In this document: piece by piece, positions 1 through 64,000 of the stretch
How positions within the stretch are numbered: position 1 is the first letter of the stretch
How the letters are laid out: every line of letters starts with the position of its first letter
Sequence record: OQ708376.1
Direction: 5' to 3' (one strand)
Source: Escherichia phage vB_EcoM_CRJP21
DNA length: 64,000 bases
The notes under the pieces: model-generated
Databases searched by the model: none
Told to the model about the DNA's origin: nothing
What the model saw: the letters and a program-made list of their open reading frames with translations, nothing else
Program-made: the position numbers and the translations under genes

Positions 1-82
1 AATACTTGGTATATCAATTTACTATTTCCATTTGTCGGTGTTGGTTTAGGGTTTACTTTGCATAGTGTATGTAAGGATTACA

Positions 83-361
83 ATGAGAACAAATGAAGTA
101 CTTATTGCTGAAACAATGAAGATGATTTACAATATCACGTCAGCACAGAATATGCCCTATCCAACTAAGTCTTTATTGAGGACTGTGTATCTGGGGATAG
201 TACAGGAGTACTACAAATCCAAGCACCGAAGCATTATTAGTGTTTATCGTGATTATGAAAGGATTCGTATTTTATTCTGGAACAAGAATCGAGTACGTTC
301 TGAATGTGACCTAGTGGACTTTAAATTAGAGAATCTTTATTGCTATAAACAGGGACAATAG
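83..361 (+). CDS. hypothetical protein
   Basis: ORF in track (65-361); first ATG at 83; frame opens after stop at 47-49. Confidence 0.4.
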   Translation: MRTNEVLIAETMKMIYNITSAQNMPYPTKSLLRTVYLGIVQEYYKSKHRSIISVYRDYERIRILFWNKNRVRSECDLVDFKLENLYCYKQGQ

Positions 362-379
362 TTTAATTCATGATATAAT
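352..379 (+). promoter_or_regulatory. sigma70-like early promoter, GGGACA-N13-TGATATAAT
   Basis: GGGACA at 352-357, 13-nt spacer, extended -10 TGATATAAT at 371-379; same architecture recurs 7 more times in window. Confidence 0.5.
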
Positions 380-419
380 AATGGGTAAGGAACAATAATT
401 AACACAAGGAGTGTGTGAA

Positions 420-1148
420 ATGCTTGACCGTATCCGTTTCGCTACAGAGATGGCGAATGAATTAAACATGGCAAATTTCCAAATGTTAACATCAGTAATG
501 GCTGAACATGCATGTGCTTATTCTGTAAGTGGTGTGCAGTGTGGTCAGGAGAATATGTTAGCAGATGTTTATAGTGAAGTGCAAAGTAAGCAATATAGTG
601 TAAAGACATATAAGGATAAGTTTGTTAGTCTTTATATGAACGAAGATATTGCTGAAGACCGTAAATTCACTGATTTTATTATTGAACGACGAGTATCAGG
701 TGTATCTAATCCTAATGCATCAAGCGAGGAAGTTTTTGCAGAAGTACTGAAAGATATATACGAAAATGAATTAAAAAGTAAGAATCATTACAATGTACGT
801 GAAACTAACACAGTGCTCTTGGGATATGATGAAGACGAAGAATACTATTATTTTCGTATGACTGAAGTTCCTTTTGAATACAAATCTCCATATACAACTA
901 CAGTGAAAGAATTTACTGAAAAAAGTAAAAACTTCATGAAGCATGAAGGAAATCGTTGTAGTATAAATGGTTACGACGAAAATGGCATTCACATTTATGA
1001 GTGGGTTCACCCAAATTGTCAGACATACACTCGTTGCTTGAAAAAACGTTATAATTTAGAAGAGCATGAATCATTCTATTTTAAAGTTAAGAAGCAAGGT
1101 TACACTCGCCCCGCCGATTCTGAATTGATGGGTATGATATATTTCTAA
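420..1148 (+). CDS. hypothetical protein
   Basis: ORF 411-1148; ATG at 420 preceded by AGGAG at 405-409. Confidence 0.55.
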   Translation: MLDRIRFATEMANELNMANFQMLTSVMAEHACAYSVSGVQCGQENMLADVYSEVQSKQYSVKTYKDKFVSLYMNEDIAEDRKFTDFIIERRVSGVSNPNASSEEVFAEVLKDIYENELKSKNHYNVRETNTVLLGYDEDEEYYYFRMTEVPFEYKSPYTTTVKEFTEKSKNFMKHEGNRCSINGYDENGIHIYEWVHPNCQTYTRCLKKRYNLEEHESFYFKVKKQGYTRPADSELMGMIYF

Positions 1149-1158
1149 GGAAACTTCT

Positions 1159-1440
1159 ATGGATTTTTATCTACACACATGGACATACGAACAATATATT
1201 ACATTATATCTTGAAATTATTAACACAGAACCTAGGTGTGGTTGTTGGTTCGCAGATATCATAAAAGAGTATGCTGACGAGTTCGAGTTTGTGTATCTTG
1301 GGTCTGATATATTTGTAAAAAGTGTAGGTAAAACCGGACGAATCACTGATATAGATTACGACACTGTTAGTGTGAATTTCTATGTTGATTTTCCTGATGC
1401 TGGAGTTGATGGTGTATATTGTCTTTATGAAATAATTTAA
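1159..1440 (+). CDS. hypothetical protein
   Basis: 93-aa ORF directly after previous gene, followed by terminator. Confidence 0.5.
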   Translation: MDFYLHTWTYEQYITLYLEIINTEPRCGCWFADIIKEYADEFEFVYLGSDIFVKSVGKTGRITDIDYDTVSVNFYVDFPDAGVDGVYCLYEII

Positions 1441-1447
1441 ATTCTTA

Positions 1448-1471
1448 GGCCAGCGTTTGCTGGTCTTTTTT
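1448..1471 (+). terminator. intrinsic terminator
   Basis: GGCCAGC-gttt-GCTGGTC stem followed by TTTTTT. Confidence 0.6.
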
Positions 1472-1484
1472 CGCAGGTACAAAG

Positions 1485-1787
1485 ATGTTCAGTATAGATT
1501 TAATTAACAGTACTATCAAAATGTTGGCTGATTTGGTGAGACAATCCAATGGAACTTTATATCCATCAATGTATAAAATGTTTGACCGATACATCAAGGA
1601 TTGTAACATATCATTATATGGACTTACTGTTGATATAGACGATTACTATGGAATTAATACTTCATATAAAACAGGAATTTTAATTGGTATTAATATAAAG
1701 ATGGGGTATTTCCCTTATTACTGTATAGGATTACCAGATAATACTTTGGTAGAATATCCAGCCAGTACTATTAAATTAAGAGGATAA
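1485..1787 (+). CDS. hypothetical protein
   Basis: 100-aa ORF, compact spacing. Confidence 0.5.
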   Translation: MFSIDLINSTIKMLADLVRQSNGTLYPSMYKMFDRYIKDCNISLYGLTVDIDDYYGINTSYKTGILIGINIKMGYFPYYCIGLPDNTLVEYPASTIKLRG

Positions 1788-1794
1788 AACTAAA

Positions 1795-2373
1795 ATGAAT
1801 GTATTAGAATTAAGTACTAAGCTGATTAGTATGCGTAATGAGTGGTACGATTGGTTTTATAATGGTACTGATATGAATTTTTCAAAATATCCATTTATGG
1901 AATCAGGATGTGATTCAAGATACCGCTGGTTGAGCAAAAGTGATTCTGGTTTACATATTAGAATCGATGATAGTGGTCGAGGAATTATACACGATTTACT
2001 TCAAGTTGATCAATTCGTCCATGACAATTGGTGTGATAACGATCCATACCTTGGAAATATGATTTATATAAGTGAAGATGATTGCGTATTCGTTATCCAG
2101 CGACATGGTAATTCTATGTTTTATGTAGCAGACAGCAGTACACCAGAAGGTGCAGCAGCCGATGGACTTATGCCTAAGATTGATATATTGGAATTTGGAT
2201 TACCTGAGCACTTCCAGATTAGTACTTTATACGATATTCCACCACTTGAGTTCTTTGAAGAATTTAAATTGTACTTCAATGATCTTCAAAAATTGAGTAC
2301 TGATAGACGCATTGAAATAACTGTTAAGTACATGGACGGAACGAAATTAACCGATACGGGGATAGAATTTTGA
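1795..2373 (+). CDS. hypothetical protein
   Basis: 192-aa ORF; ATG 8 nt after previous stop. Confidence 0.5.
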   Translation: MNVLELSTKLISMRNEWYDWFYNGTDMNFSKYPFMESGCDSRYRWLSKSDSGLHIRIDDSGRGIIHDLLQVDQFVHDNWCDNDPYLGNMIYISEDDCVFVIQRHGNSMFYVADSSTPEGAAADGLMPKIDILEFGLPEHFQISTLYDIPPLEFFEEFKLYFNDLQKLSTDRRIEITVKYMDGTKLTDTGIEF

Positions 2374-3059
2374 TTAAAGATTTAGATAGAATTTTATATG
2401 TACTAAGGGGTGTAATTACATTACATCCACAAATCAATCGAATTGAAAGTACATTTCAGTTGGAGTCAAGAGAAACTCCATATTCACATATATCAAATGT
2501 AGTTGGTTCACTCAGTACTGAAGACTCGTCTTACGATATTTGTGTATGTGAAGTACAACCAAGTTCGGATCTTGGATTTGCTATTTTTGATAAAAATCAA
2601 AATCTCATTAGTATGTTTCAGTGCAATAATCCTTTTTGGAAAACATGCCTGTATCCAGAGTGGGCTATGCTTGATCCAACCAAGAGTACCATTAAAGTTT
2701 ATGACTCTAAAAATGATGAAGTCGTTATTGATTTAGATGAGTCAATGTCAGAGGAAGAACACTTTCAGCTAATGATGATGCGTGCTATGCCTGAATACAA
2801 TGCAATGATTAACACTGTGCAATACATTAAGGATACCATGCCAGCGTTGCGTACACATGAGTTTTGTCATCCGGTATTGTATGAACATCTAGATTTAGAC
2901 TTCAGTACTATTAAATTTAAAGATAGTGTTAAAAAATATATTCAAGAGAATGTTAAATTTGATTTTATTAGTACTATGAACAATAATCCAAAAACTAATT
3001 TTAGGCATCAGTACAATGAATCTTTGTCCGGTGGACGTGATACCAGTTGGTGGAAATAA
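2370..3059 (+). CDS. hypothetical protein
   Basis: 229-aa ORF; apparent TTG start overlapping previous stop by 4 nt; no upstream in-frame ATG. Confidence 0.45.
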   Translation: MIKDLDRILYVLRGVITLHPQINRIESTFQLESRETPYSHISNVVGSLSTEDSSYDICVCEVQPSSDLGFAIFDKNQNLISMFQCNNPFWKTCLYPEWAMLDPTKSTIKVYDSKNDEVVIDLDESMSEEEHFQLMMMRAMPEYNAMINTVQYIKDTMPALRTHEFCHPVLYEHLDLDFSTIKFKDSVKKYIQENVKFDFISTMNNNPKTNFRHQYNESLSGGRDTSWWK

Positions 3060-3060
3060 T

Positions 3061-3324
3061 ATGAATATTAAAGATAGATTACAATTACTGTACACACTTG
3101 AACAGGCTGCTTATGATCTTGTTCGAAAAATCTCAGATGAACTACCTAAAGGAACTAAAGTTCGTGTACGTGAGATGAATTATTTTTCTGGAGTAATTGA
3201 AGAACAAGTACTAACAGTGAATAAAGTAACATACTATGAATCTGAGTTGTCTATTCAGTGTGAATCTGATGATGGATTAATATCATATTATGGAACTGAT
3301 GTAGATATAGAGGTAATAAAATGA
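3061..3324 (+). CDS. hypothetical small protein
   Basis: ATG at 3061 after GGTGGA; track ORF 3016-3324. Confidence 0.45.
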   Translation: MNIKDRLQLLYTLEQAAYDLVRKISDELPKGTKVRVREMNYFSGVIEEQVLTVNKVTYYESELSIQCESDDGLISYYGTDVDIEVIK

Positions 3325-4463
3325 CCCTTTTGCAAATATATGAAGATTTAATGCACTTATGTAATACAAACGATGCATTCTTTTATGTGGATCATAAAAG
3401 TCCTGCTGGTGGCACGTATCGTGTATTCAGTTATCGTCTAGCATCATACACTGATTTCATGCAACCAAATGCGTTGGAAACCCGTGGCTCTATGTGGGAA
3501 ATTGATGAAGAAGGTGACATGATACGTTGTGCAGCACGTACAATGAAAAAGTTCTTCAATGCTTACGAGAATCCTGCTACAATGTTCCCTGCTAACACCA
3601 CATGCGATGACATTGCGGTAGTGATGCCTAAGTTGGATGGCTCGATCATCAGTACTTATCGTGATAATGATGGTGAGATTCGTTGTAAATCACATACTGC
3701 ATTGTATTCTGACCATGCGATTAACAGTACTCGACTTATTAACGAGAACCAGAATTTGTATCAGTACATCGACGAAGCGGAACGTTTAGGTTACACAGTT
3801 AATATGGAGTATACAAGCCCAGAGTACCGAATTGTATTACCATATCAGGTAGAACAACTGTTTGTACTGAACGTTCGTCATCGTGTGAGTGGTGAGTTGC
3901 TATGTGGTAAAGCACTACGTGATAAGTTTCCATGTCTTGCACAGTACAGTACTAATATGACTGGAAAAGATATTCATCACACTTTTCCGGTACGAAATAC
4001 CTTCCGTGAAAGCGTGGAGGAAGTTCATAAAATGCTTGATATTGAGGGTTTTGTGTGCATCCTAAATAATGGGACAATGTGTAAAATAAAGACTGACTGG
4101 TACAGTTCATTACATCTTACAAAAGATAGTATTATTATTGATTCTCATTTATATGAAGCAGTATTAAATGGTTCAAGTGATGATTTAAAACAATTGTTCA
4201 GTACTGATGAATATGCTATGCAAAAGATATTAAGAATGGAACAATTGGTATTTTCGTGCTATAATGCATTACAAGATGAAGTAGAAAGCTTCGTCAAGGA
4301 ACACAAGCACTTGGAGCGAAAGGAATTCGCAATGAAGGTTCAGGAGTGTTTAACTAATGAACTGAATCGTCAGGGCTTGGCCTTTGCAATGTATAACAAT
4401 AAGAAAGTTGATTACAAAGAGACTCTTATAAAATACATGAAAATTGTACTAAAGGATTTTTAG
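3321..4463 (+). CDS. rnlA: RNA ligase 1 (T4 Rnl1-like)
   Basis: 380 aa; N-terminal region (FYVDHKSPAGGTYRVFSYRLASYTDF) matches T4 Rnl1 pattern; ligase motif I lysine in MPKLDGS. Confidence 0.85.
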   Translation: MTLLQIYEDLMHLCNTNDAFFYVDHKSPAGGTYRVFSYRLASYTDFMQPNALETRGSMWEIDEEGDMIRCAARTMKKFFNAYENPATMFPANTTCDDIAVVMPKLDGSIISTYRDNDGEIRCKSHTALYSDHAINSTRLINENQNLYQYIDEAERLGYTVNMEYTSPEYRIVLPYQVEQLFVLNVRHRVSGELLCGKALRDKFPCLAQYSTNMTGKDIHHTFPVRNTFRESVEEVHKMLDIEGFVCILNNGTMCKIKTDWYSSLHLTKDSIIIDSHLYEAVLNGSSDDLKQLFSTDEYAMQKILRMEQLVFSCYNALQDEVESFVKEHKHLERKEFAMKVQECLTNELNRQGLAFAMYNNKKVDYKETLIKYMKIVLKDF

Positions 4464-4493
4464 TACTATCTAGCCTAAGCACAAGGAGAAGTG

Positions 4494-4748
4494 ATGGCTA
4501 AACCTAAGTATAAAAATGACGGTTCCCTTTCTCCGACTGAATTCAGGAAAATACAAGAAGAAATCGATGAATTACAGCACAAACGCTCAATGAAAGGTGT
4601 GAAGATAAGTAAGAAACGAATCGAGAATACCTTCGGATGTAGTAGTACTGAATACAAGAAGAAAAGGAAACCAAAAGGTGTTAAGCCGAGAATACATGAT
4701 GTAACTCGCTATACATCGAAACGTGAAAATAAATTTGATCCACTATAA
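4494..4748 (+). CDS. hypothetical basic protein
   Basis: ATG at 4494 after AAGGAG; lysine/arginine-rich 84 aa. Confidence 0.45.
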   Translation: MAKPKYKNDGSLSPTEFRKIQEEIDELQHKRSMKGVKISKKRIENTFGCSSTEYKKKRKPKGVKPRIHDVTRYTSKRENKFDPL

Positions 4749-4757
4749 GGAGTTCAT

Positions 4758-4988
4758 ATGAAAGTTGAAGTTCAGCATAGTATTGTTCAGGATATGTCAG
4801 TAGTTAAATTTCTTTCTCTGAAAGATTACTTCAGATGTATCAAGTTCCTAGAAGAATCTCAATTACAGTGGACCCCATTAAAGTACAGTTCATCCAATGA
4901 TACTGCTAGTATTCGTTGTGATGAATCTGTACTTGTGAAAATCTCCAAGCGATTTGGAGTAGGAAAAGTTAATGAGCACAGTAAGTGA
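4758..4988 (+). CDS. hypothetical protein
   Basis: 76-aa ORF. Confidence 0.45.
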   Translation: MKVEVQHSIVQDMSVVKFLSLKDYFRCIKFLEESQLQWTPLKYSSSNDTASIRCDESVLVKISKRFGVGKVNEHSK

Positions 4989-5226
4989 CCTAAAATACTA
5001 CAACAAAACTGCGGATACGTTTATTACTCATTTATATGAAGAATTTAGTCGTATCCGTGAGGAATATACAGGTAAATGTATTTTATATAGTTCTTATCAT
5101 AGTGGTGGAATTGAAAGTGCTTACATTACTAAAGTGAAGTTTTCTGATGACTATCAATTACTCTTTGAATTAGATGATTGTTTCGTTATTGAAGCTTGTT
5201 TGATAGTGGATGTTCTAGATAATTGA
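4972..5226 (+). CDS. hypothetical protein
   Basis: 84-aa ORF overlapping previous by 17 nt. Confidence 0.45.
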   Translation: MSTVSDLKYYNKTADTFITHLYEEFSRIREEYTGKCILYSSYHSGGIESAYITKVKFSDDYQLLFELDDCFVIEACLIVDVLDN

Positions 5227-5232
5227 GGACAT

Positions 5233-5547
5233 ATGAATAAAGAACTTGCATTTGAGAGGATCGAAAAGTTAAAGTACATTGAAAAGGAACTAATAGAATC
5301 TGTCGAATCAATGGTCGAAGATTACGTTTTCGATTTTAAGAAAACATTGATTGGATGTAAAGTTAAATGCTGGGATCATACAATCAGAGAATGGTTCAGT
5401 ACTATAATTCTTGATGTTAAAGTATCGCGTACTGCTATTGGTAATTTAGTAAATGGTGAATGCTTTGTATACACTGAATACAATAACGGAACAAGAAACC
5501 TTTCAAGAGGATGGCACAAACTCGAAGATGTAGAATTCATTGAGTAA
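5233..5547 (+). CDS. hypothetical protein
   Basis: 104-aa ORF. Confidence 0.5.
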   Translation: MNKELAFERIEKLKYIEKELIESVESMVEDYVFDFKKTLIGCKVKCWDHTIREWFSTIILDVKVSRTAIGNLVNGECFVYTEYNNGTRNLSRGWHKLEDVEFIE

Positions 5548-5559
5548 CAAGGAGTAATA

Positions 5560-6492
5560 ATGCCAACTATTACACTAACAGTTGGATTACCTGGGTGTGG
5601 TAAAACCACATGGGCAGTTCAAGAAATTAAAAATGCCAAATCCAAGACTATCAACATCAACCGTGATGATATTCGTGAATCTATGGCTGGGTCACATGAT
5701 GCTTACAAATTCAACGATGCTAATGAGCAGTACGTAACTAATTTACAGTTCAGTGCAGCAAATTCAGCAGCAGAGAATGGTTGGAACATCATCATATCCG
5801 ATACAAACCTTAAACAACATTTCCGTAATCTCTGGAAAGTATGGGCTAAAGATAATGGTTATGATTACAAAGAAAAGAACTTCTATGATGATTTTGTACC
5901 TAATGAAGACCGTGGTGCAGATGTTCATGAATTCTTTAAGATTAAAGAGTTCGTAAAACTTTGTAAGAAATATAACCTCCAGCGTGAGCGTTCAGTACAA
6001 GATGATATCATTGACACAATGGCAGATACGTACTATTATAGTAAGGCATTGCACATTGGTTACTATGGTAATTCACGAGAAGCTGCTGTTATCGTTGATA
6101 TTGACGGTACTCTTGCTCATAAATGGGGTCGTAATCCTTACGATGAAAGTACTGTTCTTCAGGATACACCTGATGAAGAAGTTATTTTGTCTATTATCGC
6201 TGAAGCAGTTTTTCATAAACGCAAGATTATCGTCATGAGTGGGCGTACTGAAGGGTGTCGTGCTGATACCGAACAGTGGCTTAAGAATTGGGGTGTTCCT
6301 TACGATGCATTGTTTATGCGAGATATCGATGATAAACGTCCTGATGATGTTGTAAAATTCGACCTGTACATGAAAAATGTGGTTGATCATTACGATGTTA
6401 AAAAGGTATATGATGACCGAGCACAAGTCGTATTCATGTGGCGTAAGCTACTTGGTTTGAAAGTTTTTCAAGTTGCAGAAGGAAATTTCTAA
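5560..6492 (+). CDS. pseT: polynucleotide 5'-kinase / 3'-phosphatase (T4 Pnk-like)
   Basis: P-loop GLPGCGKTT, NINRDDIR, and HAD-type phosphatase motif VDIDGTL; colinear with T4 Pnk over full length. Confidence 0.85.
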   Translation: MPTITLTVGLPGCGKTTWAVQEIKNAKSKTININRDDIRESMAGSHDAYKFNDANEQYVTNLQFSAANSAAENGWNIIISDTNLKQHFRNLWKVWAKDNGYDYKEKNFYDDFVPNEDRGADVHEFFKIKEFVKLCKKYNLQRERSVQDDIIDTMADTYYYSKALHIGYYGNSREAAVIVDIDGTLAHKWGRNPYDESTVLQDTPDEEVILSIIAEAVFHKRKIIVMSGRTEGCRADTEQWLKNWGVPYDALFMRDIDDKRPDDVVKFDLYMKNVVDHYDVKKVYDDRAQVVFMWRKLLGLKVFQVAEGNF

Positions 6493-6497
6493 TACAA

Positions 6498-6528
6498 AAG
6501 GGATCATATGTTGGTCCCTTTTTCTTTT
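6498..6528 (+). terminator. intrinsic terminator
   Basis: AGGGATCA / TGGTCCCT stem followed by T-tract. Confidence 0.6.
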
Positions 6529-6541
6529 AAGGAATATTATA

Positions 6542-6718
6542 ATGAATGTAAAAACACAGATGTTATTACAAAAAGAATACTTAGAAAATATAGAAATGTT
6601 CTATAGATTGTCTTTATACGAAAATAAACATAAAAAATATAGCTTTTCTAAACATCTAAACACAAGTACTGATGATTATCTATTTTCATCAATGTTTTAT
6701 GTGAGAGGTTTATTATAA
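6542..6718 (+). CDS. hypothetical small protein
   Basis: ATG at 6542 with AAGGAA 7 nt upstream; track ORF 6473-6718 starts inside terminator. Confidence 0.4.
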   Translation: MNVKTQMLLQKEYLENIEMFYRLSLYENKHKKYSFSKHLNTSTDDYLFSSMFYVRGLL

Positions 6719-6978
6719 TGGATAAATTTCACACAGATATAACACAGATAGGTAATCTTATCAATAGTCTAATTACTGATTTAGAAGAAAAGTATTTAGG
6801 TCGAAATGTATACGTAGAAATGTATGAAACATATGGTGTTATTGATATGATTTATTACAGTGCATTGAAGTGTGAAATACGTTTAACAGTATGTTTGTTT
6901 GAAAAAAATACATTCAACAGAAGTACTGCAATTCGCCAAGTTGGAGTTGATGATATAGAATTATACGAGGAACAATGA
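6718..6978 (+). CDS. hypothetical small protein (small-protein family with KY-G-V motif)
   Basis: 86 aa; motif LEEKYLGRNVYV resembles neighbours 6975, 9670, 10673. Confidence 0.45.
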   Translation: MDKFHTDITQIGNLINSLITDLEEKYLGRNVYVEMYETYGVIDMIYYSALKCEIRLTVCLFEKNTFNRSTAIRQVGVDDIELYEEQ

Positions 6979-7229
6979 TGTTTGAGCAGGACTTAGAGAT
7001 ATTCAAAAGTCATATTGATTACTTGACTATATTAGAAAATGATTTAACTACAAAGTACAAAGGTATTCGTGTTCTGTGCTGGTATGATGATTGGGATTAT
7101 AAACGTGAACTCACGATTGATCGAATTTATTTCAGTGACGGTGTACTAAATGTACATGGTGTAAATGATTTTGGTCATTCATATACATATTCTAATAATG
7201 CTAAATTTAAAAGGATCTACAATGAATGA
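6975..7229 (+). CDS. hypothetical small protein (same family)
   Basis: 84 aa; LTTKYKGIRVLCW. Confidence 0.45.
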   Translation: MMFEQDLEIFKSHIDYLTILENDLTTKYKGIRVLCWYDDWDYKRELTIDRIYFSDGVLNVHGVNDFGHSYTYSNNAKFKRIYNE

Positions 7230-7524
7230 ATATTATCATAATTTATTCGATTACATAAAACTAATAGATGATCTTTCTTTTGAATTTCTCAGTACTGAAA
7301 AAGTTCTTGAACCTCTCTATTATGATTGTATTAGTTCACTATGTTTAGATGAAAAAGAGATATTAGCAAACAACTTACCATCCACGGTCTGTACAATCAA
7401 TGGTTCCAAGGCATTAGTGTGCGAGGTTAATTTTCATAAATCACTTAATACAATTGTTTACAAGTTCGATAACACTTGGGTAAATCATGTAACCAGTAAT
7501 ATTAAATCTGTGAGATTTTTATGA
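7222..7524 (+). CDS. hypothetical protein
   Basis: ATG at 7222 after AAGGA; track ORF 7165-7524. Confidence 0.45.
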   Translation: MNEYYHNLFDYIKLIDDLSFEFLSTEKVLEPLYYDCISSLCLDEKEILANNLPSTVCTINGSKALVCEVNFHKSLNTIVYKFDNTWVNHVTSNIKSVRFL

Positions 7525-7817
7525 ATATAAAAAAATTATTTGAACAAGTAAATTTATTGTACTGGTGTTCAGACGGTTCAGATAAGGAATATAGTGAAGT
7601 TTATTTAGAACTGTTTAGAACTGAAATTCATCAAATTCGAAGATACCTAATTGATAACAAAACTAAAGTACAAGTAAGATACCATAACGGTACTTTAAAG
7701 AATGGTGTAATTATTGGATTGATAGTTACACGAATGTCTAATAATATTAAAGTTGCAGTTAGATTAATGACTGATGATGGTGTCTACACAATAGAAGCTA
7801 GTGAGATTATATATTAA
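7521..7817 (+). CDS. hypothetical protein
   Basis: 98-aa ORF, ATGA overlap with previous. Confidence 0.45.
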   Translation: MNIKKLFEQVNLLYWCSDGSDKEYSEVYLELFRTEIHQIRRYLIDNKTKVQVRYHNGTLKNGVIIGLIVTRMSNNIKVAVRLMTDDGVYTIEASEIIY

Positions 7818-8123
7818 ATGGATATACAAACATTCAATAAACTTAAGTACTATGATGATGGTTTTGCATTAATAATTAACGAACTTGATGGAATACCATA
7901 CGAATATCATAATCAAGTAATGAAGATAATAAAATGTATATGTGAAGAATTAAAAAGTATATTTAAAAATGAATATGTTTATGATTTAGGTAATAATAGC
8001 AAAAAACTATACATAAAGAAATTCTGGGGAACGCATTGCGGTTTGATGGTCGATTTAGGTTTAAGTTTAGACGATAATTCTGAATCATGTTCATTATATA
8101 TAGATGAAATGCGAATATCATGA
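7818..8123 (+). CDS. hypothetical protein
   Basis: 101-aa ORF. Confidence 0.45.
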   Translation: MDIQTFNKLKYYDDGFALIINELDGIPYEYHNQVMKIIKCICEELKSIFKNEYVYDLGNNSKKLYIKKFWGTHCGLMVDLGLSLDDNSESCSLYIDEMRIS

Positions 8124-8149
8124 GACGTATCAGAATTCGGTGATATAAT
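8122..8149 (+). promoter_or_regulatory. sigma70-like promoter, GAGACG-N13-TGATATAAT
   Basis: extended -10 TGATATAAT 8141-8149; -10 sits inside inverted repeat GGTGAT...ATCACC (8140-8165). Confidence 0.45.
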
Positions 8150-8180
8150 TTGATTACATCACCAATAGGGAGAAGTTGAA

Positions 8181-8507
8181 GTGAATGGTTCGTTTTTAAC
8201 AATATTAGAAAAGACAACCGAGATGCTTTCTAGCTCGTTAATGCAGATTTTCAGTACTAATAATTTATACAATACCCAGGTGTTAGATTCAATTAATAAT
8301 AACTATGTGGTAAGTATATCTGATGAAATATGTCCATTTAACGCGTATTCAATTTATAGTGTAGAAGAGTTTCATATATCCGAGATTCGATGTGGTTTTG
8401 GTGCTTGGTTAGTTCTAAATGAACGTTCAGGGTTGTCTTTATACATCGAAGAAGTTAGTAAATTTATATACAAAGGAGTAGAATATGTTAACCCCAATTA
8501 TTCTTAG
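8181..8507 (+). CDS. hypothetical protein
   Basis: 108-aa ORF, apparent GTG start after GGGAGAAG. Confidence 0.4.
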   Translation: MNGSFLTILEKTTEMLSSSLMQIFSTNNLYNTQVLDSINNNYVVSISDEICPFNAYSIYSVEEFHISEIRCGFGAWLVLNERSGLSLYIEEVSKFIYKGVEYVNPNYS

Positions 8508-9123
8508 CAGTGCATATGTAATCGGTATTATTATTTCTGGTATGCTTGCATATAACTATAACCGAAGTGTTCTAGGTTATGTAGTACTTGGTACAGTACT
8601 AAGTCCAGTGATTGCTATTGGTCTTCTTGTTATGCTAGGTGAGAAAAATACAAGCTTCTTTATTACTAAAGAACTTGATAAAATCACCCCAGCACCAGAA
8701 ACAGTTATTCCAGAAGTTAAAGAAGAAGTTAAAGAAGTTAAAGAAGTTGAAGTGCAAATGCAAGTTAAAGTGTATAATACACTTGAAGAAACTGACCCTA
8801 AAGTTGTAGTGAATGTAGTTCCAGTCGTTGAAGAGGTGAAACCAAAAGCTCCTAAAGTACAGAAAAATACTAAAACTGCAAAGAAAGCTCGTTACACTAA
8901 AGGTAAGAACAAAGGTAAATCTAAGGATGAACCACAACTAGGTGTTCATGACCATACTGCACAAATTGCAACGGCAGCGACCGCAGCAGCAATCGTAACA
9001 TCACCAATCTACAACAATGATGATTACAGTGATTATAGCCGTCACAGCAGTTCTTCCTCTGATTCTTGTTCCTATGATAGCTCTAGTTCTGATTCAAGTT
9101 CATCTTCTGGAAGTTGTGATTAA
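8485..9123 (+). CDS. membrane protein with KEV repeats and Ser/Asp-rich tail
   Basis: two N-terminal hydrophobic helices; (VKEE/VKEV) repeats; C-terminal SSSSSDSCSYDSSSSDSSSSSGS. Confidence 0.5.
   Translation: MLTPIILSSAYVIGIIISGMLAYNYNRSVLGYVVLGTVLSPVIAIGLLVMLGEKNTSFFITKELDKITPAPETVIPEVKEEVKEVKEVEVQMQVKVYNTLEETDPKVVVNVVPVVEEVKPKAPKVQKNTKTAKKARYTKGKNKGKSKDEPQLGVHDHTAQIATAATAAAIVTSPIYNNDDYSDYSRHSSSSSDSCSYDSSSSDSSSSSGSCD
8713..8753 (+). repeat. short tandem repeat (GTTAAAGAA-like units) inside CDS
   Basis: gaagttaaagaagaagttaaagaagttaaagaagttgaag encodes EVKEEVKEVKEVEV. Confidence 0.6.
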
Positions 9124-9452
9124 TGTCAATGAAACCACTAATTCAACATAATATTTTTTATAGGTCATTATTCAAAATTCAAGATGATTTTTATCAGACG
9201 TTGAGTAATGTTCTTATAGGTAAAACTGTACGATATTCGGAACAATACATCAAACGTATGACAAGTCAGTATATTGACCCTGAATACGAATACGACATTG
9301 AACACATTAATCCCAATACTAGAATGAAAATCATTGAGATATTTAAGAATGGGAGAACTATAGGTGCTGAAATTGAGTACTTAAATTGTGATTGTTACAT
9401 AGATACAGAGTTGAGTTTGGATTATCTTGTTTTAGTGGATGATGAGGAATAA
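9123..9452 (+). CDS. hypothetical protein
   Basis: 109-aa ORF. Confidence 0.45.
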   Translation: MSMKPLIQHNIFYRSLFKIQDDFYQTLSNVLIGKTVRYSEQYIKRMTSQYIDPEYEYDIEHINPNTRMKIIEIFKNGRTIGAEIEYLNCDCYIDTELSLDYLVLVDDEE

Positions 9453-9454
9453 TT

Positions 9455-9670
9455 ATGATAACATTTTTCGCAATATATGGATTTGTAGCATTTGTTACAT
9501 TTATAACCAACTTTCTAGTACTTAATTGGGGTTGTTTTAAAGATGAAATCATGATTATCATGAATCTCCAAACAGCAGCACTGATGGCTATTATTTGGCC
9601 TGTAACGTTAGTATATATTTTTATTTCACTTACCCAAGATATTATTAACAAATATAAGAGAAAGAAATAA
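9455..9670 (+). CDS. small membrane protein
   Basis: 71 aa, two hydrophobic segments. Confidence 0.45.
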   Translation: MITFFAIYGFVAFVTFITNFLVLNWGCFKDEIMIIMNLQTAALMAIIWPVTLVYIFISLTQDIINKYKRKK

Positions 9671-9921
9671 TGTTCAACAACGACTTATCACATTTGCGAT
9701 ATCTTATGTCTTTGGCTGATGATTTTATAAATGATCTGAAGCCAAAATATATTGGTCAAGAAGTACGATTAATAAACTCCAGAGGGTATGGAAAGTATAT
9801 TATTACTGATATGTATATTAGTGGTGGTGAATGGCGTTTTAAAATTAATACTTATCTTAAAGATGGTTCTTTTGCTGGAACACAAGTTACTAAACACACT
9901 AATATTATATGGTTGGAGTAA
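9670..9921 (+). CDS. hypothetical small protein (KY-G-V family)
   Basis: 83 aa; LKPKYIGQEVRLI. Confidence 0.45.
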   Translation: MFNNDLSHLRYLMSLADDFINDLKPKYIGQEVRLINSRGYGKYIITDMYISGGEWRFKINTYLKDGSFAGTQVTKHTNIIWLE

Positions 9922-9923
9922 TA

Positions 9924-10667
9924 ATGAAACATTTCTTAGAAGTAACCGTACCTGATGATAAAGATTTATACATTGTAGGTGATTTGCATGGTAATGGTAA
10001 ACTATGGGATGCTACAGTGAAAGAATTTGGTATTACACACAATGATTATGTTTTCAGTGTAGGTGATATTATCGACCGTGGAGAACAAAATTCAAAGCTC
10101 CTTTTTGAATTTTTGTTCGGAGAAAATCGTTACATGATTGCGGGTAATCATGAGATGATGTGCGTTGATTCGGAAACACTTCGAGATTGGTATCATTGTT
10201 GGATAAGTAATGGTGGTGATAAATTCCTTGATGAAGTTGGAGGAACAGGTATTCAATTCTTTCGTCAGTACTTGAAAGATCTCCCTATGATTATCCAAAT
10301 CAATCACCGAGGATTGAAGATTGGGTTAGTTCATGCTGGAGTTCCGTTGGAATATACAACATGGGAACGATTTGTTAATGGGACAAAATCACTTAGTGCT
10401 GATATAATTGATAAGTGCTTGTGGGATAGAAAAACATTCGATTATTGTAGAACTAATAATACATATTATGCACCTAAGTTAGATGGAGTGCATTGTGTCT
10501 TTAGTGGACATACAGCAGTTACAGACCCACTCATTTACGGTAATCGCATTTGGATTGATAGTCAGTTCTTGACGGGTGACTTAACTCTCGCTACTCCACA
10601 AAGTGGTGGAATGAGATACTTACGTAAAGAAAAAGATGAGTACTCATTCAATCGTTTCAAAAGGTAA
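9924..10667 (+). CDS. Ser/Thr protein phosphatase-family metallophosphatase
   Basis: GDLHGN, GDIIDRGEQ, GNHEMM motifs (PPP/ApaH-like); ATG 9924. Confidence 0.7.
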   Translation: MKHFLEVTVPDDKDLYIVGDLHGNGKLWDATVKEFGITHNDYVFSVGDIIDRGEQNSKLLFEFLFGENRYMIAGNHEMMCVDSETLRDWYHCWISNGGDKFLDEVGGTGIQFFRQYLKDLPMIIQINHRGLKIGLVHAGVPLEYTTWERFVNGTKSLSADIIDKCLWDRKTFDYCRTNNTYYAPKLDGVHCVFSGHTAVTDPLIYGNRIWIDSQFLTGDLTLATPQSGGMRYLRKEKDEYSFNRFKR

Positions 10668-10672
10668 TAATT

Positions 10673-10942
10673 ATGCATGATGTAGTTAAAAAATATTTGA
10701 ATGATAGATATATTATGAAAAAATCTATTAATTCTATCCTAAAAGACCATGCTAATCAAATACGTGAGATTCTATCAAATAAACTTATTGGTTGTTCAGT
10801 TGAGTTCAACTACAAAAAGAATGTCGTGAAGATTGGAGTTATTAAACGTGTAGTTGCTGTTTATGACCAAAATGTATATGTTGAAATTGAATATGATGGT
10901 AAATTATCACAATTAAGTACTGAAGATTTAACATTTTTATAA
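10673..10942 (+). CDS. hypothetical small protein
   Basis: 89-aa ORF. Confidence 0.45.
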   Translation: MHDVVKKYLNDRYIMKKSINSILKDHANQIREILSNKLIGCSVEFNYKKNVVKIGVIKRVVAVYDQNVYVEIEYDGKLSQLSTEDLTFL

Positions 10943-10952
10943 GGAAATAGAA

Positions 10953-11180
10953 ATGAAAGTAATTCAAGTTATGGTAGAAAAATACCAAACTGAAGATGGT
11001 CGTATTTTTGATTCAGCTAAACAAGCTGAACACCATGAACGTATTATTTCGGGTGCACGTAAAGTATGTCCTACATGTAATGGAACACAACAAGTACCGT
11101 CAGAAGATTACCGCAGCTTTTATGCTTGTCCACACTGTGATGGGAAAGGCTACGTAGAAAAACAAGAGGTATGGAAATGA
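10953..11180 (+). CDS. zinc-ribbon small protein
   Basis: CPTCNG ... CPHCDGKG, two CxxC pairs. Confidence 0.45.
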   Translation: MKVIQVMVEKYQTEDGRIFDSAKQAEHHERIISGARKVCPTCNGTQQVPSEDYRSFYACPHCDGKGYVEKQEVWK

Positions 11181-11590
11181 AATTGTATTGTTTAACTAAT
11201 ATGTACTGCCAAGGTGTCCAAGCTGGTATTCAAGCATTCCATGCTGGTGTTAAACTAATTAAAGAATATGAAGGTACTGCTTTCAGTACTATTATTGATG
11301 AATGGTACTATGAACACGAAACTATTGTAGTACTAAATGCTGGTGGACATGATAAGTTAAATTTTTATTATAACAACCTTAGCAAACAGGGAAAAGTTCC
11401 GTTTGCCAAATTCAATGAAGCTGGATTGAATGATGCTATTACCTGTGTAGCAGTACTGTGTACGTCTGAAATGATTGAAGACATGGCTGTTATGCGTATG
11501 AATCTTCCTGCTGGTGATCAACTAATGCAAGTAAAATATGGTGCATTGTTTGACACATTAAAAGCAATCAGCACAATGAGGACTATTTGA
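11171..11590 (+). CDS. possible PTH2-like (peptidyl-tRNA hydrolase 2 fold) protein
   Basis: spacing pattern of conserved Gly/Ala/His/Asp positions resembles PTH2; assignment by eye only. Confidence 0.35.
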   Translation: MEMKLYCLTNMYCQGVQAGIQAFHAGVKLIKEYEGTAFSTIIDEWYYEHETIVVLNAGGHDKLNFYYNNLSKQGKVPFAKFNEAGLNDAITCVAVLCTSEMIEDMAVMRMNLPAGDQLMQVKYGALFDTLKAISTMRTI

Positions 11591-12789
11591 TGGATTTTCC
11601 AGAGAAGTTATTTGTTGCACGTTCCTATGTAAACCACAACCAAGTTGATGGTTTTATTATCGATGCAACAAAATCACATACAAAAGCGTTTGAAACAAAG
11701 AAAGAGAGAGCAGAGTACTGGGCAAAGAAGAACAATCTTCCATCGTTATATATTGACAACGTTCCAACTACGGGATTTTGTGTAGTTGATAAATTAACAA
11801 CTCATGCACGAGAAACATATTTCACGATCCGTCACCCAGAAGGATTTGAATTTATGATTAGTGCCAAAAACATGAATGATTTAATTATCAATAACGATAT
11901 AATCAAAGGTGTTTTTGTAGACCCAATGTTTTTCAACAATAACTTAGAATTAATTAATGGTAAAACAAAAACGTTTGCTAAGTTAGTTGAAAAAGAAAAT
12001 AAAAAAGAACAACAAAAAGAAACTGTAGCAGGTCTTAAAGTTGGTGATGGTTTCACTTATCTCAAAGAAGATTACTATTACTGCGGTAAAGTTCATGCAA
12101 TTTGTATAAAGAAAACTAAAGAATTTGCATACCCCGACAAAAGTTCTGTTTATCATTTACTTTTCAACAGTACTCGTGGAACTTATGCATTGAATCAACG
12201 TTTGGATAATTACAATCTGGAACCTCGTGCACTCTTGAATAAGAAGACTACGGCAGATGAAGAAATTAAACTTGCTAATGATTTTTGGCAAAGCTATAGA
12301 ACAAACAGACATAACCCATTAGGTGAATCTAACATTCCAGTACTGGTACACAATAAATCATTTAAAGCAAAAGACCTAAAAATTAAATATGAAGAAATAA
12401 ATGTTGATGATCTTATGAATAATGGACGTTTCAACGAGAACGTACCATTTATGACTAAAGATAATGAACAAACATATCGCGTATTTTTTGGTGTAAGTAA
12501 TAATACAACGCGTAGTTATTATGGGCGTAGTGGAGATTATAATATCCATTATAATGATAAATTTGAACGCTTTAGTGCATATCCAGTTCAAATTGATGAT
12601 AATGGGATTATGGTAATGGATGTTGATATTAATGAACACTCATCATTTAGTACATGGAATGGCTATCGTTCCCCATTCTTCCCACCAAATGAACGCAAAA
12701 CATCAAGTTCTCGTTACTACCAAGATAAGCCGTGTCACGTTCAACTATCAATTAGTAATCCACTTTATATTGGAAAGTATTATCTATAA
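11587..12789 (+). CDS. hypothetical protein
   Basis: 400-aa ORF, no recognised motif. Confidence 0.5.
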   Translation: MMDFPEKLFVARSYVNHNQVDGFIIDATKSHTKAFETKKERAEYWAKKNNLPSLYIDNVPTTGFCVVDKLTTHARETYFTIRHPEGFEFMISAKNMNDLIINNDIIKGVFVDPMFFNNNLELINGKTKTFAKLVEKENKKEQQKETVAGLKVGDGFTYLKEDYYYCGKVHAICIKKTKEFAYPDKSSVYHLLFNSTRGTYALNQRLDNYNLEPRALLNKKTTADEEIKLANDFWQSYRTNRHNPLGESNIPVLVHNKSFKAKDLKIKYEEINVDDLMNNGRFNENVPFMTKDNEQTYRVFFGVSNNTTRSYYGRSGDYNIHYNDKFERFSAYPVQIDDNGIMVMDVDINEHSSFSTWNGYRSPFFPPNERKTSSSRYYQDKPCHVQLSISNPLYIGKYYL

Positions 12790-12800
12790 AGGAATATACA

Positions 12801-14219
12801 ATGAGCATTTTAGCAATTCTTGAAAGCATTAAAAATACTAGCAGTACACTAGGCAAAAAAGCTATTCTTGAACAAAATAAAGATAATGTAACTTTACAAA
12901 AAGTACTGAAATATACTCTAGACCCTTCTATCGTTAGTGGCTATAAGAAGCTCCCTGCCGCTGATGACGTATATCAACATATGACGTTAGATGAAGCAAT
13001 TGATAAGCTAGAATGCATTTACAAGCGTGATGTGACAGGAAATGCGGGGCGTGATTTCATTGCTTCAGTACTGGGTTCTGTATCTGAAGATGATCAGGAA
13101 GTTCTCCGTAAAATGCTTACTAAAAACCTTGATTGTGGTATTCAAGAAAAGAACTGCAATGATGTATTTGGTAAAGGCTTTATTAAAGACGAACCATATA
13201 TGCGTTGTTCTTTGATTGACAAAAAGACTGCAAAGAACATCAACTTCAAAGATTATGGTTACGCTATATCAGAAGTGAAAATGGATGGTCAGTACTTGAA
13301 CCACGTTGTTATTAATGGTTCATTAACTTCTACATCCCGTAATGGTAAACTATACGACTTCCTGGGTTGTCGTGATGGTGAGATGGCAGGTCTTGCTCAC
13401 ATCATCCAAAGTAAAGATGAACGTTTTAGTAGTGGTGTGGTCTTTATGGGGGAAGGTGTAGTACTGGACAATGATGGGGAAACCATTCTCCCACGCACTA
13501 CTGGCAACGGTATAATTCAGAAAGCTGGTAAAGATAGCATCAGTCAGAATGAAGCAATGCGTACTGTATTCGTTCTATGGGATGTTGTTCCATATGATGC
13601 ATTTTGTGAAGGTGTATGGGATGTAAAACGTAAAGAACGTCGCGAGATCTTAGTAGATGCAATTAACGAACTCAATAGTGATTTTGTTCGTATGGTTGGA
13701 TTCCGTAAAGTTCTAAACATCAAAGAAGCATTTGAGTACAATAGTGAACTAATGAACGAAGGTGAAGAGGGTTCAGTACTGAAATGTGAAGATGGTATCT
13801 GGAAATCTCACACTTCTCCGAAGCAGTTGAAAATGAAATTGAAAATGCAACTAGACTTGCGTATTGTTGGTTTCAATGAAGGTGAAGGTAAACGTAAAGG
13901 AAGCCTAGGTTCTTTACAACTGGAAAGTGCTTGTGGTTCATTGAAAGTTAATGTGGGTACTGGTATCAAAGAGAAAGATGCTGAATGGACATTTAAAACC
14001 ATTTGGGAAAGAATGCAAGAACTTATTGGTAAAGTGGTTACAGTTGAGTGTAATGACATTGTATTCGAGAAGCGTACTGGTGAGCCATCACTGTTCTTAC
14101 CAGTGTTTATTGAATTTAGATTTGACAAAAACACTTGTGACGACTATACTCGTATTTTAGAAATTCGTGATAGTGCTGTTGAGGTGTTCTCAAACAGTAT
14201 CATTGAATCACTTGGCTAA
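12801..14219 (+). CDS. 30: ATP-dependent DNA ligase (T4 gp30-like)
   Basis: N-terminus ILAILESIKNTSSTLGKKAILEQNKDN parallels T4 ligase; adenylation motif KMDGQ. Confidence 0.85.
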   Translation: MSILAILESIKNTSSTLGKKAILEQNKDNVTLQKVLKYTLDPSIVSGYKKLPAADDVYQHMTLDEAIDKLECIYKRDVTGNAGRDFIASVLGSVSEDDQEVLRKMLTKNLDCGIQEKNCNDVFGKGFIKDEPYMRCSLIDKKTAKNINFKDYGYAISEVKMDGQYLNHVVINGSLTSTSRNGKLYDFLGCRDGEMAGLAHIIQSKDERFSSGVVFMGEGVVLDNDGETILPRTTGNGIIQKAGKDSISQNEAMRTVFVLWDVVPYDAFCEGVWDVKRKERREILVDAINELNSDFVRMVGFRKVLNIKEAFEYNSELMNEGEEGSVLKCEDGIWKSHTSPKQLKMKLKMQLDLRIVGFNEGEGKRKGSLGSLQLESACGSLKVNVGTGIKEKDAEWTFKTIWERMQELIGKVVTVECNDIVFEKRTGEPSLFLPVFIEFRFDKNTCDDYTRILEIRDSAVEVFSNSIIESLG

Positions 14220-14238
14220 ACACTTATAGGAGGTAATT

Positions 14239-15030
14239 ATGAAATTTGTTGTAACGTCTGACGTACACGGTGGTACTGATTACCTCCATAGTGGTGATTA
14301 CAGTGATACAGTACTGATTATTGCTGGGGACTTCGATGAAGTTAAACGCAGTCGTTACCGTACTGGTATAGAATCACTATGTAAGCAGTTTAAGAATGTA
14401 GTACTGGTTCCTGGCAATCATGAATATTATGGTTCCAATATCCACAAAACGCATAAAGTACTGTCCGATATGCAAGATGAGATTCCTAATTTCATCTTTT
14501 TGCAAAACAAATTTGTATGGCTGGATGGAGTACTGCTTGTTGGTAGTACTCTGTGGACAGACTTCGATAAAGGTAATTCTTTGACGAAGTTTGATGCTCG
14601 TCTGAAGATGAACGATTACAAACATATCCGTCATGGAACAACATCAGAGCCTTGGCGTAAGAAACTGACACCAGATGATACTGAGTTTATGCATCACAAA
14701 GATAAACAATTTATCAAAAATTCTATTGACACAGTTCGCTTTATGCATGATAATGATTTCAAGGTCATCGTGGTTACCCATCACGCACCAAGTTATCAAA
14801 GTGTTTCACCAAAATATAAAAATGATTCACTGAATGGTTGTTACTGTTCCGATATGGATCAGTACATTGAAGATTTGGGTGCTGATGTTTGGATTCATGG
14901 TCATGTTCATAGTAGTTTTGACTACCACATTGGTAAGACACGTATCATTTGTAATCCACGAGGCTATGAATCATACAGTGGAGCTTGTGAGAATTTTGAT
15001 TACAATCCTAAATTTGTATTTGAAATTTAA
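14239..15030 (+). CDS. calcineurin-like metallophosphoesterase
   Basis: SDVHGG, GDFDE, GNHEYYG, THHAP, GHVH motifs. Confidence 0.65.
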   Translation: MKFVVTSDVHGGTDYLHSGDYSDTVLIIAGDFDEVKRSRYRTGIESLCKQFKNVVLVPGNHEYYGSNIHKTHKVLSDMQDEIPNFIFLQNKFVWLDGVLLVGSTLWTDFDKGNSLTKFDARLKMNDYKHIRHGTTSEPWRKKLTPDDTEFMHHKDKQFIKNSIDTVRFMHDNDFKVIVVTHHAPSYQSVSPKYKNDSLNGCYCSDMDQYIEDLGADVWIHGHVHSSFDYHIGKTRIICNPRGYESYSGACENFDYNPKFVFEI

Positions 15031-15042
15031 TGAGAGGATATT

Positions 15043-15426
15043 GTGTCATTAATTTATTTTGAACTACCAGAATATACCAATTATCCAAGCCGAGTTATTT
15101 GCTCAGTTTATAGTAATGCATATCATCACTTGTTAGTGAATAGTAATAAAGCTGTGCATTATTATCGAAATAAAGAACCACGTACATTAAAGAATCGTTA
15201 TGGGTTTGACCCAACTAACACTGAAGTTGAACTCTGTGATCTGTTCGGGGAAGTAATGGTGGTGTTGAAACGAGATATTCATCTTTTCCATACATACAAA
15301 CTTAATCAGTACTTTATGGAAACACTGTCTATACGTTCCCATGCTCCGATGATTAAAGTTGATTTGAATTATGTTGATGATAAATTGAAATATGATTTCA
15401 TTAATTCACTTGTTTATTTGGAGTAA
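15043..15426 (+). CDS. hypothetical protein
   Basis: 127-aa ORF, GTG start. Confidence 0.4.
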   Translation: MSLIYFELPEYTNYPSRVICSVYSNAYHHLLVNSNKAVHYYRNKEPRTLKNRYGFDPTNTEVELCDLFGEVMVVLKRDIHLFHTYKLNQYFMETLSIRSHAPMIKVDLNYVDDKLKYDFINSLVYLE

Positions 15427-15427
15427 T

Positions 15428-15832
15428 ATGAATATACGTTCAGTACGAATATTTTCATTTGTTGATATGAATAAAAAACACTCTTATGTGTTTGAAAATG
15501 TCAATAAGTTAAATCCTCATACGGCAAAAATGATTGAAACCATGAAGAACTTGAGTTTACATATAGAAGTTTACTATCTTCATGACGATTCTGTTTATGT
15601 ATATGATGATGGATGGTATGACGGTGTGTTTTATTATGACATTAGCACTACTGCTGATTACTACTTTCTAGTGAGTAATCCACTATTCAGTACTAAAACT
15701 TTGTTTGACATTACCGATACAAGCGTGTATGATACAAGTCATGTTGAGTTACTTAAGTTTGATCCAGTATTATTCAACAAAGAGACGGCGTATTGGATGA
15801 CTGATTTCTTTTCAAATATTCCAGTAAAATAG
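15428..15832 (+). CDS. hypothetical protein
   Basis: ATG 15428 overlapping previous stop. Confidence 0.4.
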   Translation: MNIRSVRIFSFVDMNKKHSYVFENVNKLNPHTAKMIETMKNLSLHIEVYYLHDDSVYVYDDGWYDGVFYYDISTTADYYFLVSNPLFSTKTLFDITDTSVYDTSHVELLKFDPVLFNKETAYWMTDFFSNIPVK

Positions 15833-15834
15833 TT

Positions 15835-15862
15835 TGGACATTTTAAATCTTAGTGATATAAT
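15835..15862 (+). promoter_or_regulatory. sigma70-like promoter, TGGACA-N13-TGATATAAT
   Basis: TGGACA 15835-15840, TGATATAAT 15854-15862, 35 nt upstream of ClpP-like gene. Confidence 0.5.
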
Positions 15863-15896
15863 ACTCACAACAACGAAATAATAGAGGAAATTAATA

Positions 15897-16592
15897 ATGG
15901 TTGAACAATTCATGTTTGGTGGTTATGCTAATGGCGAAGTACGTAACATTTCTATTCCTTACGTAGTTGAGAAAGTTAATGGTTCAGAACGTACATATGA
16001 TCTAGCATCTCGTATGATGCAAGACCGTATCATTTTCCTTGATACTGATTTCAATGATCAAATGGCACATATCATCAAACAACAATTGGTATGGTTAGAC
16101 TCACAAGGTGATTCCCCTATTACATTCTACATTAGTTCACCGGGTGGTTCAGTACACGCAGGTTTGGGTATTGCAGATGTTGCTAAGTCTTGTATTTCCC
16201 CAATTCGCACTGTAGTTATGGGTTATGCAGCATCAATGGGTTGCTATACACAATCTGTTATTGGGACTAAAGGTTTCCGTTTAGGTGGTAAACGCTCATA
16301 CTTCATGTGTCACCAAGTAAGTTCTGGTACACAAGGTCTAATTACAGACCAGAAGATTTCCCTACAACATTCTGATGCACTGAATACATTGTTGACCAAA
16401 GAAATTGCAGAAGCTGTAGGTGTATCACATGAACAATTACTAAAAGATGCTGACCGCGATTTGTGGTTAAATGCAGAAGAAGCACTTGAATATGGTGAAC
16501 ATGGTTTCATTGATGGTATTATTCTTGGACCACGTAACGAAGAAGGTAAGTACTTAGTTAAGCGTCGCGGCGGTGTAGAAGAGTGGGTGTAA
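15897..16592 (+). CDS. ClpP-like serine peptidase
   Basis: ISSPGGSV, catalytic Ser in GYAASMGCY and His in MCHQ aligned to ClpP. Confidence 0.75.
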   Translation: MVEQFMFGGYANGEVRNISIPYVVEKVNGSERTYDLASRMMQDRIIFLDTDFNDQMAHIIKQQLVWLDSQGDSPITFYISSPGGSVHAGLGIADVAKSCISPIRTVVMGYAASMGCYTQSVIGTKGFRLGGKRSYFMCHQVSSGTQGLITDQKISLQHSDALNTLLTKEIAEAVGVSHEQLLKDADRDLWLNAEEALEYGEHGFIDGIILGPRNEEGKYLVKRRGGVEEWV

Positions 16593-16640
16593 GATAGATT
16601 GTGATGCCTCAATATGGGGCATCATCTTTGTGGAGATTAT

Positions 16641-16931
16641 ATGAAAGTACTAGTACGTAATAATACGGAAGTAGCAAATGTATTAGAAGATTCCGATTTT
16701 ATTAATGTTGCGTTCGATCAAATTAGTGCAGTAGCACTTGAATTAAAAAATGTAGATGAATCTGAGCGTGTGCTGAATGGTTTTGCAATTGTACTTGAAT
16801 TAATGAAGGAAGTACTAATTAAAAAGAACATTAATCCAGTTGATGCGGTTCAACATGCAGAAGCTGTGCGTAAAGAACACGGTACATTCTCTGACAAAAA
16901 ATACATTCAAACTGATGAGGTAAAAGAATAA
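16641..16931 (+). CDS. hypothetical protein
   Basis: ATG 16641 after GGAG. Confidence 0.45.
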   Translation: MKVLVRNNTEVANVLEDSDFINVAFDQISAVALELKNVDESERVLNGFAIVLELMKEVLIKKNINPVDAVQHAEAVRKEHGTFSDKKYIQTDEVKE

Positions 16932-16932
16932 T

Positions 16933-17379
16933 ATGTCCAATGCACAATATAAAGATGGTTATGACGCATACAAAGCAAAAGTAGTTCTAAGTGCTGAACA
17001 GCTAAAAATGCAGCATCCATTATATCGTCAGGGCTATCGTGCAGCACAAGCAGAAGCAATGAAGAAAAATAATGTAACTTTCCCTACTACACTATATGAT
17101 ATTCCAAAACGTCCACACATTTTTAAAGCTGAATGGACTGATATTATGGCAGCGACAAAGCGTCCACGCTTTGCTAAATTACACACCGATGAAGGTCGCT
17201 GGTTGCTAATGGGGATTATGAAAGCAGTTGAGAATCAATCTCATAAGATTGTTCGTTATAAAGATGTTGTTGCTATGGTTGATAAAGCATTTGACCTTGT
17301 ACTTCAATATGGTTATGATGAAGGTGTTCTAACTGTCGCTGATTGTGAAAAATATCAGTACACCCCATATCAAAAATAA
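16933..17379 (+). CDS. hypothetical protein
   Basis: 148-aa ORF. Confidence 0.5.
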   Translation: MSNAQYKDGYDAYKAKVVLSAEQLKMQHPLYRQGYRAAQAEAMKKNNVTFPTTLYDIPKRPHIFKAEWTDIMAATKRPRFAKLHTDEGRWLLMGIMKAVENQSHKIVRYKDVVAMVDKAFDLVLQYGYDEGVLTVADCEKYQYTPYQK

Positions 17380-17388
17380 TATTGTGAA

Positions 17389-17420
17389 AAGGAATCCTAT
17401 CATGGGATTCCTATTTTTAT
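17389..17420 (+). terminator. intrinsic terminator
   Basis: GGAATCCTA / TGGGATTCC stem then TTTTT. Confidence 0.6.
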
Positions 17421-17505
17421 TGCTGTATATCAATTTTCCATTGATCATATTTTGATCTATATGAGCTAAATACCCAAGGAATCATTGTTACTAGGGTAGG
17501 TGAAT

Positions 17506-18054
17506 ATGCAGCAATATAATTTAACTGAAGAACAAAGTGATATTTTTTACCATCATATGTTTTTAATTGATGAATTTGCTTTAAAAATTAATTCCGAAGC
17601 AATTGATATATTGAAGAAATGGTATAGTTGTTATAATAAAAACAAAAAGTGGTATTGGTTTAATAGAAATATAAAATCATTTCTAAAAACAATCACATAC
17701 ACTGATAGTATTGAGTTAATACATAGTTCTATTGGATATAGTTACTTAACTAAACACAACAGTACTATGATGTTATCAGGGTTTAAAGTTGAAAGAATTT
17801 CCAAGTTAACAGGTTTGTCATTAGAAACAATTCTATATGATATTGAGAAAATTTGGAAAACTATAGAATTAATGCATAAAAATATGTCATTCATATATAG
17901 AAATTATGATATATTCACTGATGTACGACAATATCATAATAAACCGTATGTATTGGATGAAAAGTACTATAATCATATGGAAGTTTGTTCTAAACTCGTT
18001 GATGATTGGAATCTAGAGGGACATAATGAAATACACACACCTAAGTATAGATGA
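17506..18054 (+). CDS. hypothetical protein (very AT-rich, N/K/I/Y-rich)
   Basis: ORF 17500-18054; ATG at 17506. Confidence 0.45.
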   Translation: MQQYNLTEEQSDIFYHHMFLIDEFALKINSEAIDILKKWYSCYNKNKKWYWFNRNIKSFLKTITYTDSIELIHSSIGYSYLTKHNSTMMLSGFKVERISKLTGLSLETILYDIEKIWKTIELMHKNMSFIYRNYDIFTDVRQYHNKPYVLDEKYYNHMEVCSKLVDDWNLEGHNEIHTPKYR

Positions 18055-18550
18055 TACTAATATCTGGTTAGATAACATAATCAAGACATTAGAATTAATT
18101 AAACTTACATTACAAAAAACTACTGATATTGAAATTAATATTAAACAAGAAATATTAAACTATTATCATAGAAACAAATATAGCACGTTTATCTCTAAAT
18201 TAATTTATGGATTATATGATATTGAAGATATTTGCATCGGTTACAGTACTGGTATTTGCTTCACAGTTAATGGTTTAAAAAATGATTTAAATTTCAGACT
18301 TTCCGATGAAGAGCAAGATTTTCGTAGATTTTGTGATAATATTATGGATACAGATAAAATTACATTTGTTATTGAATTAAATCAAACGTGGTCCACATAT
18401 GCAGATAAACCATTTGAAATTAATGAAACAGATGTGTTAAACTATATTCGAGTTATGAAAATTCATGATTTGTGTAAAAACGCATTGTTAAGTATTGGAG
18501 CTTATAATGAAACATACGACTTGGTTGAAGATAGCAGAAGTAGTTGCTGA
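18026..18550 (+). CDS. hypothetical protein (very AT-rich)
   Basis: ATG 18026 after GAGGG. Confidence 0.45.
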   Translation: MKYTHLSIDDTNIWLDNIIKTLELIKLTLQKTTDIEINIKQEILNYYHRNKYSTFISKLIYGLYDIEDICIGYSTGICFTVNGLKNDLNFRLSDEEQDFRRFCDNIMDTDKITFVIELNQTWSTYADKPFEINETDVLNYIRVMKIHDLCKNALLSIGAYNETYDLVEDSRSSC

Positions 18551-18986
18551 GGAAAGTAAATGTATTTCACAAAAAGTTGGTTGTGTTATTGTTAAAAATA
18601 ACCGAGTATTGAGTACTGGTTACAATGGTACTCCATCAAAACAACCAAATTGTTGTGACGTGAATCAACACTTAGTCAATGATGGGTGTTTTCAAGACTG
18701 GGTTAGTGATGAAGCAAAGCATGAACATCATGAGTGGAGTAATATTCATGAAATCCATGCTGAAATGAACGCTTTACTCTATAGTTCTCCTACTGAACGT
18801 CAAGGTGCAACTCTTTACACAACACTACAACCATGTTATACTTGTTCTAAGTTGATCGCAGGTAGTGGGATTTCACGTGTAATTTATCTCAAAAATTATC
18901 CTCGTACACCACCAGAAGCTATTAAAGTACTGGAAGATGCTGGAATTATTGTTAATTGCATTTATGATAAGGGTCTTGATAAATGA
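18507..18986 (+). CDS. cd: dCMP deaminase
   Basis: zinc-binding HAEMNA ... PCYTC, N-terminal GCVIVKNNRVLSTGYNGTPS. Confidence 0.8.
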   Translation: MKHTTWLKIAEVVAEESKCISQKVGCVIVKNNRVLSTGYNGTPSKQPNCCDVNQHLVNDGCFQDWVSDEAKHEHHEWSNIHEIHAEMNALLYSSPTERQGATLYTTLQPCYTCSKLIAGSGISRVIYLKNYPRTPPEAIKVLEDAGIIVNCIYDKGLDK

Positions 18987-19240
18987 CAGTAATAATTATT
19001 ATTGCTTTTCTAATAACAGTGTTTTTCATTTTTATGTTATATATAGTTGCTATGGATGAACCTAATACTTCTTTTCGAAATTATGAAGTTCGTTTTTCTG
19101 CACAAAATAATAAGTACTATATTGTAAACTGTATACACCGTAGTGAGAAAAGGGTAACAAGTAGATTTGGATTTACCATTTATTATAAAGACCGAGTAGA
19201 AGCTGATATGATTTGTCAGAAGCTTAATACTGTAGAATAA
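18983..19240 (+). CDS. small membrane protein
   Basis: N-terminal hydrophobic helix IIIIAFLITVFFIFMLYIVA. Confidence 0.45.
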   Translation: MTVIIIIAFLITVFFIFMLYIVAMDEPNTSFRNYEVRFSAQNNKYYIVNCIHRSEKRVTSRFGFTIYYKDRVEADMICQKLNTVE

Positions 19241-19268
19241 AAAAAGGAGCCGTATGGCTCCTTTTTTG
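19239..19268. terminator. bidirectional intrinsic terminator
   Basis: AAAAAA-GGAGCC-gtat-GGCTCC-TTTTTT between convergent genes. Confidence 0.65.
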
Positions 19269-19646
19269 TTAACCAGGGAGGTTACAATAATACAAATCCC
19301 AAGGGTGATATTTCATCGCACCAGTACTCAATTTAATTTTATGAAACTGGAATGATTCGGCAAATGCACTATCGTCAATCTTAATACAAAAAGTGTTTTT
19401 GGCTAGAGTTGGTGCAATTTCCAATGCTGTTTTAGATGCATCTAATCTAATTTTATCTTTATCATAACTAGTGATAGTTACAAAACGATAAACATTAAAA
19501 TCAGTATCAATGAGATCGTAAACACAACTAGAACGTTGATTAAAGATGTTCAAGTTATATTTCAATTCACCGTTTATATTAGCTGCGGTTACACAAAACC
19601 CGCCGATATTGAATGGTAGTTTACCTTGTGCTGCGATAGCTTTCAT
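19269..19646 (-). CDS. hypothetical protein (only reverse-strand gene)
   Basis: 125-aa ORF; AAGGAAA RBS on - strand before ATG at 19646. Confidence 0.5.
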   Translation of the reverse strand: MKAIAAQGKLPFNIGGFCVTAANINGELKYNLNIFNQRSSCVYDLIDTDFNVYRFVTITSYDKDKIRLDASKTALEIAPTLAKNTFCIKIDDSAFAESFQFHKIKLSTGAMKYHPWDLYYCNLPG

Positions 19647-19716
19647 ATTTTATTTCCTTTTTTAAATATAAGTATGAAATATATTTGTTTTTTACATCAG
19701 ATGCACCATGAACTAG

Positions 19717-19745
19717 TTGACAAAACATCAGTGGTATGATATGAT
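19717..19745 (+). promoter_or_regulatory. sigma70 promoter TTGACA-17-TATGAT
   Basis: TTGACA 19717-19722, TATGAT 19740-19745. Confidence 0.5.
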
Positions 19746-19807
19746 CTGTTATAAACTGTACACCTTAAGTTTTATTTTTAAAAATTTGAGTTAAGTACAG
19801 AAAAAGT

Positions 19808-19836
19808 TTGACTTAAGTGTTTAAGTACTATATTAT
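19808..19836 (+). promoter_or_regulatory. sigma70 promoter TTGACT-17-TATTAT
   Basis: TTGACT 19808-19813, TATTAT 19831-19836, ~35 nt before gene 19872. Confidence 0.45.
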
Positions 19837-19871
19837 TTATATCTTCCTAAACAAAATTGAGGACTTGTTAT

Positions 19872-20480
19872 ATGAAAAGACTATGGCTTGAAGTGATACA
19901 AGCAGCGATGTTTCTATTGTTAATAAATTTTCCAGCCAGTGCTGGTATTGAAAGTAAAAATGTGATAAAGTATAATCCTGAAACCCGAAATGTATATTTC
20001 ATATCAGATATTACAGATGGGTCACTCAAGAGAATGATAGAGTTGTATGATAAAGAACACTATGATACCATCACAATTACATCTCCTGGTGGTGATTTTG
20101 ATGCAGGTATTCGAATGGCAAACTTTGTTAGAGACAATGGGATAAATTTAATTGTTTCTAGGTATTGCAATTCAGCATGTACTGTGGTATTCTTTAGTGT
20201 ATCTCCCGAAAAGCGATATATGACAAATCGCTCAGTACTGGGTCTTCATAACATTTCGATTAAAAGTAATGTTACTGATGGTGATAATTCATTTGTGTCT
20301 GTAAGACAGCTATCAACTTTTACCGAAGAAATGGCAACAAAGGTAGGTTTCCTTTTTTCACTATATGCAGCAAATGGAATCCCACCAGAAGTTCTATTTA
20401 GAGTTAGTCGTTCTCGTGGTGAAGATGTTGTAATATTAACAAAACCAGAACTGGTTTTTTACGGTTCAGTCAAACAATAA
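19872..20480 (+). CDS. secreted ClpP-fold serine peptidase-like protein
   Basis: signal peptide MKRLWLEVIQAAMFLLLINFPASA; ITSPGGDFDAG aligned to ClpP SPGG region. Confidence 0.5.
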   Translation: MKRLWLEVIQAAMFLLLINFPASAGIESKNVIKYNPETRNVYFISDITDGSLKRMIELYDKEHYDTITITSPGGDFDAGIRMANFVRDNGINLIVSRYCNSACTVVFFSVSPEKRYMTNRSVLGLHNISIKSNVTDGDNSFVSVRQLSTFTEEMATKVGFLFSLYAANGIPPEVLFRVSRSRGEDVVILTKPELVFYGSVKQ

Positions 20481-20550
20481 AAATAATTAAAATAACAGGA
20501 TGATTATGATGTACTTCCTTTGTTATTAATTATATTGAGATTATATAACT

Positions 20551-20811
20551 ATGACAAACATCCAAAACTTGACATCTATTATTTTTTATGCTACTGTAGT
20601 AATGTATGCTACAGTTATTTTTCTAACAGTTTTCATTTACAAAGATTATCGTAATGGCTTTATTGATCCAACTACAATGAAGTTCAATTCAAAATTCGAA
20701 GCAATAATTTATTATGTACTATCAACTTCATACTTGGTGTGCCTAATGTTGTTAGGAGCACTAATTTATATCTTATACACAACATTATTTGCAATTGGAG
20801 CTATTTTATGA
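20551..20811 (+). CDS. small membrane protein
   Basis: two long hydrophobic segments. Confidence 0.45.
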   Translation: MTNIQNLTSIIFYATVVMYATVIFLTVFIYKDYRNGFIDPTTMKFNSKFEAIIYYVLSTSYLVCLMLLGALIYILYTTLFAIGAIL

Positions 20812-21401
20812 CCTGTATTATTGCACACACTGACGGAGTAAGTTCTTTTATTGCTGGGGATAAGTTAGGAAGCAATGGATTTACAAAAACTGTTCAAACT
20901 GAGCCAAAGGTATTCGAGAAAGAATTTATCAAGTTACATGATGATGGACTAACTAGAACTAAAGAAGTAATGGCATTGGGTTATACTACATCATTTCGTA
21001 TGGGTCAGTTGTTAAATTATAACCTTAATTTACCTGAACAAGATGCTAGTCAAACATTTTCACAATATTTGGTTCTTAAAGTTATTCCAATCATTCGTCA
21101 AATGTTTAAAGAAGAATGGGGTGCACGAGATGCATCACAAGATGTAGGTGGTGGACAATTTATCATTCTCCACAATCATACAATCTATGAAGTTCAAGAA
21201 GACTTTTCAGTACTACAACCTAAAACAAGAATTACCGCAGTAGGTAGTGGGACATATCATGCAATTGCAGCAATGCAAGCATATATTGAAGTTGAGAACG
21301 AATCTAAAAAACCACTACACGAACGTATCAAATCAATTTTTAAAATTGTTAGTGATAATGTAACAAGCGTAAGCGAAGAGTTTGATGTTTTAAAATATTA
21401 A
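20808..21401 (+). CDS. HslV / proteasome beta-like Ntn peptidase
   Basis: ATG 20808 gives MTCIIAHTDG (Thr at position 2 as in HslV); FIAGDKLGSNG and TAVGSGTYHAIAAMQA parallel HslV. Confidence 0.55.
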   Translation: MTCIIAHTDGVSSFIAGDKLGSNGFTKTVQTEPKVFEKEFIKLHDDGLTRTKEVMALGYTTSFRMGQLLNYNLNLPEQDASQTFSQYLVLKVIPIIRQMFKEEWGARDASQDVGGGQFIILHNHTIYEVQEDFSVLQPKTRITAVGSGTYHAIAAMQAYIEVENESKKPLHERIKSIFKIVSDNVTSVSEEFDVLKY

Positions 21402-21428
21402 AAGTACTAATATTATAAGAGAGAATAG

Positions 21429-21623
21429 ATGATGGCATACACAATTTATGAATGGGTTTTGAGTTTTTTTATAGTTTTTTCTATTGTTGTAATTTATAAC
21501 AATGCTAAATGCTTATATAGGGACTTGAAATCCAATGGTTATCACAAAGATAATAATTTTATGTATGCCTATCATATTGGAATCATTCTGTTATTATCAA
21601 TATATTTAATTGTTTTTTTATAA
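21429..21623 (+). CDS. small membrane protein
   Basis: 64 aa, hydrophobic. Confidence 0.4.
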   Translation: MMAYTIYEWVLSFFIVFSIVVIYNNAKCLYRDLKSNGYHKDNNFMYAYHIGIILLLSIYLIVFL

Positions 21624-21632
21624 GGATTGAAT

Positions 21633-22385
21633 ATGATATCAGAAAAATTTATAAGCAATGAAGGTAAAAAGCGATTACTGATTATATCAGGTGCAGGACT
21701 TTCTGTTGAAAGTGGTATGGAACCTTTTCGATTTGATGATGGTTTGTGGGATACATTTAAAATTAATGATGTATGTAACATTGCTAGTTTAACTACGAAA
21801 TATCACGTTGTTCATTCCTTCTATAATACATTACGTGTAAAATTGGGTCAATGCAAACCCAATGCAATGCATTATTTTATAAAATCGTTAGAAGATCAAT
21901 ATGGTGATTGCTTCCTTCATATGACTTCTAACATGGACGATCTTTATACTCGTATTGGTGGTCATGAGCTTAAACTTCATGGAAACTTGTGCGAAGTTAT
22001 TGAAAATTATAGTATCAATTCCGATGATTATAATGTTATTAACTGCGGATACGAACCATACATACCAAAACATGATGTTTTTGCCAAACCAAATGTAGTA
22101 ATGATTGGAGAATATCATCGTTATGTTGATGGTATTCGCTTACCAATTTACGAAGAACGAAATAATGTGTTGAAATCTCTTAATGAAAATGATACAGTTA
22201 TTGTAATTGGTAGTAGCGATACAGTACTGGTATGGTCGAGATTAGCAGCAGCATTACCATGTTATAGTGTTAATGTTAACATTCGTAAAAATGATAATGA
22301 TTTTTTGTTTAATGAAAAAGTTATCAAGCCAGCAACCAAAGCAATACCGCATCTAGAGACTATAATTAAGGAACGTATGAAATGA
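21633..22385 (+). CDS. Sir2-family (sirtuin/CobB-like) NAD-dependent enzyme
   Basis: GAGLSVESGMEPFR, HMTSNMDDL, catalytic LHGNL, VVMIGE, VIGSSDTV; lacks canonical CxxC zinc tetrad. Confidence 0.75.
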   Translation: MISEKFISNEGKKRLLIISGAGLSVESGMEPFRFDDGLWDTFKINDVCNIASLTTKYHVVHSFYNTLRVKLGQCKPNAMHYFIKSLEDQYGDCFLHMTSNMDDLYTRIGGHELKLHGNLCEVIENYSINSDDYNVINCGYEPYIPKHDVFAKPNVVMIGEYHRYVDGIRLPIYEERNNVLKSLNENDTVIVIGSSDTVLVWSRLAAALPCYSVNVNIRKNDNDFLFNEKVIKPATKAIPHLETIIKERMK

Positions 22386-22933
22386 GTGTTAAAGAAGTTC
22401 CCTTTGGTGAATATGGCACACGTGCAAATTTTGTATTTTGTTATTTCTTTGCAAGAAAATGCAACCCTTACAAAAACTATGAGTTGAATGATATACCAGA
22501 AGTAAATTTAGTATTACTGCAATTACGATGGGATGGTCTTCTTGGTGGATGTGGTGGAACCGTAGAAAGTACTGATATCTCACTAGAAGATGCGTTGCGT
22601 CGTGAAGTTCAAGAAGAAATGGATTACAATATTTTTGTTTCCCATCTTCGACCACTCAAAACTTTTGAAATTTACCCAGGTGCAAACAGTCACAGTTTTA
22701 GCTATGAAGTAACCTATGACGAGTTGAAACACATTAGAGATGGATACACTAATGCTAAACATGCAAGTGCAGAAGTTGCTGGTGTAAATTTATGTCATAT
22801 TTCGCGTTATTCTAAGGGACAAAATCGAGAAGCGGGATATAATAATCTTATGACACAGAACTTCATCGGTACAGCAAAACAAGAATTGGAGTATCTGGTT
22901 CAAAAAGAAAACTTACTAATTAGTTATCTATAG
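22382..22933 (+). CDS. Nudix-like hydrolase (divergent Nudix box)
   Basis: GGTVESTDISLEDALRREVQEEMDY approximates GX5EX7REUXEEXGU with a 3-residue insertion. Confidence 0.4.
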   Translation: MSVKEVPFGEYGTRANFVFCYFFARKCNPYKNYELNDIPEVNLVLLQLRWDGLLGGCGGTVESTDISLEDALRREVQEEMDYNIFVSHLRPLKTFEIYPGANSHSFSYEVTYDELKHIRDGYTNAKHASAEVAGVNLCHISRYSKGQNREAGYNNLMTQNFIGTAKQELEYLVQKENLLISYL

Positions 22934-22942
22934 GAGTTTAAC

Positions 22943-23263
22943 ATGTCTTACTCAATGTTTTTGGATGATATTCGTGATGCAAATCTATATTATCCAAACC
23001 AAGATATGGTGGTATGTCGTGACTTTAAAAGTGCATGTGAATATGTTATTGAAAATGGAATTCCAGCATTTGTATCATTCGACCATGACTTGGGTGATGT
23101 GAGCGAAGACGAAAAGACTGGATATTCTTTTGCTAAGTTTCTTATTGATTATATGTTTGATAATAATATTAAAGAACCGTTTGAGTACTTTGTTCACAGT
23201 AGTAATCCTGTTGGTAAAATTAATATTGAAACATACTTAAACAATGGATTTAACTCATTATGA
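22943..23263 (+). CDS. hypothetical protein
   Basis: 106-aa ORF. Confidence 0.45.
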   Translation: MSYSMFLDDIRDANLYYPNQDMVVCRDFKSACEYVIENGIPAFVSFDHDLGDVSEDEKTGYSFAKFLIDYMFDNNIKEPFEYFVHSSNPVGKINIETYLNNGFNSL

Positions 23264-23562
23264 TTCAAACACACATCAAAAGTCTTATTTGTACTGTTCT
23301 GTTAGGTGCAGGAGTTCTTTGGTTCGGACAGTATCACGAGAACACTAAGCGTACCAACATTCACTACAATACCGCAGAAGTTGTTAGTTTAGGACAATGT
23401 AGCGAGTCCAAATGTTCATTTATGTATAAAACCCAAAGTGGTGAAGTACGTAATGGACTATCAAGAGAACCAGTTTCAATTGGTCAACTTGTTTACCAGG
23501 AGTGCTGGGAAGAAAAGGTTCGAGGTTCACGTTGCTATGTTGAATACGAACCAAATATGTAA
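23260..23562 (+). CDS. membrane-anchored hypothetical protein
   Basis: N-terminal TM LICTVLLGAGVLWFGQY. Confidence 0.45.
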   Translation: MIQTHIKSLICTVLLGAGVLWFGQYHENTKRTNIHYNTAEVVSLGQCSESKCSFMYKTQSGEVRNGLSREPVSIGQLVYQECWEEKVRGSRCYVEYEPNM

Positions 23563-23622
23563 TAATCCGAGTCAATAACATTAGTCGAGTACAAGGATGT
23601 ACTCATAACTCAAGGATGTTTT

Positions 23623-25062
23623 ATGAAAAAATATACAATTGACACAAACGTACTACTATCTGACCCTAATGCATCTATTGCTTTTGATGGTGCTGCAATC
23701 ATTCTACCATTTACAGTACTGGAAGAATTGGATTCAATTAAGAGTCGTAATGTAGATGTTTCACGCGATGCTCGTGTTGCTATTCGTAACATTGAAGCAA
23801 TTATTGCAGATGCATCACATGATGAGATTAGTAGTACTGGTGTTAATATTGCTGATGTTCATACCAATATGAATCCTGATAGCAAATTGTTTGTTATTAC
23901 AAACGAAGAAGCTGAAGCACTAATTCGTACTAAAGGTTCAGAAGAGAAAGTTCAAACCCTTCTCAAAAGCACAGTACCTGATGATAAAATCATTCTGGTA
24001 GCTTTAGCAACAGAATCAGTACTGGTAACTCGTGATATCAACATGCGTATCAAAGCACTAAGTTATGGTGTCGAGGTACAAGATTATCGCCATGATATTG
24101 TTATTGGTGATAGTGATTTGATTCACATTGGTCAACACCATTTGGAAATTAATTTTTGGGAAGTATATAGCAACTTATCCAATACTAATATTCAATCCGA
24201 ACAAGTTGGTCGTCGTTTGTATCATTACATTTCTAAAAGCTTGATTGAACATTTGCTTCCACAAAATCTATGCATCGGTGATTATCTATATGATGATGCA
24301 GACGTATTATTTGTGTACGAAGGTCAATCAGCAATTGAGGAAGATGATGGAACACTAACACCAGAAGATATTTTGGTATTCCAAGATATTGGACAATCAG
24401 TAGCTTTACGTGCTAAAGTATGGGATATTAAAGCAAAGAATATCCAACAAGCACTCGCCATCAACAGTATTCTCGATCCTGATGTACATCTAACAGTACT
24501 GCTAGGTTCTGCTGGTACTGGTAAAACACTAATTACGATTGCTACTGCATTAGAATTAGTACTGGAAAAACGTAAATACGACCGAATCATCTTCTCTAAA
24601 ACTCAAGACTCACAGTTTGAAGATATTGGTTTCTTGCCAGGTTCAGAAGCAGAAAAAGTGATTCCATTCTGTGGAGCCGCAATTGACGCGTTAGAGTTTC
24701 TTCATAAAGATGATGCTAACCCTCAAGGTAGTATTGAAGAGATTATGAAACGTAATGTTATTCAATTTAAAGCACTAAACTTTGTACGTGGACGTTCATT
24801 CACCAACACTATTCTAGTAGTTGATGAATTCCAAAACATTACACCTGCACAAGCTAAAACAATCTTGACACGAGCAGGATTAAACTGTAAAGTAGTAATT
24901 ATGGGTAACTTGAGTCAGATTGACAGTAAGTTTATTAGTCCTGTTAACAGTGGTTTGACATATGTAACTGAGAAGTTTAAAGATTGGGCAGGTTGTCGTG
25001 TCATCGAACTAGAAGGTGTTGTTCGTTCACCACTTGCAGAATTTGCTGAAGAAAATATGTAA
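23623..25062 (+). CDS. phoH: PIN-domain + PhoH-like ATPase
   Basis: N-terminal PIN (IDTNVLL), Walker A GSAGTGKTL, Walker B VVDEFQN. Confidence 0.8.
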   Translation: MKKYTIDTNVLLSDPNASIAFDGAAIILPFTVLEELDSIKSRNVDVSRDARVAIRNIEAIIADASHDEISSTGVNIADVHTNMNPDSKLFVITNEEAEALIRTKGSEEKVQTLLKSTVPDDKIILVALATESVLVTRDINMRIKALSYGVEVQDYRHDIVIGDSDLIHIGQHHLEINFWEVYSNLSNTNIQSEQVGRRLYHYISKSLIEHLLPQNLCIGDYLYDDADVLFVYEGQSAIEEDDGTLTPEDILVFQDIGQSVALRAKVWDIKAKNIQQALAINSILDPDVHLTVLLGSAGTGKTLITIATALELVLEKRKYDRIIFSKTQDSQFEDIGFLPGSEAEKVIPFCGAAIDALEFLHKDDANPQGSIEEIMKRNVIQFKALNFVRGRSFTNTILVVDEFQNITPAQAKTILTRAGLNCKVVIMGNLSQIDSKFISPVNSGLTYVTEKFKDWAGCRVIELEGVVRSPLAEFAEENM

Positions 25063-25070
25063 TATTGTAT

Positions 25071-25099
25071 GGGACATTATGTCCCATACATGATATAAT
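25071..25099 (+). promoter_or_regulatory. promoter GGGACA-N14-TGATATAAT with dyad symmetry over -35
   Basis: -35 lies in palindrome TGGGACAT-T-ATGTCCCA (25070-25086). Confidence 0.5.
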
Positions 25100-25130
25100 G
25101 TTGTTATCATAATACAGAAGGAGATATAAA

Positions 25131-25319
25131 ATGGCTAAACAACCTAAGAAAAAAGAACCAGTAGCAAAAGTTAAGAAAGAGAAAGTTATTCAATCTAAAG
25201 AACAACGTATGTACGAACAACGTAAGAGTGAAACCCTATCCGGTCTTCAAGCTCTACGCAAACAAGGTGTACTAACTCGTGCACAGTACCGTGAACTAGT
25301 AGCTCAGAAAGGTTTTTGA
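25131..25319 (+). CDS. small basic protein
   Basis: 62 aa lysine-rich. Confidence 0.45.
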   Translation: MAKQPKKKEPVAKVKKEKVIQSKEQRMYEQRKSETLSGLQALRKQGVLTRAQYRELVAQKGF

Positions 25320-25423
25320 TTCATTTGAAGACATATTGTGGAGTTCTTAATAAATACTTTTATAAGAATAATAATACTTTTTATTAAATTAAAAAGAACT
25401 CCATGTGTTATTTCAGTTTTTCG

Positions 25424-25450
25424 TCCCTGTCTTTTGGCAGGGATTTTTTA
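25424..25450 (+). terminator. intrinsic terminator
   Basis: CCCTG-tcttttgg-CAGGG then TTTTTT; preceded by a long AT-rich hairpin 25340-25403. Confidence 0.55.
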
Positions 25451-25545
25451 TATCTATATCTTGACAAAAGGAACAAATCATGAGAACATGTATTAAAGGA
25501 AGAATGACTTTCCATTAGGTTATTTTAACTTAAAGGAGATTTCAT

Positions 25546-26103
25546 ATGTTTTTTGACCAAACATTTACGTTGTATCACGATTCTGGTAAAGTTGAGATTA
25601 TTGATAATCTGTTAGAGTACATTGCGGAACATGACGGTATAGACCGTTTCCACAGTAAGATGAAATTCGATTTAGCTGAATTCAACAAAAAGAATCGTGA
25701 AACATTTTGGAAGAACCGTTTCTATTACGAAATGTTTCCAGAAAAGTTTGTGGGTTATTATCTTTGTACTGAAAAAGGATTACTTGTATCTCCTGATTTA
25801 CTTATGGGTGAATACATGATACTCTATAATGAGTACTGGGAACATAAACGTAAAGCTCGTGATACGGAATGGCGACATAAGCGTTCGTATATGTACAAAC
25901 ATAACCACTCCCGATACAAGCGTCCTAAGACACAACAAGAGCGTCGTATGGCTTGTGCAGTACTGAAGGATGAGGGGGAACCTGATATACGTGGAAGACG
26001 TAAGATGCGTTCATTACCATCGTATTGGGACGATATCAGAACAAGACATAGTACTGGCTGGAAATACAGTACTAAACGTAAACATCAATACAAAGGGAGC
26101 TAA
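25546..26103 (+). CDS. hypothetical protein with basic C-terminus
   Basis: 185-aa ORF. Confidence 0.5.
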   Translation: MFFDQTFTLYHDSGKVEIIDNLLEYIAEHDGIDRFHSKMKFDLAEFNKKNRETFWKNRFYYEMFPEKFVGYYLCTEKGLLVSPDLLMGEYMILYNEYWEHKRKARDTEWRHKRSYMYKHNHSRYKRPKTQQERRMACAVLKDEGEPDIRGRRKMRSLPSYWDDIRTRHSTGWKYSTKRKHQYKGS

Positions 26104-26130
26104 TGCTCCCTAATTTTATAGGTGAACTTT

Positions 26131-26460
26131 ATGAACAAAATTGACGTTACTGTAGTGATTGGTTATATTGAAATTGAACCGTGTGGCATTGATACCTTTA
26201 TTGACACTCTTAATAAGTATCGTGCTGAATATAACGGTCACATTAGTCTTTCACCAGACAGTGGGTACGGCGGTTTTCATGGATACAATGTAATTTGGAC
26301 CAGAGAAGAAACTGACGAAGAATATAATACACGAATTGAAGCTGAATCTAAAAGATGTGAAGAAATTGAACGTCAAGAAATGAAACACTTAATGAACAAG
26401 AAATCATTAAGTACCGAAGAGAAATCTAAACTGCTAAAATACATCAAGGATTACATGTAA
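26131..26460 (+). CDS. hypothetical protein
   Basis: ATG 26131 after AGGTGA. Confidence 0.45.
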   Translation: MNKIDVTVVIGYIEIEPCGIDTFIDTLNKYRAEYNGHISLSPDSGYGGFHGYNVIWTREETDEEYNTRIEAESKRCEEIERQEMKHLMNKKSLSTEEKSKLLKYIKDYM

Positions 26461-27110
26461 TGAAAAATGTAACTCAAGAAAAGATTCTGTACCTTGCAAA
26501 GTACAATGGTGGTTTCAATATCATTAGCCGTGAGTACAGTGGTAATTTGGCTAAGTTGATTGACAGTTTGTTAGAATTTGATTTCATTAAATGGGAAACT
26601 AATGAACTTTGGTACGAATATGCTGGTCAGAAATGGGAAAGTGATTATGATAATGCAATACATTCATACACTATCACCAAAGCAGGTGAAGTTCGATTAG
26701 CCATTATGCGTTGTGCATATACTTACAAAAATCATAAAGGTGAAGAAAAACATATTCGCAGAAATGAAGAGCTATTACTTCTCATGGAAGCAGCAAAAGT
26801 TACAATGCATGATTTGTTCCACCACCCACGTTGGTATGAAAATCTAACAAAAGCAGAGTACAAAGCTTTACGTTACATTGATGAACAAAACAACAACCCA
26901 GTTGAAGTTGATGATGTTAGTGATGATGAACTAAGCCTCAAAAATGTATTTGAAAGTACCAGTACTGAAAGTATTACAGACATTTCTGTACAGATGGCAC
27001 TAAAAGCAATGGAACTTTTCAAGACACAATATGAAGGACACAGTGCTGAAGAAGTAGAGCGTGAGTTCATTACACGCGTACAGATTGCATTGTTCCAATC
27101 GAAAAAGTAG
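26460..27110 (+). CDS. hypothetical protein
   Basis: 216-aa ORF. Confidence 0.5.
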   Translation: MKNVTQEKILYLAKYNGGFNIISREYSGNLAKLIDSLLEFDFIKWETNELWYEYAGQKWESDYDNAIHSYTITKAGEVRLAIMRCAYTYKNHKGEEKHIRRNEELLLLMEAAKVTMHDLFHHPRWYENLTKAEYKALRYIDEQNNNPVEVDDVSDDELSLKNVFESTSTESITDISVQMALKAMELFKTQYEGHSAEEVEREFITRVQIALFQSKK

Positions 27111-27116
27111 GATGAT

Positions 27117-27296
27117 ATGAAATTTTTACTTGTACTAATCGCAGTTCTTATGGTATTATCTTGTTCAGTTAGTAATGGTTCATACATTTACGTATCAGTA
27201 TTTGAAGAAGCTCCCGACAACTGTGTATTAACTCACACTGGAATTGTGTTAGTTAATGGTAAACCATCAATCGAGTACTTATGTATAGGTGATTAA
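27117..27296 (+). CDS. small lipoprotein
   Basis: 59 aa (below track cutoff); signal + lipobox VLSC; RBS AGGA. Confidence 0.4.
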   Translation: MKFLLVLIAVLMVLSCSVSNGSYIYVSVFEEAPDNCVLTHTGIVLVNGKPSIEYLCIGD

Positions 27297-27299
27297 ATT

Positions 27300-27530
27300 A
27301 TGAAATTATTATATATTTTTATTATTTCTTCTATTGTATTTCTGAGTGGATGTGCTCCTAAAGTTGATGAGATGGATGCTGAAATCATCCGTCAAGGTTT
27401 AACAAAACTAAATCACCAAGGAACACTATACGCATGTCATACTATGCGTCATGGGCAAGATCTTAATCTCATGTGCAGGAAGATTGTGAATCGCAAACGT
27501 CTTAATACTGTTCCGAAGGATGCACAATGA
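27300..27530 (+). CDS. small lipoprotein
   Basis: signal peptide and lipobox LSGC. Confidence 0.5.
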   Translation: MKLLYIFIISSIVFLSGCAPKVDEMDAEIIRQGLTKLNHQGTLYACHTMRHGQDLNLMCRKIVNRKRLNTVPKDAQ

Positions 27531-27697
27531 AAGAAGTAATTGACTACAAATGTAAAAATTGTGGCAAAGATAAGGGTAAGCATTCAGTACAAGGGATGGC
27601 TTGCCCGAATCCAGGTCGTGGTAATTTCAGAGGGTTTAGTACTGAAAAGTCTTACGAACCGGATCATACCAAACCTGTAATGGGTTATAAATTATGA
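27527..27697 (+). CDS. small zinc-ribbon protein
   Basis: 56 aa (below track cutoff); CKNCG ... ACPNPG; ATGA overlaps both neighbours. Confidence 0.4.
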   Translation: MKEVIDYKCKNCGKDKGKHSVQGMACPNPGRGNFRGFSTEKSYEPDHTKPVMGYKL

Positions 27698-28053
27698 GTG
27701 ATTATGTAGCATTTCTTCATCGCTTTGGAGAAGCTAAAGAAAAACATATTATCCGTATGCCATTATATGGTGAAAAAGACTGGTACAAAAGTACTATCAG
27801 TGTAGGTGCATTTCGTGACCGTGAAGCTGGATTCTTTCTGGGTAAGAAACATGAACGAGAGGTACTTTGCTCACTGTGGCGTTTGGATGAATGGGATAGT
27901 GAGAACGTAAGAACTGCTGAATCAATGCTGGCTATTGTTGGTATTGCGAACTATCAGCATCCATATGACCTATTACCTACATTTGAACATGCTTCTTTGT
28001 TTGACTTTTACAAAGCAGTAGGGTATGATTATAAAAAGAAACGTTACATTTAA
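27694..28053 (+). CDS. hypothetical protein
   Basis: 119-aa ORF. Confidence 0.5.
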   Translation: MSDYVAFLHRFGEAKEKHIIRMPLYGEKDWYKSTISVGAFRDREAGFFLGKKHEREVLCSLWRLDEWDSENVRTAESMLAIVGIANYQHPYDLLPTFEHASLFDFYKAVGYDYKKKRYI

Positions 28054-28098
28054 TATCAGTACTGTCATAATGGCAGTACTTTTTAATTGGAGATTACT

Positions 28099-28713
28099 AT
28101 GACTACATCGGAAAAGTACTGGTGGATTTTGGCTCATCCTAAATTCATAAACAAAGATATGGTTCCAGCTAGGATTGATATAGAACCTCATGATGTGTGT
28201 CCAATGACAAATCGAATTGAAGATTTCAAAGCATTGAATACAAAGACTCAATTTTGGGTAGAATTTCTTTCACCAATGTATATTGAGCAAGACGACGAAT
28301 GGGTACAAGCACATGATTATCAATTGGATTGTGGTGGTGATACGTATGAAGAGGCGATTGATAAATTATACAAAAATGTGCTAAACACATATGGTGATTA
28401 CACCCAACAAGAAGCAGATAACACATTTAATAAGATCCATGCATTCAAATCTACTCCATCAATTTTTAATCCTACTAAAACTGTTTGGGAGGAACGACAC
28501 AGTTGGAGTTCATGTGTAATCGATGAAGAAACCAAAGAAAAAATCATCGATGATATAAAAAATTTAAAAAATACGATAGAAGCCTTGCGTGAATTCATAA
28601 TGTCTTGTACAATAGAACAACAGAAAGAGGCAAAGATACATTTGGAGAGTGAAGAATGTAAACTTTGGGTTCTAGAGAAATCTATTGAAAAGGGTATAGA
28701 CTTAGACTTATGA
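28099..28713 (+). CDS. hypothetical protein
   Basis: ATG 28099 after GGAG. Confidence 0.5.
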   Translation: MTTSEKYWWILAHPKFINKDMVPARIDIEPHDVCPMTNRIEDFKALNTKTQFWVEFLSPMYIEQDDEWVQAHDYQLDCGGDTYEEAIDKLYKNVLNTYGDYTQQEADNTFNKIHAFKSTPSIFNPTKTVWEERHSWSSCVIDEETKEKIIDDIKNLKNTIEALREFIMSCTIEQQKEAKIHLESEECKLWVLEKSIEKGIDLDL

Positions 28714-29078
28714 ATAGTAAATTGAAGAAACTAATCGAAGAATTACGCCAGATGCCACCTATTGAACAAGTAGGAAATTACAAACGGTATCGTGTTATTG
28801 CTCGTGCACTTGATAAAAAAGGTAGAGTACTGGCAACTCGCACAAATTCTTATACACAGACTCACCCAGTACAGAAGGGTTTCGCCATTCGTGCTGGGCG
28901 ACCGCAAGGTGAGTTTCTTCATGCTGAAATTTCATGTTTACTGGCTGCTCGTACTGATGTTCATACTTTACTGATTGCACGGATAAGTAAAGATGGAATT
29001 CCTGTTCCGGCTAAACCATGTGAAATTTGCTCATTAGCAATAAAAGAATATGGGGTGAAAGAGATTATCCACACATGA
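28710..29078 (+). CDS. CDA-fold zinc deaminase-like protein
   Basis: HAE ... PCEIC zinc-binding signature in a 122-aa protein. Confidence 0.55.
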   Translation: MNSKLKKLIEELRQMPPIEQVGNYKRYRVIARALDKKGRVLATRTNSYTQTHPVQKGFAIRAGRPQGEFLHAEISCLLAARTDVHTLLIARISKDGIPVPAKPCEICSLAIKEYGVKEIIHT

Positions 29079-29296
29079 AAATTGAAAGATATGCTAAGCA
29101 TACTGTTGGGTGTGTAAATGATATATTCTATTATTATATTTTTGCACCTGAACTACGTTTTCAAATCACAACATACAATGATGGCAGATTTAAAGATACA
29201 AACTTCCTCATAACCGACTTAGCAAAGTATGCGAATACAGAACATTTTAATCATTTAGTATTTGTGTACTGTATACCAAACCCAAATAAAAAGTAG
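29075..29296 (+). CDS. hypothetical protein
   Basis: ATGA overlap with previous stop. Confidence 0.4.
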   Translation: MKIERYAKHTVGCVNDIFYYYIFAPELRFQITTYNDGRFKDTNFLITDLAKYANTEHFNHLVFVYCIPNPNKK

Positions 29297-29306
29297 GAGA
29301 TTAAAA

Positions 29307-29666
29307 ATGGCTAAAACAATTTCTTTAAAAAATGAAAATGTAGGACAACGCAAAGATGGTTTCTTTGGTTTTTCTTGGACAACATTATTCTTTGGACCGT
29401 TCCCTGCATTGTTTCGTGGTGACTTTATTACGTTCATCGGTGCATTTGTAATTTACTTCATCCTCAACGCAGTGTCATTTTGGATTGTGGGTACAATTGC
29501 AATGGTTGTATGGGCATTTCTTTATAATAAGTACTACACCGTGAATCTCATCAAGAATGGGTATAAATTCAATGGCACACATGAAGAAAATGCTGAAGCT
29601 GCAATGGCTTTGCAAATTGATTTGAATAAAAACAACACAGTTGATAAAAATAAAGATCCTGAATAA
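29307..29666 (+). CDS. membrane protein
   Basis: ATG 29307 after AGGAG; two TM helices. Confidence 0.5.
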   Translation: MAKTISLKNENVGQRKDGFFGFSWTTLFFGPFPALFRGDFITFIGAFVIYFILNAVSFWIVGTIAMVVWAFLYNKYYTVNLIKNGYKFNGTHEENAEAAMALQIDLNKNNTVDKNKDPE

Positions 29667-29885
29667 ATGGAAAAATACGATATAATTTACGATTATTATG
29701 GTAAGGCTTATATGAAGTGTGGGCGTTATGTTGAACTCTCTAATAGAGAATCAATAGATCCCCACACTCTTATAACAATTCATAATTCGTACTATAAAAA
29801 AGTTACAATAGCTAATTTTGCAACATACGTAAATAATCCTTTATTTCCTTACATTATTCAGTACTACTGTAGAGTTATCAAATAA
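29667..29885 (+). CDS. hypothetical protein
   Basis: 72-aa ORF. Confidence 0.4.
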   Translation: MEKYDIIYDYYGKAYMKCGRYVELSNRESIDPHTLITIHNSYYKKVTIANFATYVNNPLFPYIIQYYCRVIK

Positions 29886-29897
29886 GGTAAAAAAGAA

Positions 29898-30308
29898 ATG
29901 TTAGCTGATGAATTTATGTCACTAAGTATCAAGATATTTGATATACTAGGTGATGAAACAGATTTCAATCTAAGCGACAAAGATATTCCATTGGAAGATG
30001 GTGGATACTTTTTTGCGATTGGAACTACGTATAATCTGGATCTTTCAAAGCCTATCAGTGATGATAGTGATTATAATGCAACAACATATTTTGATTTCCA
30101 GCTTGATGGACATAAAGAGCGTTTACTAACGTACAGACGTAAAGGTAGTTTCAATAGAACCGAGATTACAATAATGGATTTTGAAAAACGCATTGAACTA
30201 GCTAAGAAACATCCATTCATCAGTACTCATACATTTAATAGCCTAATCGATCTATTAGATAATTATCCATATACAATCCGAGGGTCGTTACGTTTAAATG
30301 CAGAATGA
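29898..30308 (+). CDS. hypothetical protein
   Basis: 136-aa ORF. Confidence 0.5.
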   Translation: MLADEFMSLSIKIFDILGDETDFNLSDKDIPLEDGGYFFAIGTTYNLDLSKPISDDSDYNATTYFDFQLDGHKERLLTYRRKGSFNRTEITIMDFEKRIELAKKHPFISTHTFNSLIDLLDNYPYTIRGSLRLNAE

Positions 30309-30483
30309 AATCTTCAAAAAAGAATACGATGGTGAAAGTCTCTATGATATTCAAAGAGACGTACATGAAGCATTCGATTCAAGATTTAACCCATTAGCTG
30401 AACAAATCCCACAAGATGAGTTTGGTTTTCAGGAAGGCACTTTCACAGTGACTATTACATGGAGTCCAGATGAGACTAGCTAA
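30298..30483 (+). CDS. hypothetical small protein
   Basis: 61-aa ORF. Confidence 0.4.
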   Translation: MQNEIFKKEYDGESLYDIQRDVHEAFDSRFNPLAEQIPQDEFGFQEGTFTVTITWSPDETS

Positions 30484-30586
30484 ACTTGTCATAGGTTGTA
30501 GTGCACTTGCTGCATATATGCTTTTTTCCGCACCAACCAATGTATTACTGTTAATTTGGGCAGTTGTTATATTAGCAGTACTTTAA
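30470..30586 (+). CDS. possible small hydrophobic peptide
   Basis: 38 codons ending immediately before terminator. Confidence 0.25.
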   Translation: MRLAKLVIGCSALAAYMLFSAPTNVLLLIWAVVILAVL

Positions 30587-30608
30587 AGCACCCTAGTGGT
30601 GCTTTTTC
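30586..30608 (+). terminator. intrinsic terminator
   Basis: AGCACCC / GTGGTGCT stem then TTTTT. Confidence 0.55.
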
Positions 30609-30682
30609 TATTTGTGCAAATAAAAACCAATGTGACTTTTCCTTGATATAGGTCAAGAGAAATAACCTGTTCTGACGCTATA

Positions 30683-32551
30683 ATGTTGTCTGGTGATATT
30701 AAATATCTTCACCCCCAGATGATTTCAAAATACAAGGAATGTACAATGCAATTAGATAAATTATATACTGACGTAACGAATTTCCTCAATCAGAGCAATA
30801 CTGATCTTACCAACGAAAATGCGAACAAAGATGCGAAATGCGTCAATACACACAGGGATTTACTTGCAGGTATCCTATCTAAGCATTATTCACAAGATGT
30901 TATTCCAAATGAGCTAATGCAGTGGCATAATGATGGTTATGGTCATATTCATGATTTAGACTACTATATCAGCCCATTAACCAACTGTTGCTTAGTTAAC
31001 TACCCAGATATGCTAAAAAATGGATTTACCATTGGTTGTGCCAAAATTGAAGAACCAAAGAGTTTTAGTGTAGCATGTACAGTACTGACACAGATTGTAC
31101 AAGCTGTAGCTAGTTCCCAATACGGCGGTCAATCGTTGGCTCACATTGATGTCGGTTTAGAACCTTACGTTCAAAAGTCATGGGATAAGCTGTTAGAAAA
31201 ACAAAAGAAATATAATCTAAGTGATGAGTTCATTGAAGAAGAATTACGAAAAGAAGTATACGATGGATGTCAAACATTACTTTACCAGACTAATTCAATG
31301 ATTAGCACTAATGGACAAGCTGCATTCATTTCTCTTAGTTTAGGGCTTAATACTTCTAAATTTGGTAAATTAATCACTGAACAGTACTTAAAAGTTCATG
31401 AGAATGGTTTAGGTAAAGATAAGATTACTCCAGTGTTTCCTAAAGTTATTTTCTTTCTACAAGATGGTATAAACATGAATGCAAATGATAGTAATTATGA
31501 CCTTAAACATTTAGCTATGCGTTGTGCATCAAAACGAATCTACCCAGACTTTGTTTCAGTACCATTAAATCACAAAGTGACTGGAAGTAGTAGTACTGCT
31601 GTAACACCGATGGGCTGTCGTTCATTCTTAGGAAAATGGGAAGATTCAAATGGAAATGAACAATACAACGGTCGTTTCAATTTAGGTGTGGTTTCTATCA
31701 ATTTACCTCTAATTGCTCTTGAGAGTACTTCTGACGGAGAGTTTTTTGATAAGATAGACGAGCATATGAATATTGCATATCGTGCTCAGATGAACCGTGT
31801 GGAGCGTTTAAAAGGCACTAAAGCGAAGCAGAATCCAATTTTGTTCATGGAAGGTGCATTATCACGTTTAGGTGCAGAAGAAACCATTGACAAGCTATTT
31901 TACAATGGTTATGCTAGTATTAGTATTGGTTATGTTGGTCTTGTTGAATGTTCAGAAATCCTCACTGGTTCTATCAGTAAGGAGTTTTGTATGTCAGTAC
32001 TGAATTATATGAAAGTAAAATGTGATGAGTTCAAAAAAGAAAGTAATATTGCTTTTAGTCTATATGGAACTCCAGCAGAGTCGCTTTGTTATAAATTTGC
32101 ACGTTGCATTGAAGCAAAATATCCTTCAGTACTAAAACGTGATTACATCACAAATTCCTTCCATCAACCAGTATGGGTAGAAAGTTCTCCATTTGATAAA
32201 TGGAGTTATGAAGAAGGGTTTGCTTACCTAAGTAACGGTGGAAATATCAGTTATGTTGAATCTCCAAACTTAGCAAACAACATTCAAGCACTTGAAACAT
32301 TAGTTAACTATGCGTACACTAAGATACCATATTTTGGTATTAACCAACCAGTTGACCATTGTTATGAATGTGGCTTCCAGGGTGAGTTCAGTGTAGATAA
32401 ACATGGTTTCCACTGTCCTGTATGTGATAATCGTAATGAGAAGACAATCTCAGTGATTCGTCGTGTTTCTGGGTACTTGGGTAATCCTTCTTCGCGTGGC
32501 TTCAATAAAGGCAAGCAACAAGAGTGTTGTGAGCGTATTCAGCACAAATAA
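30683..32551 (+). CDS. nrdD: anaerobic ribonucleoside-triphosphate reductase
   Basis: colinear with T4 NrdD (NENANKD, TNCCLV, C-terminal Cys cluster, glycyl-radical RVSGYLG); true start may be ATG 30746 (AAGGAA RBS); no intron. Confidence 0.85.
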   Translation: MLSGDIKYLHPQMISKYKECTMQLDKLYTDVTNFLNQSNTDLTNENANKDAKCVNTHRDLLAGILSKHYSQDVIPNELMQWHNDGYGHIHDLDYYISPLTNCCLVNYPDMLKNGFTIGCAKIEEPKSFSVACTVLTQIVQAVASSQYGGQSLAHIDVGLEPYVQKSWDKLLEKQKKYNLSDEFIEEELRKEVYDGCQTLLYQTNSMISTNGQAAFISLSLGLNTSKFGKLITEQYLKVHENGLGKDKITPVFPKVIFFLQDGINMNANDSNYDLKHLAMRCASKRIYPDFVSVPLNHKVTGSSSTAVTPMGCRSFLGKWEDSNGNEQYNGRFNLGVVSINLPLIALESTSDGEFFDKIDEHMNIAYRAQMNRVERLKGTKAKQNPILFMEGALSRLGAEETIDKLFYNGYASISIGYVGLVECSEILTGSISKEFCMSVLNYMKVKCDEFKKESNIAFSLYGTPAESLCYKFARCIEAKYPSVLKRDYITNSFHQPVWVESSPFDKWSYEEGFAYLSNGGNISYVESPNLANNIQALETLVNYAYTKIPYFGINQPVDHCYECGFQGEFSVDKHGFHCPVCDNRNEKTISVIRRVSGYLGNPSSRGFNKGKQQECCERIQHK

Positions 32552-32559
32552 GGTAAATT

Positions 32560-32892
32560 ATGGATTTAAAGCCAATTGTGGTTAACAAATACAAAGAACC
32601 GTATGATGTGTATATTGGACGTGGGTCTAAATGGGGAAACCCATTTACCCATATTAAAGATAAACAAACCAAAGCCGAGTTCATTGTTAGTACAAGAGAA
32701 GAATCAATTGAAAAATTCAGAGAATACATTATTGAACGTATTTCTTGTGGAGAAGTTAAGATTGATGAATTACTTGAACTCGCAGGGAAACGCCTTGGTT
32801 GTTTCTGTAAACCAAAATCATGTCACGGCGATGTTCTTGTCGAAATAGTGAGTGCAATATTAGATGAATTACCAGACGATAATCAAGGATGA
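32560..32892 (+). CDS. hypothetical protein (possibly DUF4326-like)
   Basis: 110 aa; YDVYIGRGSKWGNPF motif. Confidence 0.5.
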   Translation: MDLKPIVVNKYKEPYDVYIGRGSKWGNPFTHIKDKQTKAEFIVSTREESIEKFREYIIERISCGEVKIDELLELAGKRLGCFCKPKSCHGDVLVEIVSAILDELPDDNQG

Positions 32893-33334
32893 TTTAGTAA
32901 ATGGAGAGGGCGTTCGCTGCTCTTTATTTGTTAGTGGGTGTTCGCACGGATGTGATGGTTGCTTCAATGAAGAAGCATGGGACTACCGAAGTGGACAAGA
33001 GTTCAGTACTGAAACAGTTGAGATTATACTACAGGAACTAAAAAAACCATATGTTAGTGGTTTGTCACTTCTAGGCGGCGATCCATTAATGAAAAAGAAT
33101 ATAGATGAAGTTTTAAATCTATGCAAAGTAGTTAAAGAAACTTATCCTAGTAAAACTATTTGGTGCTGGAGTGGGTATACTTTAGATGAGATTATGAAAA
33201 ATCATGCTAAAGATATACTTCAGTACTTAGATGTATTAGTTGATGGTAAATTTATTGAGTCCGAAAAGAATTTAAAATTACCTTTCCGTGGTTCAAATAA
33301 TCAAAGAATACTATATAAAAATAAAGATTTTTAG
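32864..33334 (+). CDS. nrdG: NrdD-activating radical SAM protein
   Basis: CSHGCDGC (CxxxCxxC) near N-terminus; immediately downstream of nrdD. Confidence 0.8.
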   Translation: MNYQTIIKDDLVNGEGVRCSLFVSGCSHGCDGCFNEEAWDYRSGQEFSTETVEIILQELKKPYVSGLSLLGGDPLMKKNIDEVLNLCKVVKETYPSKTIWCWSGYTLDEIMKNHAKDILQYLDVLVDGKFIESEKNLKLPFRGSNNQRILYKNKDF

Positions 33335-33336
33335 CA

Positions 33337-33362
33337 TAAGCACCCGTTGGGTGCTTTTTTAT
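33337..33362 (+). terminator. intrinsic terminator
   Basis: AAGCACCC-gtt-GGGTGCTT then TTTTTT. Confidence 0.65.
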
Positions 33363-33368
33363 TATGTA

Positions 33369-33376
33369 TATAAATA
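33369..33376 (+). promoter_or_regulatory. T4-type late promoter motif TATAAATA
   Basis: exact TATAAATA ~35 nt upstream of ATG 33411. Confidence 0.45.
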
Positions 33377-33410
33377 CATTAACTAATATCTAATTTATAA
33401 GGGATATATA

Positions 33411-36107
33411 ATGTCAAAGAAAATATATGGTGGCTTAGATGTCACACATAATGTGACAGTTAATGGTAAAAGAACAATTCAAGGAATAAATGAACAAGTT
33501 TTTGATTCCAACGGTAACTTGGAATTAGATACTTATTCCAGAGATGAAGTACTAGATATAGTAAGTATGATGCCAATCTCCCATTATGGTTCACAAAACT
33601 ATCTACCTGCGGGTGTATCTGGGGATTTCAATGGTGCATCAGAAAACCAGTCACAACGTAGAAATAAAATTTTATTAGAAAACGATGGTACACTAGTACT
33701 TTTACGTAGTGGGACAAACGGTAGTGTTGAGGGATTATTTTATTCATATTTGGCTAACGCATTATCAGTTGATGACATGAGCCGTACAATTAACACTAGT
33801 CGTCAATACAAGCCTGGGTTTTTTGGTTCAAATAGAGTTGCGATTGGTTTATACAATACTGATCCAAATATTTTACTCGGTAGATATATTGATACTTCTA
33901 ACAGTACTAATGGTTTGTTCATATCAATTACCAATGGTACATTAGATGATAAATTGCATACTGGTTTTTTCGTTAACCAAGCAGATATATCACCTGAAGG
34001 TGGTATTGAATATGCTATGATGGCAGAAGATGGTTCTATATATGTTTTTAACGTACTTAATGAAAATAACCAACTACAATTAGTTGTTGTTAAAGTTGTT
34101 TATAATATAAGCAATGGTACTTATACTGCAACTCGAATTACTGGATGGACTACAAAAACATTCTATAATACAACTTATTCTGCACAGAATAACATGGTTA
34201 TTACTAATCAAGTAACTTCAACTAATATAGCAGATAAGCCTTATGTGTATGTACCACAAAACCTACGTGGTATTGGGATTTATATGACATCCATTGATTT
34301 GTATGTTGCACAGCAACCAGGAACACAGAACTTTCGTTTTAGAATGAATGGTGATGCATGGTTTACAATGGCGACATATAATGTCCGACCACAACATAGC
34401 TACAGCTTTGCATTTAATATGAGTACTAAACAATGCACCCTAGACGCTGGGAATGACATAGGTTCATATCAAGCACCATTGGTTATAACCAATACTGGCT
34501 CTGCATTAGTGCCTACAGGTAACGTTTTAAATAATGATCCATTATATAATCATGCTGGTGCAAGAAACATTTATAGTTCATATTTTTATTTGAATTCTGG
34601 TGAAGCTTTTTGTACTGCATGTCCAAACTTAGCAGAACCATTACTTATGCAAAAAGCTAAGTTTCCTATTCAAATAGTTTATAGTATGCTGAATGTCCGT
34701 GCTGTACTTTCTACTGACTTCAAAGGTGGTATAGTTCGCCCGTCTTTTGGTTCAGCGGTTGGTTCATTTATTAATGGTGTAGAATTACTACCAGATAACA
34801 GTACTAAACAATATTCACGTGCATCAGGTAGTGGTGGATTTAGACCATCATATGCAGTTCATAAAAGTACTCCTAATTTTACATTTAAATCATTATCTTT
34901 AGGAACAATACAAGGTTATGAACCTACAGTTGAACGTGCTAATGTTGATGATAATGCAAATAATAGAATTTTTATTAGTAGTATTTCTGGGTCAACTGTC
35001 ACAACCAATGGTGGTATTTTTATGGTTGGGCAACGTTATTCACAATCATTATCCTATGATAAAAACTTAAATGGCACAGGAATTATAAGCGTTACACAAT
35101 CAGTACTGGACAATTTTAGAAATACTGAATATGCCAAAGTTCTAAGTGATTGGAATTTATCAGCACAAGCATACCGTGATATGACACTATTTGTTCCACA
35201 ACAAACAGACATTCCAGCTTTTGTTATGTTGAGTACAATTACTAATGATTATAGAAACTATATTAGAATTGCTGAAGTTAATGTCAATACTAGAGTTGGT
35301 AATATTACATCTATTACATTTAAGCGTTTAGTACTTGAGAATACGTATGGTGATAACTTTACACCAACTGGGAATGGTTCGATTGCATCTTCTTCTGTTG
35401 GTTTGACAATATATGATGGTGGTTCATTCTACTTCATTGGTGGTTCTGACCCATTATCACATCCAACAATAGGTAATACTGCAACTCATCAATTTAGAGC
35501 ATATGTAACTAAATCAACTGCACAATTTACAAGTTTTATAATTACTGGTTCTCATGCCAGTTATGAACAAGGAAGTCAACCAGCAGCGTTACCTGGTATT
35601 GGTTTTGGAATTTTTGAACCAATGGATTACTCAAATAAAATGACATTCAAAAAATATGGAACAACGATTGCAGACTATAATAACTGGACTGCACAAGGTA
35701 GCCCAATTAACGTAGTATCCCAGGACGTTGCTCAAGGGTTTATTGTATATTTTACAGAGGAAACACCAGTTATTCTTTCAGGTAAGTCATTTTCACTACC
35801 AGTTTCAAATATTGATTTGAGAACTATTAAGTCTAATCCAGCAAATACAACATTTTATGTATATGTTAAATTGGAACAAGGATTGGCAAACTATTACATA
35901 ACTACTGATGTTATTTCTGAAACAGGAACAACTGCATATAATATTTTTTGGATAGGTACAATTCAAACTAATGCAATTCAAATCGAAACAATTAATATAC
36001 AAAAACGTTCCCGTTTAGATATATTTGGTGCTTCACTTGAATCAGCAGGTTCATCGTTCCCAGTTAGCTACGGTCTACCATCACAAACAGGAACCATAAA
36101 CTGGTAA
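33411..36107 (+). CDS. large structural-like protein (putative fibre/adhesin), paralog A
   Basis: 898 aa, S/T/N/G/Y-rich; N- and C-terminal modules shared with 36119 and 36723 proteins. Confidence 0.5.
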   Translation: MSKKIYGGLDVTHNVTVNGKRTIQGINEQVFDSNGNLELDTYSRDEVLDIVSMMPISHYGSQNYLPAGVSGDFNGASENQSQRRNKILLENDGTLVLLRSGTNGSVEGLFYSYLANALSVDDMSRTINTSRQYKPGFFGSNRVAIGLYNTDPNILLGRYIDTSNSTNGLFISITNGTLDDKLHTGFFVNQADISPEGGIEYAMMAEDGSIYVFNVLNENNQLQLVVVKVVYNISNGTYTATRITGWTTKTFYNTTYSAQNNMVITNQVTSTNIADKPYVYVPQNLRGIGIYMTSIDLYVAQQPGTQNFRFRMNGDAWFTMATYNVRPQHSYSFAFNMSTKQCTLDAGNDIGSYQAPLVITNTGSALVPTGNVLNNDPLYNHAGARNIYSSYFYLNSGEAFCTACPNLAEPLLMQKAKFPIQIVYSMLNVRAVLSTDFKGGIVRPSFGSAVGSFINGVELLPDNSTKQYSRASGSGGFRPSYAVHKSTPNFTFKSLSLGTIQGYEPTVERANVDDNANNRIFISSISGSTVTTNGGIFMVGQRYSQSLSYDKNLNGTGIISVTQSVLDNFRNTEYAKVLSDWNLSAQAYRDMTLFVPQQTDIPAFVMLSTITNDYRNYIRIAEVNVNTRVGNITSITFKRLVLENTYGDNFTPTGNGSIASSSVGLTIYDGGSFYFIGGSDPLSHPTIGNTATHQFRAYVTKSTAQFTSFIITGSHASYEQGSQPAALPGIGFGIFEPMDYSNKMTFKKYGTTIADYNNWTAQGSPINVVSQDVAQGFIVYFTEETPVILSGKSFSLPVSNIDLRTIKSNPANTTFYVYVKLEQGLANYYITTDVISETGTTAYNIFWIGTIQTNAIQIETINIQKRSRLDIFGASLESAGSSFPVSYGLPSQTGTINW

Positions 36108-36118
36108 AGGATTACATA

Positions 36119-36706
36119 ATGGCATATAAAATAAGAGCAGACCTTAAGGCAATGCAACAAGTTACAGTTCAGGGTAAAAGTACTGGTCTTGGTGTATTAG
36201 GTAATAATATGACTTATTACCCAACAAATTCAAATGGGGAATGTACATTCCCCTCTATTACCAAAGATGAAGTTAACTTTATTGTCAATGGATTACCACT
36301 TACACAATACGGAGAATTGTATGATGACGCTAGTCTAAATATTACTTCATCAGGCTATAGTCTTACATTTAATAGACAGATACCATCATTTATTGGTGGT
36401 TATCTTTATAAATTTCCAGCAGTTTCTATTTTTGCTTCAACTGTTTCATCTGGAACACAAACACAATACGTATATGCAACGTTAGTTCTCGGTGAACCAA
36501 TTTATAAAATATCACCAACACAAATACAAGAATCTGAAATTATAATGTTTATTGGAACACTGACCGTTGGTACAAGTGGTATTACAAATATAAACATTAA
36601 TAAAGTATCCAGATTTAGTACATATAGACCTAGTGTTACACAAAAAGGTTCTTCATTCCCAGTCAGTACTGGAAAACCATCAGAAACTGGTACAATTGGT
36701 TGGTAA
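36119..36706 (+). CDS. short paralog of fibre-like family
   Basis: 195 aa with the shared C-terminal module (RFSTYRPSVTQKGSSFPVSTGKPSETGTIGW). Confidence 0.5.
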   Translation: MAYKIRADLKAMQQVTVQGKSTGLGVLGNNMTYYPTNSNGECTFPSITKDEVNFIVNGLPLTQYGELYDDASLNITSSGYSLTFNRQIPSFIGGYLYKFPAVSIFASTVSSGTQTQYVYATLVLGEPIYKISPTQIQESEIIMFIGTLTVGTSGITNININKVSRFSTYRPSVTQKGSSFPVSTGKPSETGTIGW

Positions 36707-36722
36707 ATTAAGGAAAAGAAAG

Positions 36723-39452
36723 ATGTCATCAAAACGAATTATAGGAAGTGCCGAGATCCTTGGGAACTTGGCAATTGGACAAAGGTACGCTATGCGTACT
36801 TTTAATGGAACCTCACCGAATGCCAATACTGGAATTGTTCAATATCCAATATATAAGCGTTCAGAAGTTCAAAGTATTTTAGATATGTTGCCTATATCAC
36901 GTGTAGGAGAAATGGATTACTTGCCATTAAACGTAAGTGGGTCGTATGAAGGTGCTACACCTATGTCAAGTGACCAAGTAGTTCAGCCAACAATTATTGA
37001 AGATGATGGAACCGCCGTTGTTCTGCGTAGCGGAACCAATGGTAGTACTAAAGGTTTTTATTATTCATTTATACGAGAACTCCGAAATATAACTATGATT
37101 TCACAAGAAAGTGTTATTTCCACCAATTCAATGTATAAACCTTCAATTATGAGTAGTACTGAAAATATTAAGTATTTTATTGGCTCTAATGGTTATGAGA
37201 TGCTTGGATGTTTAAGTACAGAAGATAATTATATTTTCACTTTAACAAATGGTACATTCAACGAAATTTCACATATTCACGCTAAAGTTCCAAGTACATC
37301 ATTTGGAAATGATATGCCATTATACGTTCATATTGTAGGTTCTAAAGTATATATTTGGTGTAAAGATAAAAGTGTTTCTAATTTAGGATTAGCACTTTCA
37401 ATTTATACAGTAGAGCTAAGTGATGTGAAAGCAAGCTCAATGGCATCATTAACAAAAGTTACTGGATTATCAGGGCAAACTGTTCGAAATACAAGTTATT
37501 CTGCATCTAATAACATAAGAGTGTTTGATAGATTATATAGTGTTGGTACTAGCTCGGATTCATTATTCGAAGTTACATCACCAGTCTCACGTGTAGAATT
37601 TTCGGATTATACAGACTTTAATATACAAGCAAACGTTAGTACTGATTTATCCAAAATACGTGTAACTTTATACCCAACACATAGAATGGTTACACCTTTA
37701 TATATTTCAACAGTGTATGGTACTGGTATCAGTTTTGTTTATAATATAAACTCAAAATCTATGTCACTAGATGGTTCTGCTCGTGCTCCTGCGACAGTTT
37801 CATATAATAATGGCTTCCAAGTTACAAACCCATTTGAAATAGATATGGTAAACTTTACTGGAACAACAGCTACCGGAGTTTTAGGTAATGCTGGTGGGTT
37901 ATGTCAAACAAAAGATGGTCTTGTATTTGCATCTAAATTCAGATGGAGTTCTACTGAATTTTATGGTTTACAAAGATATAAAGTTAATGGTACACCATTT
38001 GATTCATGGGTAGCCAGTACTAGATCCGCAAGTAACGTTATAAATACAAACGTTTTACCAGTTTTTGGTAGTGCTGTTGGTGCAAACCTATTAGGTGTAC
38101 GTTTCATCGATAATAGAAAAATATTATTAGCATGTTCTGGTACGTATGATGATGTAACATATAATTATAATAATACTGTTTTTTCTGAAATAGGCCCACA
38201 ACCAACATATCAATATAACTCAGTTCAACATAATACTACATTAAATGGTTTTGCACCACAATCTAATCGTAAACAAATAGGTGATGATTTTACATACACT
38301 GCTATGATTTCTCTTGTTGATACCGATGGTAGTGTTAGATGTTATGGAACATCATTCATTGAAGGTGTATATAAAACAAGTGGTGGATTATTAAACCCAG
38401 ATACTTTAGAATTTGATGAAACATATACAATAGAACCAACGGTATTAGAATCATTAAAACAAGATATTTTTGCTAATCTAGGAAACTCTGGCATTGTTGG
38501 TACACTATCTGGACAAATTGTATTATATTATGTACCTGATAATACTTTTTCTAAATCCATTGCAGTAGTTTCAGCATATAATCTTAACAATAACCAAGGT
38601 TATGCAATTTATGCCGAAGTTGATGTTGTATTATCTGGATCTAACATAACTTCAGCTACATTGGTAAGTACTAGATATGAGACACTTAGTTCTGTTACAG
38701 GAATTATTACTGAAGCATATATGAAACGTTGTACTGGTCTAACAGTTGCTAAATATTCAGGATTTGGTTATATTGGTGTTGATGCAGTTCATCAATTTTC
38801 ACAACCAGGTAATGCACAATTTAAGATGATGATAGCTAAAACAGTAAATGGTGTCATAACATCAAATCGTTTTTTATCATCTAGTTACATCCAACTCGGT
38901 GCAGCATATCAACATGGTGTTATTCCTGGTGTTGGTTTTGGATATTACAATTTTCAAGATTCTGACTATCAAACCAAATCTGTATTCAGCGTTTTTGGTA
39001 CAACATCTGCTGAAATGGATGGTTTAATTAGCGGAAATGGTAGCGTTAAAGAAAAGATTGTGGTAGTATCACAAGACGTTGCACAAGGATTCTCAGTGTA
39101 CTTTACACGTGAAGTTCCGGTATTTTTAGGTGGAATTTTCGACAGACTACCTATACAAAGTGTAGATTTAAGTACTGTAAAAAATAATCCAGCTAATACT
39201 ACGTTCTATTTGTATATACAAATGAACAGGAATACTAAGAAAGCTTCATATGTTATTAGTACTGAAACTATTGATGAATCTTTAACTAGCACTTACATTG
39301 GTAAGATAGTTACTGGAACTTCAGGAATTACTTCGATTGATACTGAAAAAGTGACTCGTTTTTTGACATATCGCCCAAGTACAACGAAACGTGGTTCAGC
39401 GATACCTGCCAGTACTGGTGTACCGTCTGGGTCAGGCACACGTTGGAAATAA
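36723..39452 (+). CDS. large structural-like protein, paralog B
   Basis: ATG 36723 after AAGGAAAAG; ~909 aa. Confidence 0.5.
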   Translation: MSSKRIIGSAEILGNLAIGQRYAMRTFNGTSPNANTGIVQYPIYKRSEVQSILDMLPISRVGEMDYLPLNVSGSYEGATPMSSDQVVQPTIIEDDGTAVVLRSGTNGSTKGFYYSFIRELRNITMISQESVISTNSMYKPSIMSSTENIKYFIGSNGYEMLGCLSTEDNYIFTLTNGTFNEISHIHAKVPSTSFGNDMPLYVHIVGSKVYIWCKDKSVSNLGLALSIYTVELSDVKASSMASLTKVTGLSGQTVRNTSYSASNNIRVFDRLYSVGTSSDSLFEVTSPVSRVEFSDYTDFNIQANVSTDLSKIRVTLYPTHRMVTPLYISTVYGTGISFVYNINSKSMSLDGSARAPATVSYNNGFQVTNPFEIDMVNFTGTTATGVLGNAGGLCQTKDGLVFASKFRWSSTEFYGLQRYKVNGTPFDSWVASTRSASNVINTNVLPVFGSAVGANLLGVRFIDNRKILLACSGTYDDVTYNYNNTVFSEIGPQPTYQYNSVQHNTTLNGFAPQSNRKQIGDDFTYTAMISLVDTDGSVRCYGTSFIEGVYKTSGGLLNPDTLEFDETYTIEPTVLESLKQDIFANLGNSGIVGTLSGQIVLYYVPDNTFSKSIAVVSAYNLNNNQGYAIYAEVDVVLSGSNITSATLVSTRYETLSSVTGIITEAYMKRCTGLTVAKYSGFGYIGVDAVHQFSQPGNAQFKMMIAKTVNGVITSNRFLSSSYIQLGAAYQHGVIPGVGFGYYNFQDSDYQTKSVFSVFGTTSAEMDGLISGNGSVKEKIVVVSQDVAQGFSVYFTREVPVFLGGIFDRLPIQSVDLSTVKNNPANTTFYLYIQMNRNTKKASYVISTETIDESLTSTYIGKIVTGTSGITSIDTEKVTRFLTYRPSTTKRGSAIPASTGVPSGSGTRWK

Positions 39453-39457
39453 TTTTA

Positions 39458-39486
39458 AAGCTCGTCTATTGACGGGCTTTTCTTTT
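39458..39486 (+). terminator. intrinsic terminator
   Basis: AGCTCGTC / GACGGGCT stem then TTTTCTTTT. Confidence 0.55.
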
Positions 39487-39497
39487 ATGTGTATAAT
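39469..39497 (+). promoter_or_regulatory. sigma70 promoter TTGACG-17-TGTGTATAAT
   Basis: overlaps the terminator stem. Confidence 0.45.
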
Positions 39498-39519
39498 TGA
39501 ATAAAAATAGGAGGAAATT

Positions 39520-40086
39520 ATGGTTAAATCTTTGCTACCACCACCAAAACGTCATAAAATCAAAGAAATGAAAGAACAACGTACATTAAAGATGTACAAC
39601 AATTTAGTTCAGTTACTGTGTAAAAGTCCATCGCTCAAAGCAGAGTTTAAAACTGATGATGACCGCAAAGCACTAATTGAGATGAAGTATATGCTCAGTA
39701 AAATGTCCTTTTACAAATTTGTAAAAGAATACACAACTGACCCATTTAGTCCTCGTTGGAGATCCAAACCAAGAGAGTATTTTTACGGTGGTTCATATAC
39801 GGATCGCATTCAAGACACAGTGATGGGAGTTGAATTTGAAATCGATTATGAGCCGAATGGTGTGGAAAGCTGGCCGATTGAGAAACGTTTACCAAGTGAA
39901 GAAGAAATTTATGTTTATGCAAGAAAACTTTCAAATTTCAGTTCAAGAATTACTCTAGGCAATTTAGATTCATTTATTATTTTCTATACACGTGTTGGTG
40001 TAGATAAAATGGTAACTAAACTCAATGAACTTTCATTACAACAAAAACAGATTAATGCATACAAAGACATTACTGATTTATACTAA
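39520..40086 (+). CDS. hypothetical protein, tandem paralog 1 of 3
   Basis: 188 aa; shares a conserved segment with the next two genes. Confidence 0.5.
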   Translation: MVKSLLPPPKRHKIKEMKEQRTLKMYNNLVQLLCKSPSLKAEFKTDDDRKALIEMKYMLSKMSFYKFVKEYTTDPFSPRWRSKPREYFYGGSYTDRIQDTVMGVEFEIDYEPNGVESWPIEKRLPSEEEIYVYARKLSNFSSRITLGNLDSFIIFYTRVGVDKMVTKLNELSLQQKQINAYKDITDLY

Positions 40087-40098
40087 TGAGGAATGGAT

Positions 40099-40614
40099 AT
40101 GTTTTTTGGATCAGTTGGAAAACAAAACAGTACTTTAATTTGGCATGAAATTATCTTTAAAATTATATCTAAAAGCTACTCACTAAAGGATATTATTACC
40201 ACAGATAATGATAGACGTATCCTGTTAGATGCAAAATATAAATTGAGCAAACACCCTTTACTTTCTTTAATCATTGATTACGTTTGTGATTATGAATCTA
40301 GTCGTTGGAAGTGGGAAGACGGCGGTTTATTTCGTGGAAAAACATTCTACGGTGCGGAACGATATGTTTTCAGTGATACATCAAATGGCGTTAAGTTTGT
40401 TATTAGAAACTTTAACTCCAAAGAAAATGATTATCTTGAAAGTGGAGTGAAAGTATATATCGATAATAATAGCAATGTACTAACATATGACGAATCACTA
40501 ATTATGTTACAAATAATGCGTGGTGTTGAAGGTGTAAGAAACAACCTTACTAAATTGAAAATCCAGCAAAATGATATACATAATAGACAGAAAATTAAGG
40601 GTTTATATAAATGA
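40099..40614 (+). CDS. hypothetical protein, tandem paralog 2 of 3
   Basis: ATG 40099 after GAGGA (alternative ATG 40093). Confidence 0.5.
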   Translation: MFFGSVGKQNSTLIWHEIIFKIISKSYSLKDIITTDNDRRILLDAKYKLSKHPLLSLIIDYVCDYESSRWKWEDGGLFRGKTFYGAERYVFSDTSNGVKFVIRNFNSKENDYLESGVKVYIDNNSNVLTYDESLIMLQIMRGVEGVRNNLTKLKIQQNDIHNRQKIKGLYK

Positions 40615-41120
40615 TTTCATTTTTCAAAAAGAAACAAAAAGTTGATGAAACCGGATTAGAATCGTTTCTATGGACTCTTATCATCAAAAAAAGTCCATTG
40701 ATAAAAGAATATGCTATCAATGATGCTAATAGAAAAACTATCATTGAATACAAATATGAATTATCTAAATGTGATCCAATTGTTTATCACTTTGCGAAGT
40801 ACTGTTCAAAAAATTTATCGGATATCACAATCTACCACGAGTCAGTCCCAATGAGTTTTCCTTATGGTGATTGGGTAGATACTTTTGATATTTTTGATGG
40901 GTCAAATGGTTTCAGTTTCTTTTACTCGTCAAATAAAGCAAGTGTTCGTATTAAAACAGACATAGGTTGGACAAAGCATAGCTCAAATAAAGAAGATTAT
41001 AATTTATTAGCTGACGTATACCGAAGTGTGAAGAATTCAAAGGATATTGATGAAAGAATTAAAAAGCAAAATCGTATATCTTTATCACTTGAAACATACA
41101 AGTCAAAGTATGGTGGTTAA
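40611..41120 (+). CDS. hypothetical protein, tandem paralog 3 of 3
   Basis: 169 aa. Confidence 0.5.
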   Translation: MISFFKKKQKVDETGLESFLWTLIIKKSPLIKEYAINDANRKTIIEYKYELSKCDPIVYHFAKYCSKNLSDITIYHESVPMSFPYGDWVDTFDIFDGSNGFSFFYSSNKASVRIKTDIGWTKHSSNKEDYNLLADVYRSVKNSKDIDERIKKQNRISLSLETYKSKYGG

Positions 41121-41122
41121 CT

Positions 41123-41524
41123 ATGACTACAGTTGATGATATCTATAGCACTATACGCAATATGAGTACAGATAGAAAAGTATTTGGCGATAAAGAAAAA
41201 TCTAAGTGTTATGGTATTGATTCTTTTGATATAATTTCTTATGAGTACAATACAAGTGGAAATAGTTCACTGAATATCGTCTGTCCTCGTGATCCAGAAA
41301 ATAATTTTATGTATGTTGAAATTAATAATGATGGAATGTTTTTTACAAAAGTTTTAAAAGGTGGAATTAATTACGAACCTATTGAATGTATGAATGAAGA
41401 AACTTTCTTTCAAGAAGATACAATTATCAATTTAGGTTTTAGTTTTGATGATTATAAAACATTAGAACATGACTTTAATCGTTATTATAATGGTTTCTTA
41501 AAGGAGTTAACAATTTATCTATGA
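41123..41524 (+). CDS. hypothetical protein
   Basis: 133-aa ORF. Confidence 0.5.
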   Translation: MTTVDDIYSTIRNMSTDRKVFGDKEKSKCYGIDSFDIISYEYNTSGNSSLNIVCPRDPENNFMYVEINNDGMFFTKVLKGGINYEPIECMNEETFFQEDTIINLGFSFDDYKTLEHDFNRYYNGFLKELTIYL

Positions 41525-42753
41525 ATAACCAATATATTGAACAAACAATAGTGAAACACTTGGCTGGGTCACAAGCCTACGGAACCAGTACACCTGAAAG
41601 TGATACTGATTATCGTGGTATTTTTCTTGCTAATAAAGAATTTATTCTTACACCCTTCTATAAGGTCAAAGAGGTAGCTGATAAAAGCGAAGAAGATACT
41701 AAATTCTATGAGTTGAATCAGTATTTAAAATTATACACTGAAGCTAACCCTAATATTCTTGAATCACTTTGGGTTGAACCTGAACACATTGTTGAAAGTA
41801 CTGAAATTTATGACTATCTTCGTTCATTTAACCAAAAACTTCTTAGTTCCAAGATTGCATTTTCATACACTGGATATGCATATAATCAGATTAAGCGTAT
41901 GACAAATCATCACGGTTGGATGGATAAAGAGCGTATTGCTGAAAAACGATTAAATGAGATTTTAGAAGAACACCCAGTCGATGAGGTTCTTGCGTGGATG
42001 TATGATTCATTTCCACAATATCTTGTTGAACGTTTAGATACATCGAACTTACATCCATTTAATGCTAAAAAGATTGATTTTGAAAAATATATGCGTGATA
42101 CGTCATTGCAGTTAGTTTCGAAAAATCCATTAAAGCAATATCATTTTGTAAGATTAGTGCATAACTACACTACTGATAAAATTCTAGATCGTGATTTCAA
42201 TTTATTGAATTTTAATAATGGCTATGAACTAATTCATTACGGAGAAAACATTTTTGCGATTATTAAAAATCCGAATGAAAGTACTATCAATGGTGATGGT
42301 TCATTGCGTTATTTTTCTAAAGAGCGTAGTACTGAAGAGTTGAAAACCAAACCAGAACTGATTGTCAAATTTAACGAAAAAGAATATCAGGAAAATAGTG
42401 AGAATAGGAAAAGTTATCATAAATGGAAAGAAAATCGTAATGCCAAACGTGCTATTTTAGAATCACAGCACGGATACGATTGTAAACATGCTATGCACAC
42501 AATCCGACTTTTGAATAGTGCAGAAGAAGCATTACAAAGTGGTATTATTCAAGTTAAACGTCCTGATGCACAAATGCTGATGGATATTCGCAATGGTAAG
42601 TGGAAATATGAAGAAGTATTAGAATACTTTGATGATAAAGTAAAATATATTCGTGATGTTCTATATAAGAAATCTGTACTTCCTAAAAAACCAAACATCA
42701 AATTAGCATCAAAAATTATCATTGATATTAGAGAAATGCAATGGTATAAGTAA
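41521..42753 (+). CDS. Pol-beta superfamily nucleotidyltransferase
   Basis: N-terminal GSQAYGTSTPESDTDYRGIF fits GS...SDxD nucleotidyltransferase signature. Confidence 0.55.
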   Translation: MNNQYIEQTIVKHLAGSQAYGTSTPESDTDYRGIFLANKEFILTPFYKVKEVADKSEEDTKFYELNQYLKLYTEANPNILESLWVEPEHIVESTEIYDYLRSFNQKLLSSKIAFSYTGYAYNQIKRMTNHHGWMDKERIAEKRLNEILEEHPVDEVLAWMYDSFPQYLVERLDTSNLHPFNAKKIDFEKYMRDTSLQLVSKNPLKQYHFVRLVHNYTTDKILDRDFNLLNFNNGYELIHYGENIFAIIKNPNESTINGDGSLRYFSKERSTEELKTKPELIVKFNEKEYQENSENRKSYHKWKENRNAKRAILESQHGYDCKHAMHTIRLLNSAEEALQSGIIQVKRPDAQMLMDIRNGKWKYEEVLEYFDDKVKYIRDVLYKKSVLPKKPNIKLASKIIIDIREMQWYK

Positions 42754-42921
42754 CATATACAAGTGTAATGGTACTAAAAATGCCATTACACTCAATAAAT
42801 ACTCAATATAAATTAACACAAGGATTAAGTATGGCACAACAAATTTTCACAGATATCCACACTACCGGAGTTATTAAATTTCAAAATAATTTTTCTGGTG
42901 CTACTGGTGTAGACATTAAAA

Positions 42922-43458
42922 ATGATGGTTTTAACATTGTCAGTACTCGGATCTATTGATGGTGAAGATAGTTCTCTTAGTGATTCTGTGATTGCATCAT
43001 TCGGAACTAATAAAAACAGTTCTTTTATTATATCTGGATGGACTGGAATGACTGATTCTGAAAATAATGTTAAGATAAAAGCTAAAGCTACTAACGAGAA
43101 TCATGAAACAGAATGGGTAACATTATATGATAGTGCAAGTAATAAGTTATATAATGTATTAAGTTCTAATAATATTTTAATTAATCCACTGTCGGGCAAT
43201 GCTGTTTTTAATATTAATTTATCTGATAGAAATACTACTATTTCGATTGGTGCGGCTCCTACTGAAGTTTATTCAATTACCATCCTATTAACACAACAAA
43301 CAGGTTCAAACCTAGTTAATTGGGGTTCTAATGTTAAATGGTCATATAACAGACCAGTTGTTCTTTCTTATGAAATTGGTGAAAAAGATATTATTTCATT
43401 AGAAACATATGATAAAGGAGTTACATGGTACGGTGCATTAATTAGAGCAGGAGTATGA
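42922..43458 (+). CDS. hypothetical beta-rich protein (possibly fused to upstream ORF 42831-42959 via frameshift)
   Basis: no RBS at 42922; upstream ORF with AAGGA RBS ends at 42959 in another frame; A5 run at 42918-42922. Confidence 0.4.
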   Translation: MMVLTLSVLGSIDGEDSSLSDSVIASFGTNKNSSFIISGWTGMTDSENNVKIKAKATNENHETEWVTLYDSASNKLYNVLSSNNILINPLSGNAVFNINLSDRNTTISIGAAPTEVYSITILLTQQTGSNLVNWGSNVKWSYNRPVVLSYEIGEKDIISLETYDKGVTWYGALIRAGV

Positions 43459-43459
43459 T

Positions 43460-46249
43460 ATGTTAAACAATAATATTGATAATATTGTACAACTTCTTTA
43501 TGGGCATCACAAATTTATTGAAAGAAATACTGGTGATACAATAGACCCAACAGTACAACATTATGTGGTGAATAATCAGGGTGTTTTGGCGAACAACCGT
43601 CATTTTATTAACTATTCTGCAATGGAAGGTCAACCAAACGGTGACGGGACAACAGAAGGTCAAAGTCTATTAATTTTGGGATACATTTATGCGTATCTGG
43701 CAACAAATGATCCAATGTTTTTAGATAAAGCCAAATGGTACTGGGATGCATATCATCAGTACTTTTATGCTGGACGTGAATTACCAGACCCACCAACTCC
43801 ACTTCAATGTAACTGGATAGTTAATGCCAAAGAACCGATTTTGGCTAACTGGCCTTTAGCTGATGATGGATGGCCTACACATGGTGGTTTCAAGGGTGTA
43901 GAATTTACATTTACAAATGGACAATGTAAAATACCACATGGTGCACCTTATTATGGTCAGTTCTTGGATAAAGTAACATTCGCATTCAAAGGTGCTTTAG
44001 CATGGAACCAAATAAATGCGTCAGTAAAAGCATTACTACCAGATGGTAGTGTTGATTGGGATACCCCTGGTGATCAATATGATGTTGACTGGATTATTGA
44101 TTTCATGGGTAGAAAAATCGACTGGGATGGTAATATTTTAGCAGAAGGTTTTGACGAATCTGAAAAAGGAACGGTTCAATTAAAAAATACAACAATTAAT
44201 GGTGTATATAAATTAAATTTTGCTAATCGTCAACCAGTAGAATATGGTGGTGTGATAATTCAACGAAATGAAATGCAACACAACCGACCACTTCATGTTC
44301 CAATTGATTTGGAATTTGCGGATAATGCATCAGATGCAGAATTGTGGTTTAGTGATGCTTCTTATTTGTTATATAAAATAACAAAAGAAAGAAAACATTA
44401 TTTGGGTTGGAAATGTTCATTACTCACATGCTATGCTTATGGTGATATCGACTCCAGAGATAAATTTTTCAGACAAAGTACAATTGTAACCACACCATTC
44501 ACTGATGGTATTTCCTATGAATATTTTTATCCAAGTGATGCTATCGCTAAGTTTGGTAGAAATTCTTTAGGATATATTACTATCAGGCAAGACCAAAGTG
44601 CACAAAGTACAATGGAACAACAAGCTATTTGGTTCAGGGTCAATGCTGATTCTAAATTACTTGTAGATTATGGTGGTGTATGTGATGATGGTAAGCCGTT
44701 ATCATTTAAACCAGTACTGGAATTGTCTAAAACAAAAAATGATCATGATGTAGTAAGATATCGTTGTGGATTACCAGAAAGTAAAGACCAAAATATCACA
44801 CATTCATTAACACCTTTAAGTGCATTTGTTAGAGAAAAGAAAGCAGATGGTTCCCCTTATATAATTGCTGATAGTAGAATAGTTGTTCCTTATGGTGCAG
44901 CTACGTCCGAAATGATATATAGTACTGATATATTAGTTACACGCCGAGATACCATTAATCAGTTAGTTTGTGGTGAAGATGATGGTGCTGTTATTGGATT
45001 TTGGCTATTAGCAACAAATAAGTCTGAAGTTAAATCTTTTACATATCGTTCATATGAAGATGATTACAATATAAGAATTGTAGATGATAATGGTTGGAGA
45101 TGGTGGTGGATGATTCCTGCAACACACGGGGAATGGACTACAATCACACTAAGTTCCGATACATTACGTTTATCTGGGTATCAGCCAAATCATCCAAGTT
45201 CTGACCCAAGACCAGATGCACCAGTATATAGTGAGCTAGAAGATATTACTATTTTACCTGATACAACCCCAGTAGATGGTGTTGCTGCAATAATTGATTG
45301 GTATTGTATTAATGACATTCCAGAATTATATACGGATGCTGACGGTGATGACTATACTATGACATTTTCAATAACAATTGCAGGTGAATCACCATATACT
45401 GCACAGTTAGGGGATTGTGTAATCAAAGATTATTTGTTAAACTCATTGCATTACACACCAGGAACAATACCATTTTCTAACATCACTGACCCGTATGCGA
45501 ACCAGTACTCAGGTTGGCGTGGTTTACCGTATCCAGGTTATCAATATCCAGTGATATATTGTTTTAAAGACCAGCCAGTAGATAACACACGCTTAGGAAA
45601 CATGTTAAGCTTTATGAAAGATTCCCAAACATGGTTTACTCAACAATTCGGTACTGTTGGTCCGTGTGCACAAGCATATGTTTGGAACCGCTGGGATAAC
45701 TTAAAATATGGTGAACCAGATACATTTACTATGCTACATTGGGGTGATCAAGCATGGAGTGGGTATGAACCACGTGCGTTCTTTGGGGCTGCCAGAGCAT
45801 GGCAAGAACTCGCAGAGAGAGGAATTGAACCACCAGCAGATCTTGTTGAATTTTGTGAGAATTGGATTCACTTTTTAATTCAATTTCAAAAAGATAATGA
45901 TGGTCGTTCACCAACAATCTTCAATAAAGATGGCACAGTTGAAGGTCCAGATTGGGACTTTACAGGTCATATGTGTGGGTTGTGGTTAGCTGGGGCTTGT
46001 GCTGCTGGATTGGCTGGATGTAAAATAGAAGGTCTAACAACACTCGCTGATAACTTAGTTCTCGAACTTCAAAAGAATTATGTTATTGTAAATCCAGGTT
46101 CCCCAATGAATGGTTCATGGAGTCCAGCAGTTAGAGAAGGTACTGATAATGGTATGTTTTTTGGTTTCTGGGCAGGTGAGATTATGCGTGGATTGGGGTT
46201 ATACTCAATGTACCGTTTAAACACACCAAATCGTTTCCGTGATTTATAA
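43460..46249 (+). CDS. large hypothetical protein (Trp-rich)
   Basis: 929-aa ORF. Confidence 0.55.
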   Translation: MLNNNIDNIVQLLYGHHKFIERNTGDTIDPTVQHYVVNNQGVLANNRHFINYSAMEGQPNGDGTTEGQSLLILGYIYAYLATNDPMFLDKAKWYWDAYHQYFYAGRELPDPPTPLQCNWIVNAKEPILANWPLADDGWPTHGGFKGVEFTFTNGQCKIPHGAPYYGQFLDKVTFAFKGALAWNQINASVKALLPDGSVDWDTPGDQYDVDWIIDFMGRKIDWDGNILAEGFDESEKGTVQLKNTTINGVYKLNFANRQPVEYGGVIIQRNEMQHNRPLHVPIDLEFADNASDAELWFSDASYLLYKITKERKHYLGWKCSLLTCYAYGDIDSRDKFFRQSTIVTTPFTDGISYEYFYPSDAIAKFGRNSLGYITIRQDQSAQSTMEQQAIWFRVNADSKLLVDYGGVCDDGKPLSFKPVLELSKTKNDHDVVRYRCGLPESKDQNITHSLTPLSAFVREKKADGSPYIIADSRIVVPYGAATSEMIYSTDILVTRRDTINQLVCGEDDGAVIGFWLLATNKSEVKSFTYRSYEDDYNIRIVDDNGWRWWWMIPATHGEWTTITLSSDTLRLSGYQPNHPSSDPRPDAPVYSELEDITILPDTTPVDGVAAIIDWYCINDIPELYTDADGDDYTMTFSITIAGESPYTAQLGDCVIKDYLLNSLHYTPGTIPFSNITDPYANQYSGWRGLPYPGYQYPVIYCFKDQPVDNTRLGNMLSFMKDSQTWFTQQFGTVGPCAQAYVWNRWDNLKYGEPDTFTMLHWGDQAWSGYEPRAFFGAARAWQELAERGIEPPADLVEFCENWIHFLIQFQKDNDGRSPTIFNKDGTVEGPDWDFTGHMCGLWLAGACAAGLAGCKIEGLTTLADNLVLELQKNYVIVNPGSPMNGSWSPAVREGTDNGMFFGFWAGEIMRGLGLYSMYRLNTPNRFRDL

Positions 46250-46250
46250 C

Positions 46251-46279
46251 TTGACATAGAAAAAGTAATTATGTATAAT
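46251..46279 (+). promoter_or_regulatory. consensus sigma70 promoter TTGACA-17-TGTATAAT
   Basis: TTGACA 46251-46256, TATAAT 46274-46279 with upstream TG. Confidence 0.6.
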
Positions 46280-46280
46280 T

Positions 46281-46310
46281 AGAGAACTTCATATGGAGTT
46301 CTCTTTTTTT
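46281..46310 (+). terminator. intrinsic terminator
   Basis: AGAGAACTTCAT / ATGGAGTTCTCT stem then TTTTTTT. Confidence 0.6.
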
Positions 46311-46323
46311 ATAAGGTGATAAA

Positions 46324-46743
46324 ATGTTAAATGAACGTATTAAAAATGCACTACATGTATTGAATCAAGAAGTCAATTCTATTCATAAAAGTACTGACCG
46401 TTATAAAGTAATGCATGAAATCAAACAAGAATTGGAATCTATTAATAAGGGAGAGTGGTGGTATCTTCAGCCCGAATATCAAACTCGTGAATTAAACGAT
46501 GTTGAAAAAGAAATTGTCAAATTCATCACTACTCGTTATTGTGATACATCAGAGAATGATGTATCAGCGAACTTCAATCTTACTAAATTGGAAGTCGAAG
46601 AAAAATTCCATTTTGATTGGCTTGATTGGATTGAAATGGTAATGGAACTAGAAGAAAAATTCAATGTTGAAGTTGATGAAAAGTTCGAGAATAATGAAAC
46701 TAAGCTGTATGAACTAGTAGAACATATTCAAAAAATGTTGTAA
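46324..46743 (+). CDS. protein with ACP-like C-terminal domain lacking carrier serine
   Basis: FDWLDWIEMVMELEEKF aligns to ACP DSLDTVELVMALEEEF with Ser replaced by Trp. Confidence 0.5.
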   Translation: MLNERIKNALHVLNQEVNSIHKSTDRYKVMHEIKQELESINKGEWWYLQPEYQTRELNDVEKEIVKFITTRYCDTSENDVSANFNLTKLEVEEKFHFDWLDWIEMVMELEEKFNVEVDEKFENNETKLYELVEHIQKML

Positions 46744-46796
46744 AACTATACAATTGTATACTCTAAATAATATCATCAACTATAGGAGATATTATT

Positions 46797-47171
46797 ATGA
46801 GTATGTTAGAAATAATTGTTTCAAAAATTCTTATTCCATTTTGGAAACCAATTTCTTTTGTATTATTAATTGGCGGTTCAGCTTATGCTGGTTGGGAAGC
46901 TAATACTTATTACAGTGGATATCAACAAAGCATAGAGCAACAAATAGCTAAAAAAGTTGATACCGCCTTGGATAAAATGCAACAAGAAAATGCAAAAAAT
47001 TACCTTGAAACTAAAAAAATCATGGAAGATAATGCTAAAGTTATTGAAACAAAGGTTCCTTTTATTGTAGAACGTGAAGTTTATAAGAATGTATGTTTAG
47101 ATGAAGATGGTGTAAAAGTACTGAATGAACTAAAACAAAATTCTCAAGCTGCGAGGAATAAATTCAAATGA
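46797..47171 (+). CDS. putative i-spanin
   Basis: N-terminal TM, charged helical periplasmic region, overlaps lipoprotein gene. Confidence 0.5.
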   Translation: MSMLEIIVSKILIPFWKPISFVLLIGGSAYAGWEANTYYSGYQQSIEQQIAKKVDTALDKMQQENAKNYLETKKIMEDNAKVIETKVPFIVEREVYKNVCLDEDGVKVLNELKQNSQAARNKFK

Positions 47172-47476
47172 AAAAATTATTAGTTCCGTTTATTTCTTTT
47201 TTAATTATAAGTGGATGTGCAGAACAAGTAAAACTACAATCCCCTACACCAATTAAACAAGAAATTCTGTTAGAAAGATGTGATGATGATACACCTCTAC
47301 CACAAAAAATTATGATTGACAAAAATGGTTTTAAAGGTTATGATGGTGCAGAAATTCTTAAAGTACTTACTCGTTGGGATGCAGTATACAACGAATGTGC
47401 TTTAAAACATGATGCATTAATTAAAACTATTCGTGATTTACAAGGTAAAGATATTAAAATCAATATCAAGGAATAA
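47168..47476 (+). CDS. putative o-spanin (lipoprotein)
   Basis: signal + lipobox ISGC; additional Cys residues; ATGA overlap with i-spanin. Confidence 0.55.
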   Translation: MKKLLVPFISFLIISGCAEQVKLQSPTPIKQEILLERCDDDTPLPQKIMIDKNGFKGYDGAEILKVLTRWDAVYNECALKHDALIKTIRDLQGKDIKINIKE

Positions 47477-47477
47477 A

Positions 47478-48089
47478 ATGAACAAATATCATGTTTACTA
47501 TACGACCAAATTATCACTTCTTGACGAATTAAATCAACGAAGTACTAAGATGAAACGCTACACTTTAAATGGTATTACTTTTCGATATTTCCCACAAAAA
47601 GTTCTTACATTTATTAAGAATCCAAAATGCGTGGCATGTGGGATTGAAGCTACTGAAGTACGCATTGAACGTTCATTATGTTCTGATCCAGTATATGGTA
47701 AACCACATTTAAATGTATATGCTGTATGTGGTCTTTATGAAGTTTTAATGACAGTTGACCATAATCATCTGGCATCTAAGGGTGGACCTGATTTAGAGTC
47801 AAACTTTAATACTATGTGCTCCAGATGTAATCAACTACGTTCGAATAAAACTGAAACAGTTGATGAGTTTCTTGAGAAAGTTAAAGGTCGTAATCTTCTC
47901 CAAGAACATATGAATAATTTCTTTAATGTACAAAAAAAGAAAAATAACATTGACAAGTCGAAACTACTAGAAGAACGTAGGTTACGTCAAGAATTATGGG
48001 AAACTGATCATCTATGGCATGTTCGAGAGTTTGGTCGTCATATGAAAGCATTGAAAAAAGAACAGAAGAAATTGAATAAACATGATTGA
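47478..48089 (+). CDS. HNH endonuclease
   Basis: CVACG ... VDHNHLASKGG ... CSRCN (HNH with zinc-binding Cys pairs). Confidence 0.7.
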   Translation: MNKYHVYYTTKLSLLDELNQRSTKMKRYTLNGITFRYFPQKVLTFIKNPKCVACGIEATEVRIERSLCSDPVYGKPHLNVYAVCGLYEVLMTVDHNHLASKGGPDLESNFNTMCSRCNQLRSNKTETVDEFLEKVKGRNLLQEHMNNFFNVQKKKNNIDKSKLLEERRLRQELWETDHLWHVREFGRHMKALKKEQKKLNKHD

Positions 48090-48101
48090 TATGATATTAT
48101 A

Positions 48102-48131
48102 GGGACTTGAGTATTCAAGTCCTTTTTTTTT
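48102..48131 (+). terminator. intrinsic terminator
   Basis: GGGACTTGA-gtat-TCAAGTCC then T9. Confidence 0.65.
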
Positions 48132-48142
48132 GGAGAAAATAT

Positions 48143-48415
48143 ATGAAAACAAAATTATTTCCACAACAAATAATGATTGAACTGTGCGAACATCAGTCTG
48201 GTGAAGTTGTTACAATCAGTGGTGATACGTATTCCATCATTTTAAATGAACAACAATTTGATCATACAAACCATACGAATGAACTGTATAATCTTATGTT
48301 TATGGACGATAAGAGTGAAAAATACTATCATTGTACATATGAACGATGTATAGATACAACACCATTTTGTAATGAAATGGTTGGTGTTAAATGTTATGAA
48401 TGTGAAGTGTTATGA
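48143..48415 (+). CDS. hypothetical Cys-rich protein, tandem paralog 1 of 2
   Basis: MKTKLFPQQIMIELCEH ... KYYHCTYER. Confidence 0.5.
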   Translation: MKTKLFPQQIMIELCEHQSGEVVTISGDTYSIILNEQQFDHTNHTNELYNLMFMDDKSEKYYHCTYERCIDTTPFCNEMVGVKCYECEVL

Positions 48416-48435
48416 AGTTTTTTAGGTAAAAATAT

Positions 48436-48792
48436 ATGAAAACAAAAATCTTTCTACCACAAACCATGATGGAACTGTGTGAACATGATGCAGGGGATGT
48501 TGTCACTATTAGTGGTTCCTGGAATGAGAGTACTGAAGACTTTATGCCAGATGAGGTATATTCTGTTGTTTTAAATGAACAGTACAATACAAGCCGTTGG
48601 AATGCACAGTACAATCTAGTTTTTCTTGACAATAACAATGAAAAGTACTATCATTGTACGTATGAACGAGGTCTGACAGAACGTAACTACACAACTCCTT
48701 TCTGTGATGAAATGGATGGTGTAAAGTGCTATGAAGTTTATGTTCGTCAGGTTCCAGTTGTTACTTACAAAACCGAGTGGGATTATCTGTAA
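48436..48792 (+). CDS. hypothetical Cys-rich protein, tandem paralog 2 of 2
   Basis: MKTKIFLPQTMMELCEH ... KYYHCTYER. Confidence 0.5.
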   Translation: MKTKIFLPQTMMELCEHDAGDVVTISGSWNESTEDFMPDEVYSVVLNEQYNTSRWNAQYNLVFLDNNNEKYYHCTYERGLTERNYTTPFCDEMDGVKCYEVYVRQVPVVTYKTEWDYL

Positions 48793-49190
48793 TGCTTAAA
48801 GATTTAGATTTTTCAAATTTAGAGATCATCAGTGCAGTGAAGAATATTACTGATATGGATGATGAAAAAGGTGTAATGGTAACTATCACTTTCGTAAAGG
48901 AAGAGGATAGCTATAAGCATCTTACTGGAATTGAAGAACTAATTCATAAAACCAATCTTGAGAATGATGGTAAACTCATCAAGCTTCAGGCTTCATATAC
49001 GCAAAAAACGTCAAATTTTATAGACCTAAATAATGTAGTCAAGGTGGTATACAATCATCCTGATCACACATATAGGAACACGACAAGAAATGAAAATGTT
49101 GCTAACGATTCGAATATTATCGAAGATGTTGAATTCATAAACACAATTTTTGATCGTTGTTCTAAGGATTTAAAAAAAGTATACATGTAA
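48792..49190 (+). CDS. hypothetical protein
   Basis: ATG 48792 overlapping previous stop. Confidence 0.45.
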   Translation: MLKDLDFSNLEIISAVKNITDMDDEKGVMVTITFVKEEDSYKHLTGIEELIHKTNLENDGKLIKLQASYTQKTSNFIDLNNVVKVVYNHPDHTYRNTTRNENVANDSNIIEDVEFINTIFDRCSKDLKKVYM

Positions 49191-49191
49191 T

Positions 49192-49219
49192 GGGACATTA
49201 TATGTTCCAATGATATAAT
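49192..49219 (+). promoter_or_regulatory. promoter GGGACA-N13-TGATATAAT
   Basis: same architecture as 25071 promoter; drives the ORF-poor island. Confidence 0.5.
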
Positions 49220-49496
49220 GTATATAGAAAATGACAACGGACATTGAAAAATGGACACTGAGAACCTACTTCTCTTGAAAATGTAAAGGATAGATGAGCT
49301 TTACCGTTGTAGCGAACAGCAGAAGAAACCTGTTAGAGTACTGGCATTTAAACAAACACGATGTAAGACCACGAATCACGGCGACACGGCTGTATAAAGA
49401 ACTCCGATAAGCATACAGAGAGTTCCTAGATAGATGTATAAGGTTCGCACCTTACCAGATTTGCTAAGGGAGTTTAAGAATAGCGGACGCAATTTT

Positions 49497-49525
49497 ACAA
49501 GAAAGTTGCGTCCAAAATTTGAGAA
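49497..49525 (+). repeat. direct repeat copy 1 (29 bp)
   Basis: ACAAGAAAGTTGCGTCCAAAATTTGAGAA; copy 2 at 49649-49677 differs at 2 positions. Confidence 0.7.
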
Positions 49526-49648
49526 CAGGTACTACTTTGATCGAATAGAGTTAGTACTGAGTGCTGTTGATGAAAAGACCAGCGACCGTTGCATATGACT
49601 GCGATAGAGAGAAACCGAGCAACCCGCTTTCGCTCTCTAAATTTTGGT

Positions 49649-49677
49649 ACAAGAAAGATCCGTCCAAAATTTGAGAA
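49649..49677 (+). repeat. direct repeat copy 2 (29 bp)
   Basis: ACAAGAAAGATCCGTCCAAAATTTGAGAA. Confidence 0.7.
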
Positions 49678-49713
49678 ATTCGCAATTCGATAATATCCGA
49701 TGCCATCATCGTC

Positions 49714-49740
49714 AAGAGAGACTTAATTGTCTCTTTTTTA
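49714..49740 (+). terminator. intrinsic terminator
   Basis: GAGAGAC-ttaatt-GTCTCT then TTTTTT. Confidence 0.6.
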
Positions 49741-49878
49741 TTATCTTCATTCCCCTGCGGGGGATGTAATAGTCCTCAACAAATCCCGTCAAGTTTTTAA
49801 AGTACATTATCATTTTCAGAAGGAACTAGTTTACGAAGTAAACGCAGTGACTTCTTGAGTTACGAGAGAACGAAGTGA

Positions 49879-50307
49879 ATGAGTAACACAACGAAAATAT
49901 CCGATAAATCTGAATTAACACAAATGTTATTCAAAGAATATTTTGAGTTCCAGATAAAAGACGAACATCAATTACCACAGCAATATTTGAAAAGAATTAA
50001 AGATCCGTCAGTAATTACTAAAGAAACTAATTTTTATAATAGTATTTTAGATTTCGTTAAATCAGTTCATACAACAAGACCTATTGTAGTTTTGTTTTTT
50101 GATAAATCTATTCCTTTAGTAGTTCCTGAAAATGTATTTTTTATCTCAGAAACTGATTTAAATAATCAAAGTACTGTAAGTAGATTAAGAAATTGCTTAC
50201 TTGTAGTATGTGATTCTTCTTTGTATATTAATAGAATACTATGGGATAGAAGTAAACGCAATACAGTTTCGGAAATGAATCCTGAAATTACCTTTATTAT
50301 TAACTAA
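49879..50307 (+). CDS. hypothetical protein
   Basis: 142-aa ORF, ATG 49879. Confidence 0.5.
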   Translation: MSNTTKISDKSELTQMLFKEYFEFQIKDEHQLPQQYLKRIKDPSVITKETNFYNSILDFVKSVHTTRPIVVLFFDKSIPLVVPENVFFISETDLNNQSTVSRLRNCLLVVCDSSLYINRILWDRSKRNTVSEMNPEITFIIN

Positions 50308-50339
50308 ATAATAAGAGAATAACTCTAAGGAGAGATATT

Positions 50340-50780
50340 ATGGAAGATATTAATGATTTACGACACGTAATGGACTTTATCGGAAGTACTGAAGAAGATA
50401 ATTCATATGATGAAGTACTATTAACTTTTATTGAAAATAGTTTGTTTTTGAGTTCTGCTGCACATAACTGGCACTTACAATGTCATTTTTATACAAAGCA
50501 TTTACAATTAGATGAACTATATAAAGAATTACCAGAATATGTAGACGCATTTGTTGAAGGTATCATGAATAATCGTGGTGCTTTACAAGTTGGGACTGGT
50601 AATAGTTATCGTTTTACACCAATTGAAGATTGTGTACCAATTCTTGAAGAATATGTTGAGCAATGCAGAGCAATTCATGATATGCTTGAAGAATCGGGTG
50701 ATTACGGCAGTGTAAACACATTAGAAGATATTATGAGTTTTGTTGAAGGCGTACTTTACAAACTTAAAGTTTTACAATAA
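50340..50780 (+). CDS. Dps/ferritin-like protein
   Basis: LTFIENSLFLSSAAHNWHLQCHFYTKHLQLDELYKEL ... RGALQVGT aligns with E. coli Dps helix A/B region. Confidence 0.65.
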   Translation: MEDINDLRHVMDFIGSTEEDNSYDEVLLTFIENSLFLSSAAHNWHLQCHFYTKHLQLDELYKELPEYVDAFVEGIMNNRGALQVGTGNSYRFTPIEDCVPILEEYVEQCRAIHDMLEESGDYGSVNTLEDIMSFVEGVLYKLKVLQ

Positions 50781-50787
50781 ACTATAT

Positions 50788-50816
50788 GGAGAGTCGTTAT
50801 GACTCTCCTTTTCTTT
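50788..50816 (+). terminator. intrinsic terminator
   Basis: GGAGAGTC-gttat-GACTCTCC then TTTTCTTTT. Confidence 0.65.
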
Positions 50817-50827
50817 TGGAGAAAATA

Positions 50828-51181
50828 ATGAGCGATTACCGAGTTACAACAGGTCTGATGGCACGATTAGTTGAAGCTGTACCTGAAGATGATTATGAAG
50901 CTATTTCAGATCGTCTATTTGACGCAGATACTAATCTCCATATTACATATGATGGTACACTTGTCTTCAGTACTGATCTTGATGTTCCTGCGTATGAATT
51001 TGAGATTTCTTTTGGTAACAACTTAACCCCTGAAGAATTCGCTAGAAAATGTGAGCGTGAAGGGCTGTGCATTGACGTTAGTTCAGTTCAGCCATATACA
51101 TCTCTGTGGTGTGATAATGCTGATAGCCCAATGTCAATGACATCTTTACAGGATTTTGTAAATGCAAATCAAAAAGATTAA
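50828..51181 (+). CDS. hypothetical acidic protein
   Basis: ATG 50828 after GGAG; track start 50786 lies inside terminator. Confidence 0.5.
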   Translation: MSDYRVTTGLMARLVEAVPEDDYEAISDRLFDADTNLHITYDGTLVFSTDLDVPAYEFEISFGNNLTPEEFARKCEREGLCIDVSSVQPYTSLWCDNADSPMSMTSLQDFVNANQKD

Positions 51182-51554
51182 ATTCCACCAGCATTGTTCT
51201 ATACATGAATGTGATGATTGTGGTATACAAATGAGTGACATTTATACTGTTTCATGTAAAGGTTTCAAATTCTCTCACGGTGAACCTGCTTATTGTTATG
51301 GTACAGAAGAAGGTGATATCGAAGTAGTACTGAAAGAATTGTTCCAGTACTTGCAAAGTGTAGGTCATGATGTTACAATACCCACATATTATGAAGATGA
51401 TTATGATGCACATGTAGAAGAAAATACATATTATAATCAATTCGTTTATGGTAATGGTTTTATCACATACCTACATGAGAATGGTATTGAGGTAAAAACT
51501 AAGTACACCAGTGATGATTATGATGATGATAATTCTATGGAGATTGAAGATTGA
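51162..51554 (+). CDS. hypothetical acidic protein
   Basis: 130-aa ORF. Confidence 0.45.
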   Translation: MQIKKIKFHQHCSIHECDDCGIQMSDIYTVSCKGFKFSHGEPAYCYGTEEGDIEVVLKELFQYLQSVGHDVTIPTYYEDDYDAHVEENTYYNQFVYGNGFITYLHENGIEVKTKYTSDDYDDDNSMEIED

Positions 51555-52135
51555 AAGCAAAAGACTTGGCAGCACTGTTGATGCAGAATCCTGAAATGGA
51601 AGTGTATCATGAGCACATGCACATTGATGACATGTGTGACGCTTACTATTCACCAGAAAATGTGTCTGGTATTGAAATCACCCCTAGTGGAGTATTCATC
51701 AGTAGTGAACGTATTGATTTCAATTCCCAGCAAGAAATCAAAACTCCACATAATAAACCTCGCATTGGTGCTATTGACCTAGTATTTCATCAGGACCGTT
51801 TGGTGGAATATGATGAAGACGATGGTACTACCCAAACTGATGTTGAGAATGTTGTTTTTCGTTTTTATAATGCATACGAAGACCCAACTACTGGAGAAGA
51901 TTTCTTCCGTGAGCTATTAGAGGATGGAGAAGTTTATGGTCAGGATGGTACGGTTTTTGTACTGGACCCTAACTATGAGCCTGATCACAATACATGGCAA
52001 TTCTATACACCAGAAGATGTAATGGAAGTTAAAGTACTTATGGATATTGACGATAAATGGAATCCTATGTATACTTCAATGACATATGAAGAAGCCAAAG
52101 AATATTTCGTTTCTAAACTAAACATTACAAAATAA
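51551..52135 (+). CDS. hypothetical acidic protein
   Basis: 194-aa ORF. Confidence 0.5.
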   Translation: MKAKDLAALLMQNPEMEVYHEHMHIDDMCDAYYSPENVSGIEITPSGVFISSERIDFNSQQEIKTPHNKPRIGAIDLVFHQDRLVEYDEDDGTTQTDVENVVFRFYNAYEDPTTGEDFFRELLEDGEVYGQDGTVFVLDPNYEPDHNTWQFYTPEDVMEVKVLMDIDDKWNPMYTSMTYEEAKEYFVSKLNITK

Positions 52136-52152
52136 TAAGGATTCACAAATTT

Positions 52153-52434
52153 ATGAAAATTGTTGCAAGTGCATGGATGAAACTACCAGATGGTACAACT
52201 GCTTTTGAAGAATATGGCTTTGTTGAAAGTGTAGATGAATTAAAGCGTTTCAAAAGTGAAAATGATGATGATGTGTTTGATATTGTATTTGTATATCATC
52301 ATATTCCTAATGATACTGATTATGAACATTATTATTATCATCCTGATTTGTTGGAAACACTTGTATGCGACAACTATCATGAAATTGATGAAAATACAGC
52401 TTTACTAATGTTGAGTACCGTATCTCCGGTATAA
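52153..52434 (+). CDS. hypothetical protein
   Basis: 93-aa ORF. Confidence 0.45.
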   Translation: MKIVASAWMKLPDGTTAFEEYGFVESVDELKRFKSENDDDVFDIVFVYHHIPNDTDYEHYYYHPDLLETLVCDNYHEIDENTALLMLSTVSPV

Positions 52435-52442
52435 GGAGTAAT

Positions 52443-52922
52443 ATGTATAATCTTATAATTATCCGCGAACCATATGAATCTGACAACAGTTCAACTGATG
52501 GTGAGGTTTTAGTATATCAAAGTTATGAACAAAGTGGCATTGAACATGAATTAAAAGATTATTTACGTCAACATATATATCTATATCGTTCAAAACCACA
52601 TGAACAGTATGGCGATATAATGTTTATCGTAACTCATAATGGTGCAGTAATTGAACATGTAAATATGACAAATAACATGTATTTTCATAATTACACTGAC
52701 ACGTCTAAAGAATTAGGAAACGATTTCAATGCTGTTTACAATGCATTGCGTATCAATTTTTTTAAAAATGACAAATTCTGTACTGATATTAGATTAGAAG
52801 AAGCAAATACAAAAAAGAAACTTTCTCGAAAATACGAGAGTGATAGAAAAAAAGAACAAGAGATTCAGCGTTTACACGAATTGATGAAAAAATACCCTAA
52901 TGAGGTACAACATGGCTCTTAG
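52443..52922 (+). CDS. hypothetical protein
   Basis: 159-aa ORF. Confidence 0.5.
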   Translation: MYNLIIIREPYESDNSSTDGEVLVYQSYEQSGIEHELKDYLRQHIYLYRSKPHEQYGDIMFIVTHNGAVIEHVNMTNNMYFHNYTDTSKELGNDFNAVYNALRINFFKNDKFCTDIRLEEANTKKKLSRKYESDRKKEQEIQRLHELMKKYPNEVQHGS

Positions 52923-53250
52923 AGGTTCAAATCAATATAAATGTATTGCAGAGATCAGGAAGAAAGATGGAACACTTGTAGACCGAACATTAAAGGAAGA
53001 ATATAAAGAACTACGTGATGTGGTGCATAATGATAGTTATGGCGGGATGCGTCGTCAAAAAATTTATGAATATCTAAAGAAAGGTTTAGAAATTCAGGTT
53101 AATGGTCTTCATTGTATTCAAACAAAAAATGATCCTGATATTCTACGTTTGTTGAAAGAAGATAAGATTGAAATGTTTAATGTTCCTATTTCATTCTATG
53201 GTAATAAACTAAAATGTAAGCATACTTTCTTGAGGATTAAAAATGGTTGA
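52912..53250 (+). CDS. hypothetical protein
   Basis: ATG 52912 after GAGG (alternative 52900). Confidence 0.45.
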   Translation: MALRGSNQYKCIAEIRKKDGTLVDRTLKEEYKELRDVVHNDSYGGMRRQKIYEYLKKGLEIQVNGLHCIQTKNDPDILRLLKEDKIEMFNVPISFYGNKLKCKHTFLRIKNG

Positions 53251-53467
53251 TTCATTTATGAAAAAAATCTTTAAAAATTTACTATCTGGATTTGAAAAAG
53301 CAGTCCGTCTTATTTTCAGTTCAGTTGTAATGGTTATTACAGTACTGGCATTTTCTCTAGTACTGCATTTTGTACCATTCTGGTTAGTCTTTATTGTACT
53401 TATTGCTCTGCTAGGTGCACATGTTTATTATGTTTACCGTGACGCATTGGATGATGATAACGATTAA
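53243..53467 (+). CDS. small membrane protein
   Basis: two hydrophobic helices. Confidence 0.45.
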   Translation: MVDSFMKKIFKNLLSGFEKAVRLIFSSVVMVITVLAFSLVLHFVPFWLVFIVLIALLGAHVYYVYRDALDDDND

Positions 53468-53475
53468 ATGTATTT

Positions 53476-53500
53476 GACCTCACTATGTGGGGTCTTTTTT
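53476..53500 (+). terminator. intrinsic terminator
   Basis: GACCTCAC / GTGGGGTC stem then TTTTTT. Confidence 0.6.
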
Positions 53501-53512
53501 AAGGAAAATTAT

Positions 53513-53965
53513 ATGCTTATAGAAACAGAAACATTTAAGCGTTTTATAGACGTATGTCGTGATACGTGTTTTTGTTTTCTTTCATCACAAGAACAGTTCG
53601 ATGCAATGAGTGATGTGTTAGGATATCGCCGTTCGGTATTGATGAATTTTGATGGTCCTTTGATTGAAGTTCATGATGATGTGTATTCCCTCCAATATGT
53701 ATCAATTAACAATGCGTTCATCTTTATTGCTGACACGTACTCAATTGTAGTTGAGGAACGTGGTAAAGGTATACCAACAACACACTATATTGATTGTCAA
53801 AGAACTGATTGTGTTTATAGTTCTGGACTAATACAAACACCAATTCCATATCCTAGCATTTATATAAACACACTCCATCAAGAAATTATTGAGTACTGTA
53901 ATAGTATTTCTGATACAGATACACAGTATTTTCCTATTGTATTATTGAAAGGAGTTAGAACATGA
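53513..53965 (+). CDS. hypothetical protein
   Basis: ATG 53513 after AAGGAAA. Confidence 0.5.
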   Translation: MLIETETFKRFIDVCRDTCFCFLSSQEQFDAMSDVLGYRRSVLMNFDGPLIEVHDDVYSLQYVSINNAFIFIADTYSIVVEERGKGIPTTHYIDCQRTDCVYSSGLIQTPIPYPSIYINTLHQEIIEYCNSISDTDTQYFPIVLLKGVRT

Positions 53966-54351
53966 GATGGAAGAAACGTCACATTAAGCGTTTTGAGAAA
54001 ATAATTAAAAAATATTACTCACATAAGTTAGATCCGATGATTCTTCAGCTAAGGACCAGTATTTTTGATAGACGTTATCCGCAGTGTTTAGAATCGTACA
54101 GTCGTAAGCGTTCCAAGAATGAATACCAGGTGTATCGTTATGATTTATCTGAATTGTTTTTGAATACTCGTGTATCAGTACCAATCAAGCTGTACTCAAG
54201 GGTAAAACGAAGTAGGGTTCAAGATATTACATATGGATATCTTATGATTGAAATCGACGACCTCAATGAAAAAACTGGCAGAAATTACAGTACTTTATGT
54301 CTGGAAAATCATGATTCAATAAAAAGAATCATAGAAGAGTTGGGAAAGTGA
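53962..54351 (+). CDS. hypothetical basic protein
   Basis: 129-aa ORF. Confidence 0.5.
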   Translation: MRWKKRHIKRFEKIIKKYYSHKLDPMILQLRTSIFDRRYPQCLESYSRKRSKNEYQVYRYDLSELFLNTRVSVPIKLYSRVKRSRVQDITYGYLMIEIDDLNEKTGRNYSTLCLENHDSIKRIIEELGK

Positions 54352-54369
54352 GATTTTTAGTGCTATAAT
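54342..54369 (+). promoter_or_regulatory. promoter GGGAAA-N13-TGCTATAAT
   Basis: extended -10 at 54361-54369. Confidence 0.45.
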
Positions 54370-54380
54370 TGGAGATGAGT

Positions 54381-54725
54381 ATGAAATACATCGATAAAGG
54401 TACAGTGGAGACACAGTACTGGAATATCCATATTGCTGGTGATATTCAAACAGCAAGAGAGTACACAAGAAAGTTTGCGTTTAAGCATGGCTTTTGTGTA
54501 CAATTAATTCCCTGTGAATATATCTACACTGGCGGTCTTGAAAGTGGGATGTGTGCTCGTATTATTCAGTACCCACGCTTTCCAAAAGAAGAAGTATATC
54601 TCAACCGAGATGTATTAAACTATGCAAAGGGTTTAGCTGAAGAGTTGTGTCAAAAGAGCTTTACTATAGAGCGAAATAATGATACAATTTATTATGAAAG
54701 TGATGAACCTTTACACAAGAAATAA
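54381..54725 (+). CDS. hypothetical protein
   Basis: ATG 54381 after GGAG. Confidence 0.5.
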   Translation: MKYIDKGTVETQYWNIHIAGDIQTAREYTRKFAFKHGFCVQLIPCEYIYTGGLESGMCARIIQYPRFPKEEVYLNRDVLNYAKGLAEELCQKSFTIERNNDTIYYESDEPLHKK

Positions 54726-54736
54726 AAGGAAAATAT

Positions 54737-54868
54737 ATGAATGGACTAAAGAAATTTGGTAAAGATTTTCTAAAATGTATACGCTATACATATGATGCAA
54801 ACCCAGAAATGACTGCTATTGTGGGTGTGTTTATTACACTCGTTGTATTAAGCTTTATTGTGGTGTAA
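54737..54868 (+). CDS. possible small membrane peptide
   Basis: 43 codons, C-terminal hydrophobic helix. Confidence 0.3.
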   Translation: MNGLKKFGKDFLKCIRYTYDANPEMTAIVGVFITLVVLSFIVV

Positions 54869-54871
54869 CAT

Positions 54872-55075
54872 ATGATTGAAATTAATGCTGATATCTATTG
54901 TAGTGCAGCACCAAATTACTTCATTTATGCACTAAGTACATTTGGTGAAACTGAAGGTGAAACTTTTGTTTTAGTAGAGAATACTACATGGTTCAAAACA
55001 AGTAATAAAATTCCGAAAGATGTTTTGGAAACATATGTTCGTATTGAAAATAAAAACATATATGTAATTTTATAG
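54872..55075 (+). CDS. hypothetical small protein
   Basis: 67-aa ORF. Confidence 0.4.
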   Translation: MIEINADIYCSAAPNYFIYALSTFGETEGETFVLVENTTWFKTSNKIPKDVLETYVRIENKNIYVIL

Positions 55076-55082
55076 GTAAAAT

Positions 55083-64000: not shown

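Follow-up and report, generated by a model that had tools for sequence, protein, structure and literature searches.

A minimal, strongly basic CDA-fold deaminase of large phages, related to dCMP deaminase and possibly involved in nucleotide supply

The 64,000-nucleotide stretch of Escherichia phage vB_EcoM_CRJP21 (OQ708376.1) analysed here, referred to as the window, belongs to an Asteriusvirus (PBECO4/121Q-like), a jumbo phage of E. coli, and encodes two proteins of the CDA fold. One is a canonical dCMP deaminase (Cd), recognised as such in the original prediction and matched by PF00383 (77.8 bits) and PHROG 174 (1.5e-61). The other is a protein of 122 residues, and the question raised by its gene is what a second, smaller deaminase does. 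Its HAE (residues 71–73) and PCEIC (103–107) motifs are present both in the ORF and in the DNA (Table 1). The original prediction had described it as a second stand-alone CDA-fold deaminase and had likened it to tRNA adenosine deaminases and nucleic-acid editing toxins. The first part of this description stands, as the protein is distinct from Cd and apparently active; both analogies have become less likely in the light of the comparisons below.

Table 1. Features of the deaminase gene, its surroundings and the comparator dCMP deaminase (positions in the window)
Feature	Position	Strand	Remarks
122-aa minimal CDA-fold deaminase gene	28710..29078	+	ATG-started ORF, stop codon included
H71-A72-E73 (CAT GCT GAA)	28920..28928	+	Predicted first zinc ligand and catalytic proton-shuttle Glu
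P103-C104-E105-I106-C107 (CCA TGT GAA ATT TGC)	29016..29030	+	Predicted second and third zinc ligands
Family signature N46-S-Y-T-Q-T-H52-P53-V-Q55	28845..28874	+	Spans the predicted junction of strand 2 and capping insert
R91, end of strand 3	28980..28982	+	Near-invariant and family-specific; followed by the loop S93-K102
Upstream 204-aa gene, unassigned	28099..28713	+	Stop overlaps the deaminase start (ATGA)
Downstream 73-aa gene, unassigned	29075..29296	+	Start overlaps the deaminase stop (ATGA)
Terminator-like hairpin and T run	28058..28080	+	Just upstream of the 204-aa gene; consensus match only
Terminator-like hairpin before nrdD	30585..30605	+	Probably closes the gene block downstream; consensus match
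Canonical 159-aa dCMP deaminase, comparator	18507..18986	+	Second-zinc Cys, GYNG, HAEMNA, Tyr after strand 4; pI 6.4

Membership of the CDA superfamily is indicated by a score above the PF00383 gathering threshold, together with the HAE and PCxxC motifs. The gene is under purifying selection (dN/dS 0.04–0.16). The zinc ligands, on whose conservation the original prediction had made its case depend, are invariant along with the catalytic Glu in 19 close relatives and 99–100% conserved in an alignment of 161 sequences, where the HAE residues are kept at 99% (H), 96% (A) and 100% (E), and the Pro and both Cys of PCxxC at 99% each. By these sequence measures the gene is genuine and strongly conserved, and its product is predicted to be an active, zinc-dependent hydrolytic deaminase. 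H71, C104 and C107 would hold the zinc-bound water while E73 shuttles the proton; the protein has three Cys only (C76, C104 and C107). The predicted fold begins with helix 1 (residues 3–14) and strands 1 and 2 (28–34 and 40–45), followed by a capping insert with a helix (46–70), the HAE helix (72–80) and strand 3 (86–92), which reads HTLLIAR. A 10-residue loop (S93–K102) then leads to the PCxxC motif, its helix (105–114) and strand 4 (118–121), and the chain stops two residues past this strand.

The family of this protein comprises at least 645 clusters at 50% identity; its members are all 100–160 residues long and are encoded, with few exceptions, on phage contigs. Known carriers include phiKZ (gp260), the RaK2/121Q/GAP32 jumbo phages and T4-like cyanophages, and a GTDB search by one narrow peptide pattern found the mini-deaminase almost absent from cellular genomes. 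Invariant in the family are H71, E73, C104 and C107, and its signature consists of N46, H52-P-x-Q55, R91 (98–99% conserved) and G96. Helix 1 is also missing in half of the lineages, which leaves proteins of about 101 residues, and whatever their role these proteins mark how far the CDA fold can shrink while still under strong selection. Databases silently file this large family, model phages included, under the labels ‘dCMP deaminase’ or ‘hypothetical protein’, and no functional study or activity report was found in the literature searched for any of its members. PHIKZ260, the homologue in phiKZ, is transcribed from a primary start of its own in early infection (PMC8244752).

With regard to the origin of the family, a PDB search with the single 122-residue sequence gave no meaningful match and a family profile was required; the NCBIfam and PADLOC models yielded nothing usable for the window protein, and a fold search of BFVD with the mini-deaminase yielded no more than generic dCMP deaminases and viral proteins without a name. 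The top sequence match of the family among solved structures is the dCMP deaminase of cyanophage S-TIM5 (4P9C, E 1e-9), over the full length. Profile comparison by hhalign of the family against an alignment of canonical Cds gave a probability of 98.6% (E 9e-16, 114 aligned columns), with colinearity that runs from helix 1 through strand 4. PHROG 174, annotated as ‘dCMP deaminase’, is matched by all 52 family members searched, and the NCBIfam votes of 52 members fall on the dCTP-deaminase domain (31), cytidine deaminase (19 and 12), ComEB (14) and TadA (2). The nearest kin are the dCMP deaminases, from which the original prediction had set the protein apart. The fold and the HAE/PCxxC zinc site are shared with the T4 (1VQ2), S-TIM5 (4P9C), Streptococcus mutans (2HVV) and window enzymes, as are an Asn that closes strand 2, an insert from there to the HAE helix, and occurrence in large AT-rich phages with a thymidylate synthase. 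This Asn is N46 in the window protein; its equivalent in dCMP deaminases and TadA binds the sugar.

Despite its database label, the family lacks most of the features that define dCMP deaminases. As had been noted from the outset, the N-terminal ones (second-zinc Cys ligands, GYNG and NxxP) are absent. No Cys of the family corresponds to the Cd invariants C19 and C49, and the second-zinc site survives only in H52, which aligns with the corresponding His ligand of the S-TIM5 enzyme; instead of NxxP (GYNGxP) the family reads N-S-Y-x-K-T-H-P, with the Pro seven residues further. The NA motif is also lost (HAEISC in the window protein, HAEIxAL in the family consensus), and with it the Cd invariant N88. 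There is no counterpart of Y131, the Cd invariant after strand 4, and the TxxxT motif, helix 4 and strand 5 are missing. Mini-deaminases span 100–135 residues as compared with 140–190 for dCMP deaminases, and have a pI of about 9.7, against 4.9–6.4 for the canonical Cds considered here. Unlike dCMP deaminases, they have the invariant R91, the H52-P-x-Q55 motif and the 10-residue loop before PCxxC. On profile evidence, the mini-deaminase derives from phage dCMP deaminase by reduction: it has retained the catalytic core and the cap, and regulation by dCTP and dTTP has presumably been lost.

Comparison with other deaminase classes leaves the TadA analogy without much support. The window protein has AKPCEIC in place of EPC(l)MC and nothing past strand 4. 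Since the protein ends there, the two C-terminal tRNA-binding helices that define TadA are absent, and compared with TadA/ADAT2 (2B3J, 6VPC, 6L2L) helix 4 and strand 5 are missing as well. The NCBIfam TadA model does not match the window protein and weakly matches 2 of 52 relatives (best E 0.0027). The bifunctional dCMP/dCTP deaminase of PBCV-1 (7FH4) shares 16–19% identity with the family, which differs in having no helix 4. The tetrameric cytidine and blasticidin-S deaminases (3DMO, 3OJ6, 3B8F) are alike in size (about 130 residues) and, like the family, have a loop that leads from strand 3 to PCxxC. Furthermore, the longer mini-deaminase relatives, like these enzymes, go on in beta strands past strand 4: the predicted secondary structure of one of them, P0200, has strands and not a helix at this point, which suggests a C-terminal hairpin. 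By analogy with the tetrameric enzymes, the active site of the mini-deaminase is probably completed by oligomerisation. Nonetheless, cytidine deaminases usually have CAE and PCxxCR, whereas the window protein has HAE, an allowed minority form, and PCEICS, without the Arg; its score against TIGR01354 is 13.8 bits (cutoff 113.65). It also has no equivalent of strand 5 of cytidine deaminases, with a Glu at its end, or of their strand 4–5 hairpin, as a hairpin-like C-terminus is confined to the longer family members.

Deaminase domains cut short after strand 4 or helix 4 have precedents in the truncated clades Bd3614, YwqJ and XOO_2897 described by Iyer et al. (2011). [quoted passage not shown] In contrast to these three clades, the mini-deaminase has no HAExN, CxMxC, Gx[CH]xE or N-terminal globular domain, and is phage-borne, outside any toxin delivery or immunity context. 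The Pfam scores of the window protein for Bd3614 and MafB19 are under their cutoffs. Membership of the polymorphic-toxin deaminases (MafB19, YwqJ, SCP1.201/DddA, SsdA) was rejected, as the toxin Pfam models stay below their cutoffs, there is no delivery domain and no conserved neighbour is a candidate immunity gene; the toxin analogy of the original prediction goes with it. The anti-phage dCTP deaminase NF041025 was also rejected: this model, with a cutoff of 400 bits that includes an N-terminal kinase-like domain, does not match the window protein, and the gene is phage-encoded. The deaminase domain of NF041025 alone is matched by 31 of 52 relatives (best E 1.8e-7). PADLOC-DB gave no match for the deaminase, and marginal ones only for the upstream ORF.

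The genes around the mini-deaminase vary between lineages. A conserved partner gene was rejected by clustering of the ORFs within 10 kb at 80 viral loci, in which no neighbour family recurs in more than 3 of 17 lineages. Genes of nucleotide metabolism (NrdA/B/D/G, Cd, ThyX, Tmk-like) lie within 10 kb in 6 of the 17, and in the window nrdD and nrdG are found 1.6 kb downstream. Carrier genomes are AT-rich (lineage means of 31–46% G+C, median 37.5%, over 17 lineages) and a thymidylate synthase is encoded in all four carrier lineages checked, which is consistent with a role in the nucleotide pool. Other pyrimidine-nucleotide deaminases accompany the mini-deaminase in some genomes. Two of the four checked, the window phage and Limnohabitans phage DC31, also have a canonical Cd, which in DC31 lies 246 bp away, and the phiKZ-like phage encodes a Dcd-type dCTP deaminase. 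Cd is not a constant companion, as it is absent from phiKZ-like 9Ps-7B and Aeromonas phage 4L372D, where the mini-deaminase is the sole CDA-fold ORF of the genome. RNA-related genes are also present: the window holds Rnl, Pnk and a CCA-adding enzyme, a CCA-adding enzyme gene adjoins the mini-deaminase at one locus (L008), and in 3 of 17 lineages an RNA ligase is encoded no more than 10 kb away.

The window deaminase has a pI of 9.86 and a net charge of +10. Among 267 members the median pI is 9.68, with 97% above 8.5, and Lys or Arg reaches at least 50% at fifteen family positions, as against three acidic positions. Such a charge pattern is more typical of nucleic-acid binders and, since the whole family is strongly basic, a polynucleotide substrate has to be weighed; the original statement that the protein could modify nucleotides, tRNA or DNA is still an honest summary.

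Our preferred reading, held tentatively, is that the 122-residue protein is an unregulated cytosine (deoxy)nucleotide deaminase that acts on dCMP, dCTP or a nucleoside and feeds thymidine synthesis. N46 would hold the sugar, and the 25 inserted residues that link strand 2 to the HAE helix, H52-P-x-Q55 among them, would cap the pocket; a cap insert of this kind restricts access to a soluble base (Iyer et al.). The phosphate may be bound by R91, K102 and the Lys found at position 50 in most relatives, with R91 making either a phosphate or a backbone contact. The residues of the regulatory dCTP/dTTP site have been dropped, so the enzyme would escape feedback control. It would most likely act as a homo-oligomer on a free cytosine (deoxy)nucleotide, with dCMP as the first candidate and dCTP or a nucleoside as alternatives, and would push the pool towards dUMP and dTTP for a genome of 33.5% G+C in a host of 51% G+C. 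Such an enzyme would explain how thymidylate synthase is supplied in AT-rich phages without a canonical Cd, and would raise the question of why some phages retain both a regulated and an unregulated enzyme. The early transcription start of PHIKZ260 (PMC8244752) was counted in favour of the preferred reading, and the absence of dCMP-deaminase residues outside the catalytic core and the uniformly very basic character of the family were counted against it. A plain duplicate function is also not obviously needed, given the Cd of the window phage and DC31 and the Dcd of the phiKZ-like phage.

Alternatively, the positive surface may bind a nucleic-acid backbone and the loops around the pocket (46–70 and 93–102) may pick the target base. 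The protein would then be a polynucleotide base deaminase (of host or phage tRNA, mRNA or ssDNA) that works early in infection in host takeover, the tuning of translation or counter-defence, which we consider somewhat unlikely. The retention of the charge across the whole family and the absence of the substrate and regulatory residues specific to dCMP deaminases speak for it, as do the RNA and tRNA repair genes common nearby. The second pyrimidine-nucleotide deaminase in three of the four genomes checked, moreover, argues for a non-redundant role. Against it stand the missing tRNA-holding helices of TadA, the few matches to the TadA profile, the absence of the loop from strand 4 to helix 4 on which the APOBEC and TadA families rely, and a pocket capped by an insert where dCMP deaminases exclude polymers. 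With regard to possible tRNA substrates, there are no tRNA genes in the 64-kb window, and related Asteriusviruses encode a perfectly conserved tRNA-Ser(ACU) with A34, a point in favour of editing in this lineage. Its anticodon loop, CUACUAA, differs from that of E. coli tRNA-Arg(ACG) at position 36 alone; the host tRNA-Arg(ACG) is always available. The phage tRNA-Ser(ACU) is nevertheless a poor candidate substrate, because by established decoding rules inosine in its anticodon (ICU) would make it read the Arg codon AGA as Ser. A TadA-like role through phage A34 tRNAs is unsupported for the family as a whole: one lineage does carry this tRNA-Ser(ACU), and the phiKZ-like (9Ps-7B) and DC31 carriers have no A34 tRNA. 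The broader proposal that these basic, phage-restricted mini-deaminases are natural polynucleotide editors, acting early in infection on cytosine (or adenine) in host or phage tRNA, mRNA or ssDNA, appears unlikely. If it held, they would be the smallest natural editing deaminases, of about 100 residues without helix 1 and strand 5, and would open a new class of phage proteins for host takeover or counter-defence; as a very compact base-editor scaffold, they would be of interest both for phage–host conflict and for genome editing.

A different small molecule, outside dTTP supply, could also be the substrate: a modified cytosine nucleotide set free from host DNA (5-methyl-dCMP), an immune signal that contains cytosine, such as cyclic CMP, or a purine of the guanine or adenine type, as for GuaD. 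This seems improbable. It would agree with a function that is not redundant with Cd or Dcd in three genomes and with the early expression of the phiKZ homologue, and the insert that lines the pocket is family-specific, so that specificity could have shifted. It is at odds with the absence of PADLOC matches and of defence-related neighbours, and with profile votes that favour cytosine over purine enzymes; moreover, a chain that closes with strand 4 has no room for the GuaD hallmarks, namely a swap of strand 5 and a large helical insertion beyond strand 4. Finally, the very small truncated fold, without strand 5 and often without helix 1, and the proximity to Cd in DC31 might point to a remnant without catalytic activity, kept for binding or regulation as a subunit of Cd or another enzyme, in the way ADAT3 does with ADAT2. 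This is highly improbable, as the four catalytic residues are almost fully conserved, including the Glu that is lost in ADAT3, two carriers have no canonical Cd with which to pair, and no neighbour family recurs beyond 3 of 17 lineages.

At the local level, the two terminator-like hairpins of the window appear, as consensus matches only, to bracket a compact block of genes on the same strand that includes the deaminase. The upstream 204-residue ORF was rejected as a partner, as it is conserved only within RaK2-like phages and is not found beside distant family members. Within that group the arrangement recurs in Cronobacter phage GAP32, where a homologue of the 204-residue gene (36% identity) likewise adjoins the deaminase.

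The second deaminase of the window is encoded, as the original prediction had it, by an ATG-initiated open reading frame for 122 aa, and its HAE and PCEIC motifs are both read directly in the DNA (coordinates in the table). The protein scores 29.1 bits against Pfam PF00383 (gathering threshold 25 bits, E 9e-7) and matches PHROG 174, 'dCMP deaminase', at 2.4e-13; none of the NCBIfam models scores above noise and no PADLOC model matches. The canonical dCMP deaminase, located 10 kb upstream, is also real (PF00383 77.8 bits, PHROG 174 1.5e-61). The window, which shares 99.9% identity with Escherichia phage vB_EcoM_E9.1, belongs to the genus Asteriusvirus among the 350-kb jumbo phages of the PBECO4/121Q group. 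In GenBank records the small gene goes under 'dCMP deaminase', 'CMP/dCMP-type deaminase domain-containing protein' or 'hypothetical protein'. It lies within a series of small genes, all on the same strand, with nrdD and nrdG downstream of the block.

Features of the window, of related viral loci (L-numbers) and of the AlphaFold2 model of the small deaminase (residues)
Feature	Sequence	Position	Strand	Remark
Small deaminase	window	28710-29078	+	122 aa
H71-A72-E73	window	28920-28928	+	CAT GCT GAA
P103-C107	window	29016-29030	+	CCA TGT GAA ATT TGC
Upstream 204-aa ORF	window	28099-28713	+	stop overlaps small deaminase start, ATGA
Downstream 73-aa ORF	window	29075-29296	+	start overlaps small deaminase stop, ATGA
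Terminator-like hairpins flanking gene block	window	28058-28080, 30585-30605		consensus match only
Canonical dCMP deaminase	window	18507-18986	+	159 aa
T4 Rnl-like RNA ligase	window	3321-4463
Polynucleotide kinase	window	5560-6492
CCA-adding tRNA nucleotidyltransferase	window	58537-59649
ATP-dependent DNA ligase	window	12801-14219
Protease	window	19872-20480		just downstream of canonical dCMP deaminase
HslV-family peptidase	window	20808-21401		just downstream of canonical dCMP deaminase
Sir2-family NAD-dependent deacetylase	window	21633-22385		annotation
Nudix hydrolase	window	22382-22933		annotation; overlaps Sir2 gene
PhoH-like protein	window	23623-25062		479 aa; after protease/peptidase genes
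Two ~900-aa hypothetical proteins	window	33411-36107, 36723-39452		directly downstream of nrdG
tRNA-Ser(ACU), Sharanji	OR545507.1 (L107)	95470-95561 (11471-11562)	-	outside window
DC31 canonical dCMP deaminase	PQ492658.1 (L013)	33684-34139
DC31 small deaminase	PQ492658.1 (L013)	34385-34729
9Ps-7B small deaminase	L096	12246-12605		= PHIKZ260
4L372D small deaminase	L103	31060-31431		HSE for HAE
Helix 1	model	3-14
Strands 1-2	model	28-34, 40-45
Helix in insert	model	53-61
HAE helix	model	72-80
Strand 3	model	86-92		10-residue loop follows
PCxxC helix	model	105-114
Strand 4	model	118-121		protein end follows

Every RaK2-like jumbo phage has an orthologue (RaK2 75%, Munch 63%, GAP32 and BF about 55% identity), and the GAP32 annotation equates its copy with phiKZ ORF260. 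Remoter homologues are carried by, among others, phiKZ-like phages, T4-like cyanophages and Aeromonas phages, which brings the phage records to 196 in all. Pairwise dN/dS between orthologues is 0.04-0.16 for pairs in which dS is not saturated; the small deaminase is a real gene under selection. An exhaustive HMMER search gave 645 representatives at 50% identity with E <1e-3 (245 at <1e-10), and a profile search found 811 family proteins in a 90%-identity collection. All 150 family representatives among the matches listed are 83-166 aa long, and those members that bear names are phage proteins. Across 185,579 species-representative bacterial and archaeal genomes, one narrow peptide pattern retrieved no more than two relatives, each on a short MAG contig.

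In an alignment of 161 family sequences, the conserved positions include N46 (99%), H52 (95%), P53 (93%), Q55 (89%), H71 (99%), A72 (96%), E73 (100%), R91 (98%), G96 (86%) and P103, C104 and C107 (99% each). A CDA-fold assignment would have been in doubt if orthologues did not conserve the zinc ligands; these are 99% conserved, and the objection therefore falls. A rare variant of the zinc-binding helix, with HSE in place of HAE, is found in Aeromonas phage 4L372D.

With regard to known deaminase clades, hhalign aligns the family with 29 canonical dCMP deaminases at 98.6% probability (E 9e-16), colinear from helix 1 through strand 4, and among sequences of solved structure it best matches the dCMP deaminase of cyanophage S-TIM5 (E 1e-9). 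The small family has nothing equivalent to the canonical invariants C19 and C49 of the second zinc site, N88 of the NA motif and Y131, the Tyr after strand 4; the His ligand of that zinc site in the S-TIM5 enzyme aligns with H52. Judged by the synapomorphies of Iyer et al. 2011 (PMC3239186, Table 1), the family also lacks the NxxP and TxxxT motifs of the dCMP deaminase clade and is outside that clade as currently defined. Membership of TadA was rejected (EPC(l)MC motif and C-terminal helices missing, TadA model matched weakly by 2 of 52 members), as was that of CDA (PCxxCR and the Glu after strand 5 missing, TIGR01354 score far under cutoff); toxin deaminase families also scored under their cutoffs. 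On these comparisons, the best description of the family is a truncated side branch of the dCMP deaminase lineage in which the second zinc site is lost.

The AlphaFold2 model (pLDDT 91.4, pTM 0.84) has neither helix 4 nor strand 5. In 8 of the 17 viral lineages, the protein reaches only 101-108 aa even when the longest possible ORF is counted, with about 49 residues ahead of HAE and about 15 past PCxxC; these short lineages therefore lack helix 1 as well as strand 5. Examples are the members P0210, P0241, P0256 and P0267, from loci among L026-L094 (IMG/VR), and such proteins may be the smallest of the deaminase fold in which the zinc site is intact. About 97 residues make up the conserved core, and we infer that function depends on oligomerisation.

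Carriers of the small deaminase are AT-rich: G+C is 33.5% in the window, about 37% in DC31 and the phiKZ-like phage and 35% in 4L372D, with means of 31 to 46% over the 17 lineages (median 37.5%) and 48-52% in a few metagenomic loci. The window phage carries the canonical dCMP deaminase, nrdD and nrdG. In Limnohabitans phage DC31 (76 kb), a canonical dCMP deaminase is 246 bp away and ThyX 4.5 kb further. This pairing recurs in a lineage unrelated to the window phage, with a single 88-aa ORF between the two DC31 genes. The whole genome of the phiKZ-like phage 9Ps-7B has the small deaminase as sole CDA-fold ORF, along with a Dcd-type dCTP deaminase, ThyA, DHFR, Tmk and RNR, and phiKZ also carries a separate Dcd-type enzyme. 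It is again the sole CDA-fold ORF in the whole genome of 4L372D, where no other pyrimidine deaminase was found and thymidylate synthase, dUTPase, NrdB and NrdD are present. Among 80 viral loci with 10-kb flanks, which sort into the 17 lineages by the identity of their deaminases, no protein family was a neighbour in more than 3 lineages; within this distance, nucleotide-metabolism genes (NrdA/B/D/G, dCMP deaminase, ThyX, Tmk-like kinase) occur in 6 lineages and RNA ligase in 3. Small early-type phage ORFs surround the gene in typical runs in three metagenomic contexts, and conservation of the upstream 204-aa ORF at this place does not extend beyond RaK2-like phages (36% identity to GAP32_133). 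According to dRNA-seq of phiKZ in the early infection phase, PHIKZ260 is served by a primary transcription start site of its own (PMC8244752).

The most economical reading, put at a little under an even chance, is that of an unregulated mini-deaminase of a free cytosine (deoxy)nucleotide, which would supply or boost dUMP for the thymidylate synthesis of AT-rich phages. It is suggested by descent from dCMP deaminase, by the retained capping insert, by profile votes that favour cytosine enzymes, by thymidylate synthase in every carrier checked and by the two genomes in which no other CDA-fold enzyme occurs. The presence of dCMP or dCTP deaminase in three genomes, the substrate and regulatory residues of the clade that the family has lost and the strong positive charge count against it, and these same features keep in play the editing of polynucleotides, which we nevertheless consider rather unlikely. 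Charge is the main argument for editing: the window protein has a pI of 9.86 and a net charge of +10, and the median pI of 267 family members is 9.68 (>8.5 in 97%), whereas the canonical enzymes of the window and DC31 have pIs of 6.4 and 4.9. At least 50% Lys/Arg is found at 15 alignment positions, against 3 acidic ones, and the basic positions cluster at R91 and in three stretches (the hairpin of strands 1 and 2, the insert and the loop ahead of PCxxC), which fits phosphate or backbone binding. No experiments on any family member were found in the searchable literature.

As to a TadA-like role, no tRNA genes were found in the window, nor any A34 tRNA in the phiKZ-like and DC31 carriers. The Asteriusvirus Sharanji, which shares 95% identity with the window in the small deaminase, encodes an A34 tRNA, tRNA-Ser(ACU), and the 92-nt gene is 100% identical across 18 Asteriusvirus records, E9.1, the closest relative of the window, not being among them. 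A34 is rare in bacteria apart from tRNA-Arg(ACG), and the anticodon loop CUACUAA of the phage tRNA is presumably one base (position 36) off that of E. coli tRNA-Arg(ACG), the TadA substrate. In the split AGN box, a tRNA with I34 would misread AGA (Arg) as Ser, and tRNA-Ser(ACU) therefore gives no simple support for such a role.

UniRef names the Asteriusvirus canonical enzyme (protein cluster P0270) 'tRNA-specific adenosine deaminase'; this looks like an annotation error, because the score of the window protein is that of a dCMP deaminase and it has GYNG, HAEMNA and the second-zinc Cys residues. The Sharanji paper lists a protein of that name with translation factors, and the RaK2 and phAPEC6 papers list one dCMP deaminase and thymidylate synthase and leave the small gene unmentioned. 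No annotation for the two ~900-aa proteins exists in the related records seen. RNA ligase, polynucleotide kinase and nucleotidyltransferase make up a full set for tRNA repair in the window, these and the DNA ligase being named after the E9.1 annotation and placed by an ORF scan of the window. Additionally, the Sir2 and Nudix genes could form a pair that handles NAD/ADP-ribose, which is of interest in relation to NAD-depleting host defences.

Follow-up and report, generated by a model that had tools for sequence, protein, structure and literature searches.

Three adjacent late genes of the jumbo coliphage vB_EcoM_CRJP21 encode putative baseplate-anchored host-recognition proteins

In p2, 1358, TssK and A-1(L), docking to the baseplate is the task of the shoulder domain. 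Proteins of this kind form homotrimers gripping a loop of a partner in the baseplate (Dit arm, TssG or a wedge protein). The receptor-binding proteins (RBPs) of the lactococcal phages p2 (ORF18) and 1358 are built as shoulder, neck and head. In the T6SS protein TssK (and IglD), the shoulder is N-terminal and a C-terminal head binds the membrane complex, while in the long tail fibre gp34 of cyanophage A-1(L) an N-terminal shoulder is followed by a fibrous arm like that of T4 gp37, with no propeller. Baseplate RBPs with a beta-propeller as the sugar-binding unit are represented by those of the staphylococcal phages phi11 (Gp45) and P68, in which an N-terminal stem serves as anchor and is accompanied by one five-bladed propeller and a tower domain. 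In the related jumbo phage RaK2, a 10-gene tailspike/fibre array (ORF525w-534) lies immediately downstream of nrdD-nrdG. We describe here three genes (g1, g2 and g3) that occupy this same slot in CRJP21.

A terminator-bounded operon in the slot of the RaK2 tailspike genes

The DNA analysed was a stretch of 64,000 nucleotides (the window) from an Asteriusvirus, a 350-kb jumbo coliphage of the PBECO4/121Q/phAPEC6 type with E. coli as host (OQ708376.1). It contains three consecutive genes encoding proteins of 898, 195 and 909 aa, as the initial annotation had reported, with the following features.

33338-33356, + strand: intrinsic terminator 3' of nrdG (8-bp stem, 5 G-C pairs, T-run), the upstream boundary of the operon
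33369-33377, + strand: late-promoter-like element, exact T4-type TATAAATA with conserved core ATAAATACA (motif match and conservation)
33378-33410, + strand: conserved leader with the invariant blocks TATCTAA and AGGGATA (ribosome-binding region)
33411-36107, + strand: g1, 898 aa, full-length family member, orthologue of phAPEC6 gp323c
33411-33605, + strand: g1 N-module (aa 1-65), with DEVLDIVSMMPISHYG; P55 and G60 invariant; low model confidence
33606-35693, + strand: g1 central region (aa 66-761), predicted to be all-beta with at least one beta-propeller
35694-36005, + strand: g1 C-module (aa 762-865), predicted beta-sandwich homologous to the g2 core, shoulder-type domain
36006-36104, + strand: g1 C-terminal peptide (aa 866-898), ending in GSSFPVSYGLPSQTGTINW; best-conserved block
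36119-36706, + strand: g2, 195 aa, anchor-only paralogue (N-module, shoulder core and C-peptide)
36119-36319, + strand: g2 N-module (aa 1-67)
36332-36616, + strand: g2 shoulder core (aa 72-166)
within 36119-36706, + strand: g2 C-peptide (aa 167-195)
36723-39452, + strand: g3, 909 aa counted from the ATG, second full-length paralogue
36723-36923, + strand: g3 N-module
39072-39449, + strand: g3 C-module plus peptide
39457-39480, + strand: intrinsic terminator (10-bp stem), the end of the operon

Because strong terminators flank the block and the gaps between these adjacent plus-strand genes are only 11 and 16 nt, the three genes form a single operon. The hairpin and T-run of the nrdG terminator were kept in WPEC3, CBB and one metagenomic relative, and the order large-short-large was retained in relatives down to 46% identity. 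No further paralogue was found when g1-g3 were compared by BLAST with all six-frame ORFs of the 64-kb window. The slot after nrdD-nrdG is filled by CBB_147-149 in CBB, and the block is syntenic with the RaK2 tailspike locus, but the RaK2 proteins (tailspike- and lyase-like by annotation) are unrelated and no g1 homologue was found in RaK2.

The T4-type late motif said to precede the block was indeed present as an exact TATAAATA (33369-33376, + strand). It is located 42 nt 5' of the g1 ATG, within the 76 nt that separate g1 from nrdG. This motif was rarer than expected by chance in the window (3 sites observed versus 12.7 +/- 3.9 expected), and one isolated exact match is therefore weak proof. 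The promoter call rests on the intergenic position of the site and on the cross-genus conservation of ATAAATACA, not on the lone match. The ATAAATACA core was unchanged in four sequences spanning genera, including those of WPEC3, CBB and a metagenomic phage, while the first T of TATAAATA was C or A in relatives, conservation being limited to the core. The published late consensus of CBB and GAP32, ATAAATA, agrees with ATAAATACA, and a gp55-like sigma factor has been reported for CBB and ascribed also to GAP32 (PMC5259590). In WPEC3, CBB and the metagenomic phage, ATAAATACA, TATCTAA and AGGGATA did not vary 5' of orthologues whose proteins share only about 45-86% identity; compared with WPEC3, the spacer was about 95% identical and the coding block 76%. 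A second intergenic site, ATAAATAC at 42795, stands 5' of the orthologues of phAPEC6 gp315c and of the tail fibre gp314c, both virion proteins verified by MS (PMC7247149). Another TATAAATA, at 38039 within g3, was rejected as a second promoter because it is absent from WPEC3.

Shared modules, family membership and the origin of g2

A C-terminal module of about 120 aa was common to all three proteins, with significant pairwise alignments (g2 versus g1, 36% identity, E=1e-16; g2 versus g3, 43% identity, E=6e-24). The N-terminal segment, which carries LP[IL][ST]xxG, was also shared but with weaker similarity (E=5e-7 for g2 versus g1 and 1e-3 for g2 versus g3). The N-terminal motifs had been assigned in the wrong order, since SEVQSILDMLPISRVG comes from the 909-aa protein and KDEVNFIVNGLPLTQYG from the one of 195 aa. 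This 195-aa protein is, as first described, N-module plus C-module and nothing else. The middles of g1 and g3 proved to be S/T/N/G-rich (about 37%), as stated, but the claim that they are unrelated did not hold. The two proteins could be aligned over their entire length (27% identity, 957 columns, E=2e-61) and their middles taken by themselves were collinear (22% identity over 548 aa, E=3e-6), so that they are diverged homologues.

Both g1 (E=5.4e-274, profile positions 73-998 of 1001) and g3 (E=1e-264) matched PHROG 3573 over their whole length, while g2 matched phrog_26864 (E=4.4e-115), its C-module corresponding to positions 878-998 of phrog_3573. Judged from these profiles, g1-g3 belong to the jumbo-phage virion protein family PHROG 3573 / 26864 / 7449. 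This family was found in 170 phage genome records and 551 sequence clusters, all from jumbo phages of two unrelated lineages, the Rak2-like phages and the chimalliviruses. It has no Pfam match and no PHROG function: Pfam gave no match for g1-g3 and only scattered noise at E<=1 for 42 family members, and sequence searches of the PDB gave none, whether the query was a single protein or the profile of the family. The C-module was located at the extreme C-terminus in g1, g3 and nearly all of the best 150 of the 551 clusters.

CBB_147/148/149, GAP32_143-145, Goslar gp026/gp028, Agricanvirus gp19/gp20 and Miami gp056/gp057 are true homologues, often arranged in tandem arrays and annotated merely as hypothetical, structural or minor tail proteins; those of chimalliviruses are located amid tail-fibre and baseplate genes. 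The Goslar members are devoid of the conserved C-terminal peptide. The idea that the arrays always comprise three family members was rejected, as Goslar gp027 showed no significant similarity to the family and Miami gp058 gave just a weak match, to the C-peptide motif.

All three copies are full-length in CBB and GAP32, while the middle one is cut to 195 aa in Asteriusvirus. Since g2 was closest to the middle CBB paralogue at both ends (105 + 48 bits, versus 90 + 28 and 54 + 33 for the others), it derives from the middle paralogue by deletion of the propeller region. SPP1 gp22, another shoulder-domain protein, which lacks the N-segment and the C-peptide, is no deletion derivative of an adjacent full-length paralogue, unlike g2.

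Virion evidence and predicted folds

The g1 orthologue phAPEC6 gp323c has been found in virions by MS (4 peptides, 5.6% coverage; PMC7247149). The genes g2 and g3 are unannotated in phAPEC6, where they correspond to 8820-9407 and 9424-12153 of locus L001 of the record, and so missing from its proteomics database. GAP32_144 and GAP32_145 were also detected by virion MS. In Goslar, the full-length gp026 amounts to about 12.8 copies per virion and the 169-aa short member gp028 (assigned to the family by hhalign, 94.8%) to about 14.3, with 61% coverage; gp026, gp027 and gp028 are of low copy number and equimolar, at about 13-14 each. CBB_147-149 were not detected by CBB virion MS, and the CBB paper mentions them only in its supplements, where they are listed as a group of paralogues and among the positives of the GAP32 MS; the Sharanji paper contains no proteomics. 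The structural reading of the initial annotation survives, since the proteins are neither missing from the virions of relatives nor homologous to non-structural enzymes.

These data bear on two alternatives. The proteins might be, or carry, the 'hairy' whisker fibres of the phAPEC6 and CBB sheath and capsid, both phages being hairy with hair proteins unassigned (PMC7247149, PMC5259590) and gp323c being a virion protein without assignment. We consider this highly improbable: the g1 model has a compact globular shape, unlike a fibre of about 120 nm, the homologues extend to chimalliviruses, including Goslar with just about 13 copies per virion, the low MS coverage in phAPEC6 argues against an abundant decoration, and MS of CBB missed CBB_147-149 although the CBB hairs are stable. 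The second alternative concerns g2, which could act during assembly as a chaperone or as a decoy imitating the anchor domain, helping g1 and g3 to fold or trimerise before it is released. Like many fibre chaperones, g2 directly follows a full-length gene, an order that recurs in other lineages, and phAPEC6 MS is silent on it because the record has no g2 annotation. Such a role outside the virion nevertheless seems quite unlikely, as the short Goslar member is present in purified virions in amounts equimolar with gp026, and short members make up a large conserved class in which the whole shoulder is kept, in most cases together with the C-terminal peptide.

The AF2 monomer model of g1 (pLDDT 85.6, pTM 0.80) predicted a compact, multi-domain, all-beta protein. 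It is propeller-rich and globular and has no fibrous shaft, which speaks against the fibre proposed initially; no fibrous repeat or beta-helical shaft was found in g1-g3, nor any match to a fibre PHROG or Pfam family. The N-module and C-peptide were modelled with low confidence and are likely interface segments (pLDDT <50); the C-terminal peptide of g1 was disordered in the monomer model despite its conservation. The C-module was predicted to adopt the shoulder beta-sandwich fold of the RBP/TssK type, although sequence homology to RBP/TssK shoulder proteins was not detected (Pfam; PDB with single sequences and the family profile). The known arrangement of an N-terminal shoulder followed by neck and head or fibre does not apply to g1 and g3, in which the shoulder is C-terminal and possibly discontinuous with the N-segment. 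Compared with p2 ORF18 and 1358, their 'head' would be the propeller-rich region of about 700 aa ahead of the shoulder; they share no sequence similarity with those RBPs and come from a jumbo myophage of a Gram-negative host. TssK differs further in having no propeller and in not being a virion protein.

In the central region, a propeller fold was predicted, whose best matches were lectins and glycosidases, sialidases and GH130/GH43/GH32 enzymes being among the top ones. These matches are generic, with 5-9% identity (5-13% across the fold matches). One of them was the phi11 Gp45-type structure 5efv_C (Foldseek, E=1.5e-4); in sequence and overall architecture, phi11 Gp45 and P68 are unrelated to g1 and g3. 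The enzymes among the matches, and the annotation of the syntenic RaK2 genes as tailspike- and lyase-like tail proteins, would fit an enzyme acting on surface polysaccharide, for instance a depolymerase of the sialidase or GH type, which would make the proteins functional analogues of the RaK2 tailspikes and not lectins. This seems unlikely to us, as Pfam found neither a glycosidase family nor a BNR/Asp-box in any of the 42 family members, and ligand or catalytic residues were not recognised in the propeller region.

Selection and the proposed role in host recognition

When dN/dS was computed against the WPEC3 orthologues, values were 0.086 for g1, evenly along the gene, 0.19 for g2 and 0.135 for g3, where the middle (0.18) evolved about three times faster than the termini (about 0.05). 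Thus, g1-g3 are under purifying selection, and the 'diversifying' character first attributed to them had no counterpart at the level of genes or regions (0.05-0.19). Among neighbourhood genes, g2 and g3 evolved fastest, while g1 was conserved like nrdG (86% versus 87% amino-acid identity to WPEC3), which is unusual for a specificity determinant. The region of g1 that varied most among orthologues was aa 66-761. The block was 95-97% identical among 21 Asteriusvirus records with varied E. coli and Salmonella hosts.

This strong constraint, above all on g1, the near-identity of the block across varied hosts and the low equimolar copy numbers in Goslar would suit a purely architectural role, as spacers or decoration on the tail or the baseplate periphery, in which the propellers would make protein-protein contacts and take no direct part in receptor binding. 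We regard this as improbable in view of the position of the locus in place of the RaK2 tailspike array, the rates of g2 and g3, which outpace every neighbouring gene, the faster middle of g3 and the lectins and glycosidases that are the best propeller matches. The earlier proposal of a receptor-binding family is retained on the strength of the steady termini and faster centre, the predicted shoulder fold and the tailspike slot, but without a fibre, unrelated middles or diversification.

We therefore favour, as the probable interpretation, baseplate-anchored host-recognition proteins accompanied by an anchor-only subunit and made from a late operon. Transcription would start at the ATAAATACA core between the two terminators and cover three close-set genes in a host-recognition slot. 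In g1 and g3, the N-segment and the C-terminal shoulder would provide oligomerisation, presumably into trimers, and docking at the baseplate periphery, probably helped by the conserved C-terminal peptide, while the propeller-rich centre would bind, or possibly cleave, a host surface glycan. The g2 protein would be kept as a headless structural subunit that co-assembles with its full-length siblings or takes the same docking sites. This is a plausible variation on a familiar phage device and no new kind of system. It bears on host recognition by Rak2-like coliphages and nucleus-forming chimalliviruses, gives a family with neither Pfam match nor PHROG function a domain map (anchor, propeller head, headless subunit) and a testable role, and makes g1 and g3 the genes to consider first when the host range of therapeutic Asteriusvirus phages is to be engineered.

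A bolder version, which we consider doubtful, is that the paralogues co-assemble through their shoulders into a hetero-complex of fixed stoichiometry on the peripheral baseplate, and not into separate homotrimers. Headless subunits (g2, Goslar gp028) would then set the number of heads per docking site, the shoulder would be discontinuous (N-segment plus C-module) with the 700-aa head inserted, and the device would have been shared horizontally by two unrelated jumbo lineages. If true, the architecture would be the reverse of that in all known shoulder-type RBPs, and the complex could explain some of the density at the baseplate periphery of PhiKZ and Goslar, whose peripheral baseplate and fibres are unmodelled even in 2026 cryo-EM work.

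Comparison of the N-module with tail-fibre PHROGs gave no match for g1-g3; the N-terminus of a 235-aa short member from a different lineage does match tail-fibre PHROGs.

Organization and paralogy of the g1-g3 block

The initial annotation had placed three consecutive genes of 898, 195 and about 909 aa behind an exact T4-type late motif, and both the motif and the genes were found with these positions and lengths.

Features of the block in the window
33338-33356, strong intrinsic terminator, upstream bracket of the block
33369-33376, TATAAATA, late-promoter-like motif heading g1
33411-36107, + strand, g1, 898 aa
36119-36706, + strand, g2, 195 aa
36723-39452, + strand, g3, 909 aa
39457-39480, strong intrinsic terminator, downstream bracket of the block

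The genes are separated by 11 nt (g1/g2) and 16 nt (g2/g3) and follow nrdD, a small ORF and nrdG. The 6.2-kb block had 95-97% identity with 21 Asteriusvirus genomes (PBECO4, 121Q, phAPEC6, G17 and others) and about 76% with a second clade (WPEC3, Ecwhy_1, fEgEco12); in both clades g1-g3 are annotated only as hypothetical proteins. No further paralogue was found elsewhere in the 64-kb window. The small ORF (110 aa, 32560-32892) overlaps the start of nrdG by 29 nt and is 95% identical in WPEC3; RaK2 has vs.6- and nrdA.1-like ORFs at its position. Directly 3' of the block (39520-41120) lie three tandem small paralogues of 188, 173 and 169 aa, which have the motif KSxxxK...DxxR...KYxLSK in common and are 25-32% identical; identity to the WPEC3 orthologue is 91% for each of the first two.

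The C-terminal module was clearly shared, g2 being 36% identical to g1 over 125 aa (E=1e-16) and 43% identical to g3 over 120 aa (E=6e-24). Matches between the N-terminal segments were weaker (E=5e-7 for g2 vs g1, 1e-3 for g2 vs g3); two of the motif labels originally given were in swapped order. The middles, described as unrelated, proved homologous: the alignment of g1 with g3 began at residue 2 and ran through to the final residue (27% identity, E=2e-61), their middles aligned collinearly on their own (22% identity over 548 aa, E=3e-6), and both matched PHROG 3573 end to end.

The family had also been suggested to be diversifying. The dN/dS vs WPEC3 was 0.086 for g1, 0.19 for g2 and 0.135 for g3 (0.18 in the g3 middle and about 0.05 in its termini), giving no sign of diversifying selection. 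Still, g2 and g3 evolve faster than the genes around them, with 72% and 74% amino-acid identity to WPEC3 as compared with 86% for g1 and 87-98% for neighbouring genes. Among g1 orthologues, conservation was higher in the termini than in the centre.

Late-promoter-like motif and predicted expression

TATAAATA was rare in the window (3 sites vs 12.7 +/- 3.9 expected), and the shorter ATAAATA occurred at just 4 coding-strand sites, 3 of them intergenic and one of these heading g1. In a window of 66% A+T, this scarcity is consistent with avoidance of the promoter word outside promoters. The same order, i.e. a hairpin with T-run, ATAAATACA (the conserved core of the motif), TATCTAA, AGGGATA and ATG, was found 5' of the first-gene orthologue in WPEC3, Pectobacterium phage CBB and a metagenomic relative. 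From ATAAATACA to ATG these elements were invariant in all four, and the counterparts of g1 in CBB-like phages share only about 45% protein identity with it. The first T of TATAAATA varies among relatives, in agreement with the ATAAATA late-promoter consensus published, together with a gp55-like sigma factor, for CBB and GAP32 (PMC5259590). With this conserved arrangement and the published consensus, the predicted late expression of g1-g3 is well supported by comparison. A second TATAAATA, inside g3, was not conserved in WPEC3 and was rejected as a promoter.

Another intergenic site, ATAAATAC at 42795, lies 36 nt 5' of a 42-aa ORF (42831-42959) orthologous to phAPEC6 gp315c, which is a virion protein of 4.7 kDa (69% coverage by MS). 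The end of this ORF is overlapped in another frame by a 178-aa ORF (42922-43458), unannotated in phAPEC6, and next comes a 929-aa tail-fibre gene (43460-46249) orthologous to the MS-verified virion protein gp314c. This region (window 42795-46249) may contain a frameshift or an unannotated gene. The third intergenic ATAAATAC (in the region 25350-25545) has no gene within 196 nt downstream; a terminator-like hairpin (CCCTGTCTTTTGGCAGGG and T-run) and a TTGACA box lie 3' of it.

Origin and maintenance of g2

CBB and GAP32 have three full-length paralogues (902, 916 and 916 aa) at the same place after nrdG, the CBB trio having already been listed as a paralogue group by its authors. At both ends, the best match of g2 was the middle CBB paralogue, CBB_148 (105 + 48 bits; residues 1-67 aligned with 1-67 and 79-195 with 798-916), CBB_149 and CBB_147 scoring lower. 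Thus, g2 is the middle paralogue minus about 730 internal residues. With a dN/dS of 0.19 vs WPEC3, it is not decaying. A dozen clusters keep it, with identities of 46-99%, and in a relative at 46% identity nrdG is still followed by genes for 904 and 202 aa and then by the next gene.

Predicted folds, virion proteins and proposed function

All structure predictions were of monomers. The AF2 model of g1 was confident (pLDDT 85.6, pTM 0.80) and nearly all beta, only residues 1-61 and 871-898 being unreliable. Foldseek found likenesses to NanH sialidase, tandem-propeller proteins and the phi11 RBP and no global match (TM at most 0.2). The model and these likenesses point to a globular, propeller-rich protein rather than the fibre suggested initially. 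In the g2 model, residues 70-165 form a core of high confidence (pLDDT about 90), and both ends are of low confidence. Shoulder-type proteins have in common the 'shoulder' domain, through which they trimerise and dock to the Dit arm, TssG or wedge proteins (PMC7291167; PMC10966104). The family had no Pfam match, PDB sequence match or PHROG function, and the published work found on it assigns no role.

A tblastn search of 50,697 phage records found the family in 170. The hits belong to the Rak2-like phages and the PhiKZ-like chimalliviruses, two lineages that are unrelated to each other; the genome was at least 184 kb in all 60 positive records sampled. A g2 profile search retrieved 551 clusters among 1.84 billion representatives, in two length classes (about 190-250 and 870-1170 aa) with the C-module almost always at the extreme C-terminus. 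In chimalliviruses, homologues adjoin fibre and baseplate genes: Peptidase_S74 and YomR-like genes in Goslar, a GH28 tail protein and a baseplate assembly protein in Miami, and a baseplate assembly protein in Deimos-Minion. At a metagenomic locus, members of 947 aa and 235 aa (the latter a short one) stand in a row with a tail-fibre gene. RaK2, where no g1 homologue was found, carries a 10-gene tail-fibre/tailspike array (ORF525w-534) directly after nrdD, vs.6, nrdA.1, nrdG and ORF524; this marks the slot after nrdG as the host-recognition cassette of this phage group.

The g1 orthologue gp323c was detected in phAPEC6 virions (4 peptides, 5.6% coverage; PMC7247149). Intact g2 and g3 orthologues (MK817115, 8820-9407 and 9424-12153, corresponding to window 36119-36706 and 36723-39452) are unannotated there, the sole annotated CDS in the region being 114 nt; they were therefore absent from the virion-proteome database and undetectable. 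In GAP32 virions, MS detected GAP32_144 and GAP32_145; the CBB orthologues were not detected by MS in CBB. In Goslar, gp026 is a full-length member (tblastn match; C-module at 767-864, hhalign 95%) and gp028 (169 aa) a short one (hhalign 94.8%, E=5e-8). A 2026 preprint (doi 10.64898/2026.04.21.720040, Table S4), which does not discuss either protein, reports 21 peptides and about 12.8 copies per virion for gp026 and 61% coverage and about 14.3 copies for gp028; the copy numbers have an error of about +/-50% by the authors' own estimate. Thus, virions of this phage contain the headless form, lacking the propeller-rich centre, in equimolar amount to the full-length one.

Read most economically, g1-g3 form a late operon encoding host-recognition proteins that are anchored to the baseplate. 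Anchoring would be the task of the shoulder module together with the N-segment and the conserved C-peptide, the propeller-rich centre would bind or cleave a surface glycan, and g2 would be an anchor-only structural subunit; a trimeric state, docking site and ligand are proposed by analogy. The chief competing explanation is that their role in the baseplate is purely architectural. Readings as hair fibres or as a chaperone are disfavoured, given the globular model, the low copy number and the finding of gp028 in Goslar virions. Shoulder anchor and propeller head are familiar building blocks of known systems, of which g1-g3 are a variant: here they come in inverted order, and a headless paralogue has been kept.

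The adjacent Goslar products gp028, gp027 and gp026 (L005, the Goslar locus, 4872-8487) have nearly equal copy numbers (14.3, 13.8 and 12.8 per virion), which suggests a 1:1:1 complex absent from the preprint's discussion; gp027 (161 aa) showed no significant similarity to the family. Klebsiella phage Miami gp058 (L004, the Miami locus, 9973-13188) is without the shoulder module, and its residues 923-950 (YTRQGSSIPYTTGYPMDLGE) weakly match the family C-peptide (hhalign E=0.007, probability 5%). The C-peptide might be a separable docking motif.

Follow-up and report, generated by a model that had tools for sequence, protein, structure and literature searches.

Profile and pairwise protein comparisons showed that three consecutive genes of a jumbo coliphage, here termed paralogs A, B, and C, encode diverged proteins that belong to one small family and are homologous over their full length. 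The genes lie in a 64-kb window, the whole stretch of DNA that was analysed, from a phage of the 121Q/PBECO4 type (Asteriusvirus). The three products are about 170 aa long and have a pI of about 9 (5.9 to 9.4 across the family). Homologues of the trio, including 121Q gp502 to gp504, phAPEC6 gp321c to gp319c, GAP32_146/148/150/151, and CBB_150/153/155/156, were labelled hypothetical in every GenBank record examined (30 or more). A preliminary description of this DNA had listed ORFs of 188, 173, and 169 aa with quoted peptides, and all of these were recovered. The start codon of paralog B is most likely the ATG at 40099 (171 aa, MFFG...) rather than the start at 40093, as it lies 7 nt past a Shine-Dalgarno sequence, GAGGA, and is the start used in the 121Q annotation. 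No family copy besides A, B, and C was present in the window.

Table 1. Positions of the trio, its neighbours, and associated sequence elements in the 64-kb window
Feature	Coordinates	Strand	Description
Terminator-promoter composite	39457..39497	+	Hairpin AAAGCTCGTC-TATT-GACGGGCTTT (39457-39480) plus T-run
Paralog A Shine-Dalgarno	39509-39514		AGGAGG
Paralog A	39520..40086	+	188 aa; 121Q gp502; A/B-type; phrog_18641
Paralog B	40093..40614	+	Longest ORF 173 aa; 121Q gp503; A/B-type; phrog_18641
Paralog C	40611..41120	+	169 aa; 121Q gp504; C-type; phrog_7868
gp505-like protein	41123..41524	+	133 aa; phrog_22376; starts 2 nt past paralog C
RlaP	41521..42753	+	Long-form RlaP-family (PF10127) Pol-beta nucleotidyltransferase; 410 aa; 121Q gp506
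Stem-loop	42763..42791	+	GTGTAATGG-11 nt-CCATTACAC; directly past RlaP stop (sequence read)
Late-promoter-like motifs	42794-42801, 42807-42814		AATAAATA, TATAAATT; past stem-loop, ahead of virion and fibre genes
Tandem pair	48107-48415 / 48436-48792		53% identity, E = 2e-32; both phrog_6343
Tandem pair	57576-57992 / 57979-58401		E = 1e-9; both phrog_20693

Paralogs A and B aligned end to end by BLASTP with 29% identity (E = 9e-15; E = 1.4e-12 in an all-versus-all comparison of 230 window ORFs). Pairwise matches to paralog C were weaker (A versus C, E = 9e-5; B versus C, E = 4e-4), spanned only the N-terminal 30 to 40 aa, and did not fall below E = 1e-3 in the all-versus-all comparison. Each protein matched its own PHROG profile over its full length (phrog_18641, 7e-79 for A and 5e-85 for B; phrog_7868, 3e-56 for C). 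Full-length homology was concluded because these independent profiles also cross-matched, with the C-type profile detecting B at 3.1e-11 (residues 10 to 173) and A at 1.1e-6 and the A/B-type profile detecting C at 6.3e-5. A family HMM, built with these three proteins included, gave E values of 1e-46 to 1e-56 for A, B, and C, and a single joint profile recovered members of both types from many phages, with a clear gap below the members' scores and nothing in the twilight range. By these profile comparisons, phrog_18641 and phrog_7868, two families in PHROGs, were shown to be one family. The weak and short BLASTP matches to paralog C are what would be expected if the three ORFs were unrelated and resembled each other by chance or composition. 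This reading is extremely improbable and was refuted by the full-length A-B alignment, the PHROG cross-matches, and the joint profile; furthermore, length, the order of secondary structure elements, and conserved residues are common to the members. The claim of paralogy in the preliminary description, which was based on an N-terminal segment, was therefore borne out well beyond that segment and beyond chance. The two further tandem pairs that it had noted were also real (Table 1).

At an overall identity of about 20%, ten positions (K27, S28, D38, R41, K48, Y49, S52, D95, F102, and Y172 in paralog B numbering) were kept in 79% to 98% of 53 members. A, B, and C have a common signature, KS-x2-L-x6-D-x2-R-x3-[IL]-x2-KY-x2-S ... 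D-x6-F, with a Y near the C-terminus. An AlphaFold2 model of paralog B from a 30-sequence alignment (pLDDT 87.6, as against 61 with a 10-sequence alignment) predicted an alpha/beta fold with helices at residues 17 to 65, a four-strand sheet at 72 to 123, and a 40-residue C-terminal helix at 132 to 171. The conserved residues lay mostly on one face of a predicted helix. Pfam contained no family matching A, B, or C at E ≤ 1, and searches with 30 family members gave chance matches of single members only. Nothing significant was detected for A, B, C, or gp505 in Pfam, NCBIfam, or PADLOC, the sole PADLOC match being a weak one of protein A to DUF2290 (E = 0.014). Pfam and NCBIfam likewise gave no DNA-binding family, helix-turn-helix or other, and neither a PADLOC model nor a solved anti-defence structure indicated a known anti-phage defence or anti-defence protein. 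No PDB sequence matched below E = 0.14 in a profile search, structural resemblances of the B model to solved folds were all below significance, and all BFVD matches in a Foldseek search were to uncharacterised proteins from related jumbo phages. MntA AMPylates a tyrosine of HepT, and the invariant C-terminal Tyr of the family prompted a comparison with HEPN toxin partners of Pol-beta nucleotidyltransferases of the MntA-HepT type. This candidate was rejected, as the 53-member alignment contained no conserved histidine or R-x4-6-H motif and as the predicted fold is alpha/beta and not all-helical.

The structural gene that precedes the trio is followed by a terminator in which a sigma-70-type promoter is embedded. 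The terminator hairpin has 10 pairs, including one G-T pair; a -35 hexamer, TTGACG (39469 to 39474), lies within its 3' arm, and a -10 hexamer, TATAAT (39492 to 39497), follows 17 nt downstream. This site matched at 11 of 12 positions and was the best in a scan of 10 kb. The same architecture was kept across genera, preceding the first family gene in 15 loci, among them CBB and metagenomic loci. Four of the 10 hairpin pairs were changed on both sides, and 95% of the cells of the hairpin alignment paired, compared with 20% to 50% when the partner was slid. As a sequence feature, the promoter that had been ascribed to the trio was thus confirmed. Paralogs A, B, and C are followed by gp505 and then RlaP, with gaps of 2 to 6 nt or ATGA overlaps between the genes, the latter joining the stop of B to the start of C and the end of gp505 to the start of RlaP. 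The RlaP assignment was above the Pfam cutoff (E = 6.4e-16; phrog_388). Sequence anatomy revealed one promoter and no terminator-like site before the end of RlaP. The sigma-70-type promoter, together with the tight packing and ATGA overlaps, indicated that these five genes form one unit with coupled translation, which would be transcribed as a whole, and presumably early, by the host RNA polymerase; RlaP would be the last gene of this putative operon. In the related phage PA5oct, promoters of the TTGAC / TATAAT type have been found around transcription start sites defined by RNA-seq; in CBB the presumed early region is marked by RpoD-like promoters, and a late motif, ATAAATA, has been reported for CBB and GAP32. 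The stem-loop past RlaP, which is also present in UE-S1, is the probable end of the transcription unit, and the two late-promoter-like motifs beyond it may function as promoters here. The window as a whole gave no match to Rfam and no tRNA.

The range of the family was examined by an exhaustive HMMER search of 1.84 billion proteins, a word-indexed search having given few relatives. The family consisted of 31 representative clusters, and all members that were fetched were encoded by Rak2-like jumbo phages or by metagenomic contigs with a matching gene order; no fused architecture joining the family to any enzyme was detected. Synteny extended over Asteriusvirus, Alcyoneusvirus, Mimasvirus, Eneladusvirus, and metagenomic relatives. 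Overall, the family was confined to Rak2-like jumbo phages, in one to four copies and always at the same position, and the split between C-type and A/B-type members is older than these genera. The description of the trio as a local gene family expansion was therefore misleading, the arrangement being ancient, although copy number does vary across related phages. IMG/VR loci were gathered by alignment of RlaP, as the family alignment had no stretch conserved enough to seed a search. All 13 long-form RlaP loci carried two to four members upstream on the same strand, and none of the 67 short-form loci carried any. Vequintavirinae, KLEP7, and Vibrio D148 had no member, and none was detectable in Xanthomonas phage XaC1 despite the presence of long-form RlaP, Thg1, DUF4326, and a 911-aa structural protein. 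XaC1_215, XaC1_219, and the extra ORF of the Muenster_238 type were rejected as family members, with hhalign showing no relationship, and ORFs of roughly 160 aa downstream of RlaP in other genera were also rejected. A rebuilt HMM used with filters off on 25 loci yielded neither additional members nor twilight matches. All family-positive loci formed one collinear phage clade, and association with RlaP in independent lineages, beyond inherited synteny, was not found.

In other genera, genes for Thg1 (tRNA 5'-end repair) and DUF4326 lie among the family members, interleaved with or overlapping them. CBB and its relatives have Thg1, DUF4326, and a methyltransferase gene in between the members, and in CBB, GAP32, fHe-Yen9-03 and -04, and metagenomic locus L012 a C-type member extends over the 3' end of Thg1. 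A member abuts or overlaps RlaP directly in two metagenomic loci (L006 and L011, with the overlap in L011). Several genes of this block, namely gp505, Thg1, DUF4326, the methyltransferase, and an extra ORF of roughly 150 aa, were present in some loci only. Other phage RlaP genes also sit among tRNA-repair genes.

The trio genes were the fastest diverging of the locus. Cassettes of the 121Q, A4, and JNE01 types, all within one genus, were 27% to 41% identical to each other in the trio, compared with 73% to 88% for RlaP and 61% to 68% for gp505, and the divergence of gp505 between relatives paralleled that of the trio. Identities of paralog B across the phage database fell into two groups, at least 87.7% or at most 37.3%. 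Gene-wide dN/dS values among close relatives were 0.12 to 0.26 for the trio, 0.02 to 0.05 for RlaP, and 0.03 to 0.06 for gp505, indicating that the trio is under relaxed purifying selection; positive selection was not demonstrated by these gene-wide values. A, B, and C are only 19% to 28% identical to each other and their synonymous sites are saturated, so dN/dS among the three copies was unusable. A role in host interaction or immunity had been suggested for the trio. Host interaction gained support from the fast divergence and the RNA-repair or counter-defence neighbourhood, while nothing supported immunity, PADLOC giving no more than the single weak match. A part in the arms race between phage and host is a reasonable, though unproven, proposal for the trio.

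We put at about 0.3 the probability that the trio belongs to an operon for RNA repair or counter-defence, in which it would supply early, cytoplasmic accessory proteins. An RNA-repair role was proposed because RlaP mends RNA 3' ends and because members interleave with Thg1 and DUF4326. RlaP adds one or two nucleotides at damaged RNA 3' ends and on its own has no nucleotide specificity, so that insertion is indiscriminate (PMC12776372); a specificity partner could fill this gap. The family may thus act in a phage RNA-repair or counter-defence programme, with members serving as target-recognition partners of repair enzymes or, alternatively, as binders or inhibitors of variable host RNA-targeting effectors. 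The inhibitor variant was favoured because such fast divergence would be surprising in adaptors for conserved tRNAs, although it is as hypothetical as the adaptor variant. The working surface would be a stripe on helix 3 (D38, R41, K48, Y49, and S52 of paralog B) with D95 and the near-invariant C-terminal Tyr, and the fast-diverging remainder of the protein would set the specificity of each paralog. A bolder and doubtful extension is that the family represents a new-fold class of small proteins working with RlaP and Thg1, either as RlaP subunits specifying tRNA and nucleotide or as decoys or inhibitors of anticodon nucleases, with each paralog directed at another target. Co-inherited paralogs might assemble through their long C-terminal helices, and one target per paralog would explain the discrete and fast-diverging cassette types. 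The linkage to RlaP and Thg1 may, however, be inherited synteny and not functional coupling, since all family-bearing genomes belong to one collinear clade; RlaP also works where the family is absent, as in 67 other phage loci and in bacteria (PMC12776372).

This caveat leads to the possibility, equally tentative, that the trio encodes generic early host-takeover or regulatory proteins, for example binders of DNA or RNA polymerase, whose adjacency to RlaP is inherited gene order. The RpoD-type promoter, the pI of about 9 of A, B, and C, the N-terminal helical bundle, the restriction to one clade, and the presence of RlaP without a member in XaC1 are all consistent with such a role. Early phage accessory genes also commonly diverge fast. 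The RNA-repair linkage nevertheless holds across loci that differ in the other genes of the block, and the overlaps with RlaP (L011) and Thg1 (L012 and CBB) suggest coupled expression; the lack of a DNA-binding family in Pfam or NCBIfam and of significant structural resemblances likewise argues against regulators. The strict polar set of D38, R41, K48, Y49, S52, D95, and Y172, kept at about 20% identity, could instead be catalytic, in which case the members would be new-fold small enzymes acting on RNA ends, nucleotides, or ADP-ribose derivatives with a substrate that differs between paralogs. The end-processing neighbours RlaP, Thg1, and DUF4326 (a predicted ribose-phosphate phosphatase) fit this reading, which is unlikely given that no known enzyme fold or family was resembled, that residues on one helix face could just as well make up a binding surface or a structural network of salt bridges, and that such fast overall divergence is unusual for enzymes.

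A role as assembly chaperones for tail fibres or "hairs", serving the three large upstream paralogs gp499 to gp501, is disfavoured and ranks as the least probable of these functions. The proteins are soluble, and they are considered non-virion: phAPEC6 gp319c to gp321c were absent from a 62-protein virion proteome in which the neighbours gp323c, gp314c, and gp315c were present, and CBB_150, 153, 155, and 156 were not flagged as detected by mass spectrometry, with CBB_148 and 149 flagged. These two published proteomes of homologues suggest that the trio are not virion components of this isolate either, and absence from virions is typical of assembly chaperones. Furthermore, in loci that extend upstream the first family gene lies directly 3' of a virion or fibre-like gene of roughly 900 aa, three fibre-like paralogs are followed by three small paralogs in this phage, and the fibre-like genes are likewise mosaic and hypervariable. 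The trio is, however, separated from the fibre genes by the covariation-supported terminator and RpoD-type promoter; late-promoter-like motifs appear only past RlaP, ahead of fibre genes, and late structural genes of the clade use ATAAATA-type promoters. Divergence of the trio was uncoupled from that of gp499 to gp501, with fibres 28% to 51% and trio 88% to 94% identical in ph0011 and gp499 77% and trio 30% to 38% identical in JNE01. Copy number (one to four) was independent of how many fibre genes lie upstream, as in Muenster, which has three fibre genes and two members; in CBB and its relatives it is Thg1, DUF4326, and the methyltransferase, and not fibre genes, that lie between the members; XaC1 has the 911-aa structural protein and no member; and Pfam, chaperone families included, gave no match.

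Jumbo phages carry hundreds of uncharacterised genes, and pinpointing those engaged in conflict with the host narrows the experimental search. The trio stands out by its divergence, its discrete cassette types, its lack of a relative among solved structures, and its packing with a repair enzyme for RNA that host defence nucleases have cut. If true, the RNA-repair link would supply a specificity or protection component that is missing from phage tRNA-repair pathways. Without this link, the analysis still provides useful annotation, in that two PHROG families were merged, an operon structure was defined, and a fibre-chaperone reading was made unlikely.

Comparison with known systems revealed partial likenesses. 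The RCC1-like "DNA condensation" paralogs 121Q_234 to 121Q_248 are likewise a tandem diverged array typical of the very large Rak2-like genomes, but they are virion components with a recognisable domain, whereas the trio is predicted to be non-virion and has no known domain. In the available part of the supplement to the CBB paper, CBB_150, 153, 155, and 156 are listed in the annotation table only and not in the file that holds the 22-ORF paralog table. T4 gp38/gp57A and lambda/Mu Tfa resemble the trio in being small, non-virion, and encoded right after large variable fibre-like genes; the trio differs in the intervening terminator and early-type promoter, the lack of co-variation with fibres, and the lack of sequence similarity. 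In phage RNA-repair neighbourhoods, RlaP occurs with RNA ligases, polynucleotide kinase, CCA-adding enzyme, Thg1, and Pth2 (jumbo phages, PMC7824862; RlaP, PMC12776372). The trio family is not a described component of these systems, is absent from the 67 short-form RlaP loci, and has no recognisable RNA-binding or catalytic domain, but it resembles them in forming a packed unit with RlaP and in lying with Thg1 and DUF4326 in the sister genera.

The region from 39400 to 41600 was 98.7% identical to Escherichia phage 121Q and 89 to 99% identical to more than 30 Asteriusvirus genomes (PBECO4, phAPEC6, G17, Sharanji and others), and the tandem genes A, B and C corresponded to three genes labeled "hypothetical protein" in all records. 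By BLASTP, A and B aligned end to end (29% identity; E = 9e-15, or 1.4e-12 in a comparison with the window's full set of 230 ORFs), and C matched A and B at E = 9e-5 and 4e-4 over the N-terminal 30 to 40 residues only. The C-type profile phrog_7868 detected B residues 10 to 173 at 3.1e-11 and A at 1.1e-6, and the A/B-type profile phrog_18641 detected C at 6.3e-5. A joint family profile, searched against 1.84 billion proteins, picked up both types, and in locus scans the scores of members and nonmembers were cleanly separated. These independent lines showed that A, B and C are homologous over their full length; the similarity exceeds chance, and the preliminary description was right about paralogy, which extends beyond the conserved N-terminal segment. 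The true start of B is most probably the second ATG, at 40099, since a Shine-Dalgarno sequence (GAGGA) lies 7 nt before it and the N terminus MFFG... is common to many relatives. Two other tandem pairs listed in that description also proved to be genuine paralogs (phrog_6343, 53% identity, E = 2e-32; phrog_20693, 41% identity over 54 aa, E = 1e-9), both without a Pfam match.

The family comprised 31 representative clusters at 50% identity among the 1.84 billion proteins searched, and all fetched members came from Rak2-like jumbo phages or metagenomic contigs of equal gene order. Family HMM scans gave copy numbers of 0 to 4 across related phages: three in every Asteriusvirus and Salmonella phage 7t3; two in Klebsiella Muenster/RaK2-type genomes and several metagenomic loci; four in CBB, GAP32 and Serratia BF-type genomes; one weak copy in Erwinia phage Hallingskeid; and none in Xanthomonas phage XaC1. 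A neighbor-joining tree separated a C-type clade (window C, the third gene of phages A4 and JNE01, and Muenster_2) from an A/B-type clade. CBB_153 and the member of metagenomic locus L012, both adjoining Thg1, had higher identity to C than to either A or B, yet were placed outside the C-type clade. The A/B duplication looks confined to Asteriusvirus. Distribution, copy numbers and tree split together indicated an old, syntenic array rather than a recent local burst. Of the suggestion that local expansion marks host interaction, "local" falls and host interaction remains plausible but unproven.

The 67 nt separating A from the preceding structural gene contained a hairpin, AAAGCTCGTC-TATT-GACGGGCTTT, followed by a T-run, with a -35 hexamer TTGACG in the hairpin 3' arm and TATAAT 17 nt downstream. 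Such a terminator with embedded promoter preceded the first family gene in all loci examined (L001 to L017), including CBB, which bears out, as a sequence feature, the claim that the trio follows its own promoter. Across genera the hexamer TTGAC(A/G) lay in the terminator 3' arm or loop, and three unrelated metagenomic contigs kept the element with different stem sequences. When eight phages were aligned, both sides of the stem had changed in 4 of 10 pairs, and pairing was 95%, compared with 20 to 50% when the 3' partner was slid. The element appears as a compact cross-genus "stop late gene/start early gene" unit. No terminator-like site was found between A and the RlaP stop ahead of the stem-loop that directly follows it. 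In the related phages, TTGAC/TATAAT promoters surround RNA-seq-defined transcription start sites (PA5oct), and in CBB, RpoD-like promoters are the hallmark of the presumed early region and ATAAATA is the late motif. From this promoter use and the packing seen in the sequence, we infer that A, B, C, gp505 and RlaP form an early five-gene operon, timing and co-transcription being the conjectural elements.

Coordinates of the features discussed
Feature	Coordinates	Strand	Remark
DUF4326 homologue	32560-32892		between nrdD and nrdG
gp499, gp500, gp501 (121Q)	33411-36107, 36119-36706, 36792-39452		fibre-like, upstream of trio
Terminator hairpin with embedded promoter	39457-39497	+	scan and alignment across genera
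A	39520-40086	+	121Q gp502; 6-nt gap to B
B	40093-40614	+	121Q gp503; ATGA overlap with C
C	40611-41120	+	121Q gp504; 2-nt gap to gp505
gp505	41123-41524		ATGA overlap with RlaP
RlaP	41521-42753		last gene of the unit
Stem-loop, 9 bp, GTGTAATGG...CCATTACAC	42763-42791		directly 3' of RlaP stop; conserved in UE-S1
T4-late-promoter-like AATAAATA and TATAAATT	within 42763-42814		after stem-loop, ahead of fibre genes
42-aa virion protein gene	42831-42959		downstream of AATAAATA and TATAAATT
gp507-509 tail-fibre block	42831-46249		downstream of RlaP
Tandem pair, phrog_6343	48107-48415, 48436-48792		
Tandem pair, phrog_20693	57576-57992, 57979-58401		

Against the close relatives UE-S1, ph0011 and Turkey3, dN/dS was 0.12 to 0.26 for A, B and C, 0.02 to 0.05 for RlaP and 0.03 to 0.06 for gp505; the trio is under purifying selection several-fold more relaxed than that on its neighbors. 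Within Asteriusvirus the trio occurred in three discrete types (121Q, A4 and JNE01), between which amino acid identity was 27 to 41% for A, B and C, 61 to 68% for gp505 and 73 to 88% for RlaP. The corresponding values against Klebsiella phage Muenster were 21 to 36%, 58 to 65% and 67 to 74%, so the cassette types differ from one another as much as each differs from its Klebsiella phage counterparts. In the phage database, B identities formed two separate groups (at least 87.7% or at most 37.3%), and A, B and C changed type together. RlaP of A4 was closer to the RlaP of the window than that of Turkey3 (88% versus 83%), whereas the A4 trio was far more divergent (34 to 41% versus 91 to 92%). This mosaic pattern fits no uniform clock and points to replacement of the cassette between the conserved promoter and gp505/RlaP.

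The products were soluble, with a pI of about 9, and matched nothing in Pfam, NCBIfam or PADLOC. A confident AlphaFold2 model of B (pLDDT 87.6; pTM 0.79; 30-sequence alignment) comprised helices (residues 17 to 65), a four-strand sheet (72 to 123) and a 40-residue C-terminal helix (132 to 171); no match was found among the solved structures searched. Identity across 53 members was about 20% overall, with K27, S28, D38, R41, K48, Y49, S52, D95, F102 and Y172 (B numbering) kept in 79 to 98%. By helical periodicity, D38, R41, K48, Y49 and S52 would share one face of helix 3. Less probably, the family may be enzymes built on the conserved polar residues. The phAPEC6 homologues gp319c to gp321c were not among 62 virion-proteome proteins, which included the neighbors gp323c, gp314c and gp315c; in CBB, mass spectrometry found CBB_148 and 149 but not CBB_150, 153, 155 and 156. 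These homologues establish the family as nonvirion proteins.

The upstream gp499 to gp501 were likewise paralogs that share a domain of about 120 aa at the C terminus (E = 2e-22 to 8e-60; phrog_3573/phrog_26864), and phAPEC6 carries its homologue of gp499 in the virion. High mosaicism among close relatives (28 to 77% identity) pointed to a probable role as host-range fibres or "hairs." In the phAPEC6 locus (L002, 3708 to 6515), the stretch that holds gp500 and most of gp501 in 121Q carries no annotated CDS; as the DNA match runs on through it, the annotation is probably incomplete there and the genes not deleted. The gp507-509 block showed insertion/deletion polymorphism against three related loci (L023 to L025); it is absent in Turkey3, UE-S1 and ph0011, where RlaP directly precedes an acyl-carrier-protein gene.

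The last gene of the unit encodes a PF10127 RlaP nucleotidyltransferase. In IMG/VR, all 13 loci with long (410-aa) RlaP had two to four family members upstream, and none of 67 shorter-RlaP loci had any. In other genera, members were interleaved with genes for Thg1 (tRNA 5'-end repair), DUF4326 (predicted to process ribose-linked phosphates) and an N4-cytosine methyltransferase; a C-type member overlapped the Thg1 3' end in CBB, GAP32, fHe-Yen9-03/-04 and L012, and in metagenomic loci L006 and L011 a single member abutted or overlapped RlaP. The window contained no Thg1; its DUF4326 homologue was 37% identical to CBB_154 (E = 6e-24) and lay apart from the trio, unlike that of CBB-like phages, which is placed among family members. 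In JNE01, Muenster, Hallingskeid and metagenomic relatives (L003, L004, L007, L014 and L015), the gp505-like gene and RlaP are separated by an additional ORF of roughly 150 aa, which was absent from the window and was ruled out as a family member (hhalign probability, 5%).

These data establish one ancient, clade-restricted, tandemly arrayed family with a conserved early-type promoter and unusually fast, cassette-like divergence, closely packed with the gene of an RNA-repair enzyme. That it acts in a phage RNA-repair or counter-defence program is a tentative reading, to which we give a probability of about 0.3. The proteins might partner RlaP and Thg1 in target recognition or might bind variable host RNA-targeting effectors, and the fast divergence favors the latter. 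A role as fibre chaperones is disfavored by the terminator and promoter separating fibre genes from trio, by the lack of co-variation between the two in identity comparisons among relatives, and by the interleaving of members with repair genes elsewhere. The trio could equally be generic early proteins placed beside RlaP by history: the linkage may be inherited gene order, as all family-bearing genomes belong to one collinear clade, and RlaP elsewhere functions without the family.

The result is a sound one at the level of annotation, no surprising discovery, and the trio is a reasonable candidate for experiment. As for the repair program, RlaP enzymes extend RNA 3'-OH ends by one or two nucleotides with a preference for damaged RNA, restoring function to over-trimmed tRNA but with indiscriminate nucleotide choice (PMC12776372), and jumbo-phage RlaP is found alongside RNA ligases (PMC7824862).

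Follow-up and report, generated by a model that had tools for sequence, protein, structure and literature searches.

A phage-type RlaP-family nucleotidyltransferase of Escherichia phage vB_EcoM_CRJP21 and its probable substrate

The nucleotidyltransferase gene and the genes around it

The analysed window comprises 64,000 nt of Escherichia phage vB_EcoM_CRJP21 (OQ708376.1); positions are given in window numbering, and all features described below lie on the plus strand. Positions 41521..42753 hold the coding sequence of a nucleotidyltransferase (NTase) of 410 aa plus stop, with its ATG at 41521 and its stop codon at 42751-42753, which is the ortholog of gp506 of phage 121Q. In translation the N-terminus reads ...HLAGSQAYGTSTPESDTDYRGIF, exactly as quoted in the preliminary description of this DNA. 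A Shine-Dalgarno-like AAGGAG, read from the sequence, stands 14 nt ahead of the ATG (41501..41506), and the start codon shares an ATGA (41521-41524) with the stop codon of the ORF directly upstream. This ORF (41123..41524) encodes a gp505-like protein of 133 aa (phrog_22376), and the two genes are possibly translationally coupled; the gp505-like ORF keeps its place immediately 5' of the NTase gene in 6 jumbo-phage loci, with identities as low as 40%.

The co-directional neighbours of the NTase gene are three paralogs, the gp505-like gene and two tail-fibre genes, and do not constitute an RNA-repair operon. Consensus scanning placed a sigma70-like promoter (TTGACG-17-TATAAT, 11/12 matches) and, overlapping it, a terminator hairpin at 39457..39497, where the transcription unit containing the NTase gene likely begins. 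The same type of scan placed a terminator hairpin behind a perfect sigma70-like promoter at 46251..46304, the likely end of a unit that would span the paralog trio, the gp505-like gene, the NTase gene and both tail-fibre genes. Total promoter counts were no higher than in shuffled controls, and only these two intergenic terminator-promoter pairs were noteworthy. The paralog trio (39520-41120) was considered as a counterpart of the 'par164' paralogs that follow the NTase in other jumbo phages, an identity we rejected in view of the missing HMM match; a weak local similarity to cluster c36 is the sole relation found. Searches of the window returned no tRNA genes, and no effector-like gene is present among the neighbours of the NTase there.

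The Rnl1, Pnk and CCA enzymes named in the preliminary description were all recovered in the window. A T4 Rnl1-like RNA ligase is encoded at 3321..4463 (2c5u, E=1.5e-56) and a T4 Pnkp-like polynucleotide kinase-phosphatase at 5560..6492 (1ltq, E=1.5e-40, full length); both are presumed pathway partners of the NTase and lie 35-37 kb from it, with the ligase 37 kb upstream. A class II CCA-adding/poly(A) polymerase-type tRNA nucleotidyltransferase is encoded 16 kb downstream (58537..59649).

At the DNA level the NTase gene is 97% identical to gp506 of the jumbo coliphage 121Q (Asteriusvirus), and since 31 of the codon differences between the two are synonymous and 5 nonsynonymous, the gene is under purifying selection. 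The Asteriusvirus orthologs (121Q gp506, slurp01 and PBECO4) share 94-97% nucleotide and at most 99.3% amino-acid identity with the NTase and occupy the same slot, with gp502-505 genes on one side and tail-fibre genes on the other. They show no substantive difference from it and already carry the annotation 'nucleotidyltransferase'. The result for the gene itself is therefore an ordinary one, the gene having been annotated and its family described before.

Family, active site and domain architecture

The NTase scored 59.2 bits (E=6.4e-16; cut-off 23) with the Pfam family PF10127 (RlaP), and matched the 'nucleotidyltransferase' profile phrog_388 over its full length with E=2e-76. These matches, far above chance, bear out the earlier view of the gene product as a Pol-beta superfamily nucleotidyltransferase. 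Among the clades then proposed as candidates the protein belongs to PF10127, on which its homologs agree: 844 were retrieved through a word index, with PF10127 present in all 120 among the matches listed, and 10,412 cluster representatives match the NTase at E<=1e-3. A search against NCBIfam gave one spurious sub-threshold match and nothing else, and no second PF10127 paralog was found within the window. The RlaP family was reportedly defined by Burroughs and Aravind in 2016, and its name stems from a gene-neighbourhood association with RNA ligases. The Pfam match covers only profile positions 24-144 of 249, leaving the C-terminal half without a match, and delimits the Pol-beta core to aa 13-131 (41557..41913). 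In the AF2 model the strands of this core run over residues 9-15, 30-35, 51-54 and 60-64.

Residue conservation was counted over 228 homologs with 28-97% identity. The GS...[DE]x[DE] signature reported in the preliminary description is present as G16-S17 of an hG[GS] motif (41566..41571) followed by the metal-binding carboxylates D28-x-D30 (41602..41610), to which we add D59 (41695..41697) as the putative third catalytic carboxylate. G16 and S17 are both kept in 224/228 homologs, the remainder being gaps, D28 in 222/228 and D30 in 224/228, with E in 1 more; the D59 column holds D in 213/228 and E in 14. This column is acidic across all paralog types, including canonical RlaP, the long paralogs and T4 NrdC.11, whereas the E64 column is not always acidic. 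The five catalytic residues are thus conserved in about 97-100% of the homologs, and the acidic positions on which the earlier catalytic reading depended are maintained. As judged from these alignments, the active site of the NTase is intact, and the protein belongs to the T4 NrdC.11-like or 'phage-type' branch of RlaP/PF10127.

Beyond the core, three further parts can be distinguished from homolog comparison and the AF2 model. A helical insertion of ~60 aa (aa ~135-198; 41923..42114) is found in the jumbo-phage forms and in a few homologs of ~407-436 aa, and is missing in the ~350-aa forms. It is followed by a beta-rich subdomain specific to the subfamily (aa ~205-285; 42133..42375), for which neither hhalign nor the structure in the RlaP preprint provides a counterpart in canonical RlaP. 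The third part, a HEPN/KNTase-C-like helical module (aa 286-410; 42376..42750), is modelled as a bundle over aa 286-409 with a long helix as its last element, and contains the invariant residues W302, R306, N307, R310, E314, D320, K322, H326, R329, R347, D349 and R357. Its signature, GYD[C/T]KHAMHxxR...RPDA, is invariant in the subfamily and includes the motif GYDCKHAMHTIR (aa 318-329; 42472..42507), as seen in the homolog alignment. At least 11 homologs carry an intein-like insertion of ~330 aa straight after D320, with LAGLIDADG detected in one, and the module is a recurrent intein insertion site. HEPN RNase activity of the bundle was considered and rejected, the His of the Rx4-6H-like string R310...H317 being unconserved.

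An hhalign comparison with 15 canonical-type RlaP paralogs was confident to about aa 131 only, suggesting that the phage-type subfamily and the characterised Pseudomonas RlaPs share no more than the ~130-aa core; the substrate specificity of the latter is therefore not simply transferable to the NTase. A PDB sequence search gave zero matches even at E<=10, the PfRlaP structure apparently lying outside the searched set, and Foldseek against the PDB gave nothing at E<=1e-3 and no close structural match of the RlaP family. In six independent cluster representatives a DEDDh 3'-5' exonuclease is fused C-terminally to this type of NTase. The contigs of three such fusions examined for genomic context were short or heterogeneous and yielded no informative neighbourhood.

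Gene neighbourhoods and the probable substrate

Extension of RNA 3'-OH ends by canonical RlaPs was demonstrated in December 2025 for PfRlaP and PaRlaP, these Pseudomonas enzymes adding 1-2 NMP or dNMP with a preference for Mn2+ (bioRxiv 10.64898/2025.12.29.696909). Neither DNA nor protein serves as acceptor, and on a nicked tRNA mimic PfRlaP favours the 3' end of the anticodon-loop break over the acceptor end (bioRxiv 10.64898/2025.12.29.696909). The 'unknown substrate' of the preliminary description is partly outdated by these results.

Neighbours were counted within ±8-10 kb of subfamily NTases, and within ±10 kb only in uncultured loci. A CCA enzyme was found near the NTase in 12 loci, 11 diverse viral ones and one MAG contig; it lay 0-3 genes upstream, at a median NTase identity of 45% in the viral loci. 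Phage KLEP7 has the gene order Pth2...CCA-NTase-metallophosphoesterase, a tRNA array adjoins the NTase in Vibrio phage 2.275.O, and in the Vequintavirinae the CCA enzyme gene is often next to it. In GAP31 the NTase likewise adjoins CCA and RNA ligase 2 (RnlB) is also encoded, which rules out the Vequintavirinae as a counter-example of an NTase without RNA ligase; NTase and RNA ligase occur in one genome in the phage of the window, T4 and GAP31. A Thg1-like gene was present near the NTase in 8 loci and Pnkp in 2, and among ~150 loci with an identified NTase gene Rnl1 was nearby in 1 and Rnl2 in 0. For the bacterial loci, RtcB lay within 8 kb of the NTase in 7/80 and RtcA in 3/80, where the estimated chance expectation is about 0.3.

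The CCA genes shortly 5' of the NTase, directly adjacent in KLEP7, together with the near absence of RNA ligases beside phage NTases (1/~150 loci), would fit a tRNA acceptor-end enzyme that partners the CCA enzyme independently of ligation and rebuilds discriminator-proximal or CCA nucleotides after 3'-exonuclease or toxin damage, instead of closing gaps in the anticodon loop. The DEDDh (RNase T-family) fusions would then allow ends to turn over by addition and removal. We nevertheless regard such a role as rather unlikely, given the preference of PfRlaP for the anticodon-loop break (bioRxiv 10.64898/2025.12.29.696909), the co-localisation of bacterial subfamily members with RtcB/RtcA, and the 16 kb that separate the CCA gene of the window from the NTase.

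A different picture emerged from the uncultured viral (IMG/VR) loci. In 48/80 of these the NTase lies inside a replication/recombination module of the order gp32-UvsX-NTase-x-UvsW-PolIII-alpha, with a UvsX-like recombinase directly upstream, at a median distance of 78 bp and co-oriented in 48/48, a gp32-like SSB also on the 5' side, and a UvsW-like helicase, a PolIII-alpha-like gene and a gp44-like clamp loader on the 3' side. Four ORFs downstream of the NTase in this group (u177, u152, u162 and u133) were considered as divergent DEDDh exonucleases and rejected, as none had HMM matches; hhalign of u177 and u152 gave no DEDDh signal either. The synteny, which persists while NTase identity within the group drops to 37%, may suggest that the phage-type subfamily works not on tRNA but on DNA or RNA-DNA primer 3' ends in recombination-dependent replication/repair, where template-free extension of ssDNA or primer ends in the care of gp32, UvsX and UvsW would be one possible task. 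Canonical RlaP accepts dNTPs as donors, which would agree with this, but leaves DNA unextended (bioRxiv 10.64898/2025.12.29.696909). The fused DEDDh domain might just as well be an exonuclease acting on DNA; other lineages, however, put the NTase next to CCA, Thg1, Pth2, tRNA arrays or RtcB, and in the window no replication gene adjoins it. Moreover, the 48 loci may represent one broad uncultured lineage and therefore few independent events. Weighing these points, we find a DNA or primer substrate improbable.

It is conceivable, at a similarly low probability, that the NrdC.11-like branch is functionally distinct from canonical RlaP. Its invariant C-terminal module would then be a new acceptor-recognition domain, with DNA or primer 3' ends as substrate inside the gp32-UvsX-UvsW machinery, or the enzyme would form half of a two-NTase machine, the phage-type NTase repeatedly adjoining canonical RlaP or being fused to it in bacteria; neither would be plain broken-tRNA fill-in.

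The preliminary description had offered two kinds of role, an RNA-end activity and a signalling or anti-defence one, and had pointed to a signature shared with CD-NTases and antibiotic NTases. The first is the best supported; identities of the latter kinds fell away, since no PADLOC model matched, CdnE appeared only at E=2.0 and TM 0.08 in Foldseek, and the best antibiotic (ANT/KNTase/Lnu) match, ANT(4'), reached E=0.02 with TM 0.2-0.3 and 10-12% identity. An enzyme that nucleotidylylates a protein or small molecule (AMPylase, antitoxin-like or ANT-like), as an anti-defence or host-takeover factor, is very unlikely. Similarities in this direction are those of a generic minimal NTase (none at E<=1e-3), the only Rx4-6H-like string has the variable His noted above, PfRlaP does not label proteins (bioRxiv 10.64898/2025.12.29.696909), and both the exonuclease fusions and the tRNA/RtcB neighbourhoods favour a nucleic-acid substrate. 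Less probable still is the production of cyclic nucleotides or free (deoxy)oligonucleotides as signals, or of decoys of these, by which host immunity would be manipulated (HalB-like or CD-NTase-like): the sequence shows no relation to CD-NTases, and the PF10127 assignment, the contexts and the fusions suit polymer-end chemistry.

Because of the DEDDh fusions, the CCA, Thg1 and RtcB neighbours, and the presence of Rnl1, Pnkp and the CCA enzyme in the window, the substrate of the NTase is probably a nucleic-acid 3' end, and probably that of a tRNA. The full explanation that we favour, with somewhat better than even confidence, is that the NTase adds one or more nucleotides to damaged RNA 3'-OH ends, most plausibly of tRNA. 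The minimal Pol-beta core (G16-S17, D28, D30, D59) would bind an NTP or dNTP together with two divalent metals, and the beta-subdomain with the basic C-terminal module (R306, N307, R310, D320, K322, H326, R329, R347, D349, R357) would line the opposite side of the cleft and bind the acceptor. In the likeliest reaction the end would grow, untemplated, by one nucleotide or a few, and the likeliest acceptor would be a tRNA that a host anticodon nuclease or other ribotoxin has cut or shortened; after extension, the phage Pnkp and Rnl1 could seal this end, or the CCA enzyme could complete it. The analysis itself establishes the family, the intact and conserved active site, the architecture, the purifying selection, the gene contexts and the domain fusions; the RNA 3'-end substrate, how many nucleotides are added and a part in counter-defence are inferred. 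The neighbourhood conservation invoked in the preliminary description is divided on this point: CCA, Thg1 and RtcB genes near subfamily NTases speak for RNA ends, whereas the position of the NTase outside any RNA-repair operon in the window and the lack of tRNA genes there speak against them, and the UvsX module in the majority of the uncultured loci points to DNA transactions.

If RNA-end addition is correct, Pnkp, Rnl1, the CCA enzyme and the RlaP-type NTase together give the phage a set of four RNA-end enzymes, which could reverse the action of nucleotide-excising 'smart' anticodon nucleases, a predicted and unproven layer of the arms race between phage and host. Of practical use is mainly what concerns the subfamily: its T4 member NrdC.11 is accessible to genetics, and mutagenesis and assays can now be aimed at the D28/D30/D59 triad, at the invariant K322/H326/R329 motif where the intein-like insertions cluster, at the fused exonucleases and at the pairing with canonical RlaP.

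Relation to known nucleotidyltransferases

Among the end-restoring NTases of jumbo phages, RlaP is reported to be the most prevalent, and its distribution to parallel that of the RNA ligases (PMC7824862). Like the NTase, the RlaPs of P. fluorescens and P. aeruginosa belong to PF10127, have a Pol-beta core with GS, DxD, a third Asp and helices ('NPN..E.L'), combine the NTase domain with a helical domain enclosing a cleft, and occur in genomes with RNA ligases. The NTase differs in its length (410 aa vs roughly 250-300 aa for canonical-type paralogs in bacterial loci), in its extra beta-subdomain, the mainly jumbo-phage helical insertion and the GYD[C/T]KHAMHxxR...RPDA motif, and in lying outside any rtcB-rtcA operon. 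Class II CCA-adding enzymes (PF01743) are also Pol-beta superfamily members and work template-independently at RNA 3' ends, but form a separate family; the NTase has no PF01743 match and matches PF10127 alone.

By alignment, the NTase is a full-architecture homolog of T4 NrdC.11 (NP_049709, 'nucleotidyltransferase'), with 29% identity in the N-terminal core (E=2e-13), 24% in the C-terminal module (E=3e-5) and a near-identical GSxxYGTSTPESDxD motif, and both phage genomes also encode Rnl1 and Pnkp. NrdC.11, which is dispensable in laboratory T4 (PMC9825161), is shorter (336 aa), lacks the jumbo-phage insertion, has Ser where the NTase has E64, and is flanked by different genes, nrdC.x and mobD.

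An RlaP-family nucleotidyltransferase with an intact active site

A single ORF at 41521-42753 on the plus strand (410 codons plus stop) was confirmed as a Pol-beta-type nucleotidyltransferase (NTase), far above chance expectation. Its N-terminus, read from the window sequence (MNNQYIEQTIVKHLAGSQAYGTSTPESDTDYRGIF...), is the same as that quoted in the preliminary description. An AAGGAG lies 14 nt 5' of the ATG, which shares an ATGA with the TGA of the preceding ORF. Residues 13-131 match Pfam PF10127 (RlaP, 'RNA repair pathway DNA polymerase beta family'; E=6.4e-16, 59.2 bits, gathering score 23), and phrog_388 'nucleotidyltransferase' matches over the full length (E=2e-76); nothing meaningful was matched in NCBIfam. 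A word-indexed search retrieved 844 homologs, with PF10127 in 120/120 of the matches listed, and a profile search of 1.84 billion representatives gave 10,412 at E<=1e-3 and 1,842 at E<=1e-30. Codon differences from the gene of phage 121Q are mostly silent (31 synonymous, 5 nonsynonymous), indicating purifying selection.

Residue conservation was counted over 228 homologs with 28-97% identity. G16 and S17 are present in 224 (the remainder being N-terminal gaps) and D28 in 222, while position 30 is Asp in 224 and Glu in 1, and position 59 is Asp in 213 and Glu in 14. The catalytic acidic residues, on whose conservation the initial proposal had been staked, are thus conserved. In a core alignment that took in the NTase, T4 NrdC.11, canonical short RlaPs and long bacterial paralogs, the D59 column is acidic throughout, whereas the E64 position is Ser in NrdC.11 and Ala in some others; on this basis we assign D28, D30 and D59 as the predicted metal-binding triad.

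Architecture of the phage-type branch

An AlphaFold2 model computed from 32 aligned sequences has high confidence (mean pLDDT 91.1, pTM 0.81). It comprises a minimal NTase core (strands at aa 9-15, 30-35, 51-54 and 60-64), a very long helix (aa 112-150) followed by short helices, a beta-rich subdomain (aa ~205-285) and a C-terminal helical bundle (aa 286-409). Canonical RlaPs can be aligned with it over the ~130-aa core only: the Pfam match covers positions 24-144 of the 249-position profile, a BLAST alignment with the canonical half of a tandem protein (P0262) took in aa 15-123 only, and hhalign against 15 canonical-type paralogs (97.7% probability) was confident only up to ~aa 131. T4 NrdC.11, by contrast, resembles the NTase at either end, with 29% identity (E=2e-13) in the N-terminal part and 24% (E=3e-5) in the C-terminal part.

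Within the C-terminal module W302, R306, N307, R310, E314, D320, R347, D349 and R357 are near-invariant, and K322, H326 and R329 occur in 228/228 homologs. At least 11 long homologs (P0121, P0123, P0094, P0125, P0131, P0132, P0139, P0145, P0195, P0210, P0228) carry a ~330-aa insertion exactly after D320, between GYD and [C/T]KHAMH, at the same site in all. This insertion appears intein-like, and LAGLIDADG was found in one homolog. Since the homing of inteins favours functionally critical motifs, the insertions would mark GYD[C/T]KHAMH as essential. A UvsW-like helicase at one viral locus (L114) also bears an intein.

In six independent 50%-identity cluster representatives this NTase type is fused to a C-terminal DEDDh 3'-5' exonuclease (PF00929, RNase_T family), an arrangement that would couple adding and removing activities on a polymer 3' end. 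Downstream of one such fusion (P0165, at L173:8001-11716) lie genes for Nmad3 (PF18754) and NADAR (PF08719), an unexplained setting of nucleotide/ADP-ribose processing.

Gene neighbourhoods in phages and bacteria

The window DNA is 94-97% identical to ~350-kb jumbo coliphages of the genus Asteriusvirus (121Q, PBECO4, slurp01, Sharanji and others), in whose records the gene is already named 'nucleotidyltransferase' (e.g. 121Q gp506). Upstream lie three paralogous ORFs in tandem, each encoding 169-188 aa (39520-40086, 40093-40614 and 40611-41120; phrog_18641, phrog_7868), that gave no Pfam match; the first two share 29% identity (E=3e-14), the third being more divergent. In other jumbo lineages a weakly related pair (cluster c36) takes the place of this trio. 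The ORF whose stop overlaps the NTase start (41123-41524, 133 aa, phrog_22376) resembles 121Q gp505, and a domain search of it found none. Because it is the immediate 5' neighbour of the NTase gene at 6 jumbo-phage loci, at identities down to 40%, its product may be a partner protein. Downstream are two tail-fibre genes (42922-43458 and 43460-46249). Consensus matches to a strong terminator hairpin and sigma70-like promoter (11/12) in the intergenic stretch 39457-39497, and to a sigma70-like promoter (12/12) and strong terminator hairpin in that at 46251-46304, plausibly enclose one transcription unit of small genes of no assigned function, the NTase and both tail-fibre genes.

As the preliminary description held, the phage also encodes homologs of T4 Rnl1 (3321-4463; E=1.5e-56 to 2c5u) and, at full length, T4 Pnkp (5560-6492; E=1.5e-40 to 1ltq), and a class II CCA-type enzyme (58537-59649). 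None of the three adjoins the NTase, and the window holds no tRNA genes and no further PF10127 paralog. Elsewhere (~21600-23000 and ~60900-61500, projected from 121Q gp476, gp477 and gp544), the 121Q annotation gives a Sir2-like protein, Nudix hydrolases and a macro-domain protein, possible NAD/ADP-ribose counter-defence genes.

The 80 IMG/VR loci examined yielded three syntenic groups, of 13, 11 and 48 loci. The first is of the jumbo-phage type seen in the window, with a Thg1-like tRNA-His guanylyltransferase ~four genes upstream in 7/13. The second comprises Vequintavirinae and relatives (median NTase identity 45%), with a CCA-adding enzyme 0-3 genes upstream. Phage KLEP7 has the order Pth2 ... 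CCA - NTase - metallophosphoesterase, and in Vibrio jumbo phage 2.275.O a tRNA array lies just downstream of the NTase. The NTase might repair acceptor ends together with the CCA enzyme, instead of filling gaps before ligation, a possibility we consider improbable. An adjoining RNA ligase is almost absent in phages (Rnl1 at 1 locus, Rnl2 at 0); GAP31 combines the CCA-NTase arrangement with RNA ligase 2, and is therefore no counter-example to the co-occurrence of NTase and ligase.

The third group consists of uncultured phages (L101-L166, e.g. L111:8722-12000; the longest contigs reach 363 kb) whose genes are arranged as gp32 - UvsX - NTase - u177 - u152 - UvsW - u162 - u133 - PolIII-alpha-like - GroES-like, with a clamp loader in some loci and NTase identity as low as 37%. 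The conserved ORFs u177, u152, u162 and u133 had no Pfam match, u162 matching phrog_11279 only. This conserved placement among gp32, UvsX and UvsW genes points, for at least some of the subfamily, to chemistry on DNA or primer ends, the main alternative to RNA end repair, although an improbable one in our estimate. In this group a ~418-aa ORF that combines Mom-like and REase_MTES_1575-like domains is inserted at different sites near the UvsX and NTase genes (L109, L134, L138, L143, L144, L152; representative L123:15948-17201, minus strand) and behaves like a mobile, homing-type element.

Among 80 bacterial loci no widely conserved neighbour was found. Within 8 kb of the NTase, RtcB is encoded at 7 loci and RtcA at 3, against a roughly estimated chance expectation of ~0.3 loci. 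A short canonical-type PF10127 gene adjoins the long phage-type one in ~15/80 (L021, L024, L026, L028, L032, L033, L052, L056, L066, L069, L074, L075, L080, L082, L087), and the two are fused in ~6/80 (L015, L018, L042, L062, L067, L070) and in P0262, in Myxococcota, Bacteroidota, Planctomycetota and others. This repeated pairing and fusion suggests a two-NTase unit. Three 'bacterial MAG' contigs (L009, 330 kb, from a Pseudobdellovibrionaceae MAG; L011; L017) show phage orders, either gp32-UvsX...clamp loader or CCA then NTase, and probably represent phage DNA that was binned into MAGs.

Predicted role and comparison with characterised RlaPs

The name RlaP, from RNA ligase association, was defined in Burroughs & Aravind 2016, as cited by PMC7824862 and bioRxiv 10.64898/2025.12.29.696909. 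The family and its presence in jumbo phages are already described: Iyer et al. 2021 (PMC7824862) found RlaP to be their commonest end-restoring NTase, with a distribution that parallels RNA ligases, and predicted that it replaces nucleotides removed by RloC-type nucleases, with ligation afterwards. In the genome paper on the close relative Sharanji the gene is listed, without evidence, among DNA repair functions. Two Pseudomonas RlaPs encoded in rtcB-rtcA operons were characterised by Carruthers, Fatma and Huang (bioRxiv 10.64898/2025.12.29.696909): both extend an RNA 3'-OH by one or two NMPs (or dNMPs), prefer Mn2+, act preferentially at the break when given a nicked tRNA mimic, and leave DNA and protein unmodified.

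The best-supported reading, towards which we lean, is that the NTase is a catalytically active NrdC.11-like RlaP-family enzyme that would add one or a few nucleotides to the 3'-OH of damaged RNA (tRNA), alongside Pnkp, Rnl1 and the CCA enzyme in a phage set of end-healing enzymes. The analysis directly establishes the family, the intact and conserved active site, the architecture, the selection and the gene contexts; we infer this substrate and role from distant homologs that have the core alone in common, and from guilt by association; they agree with the earlier suggestion of another RNA-end modifying activity. Nucleotidylylation of a protein or small molecule is unlikely, and so is synthesis of signal molecules, a signalling enzyme having also been envisaged at first. 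No PADLOC model matched the NTase.

T4 NrdC.11 itself is a family member without assigned function (bioRxiv 10.64898/2025.12.29.696909), and its loss left a genome-reduced T4 unharmed (PMC9825161). Although the finding is not surprising, several features of the phage-type branch are less known, as far as the literature shows: its invariant intein-targeted C-terminal motif, its recurrent DEDDh exonuclease fusions, its pairing or fusion with canonical RlaP in bacteria, and its place within the recombination module of one large uncultured phage group. These features make NrdC.11 and the window NTase reasonable targets for biochemistry, in a branch that, judging by alignment, differs from the characterised RlaPs everywhere beyond the core, a difference that is likewise less known.
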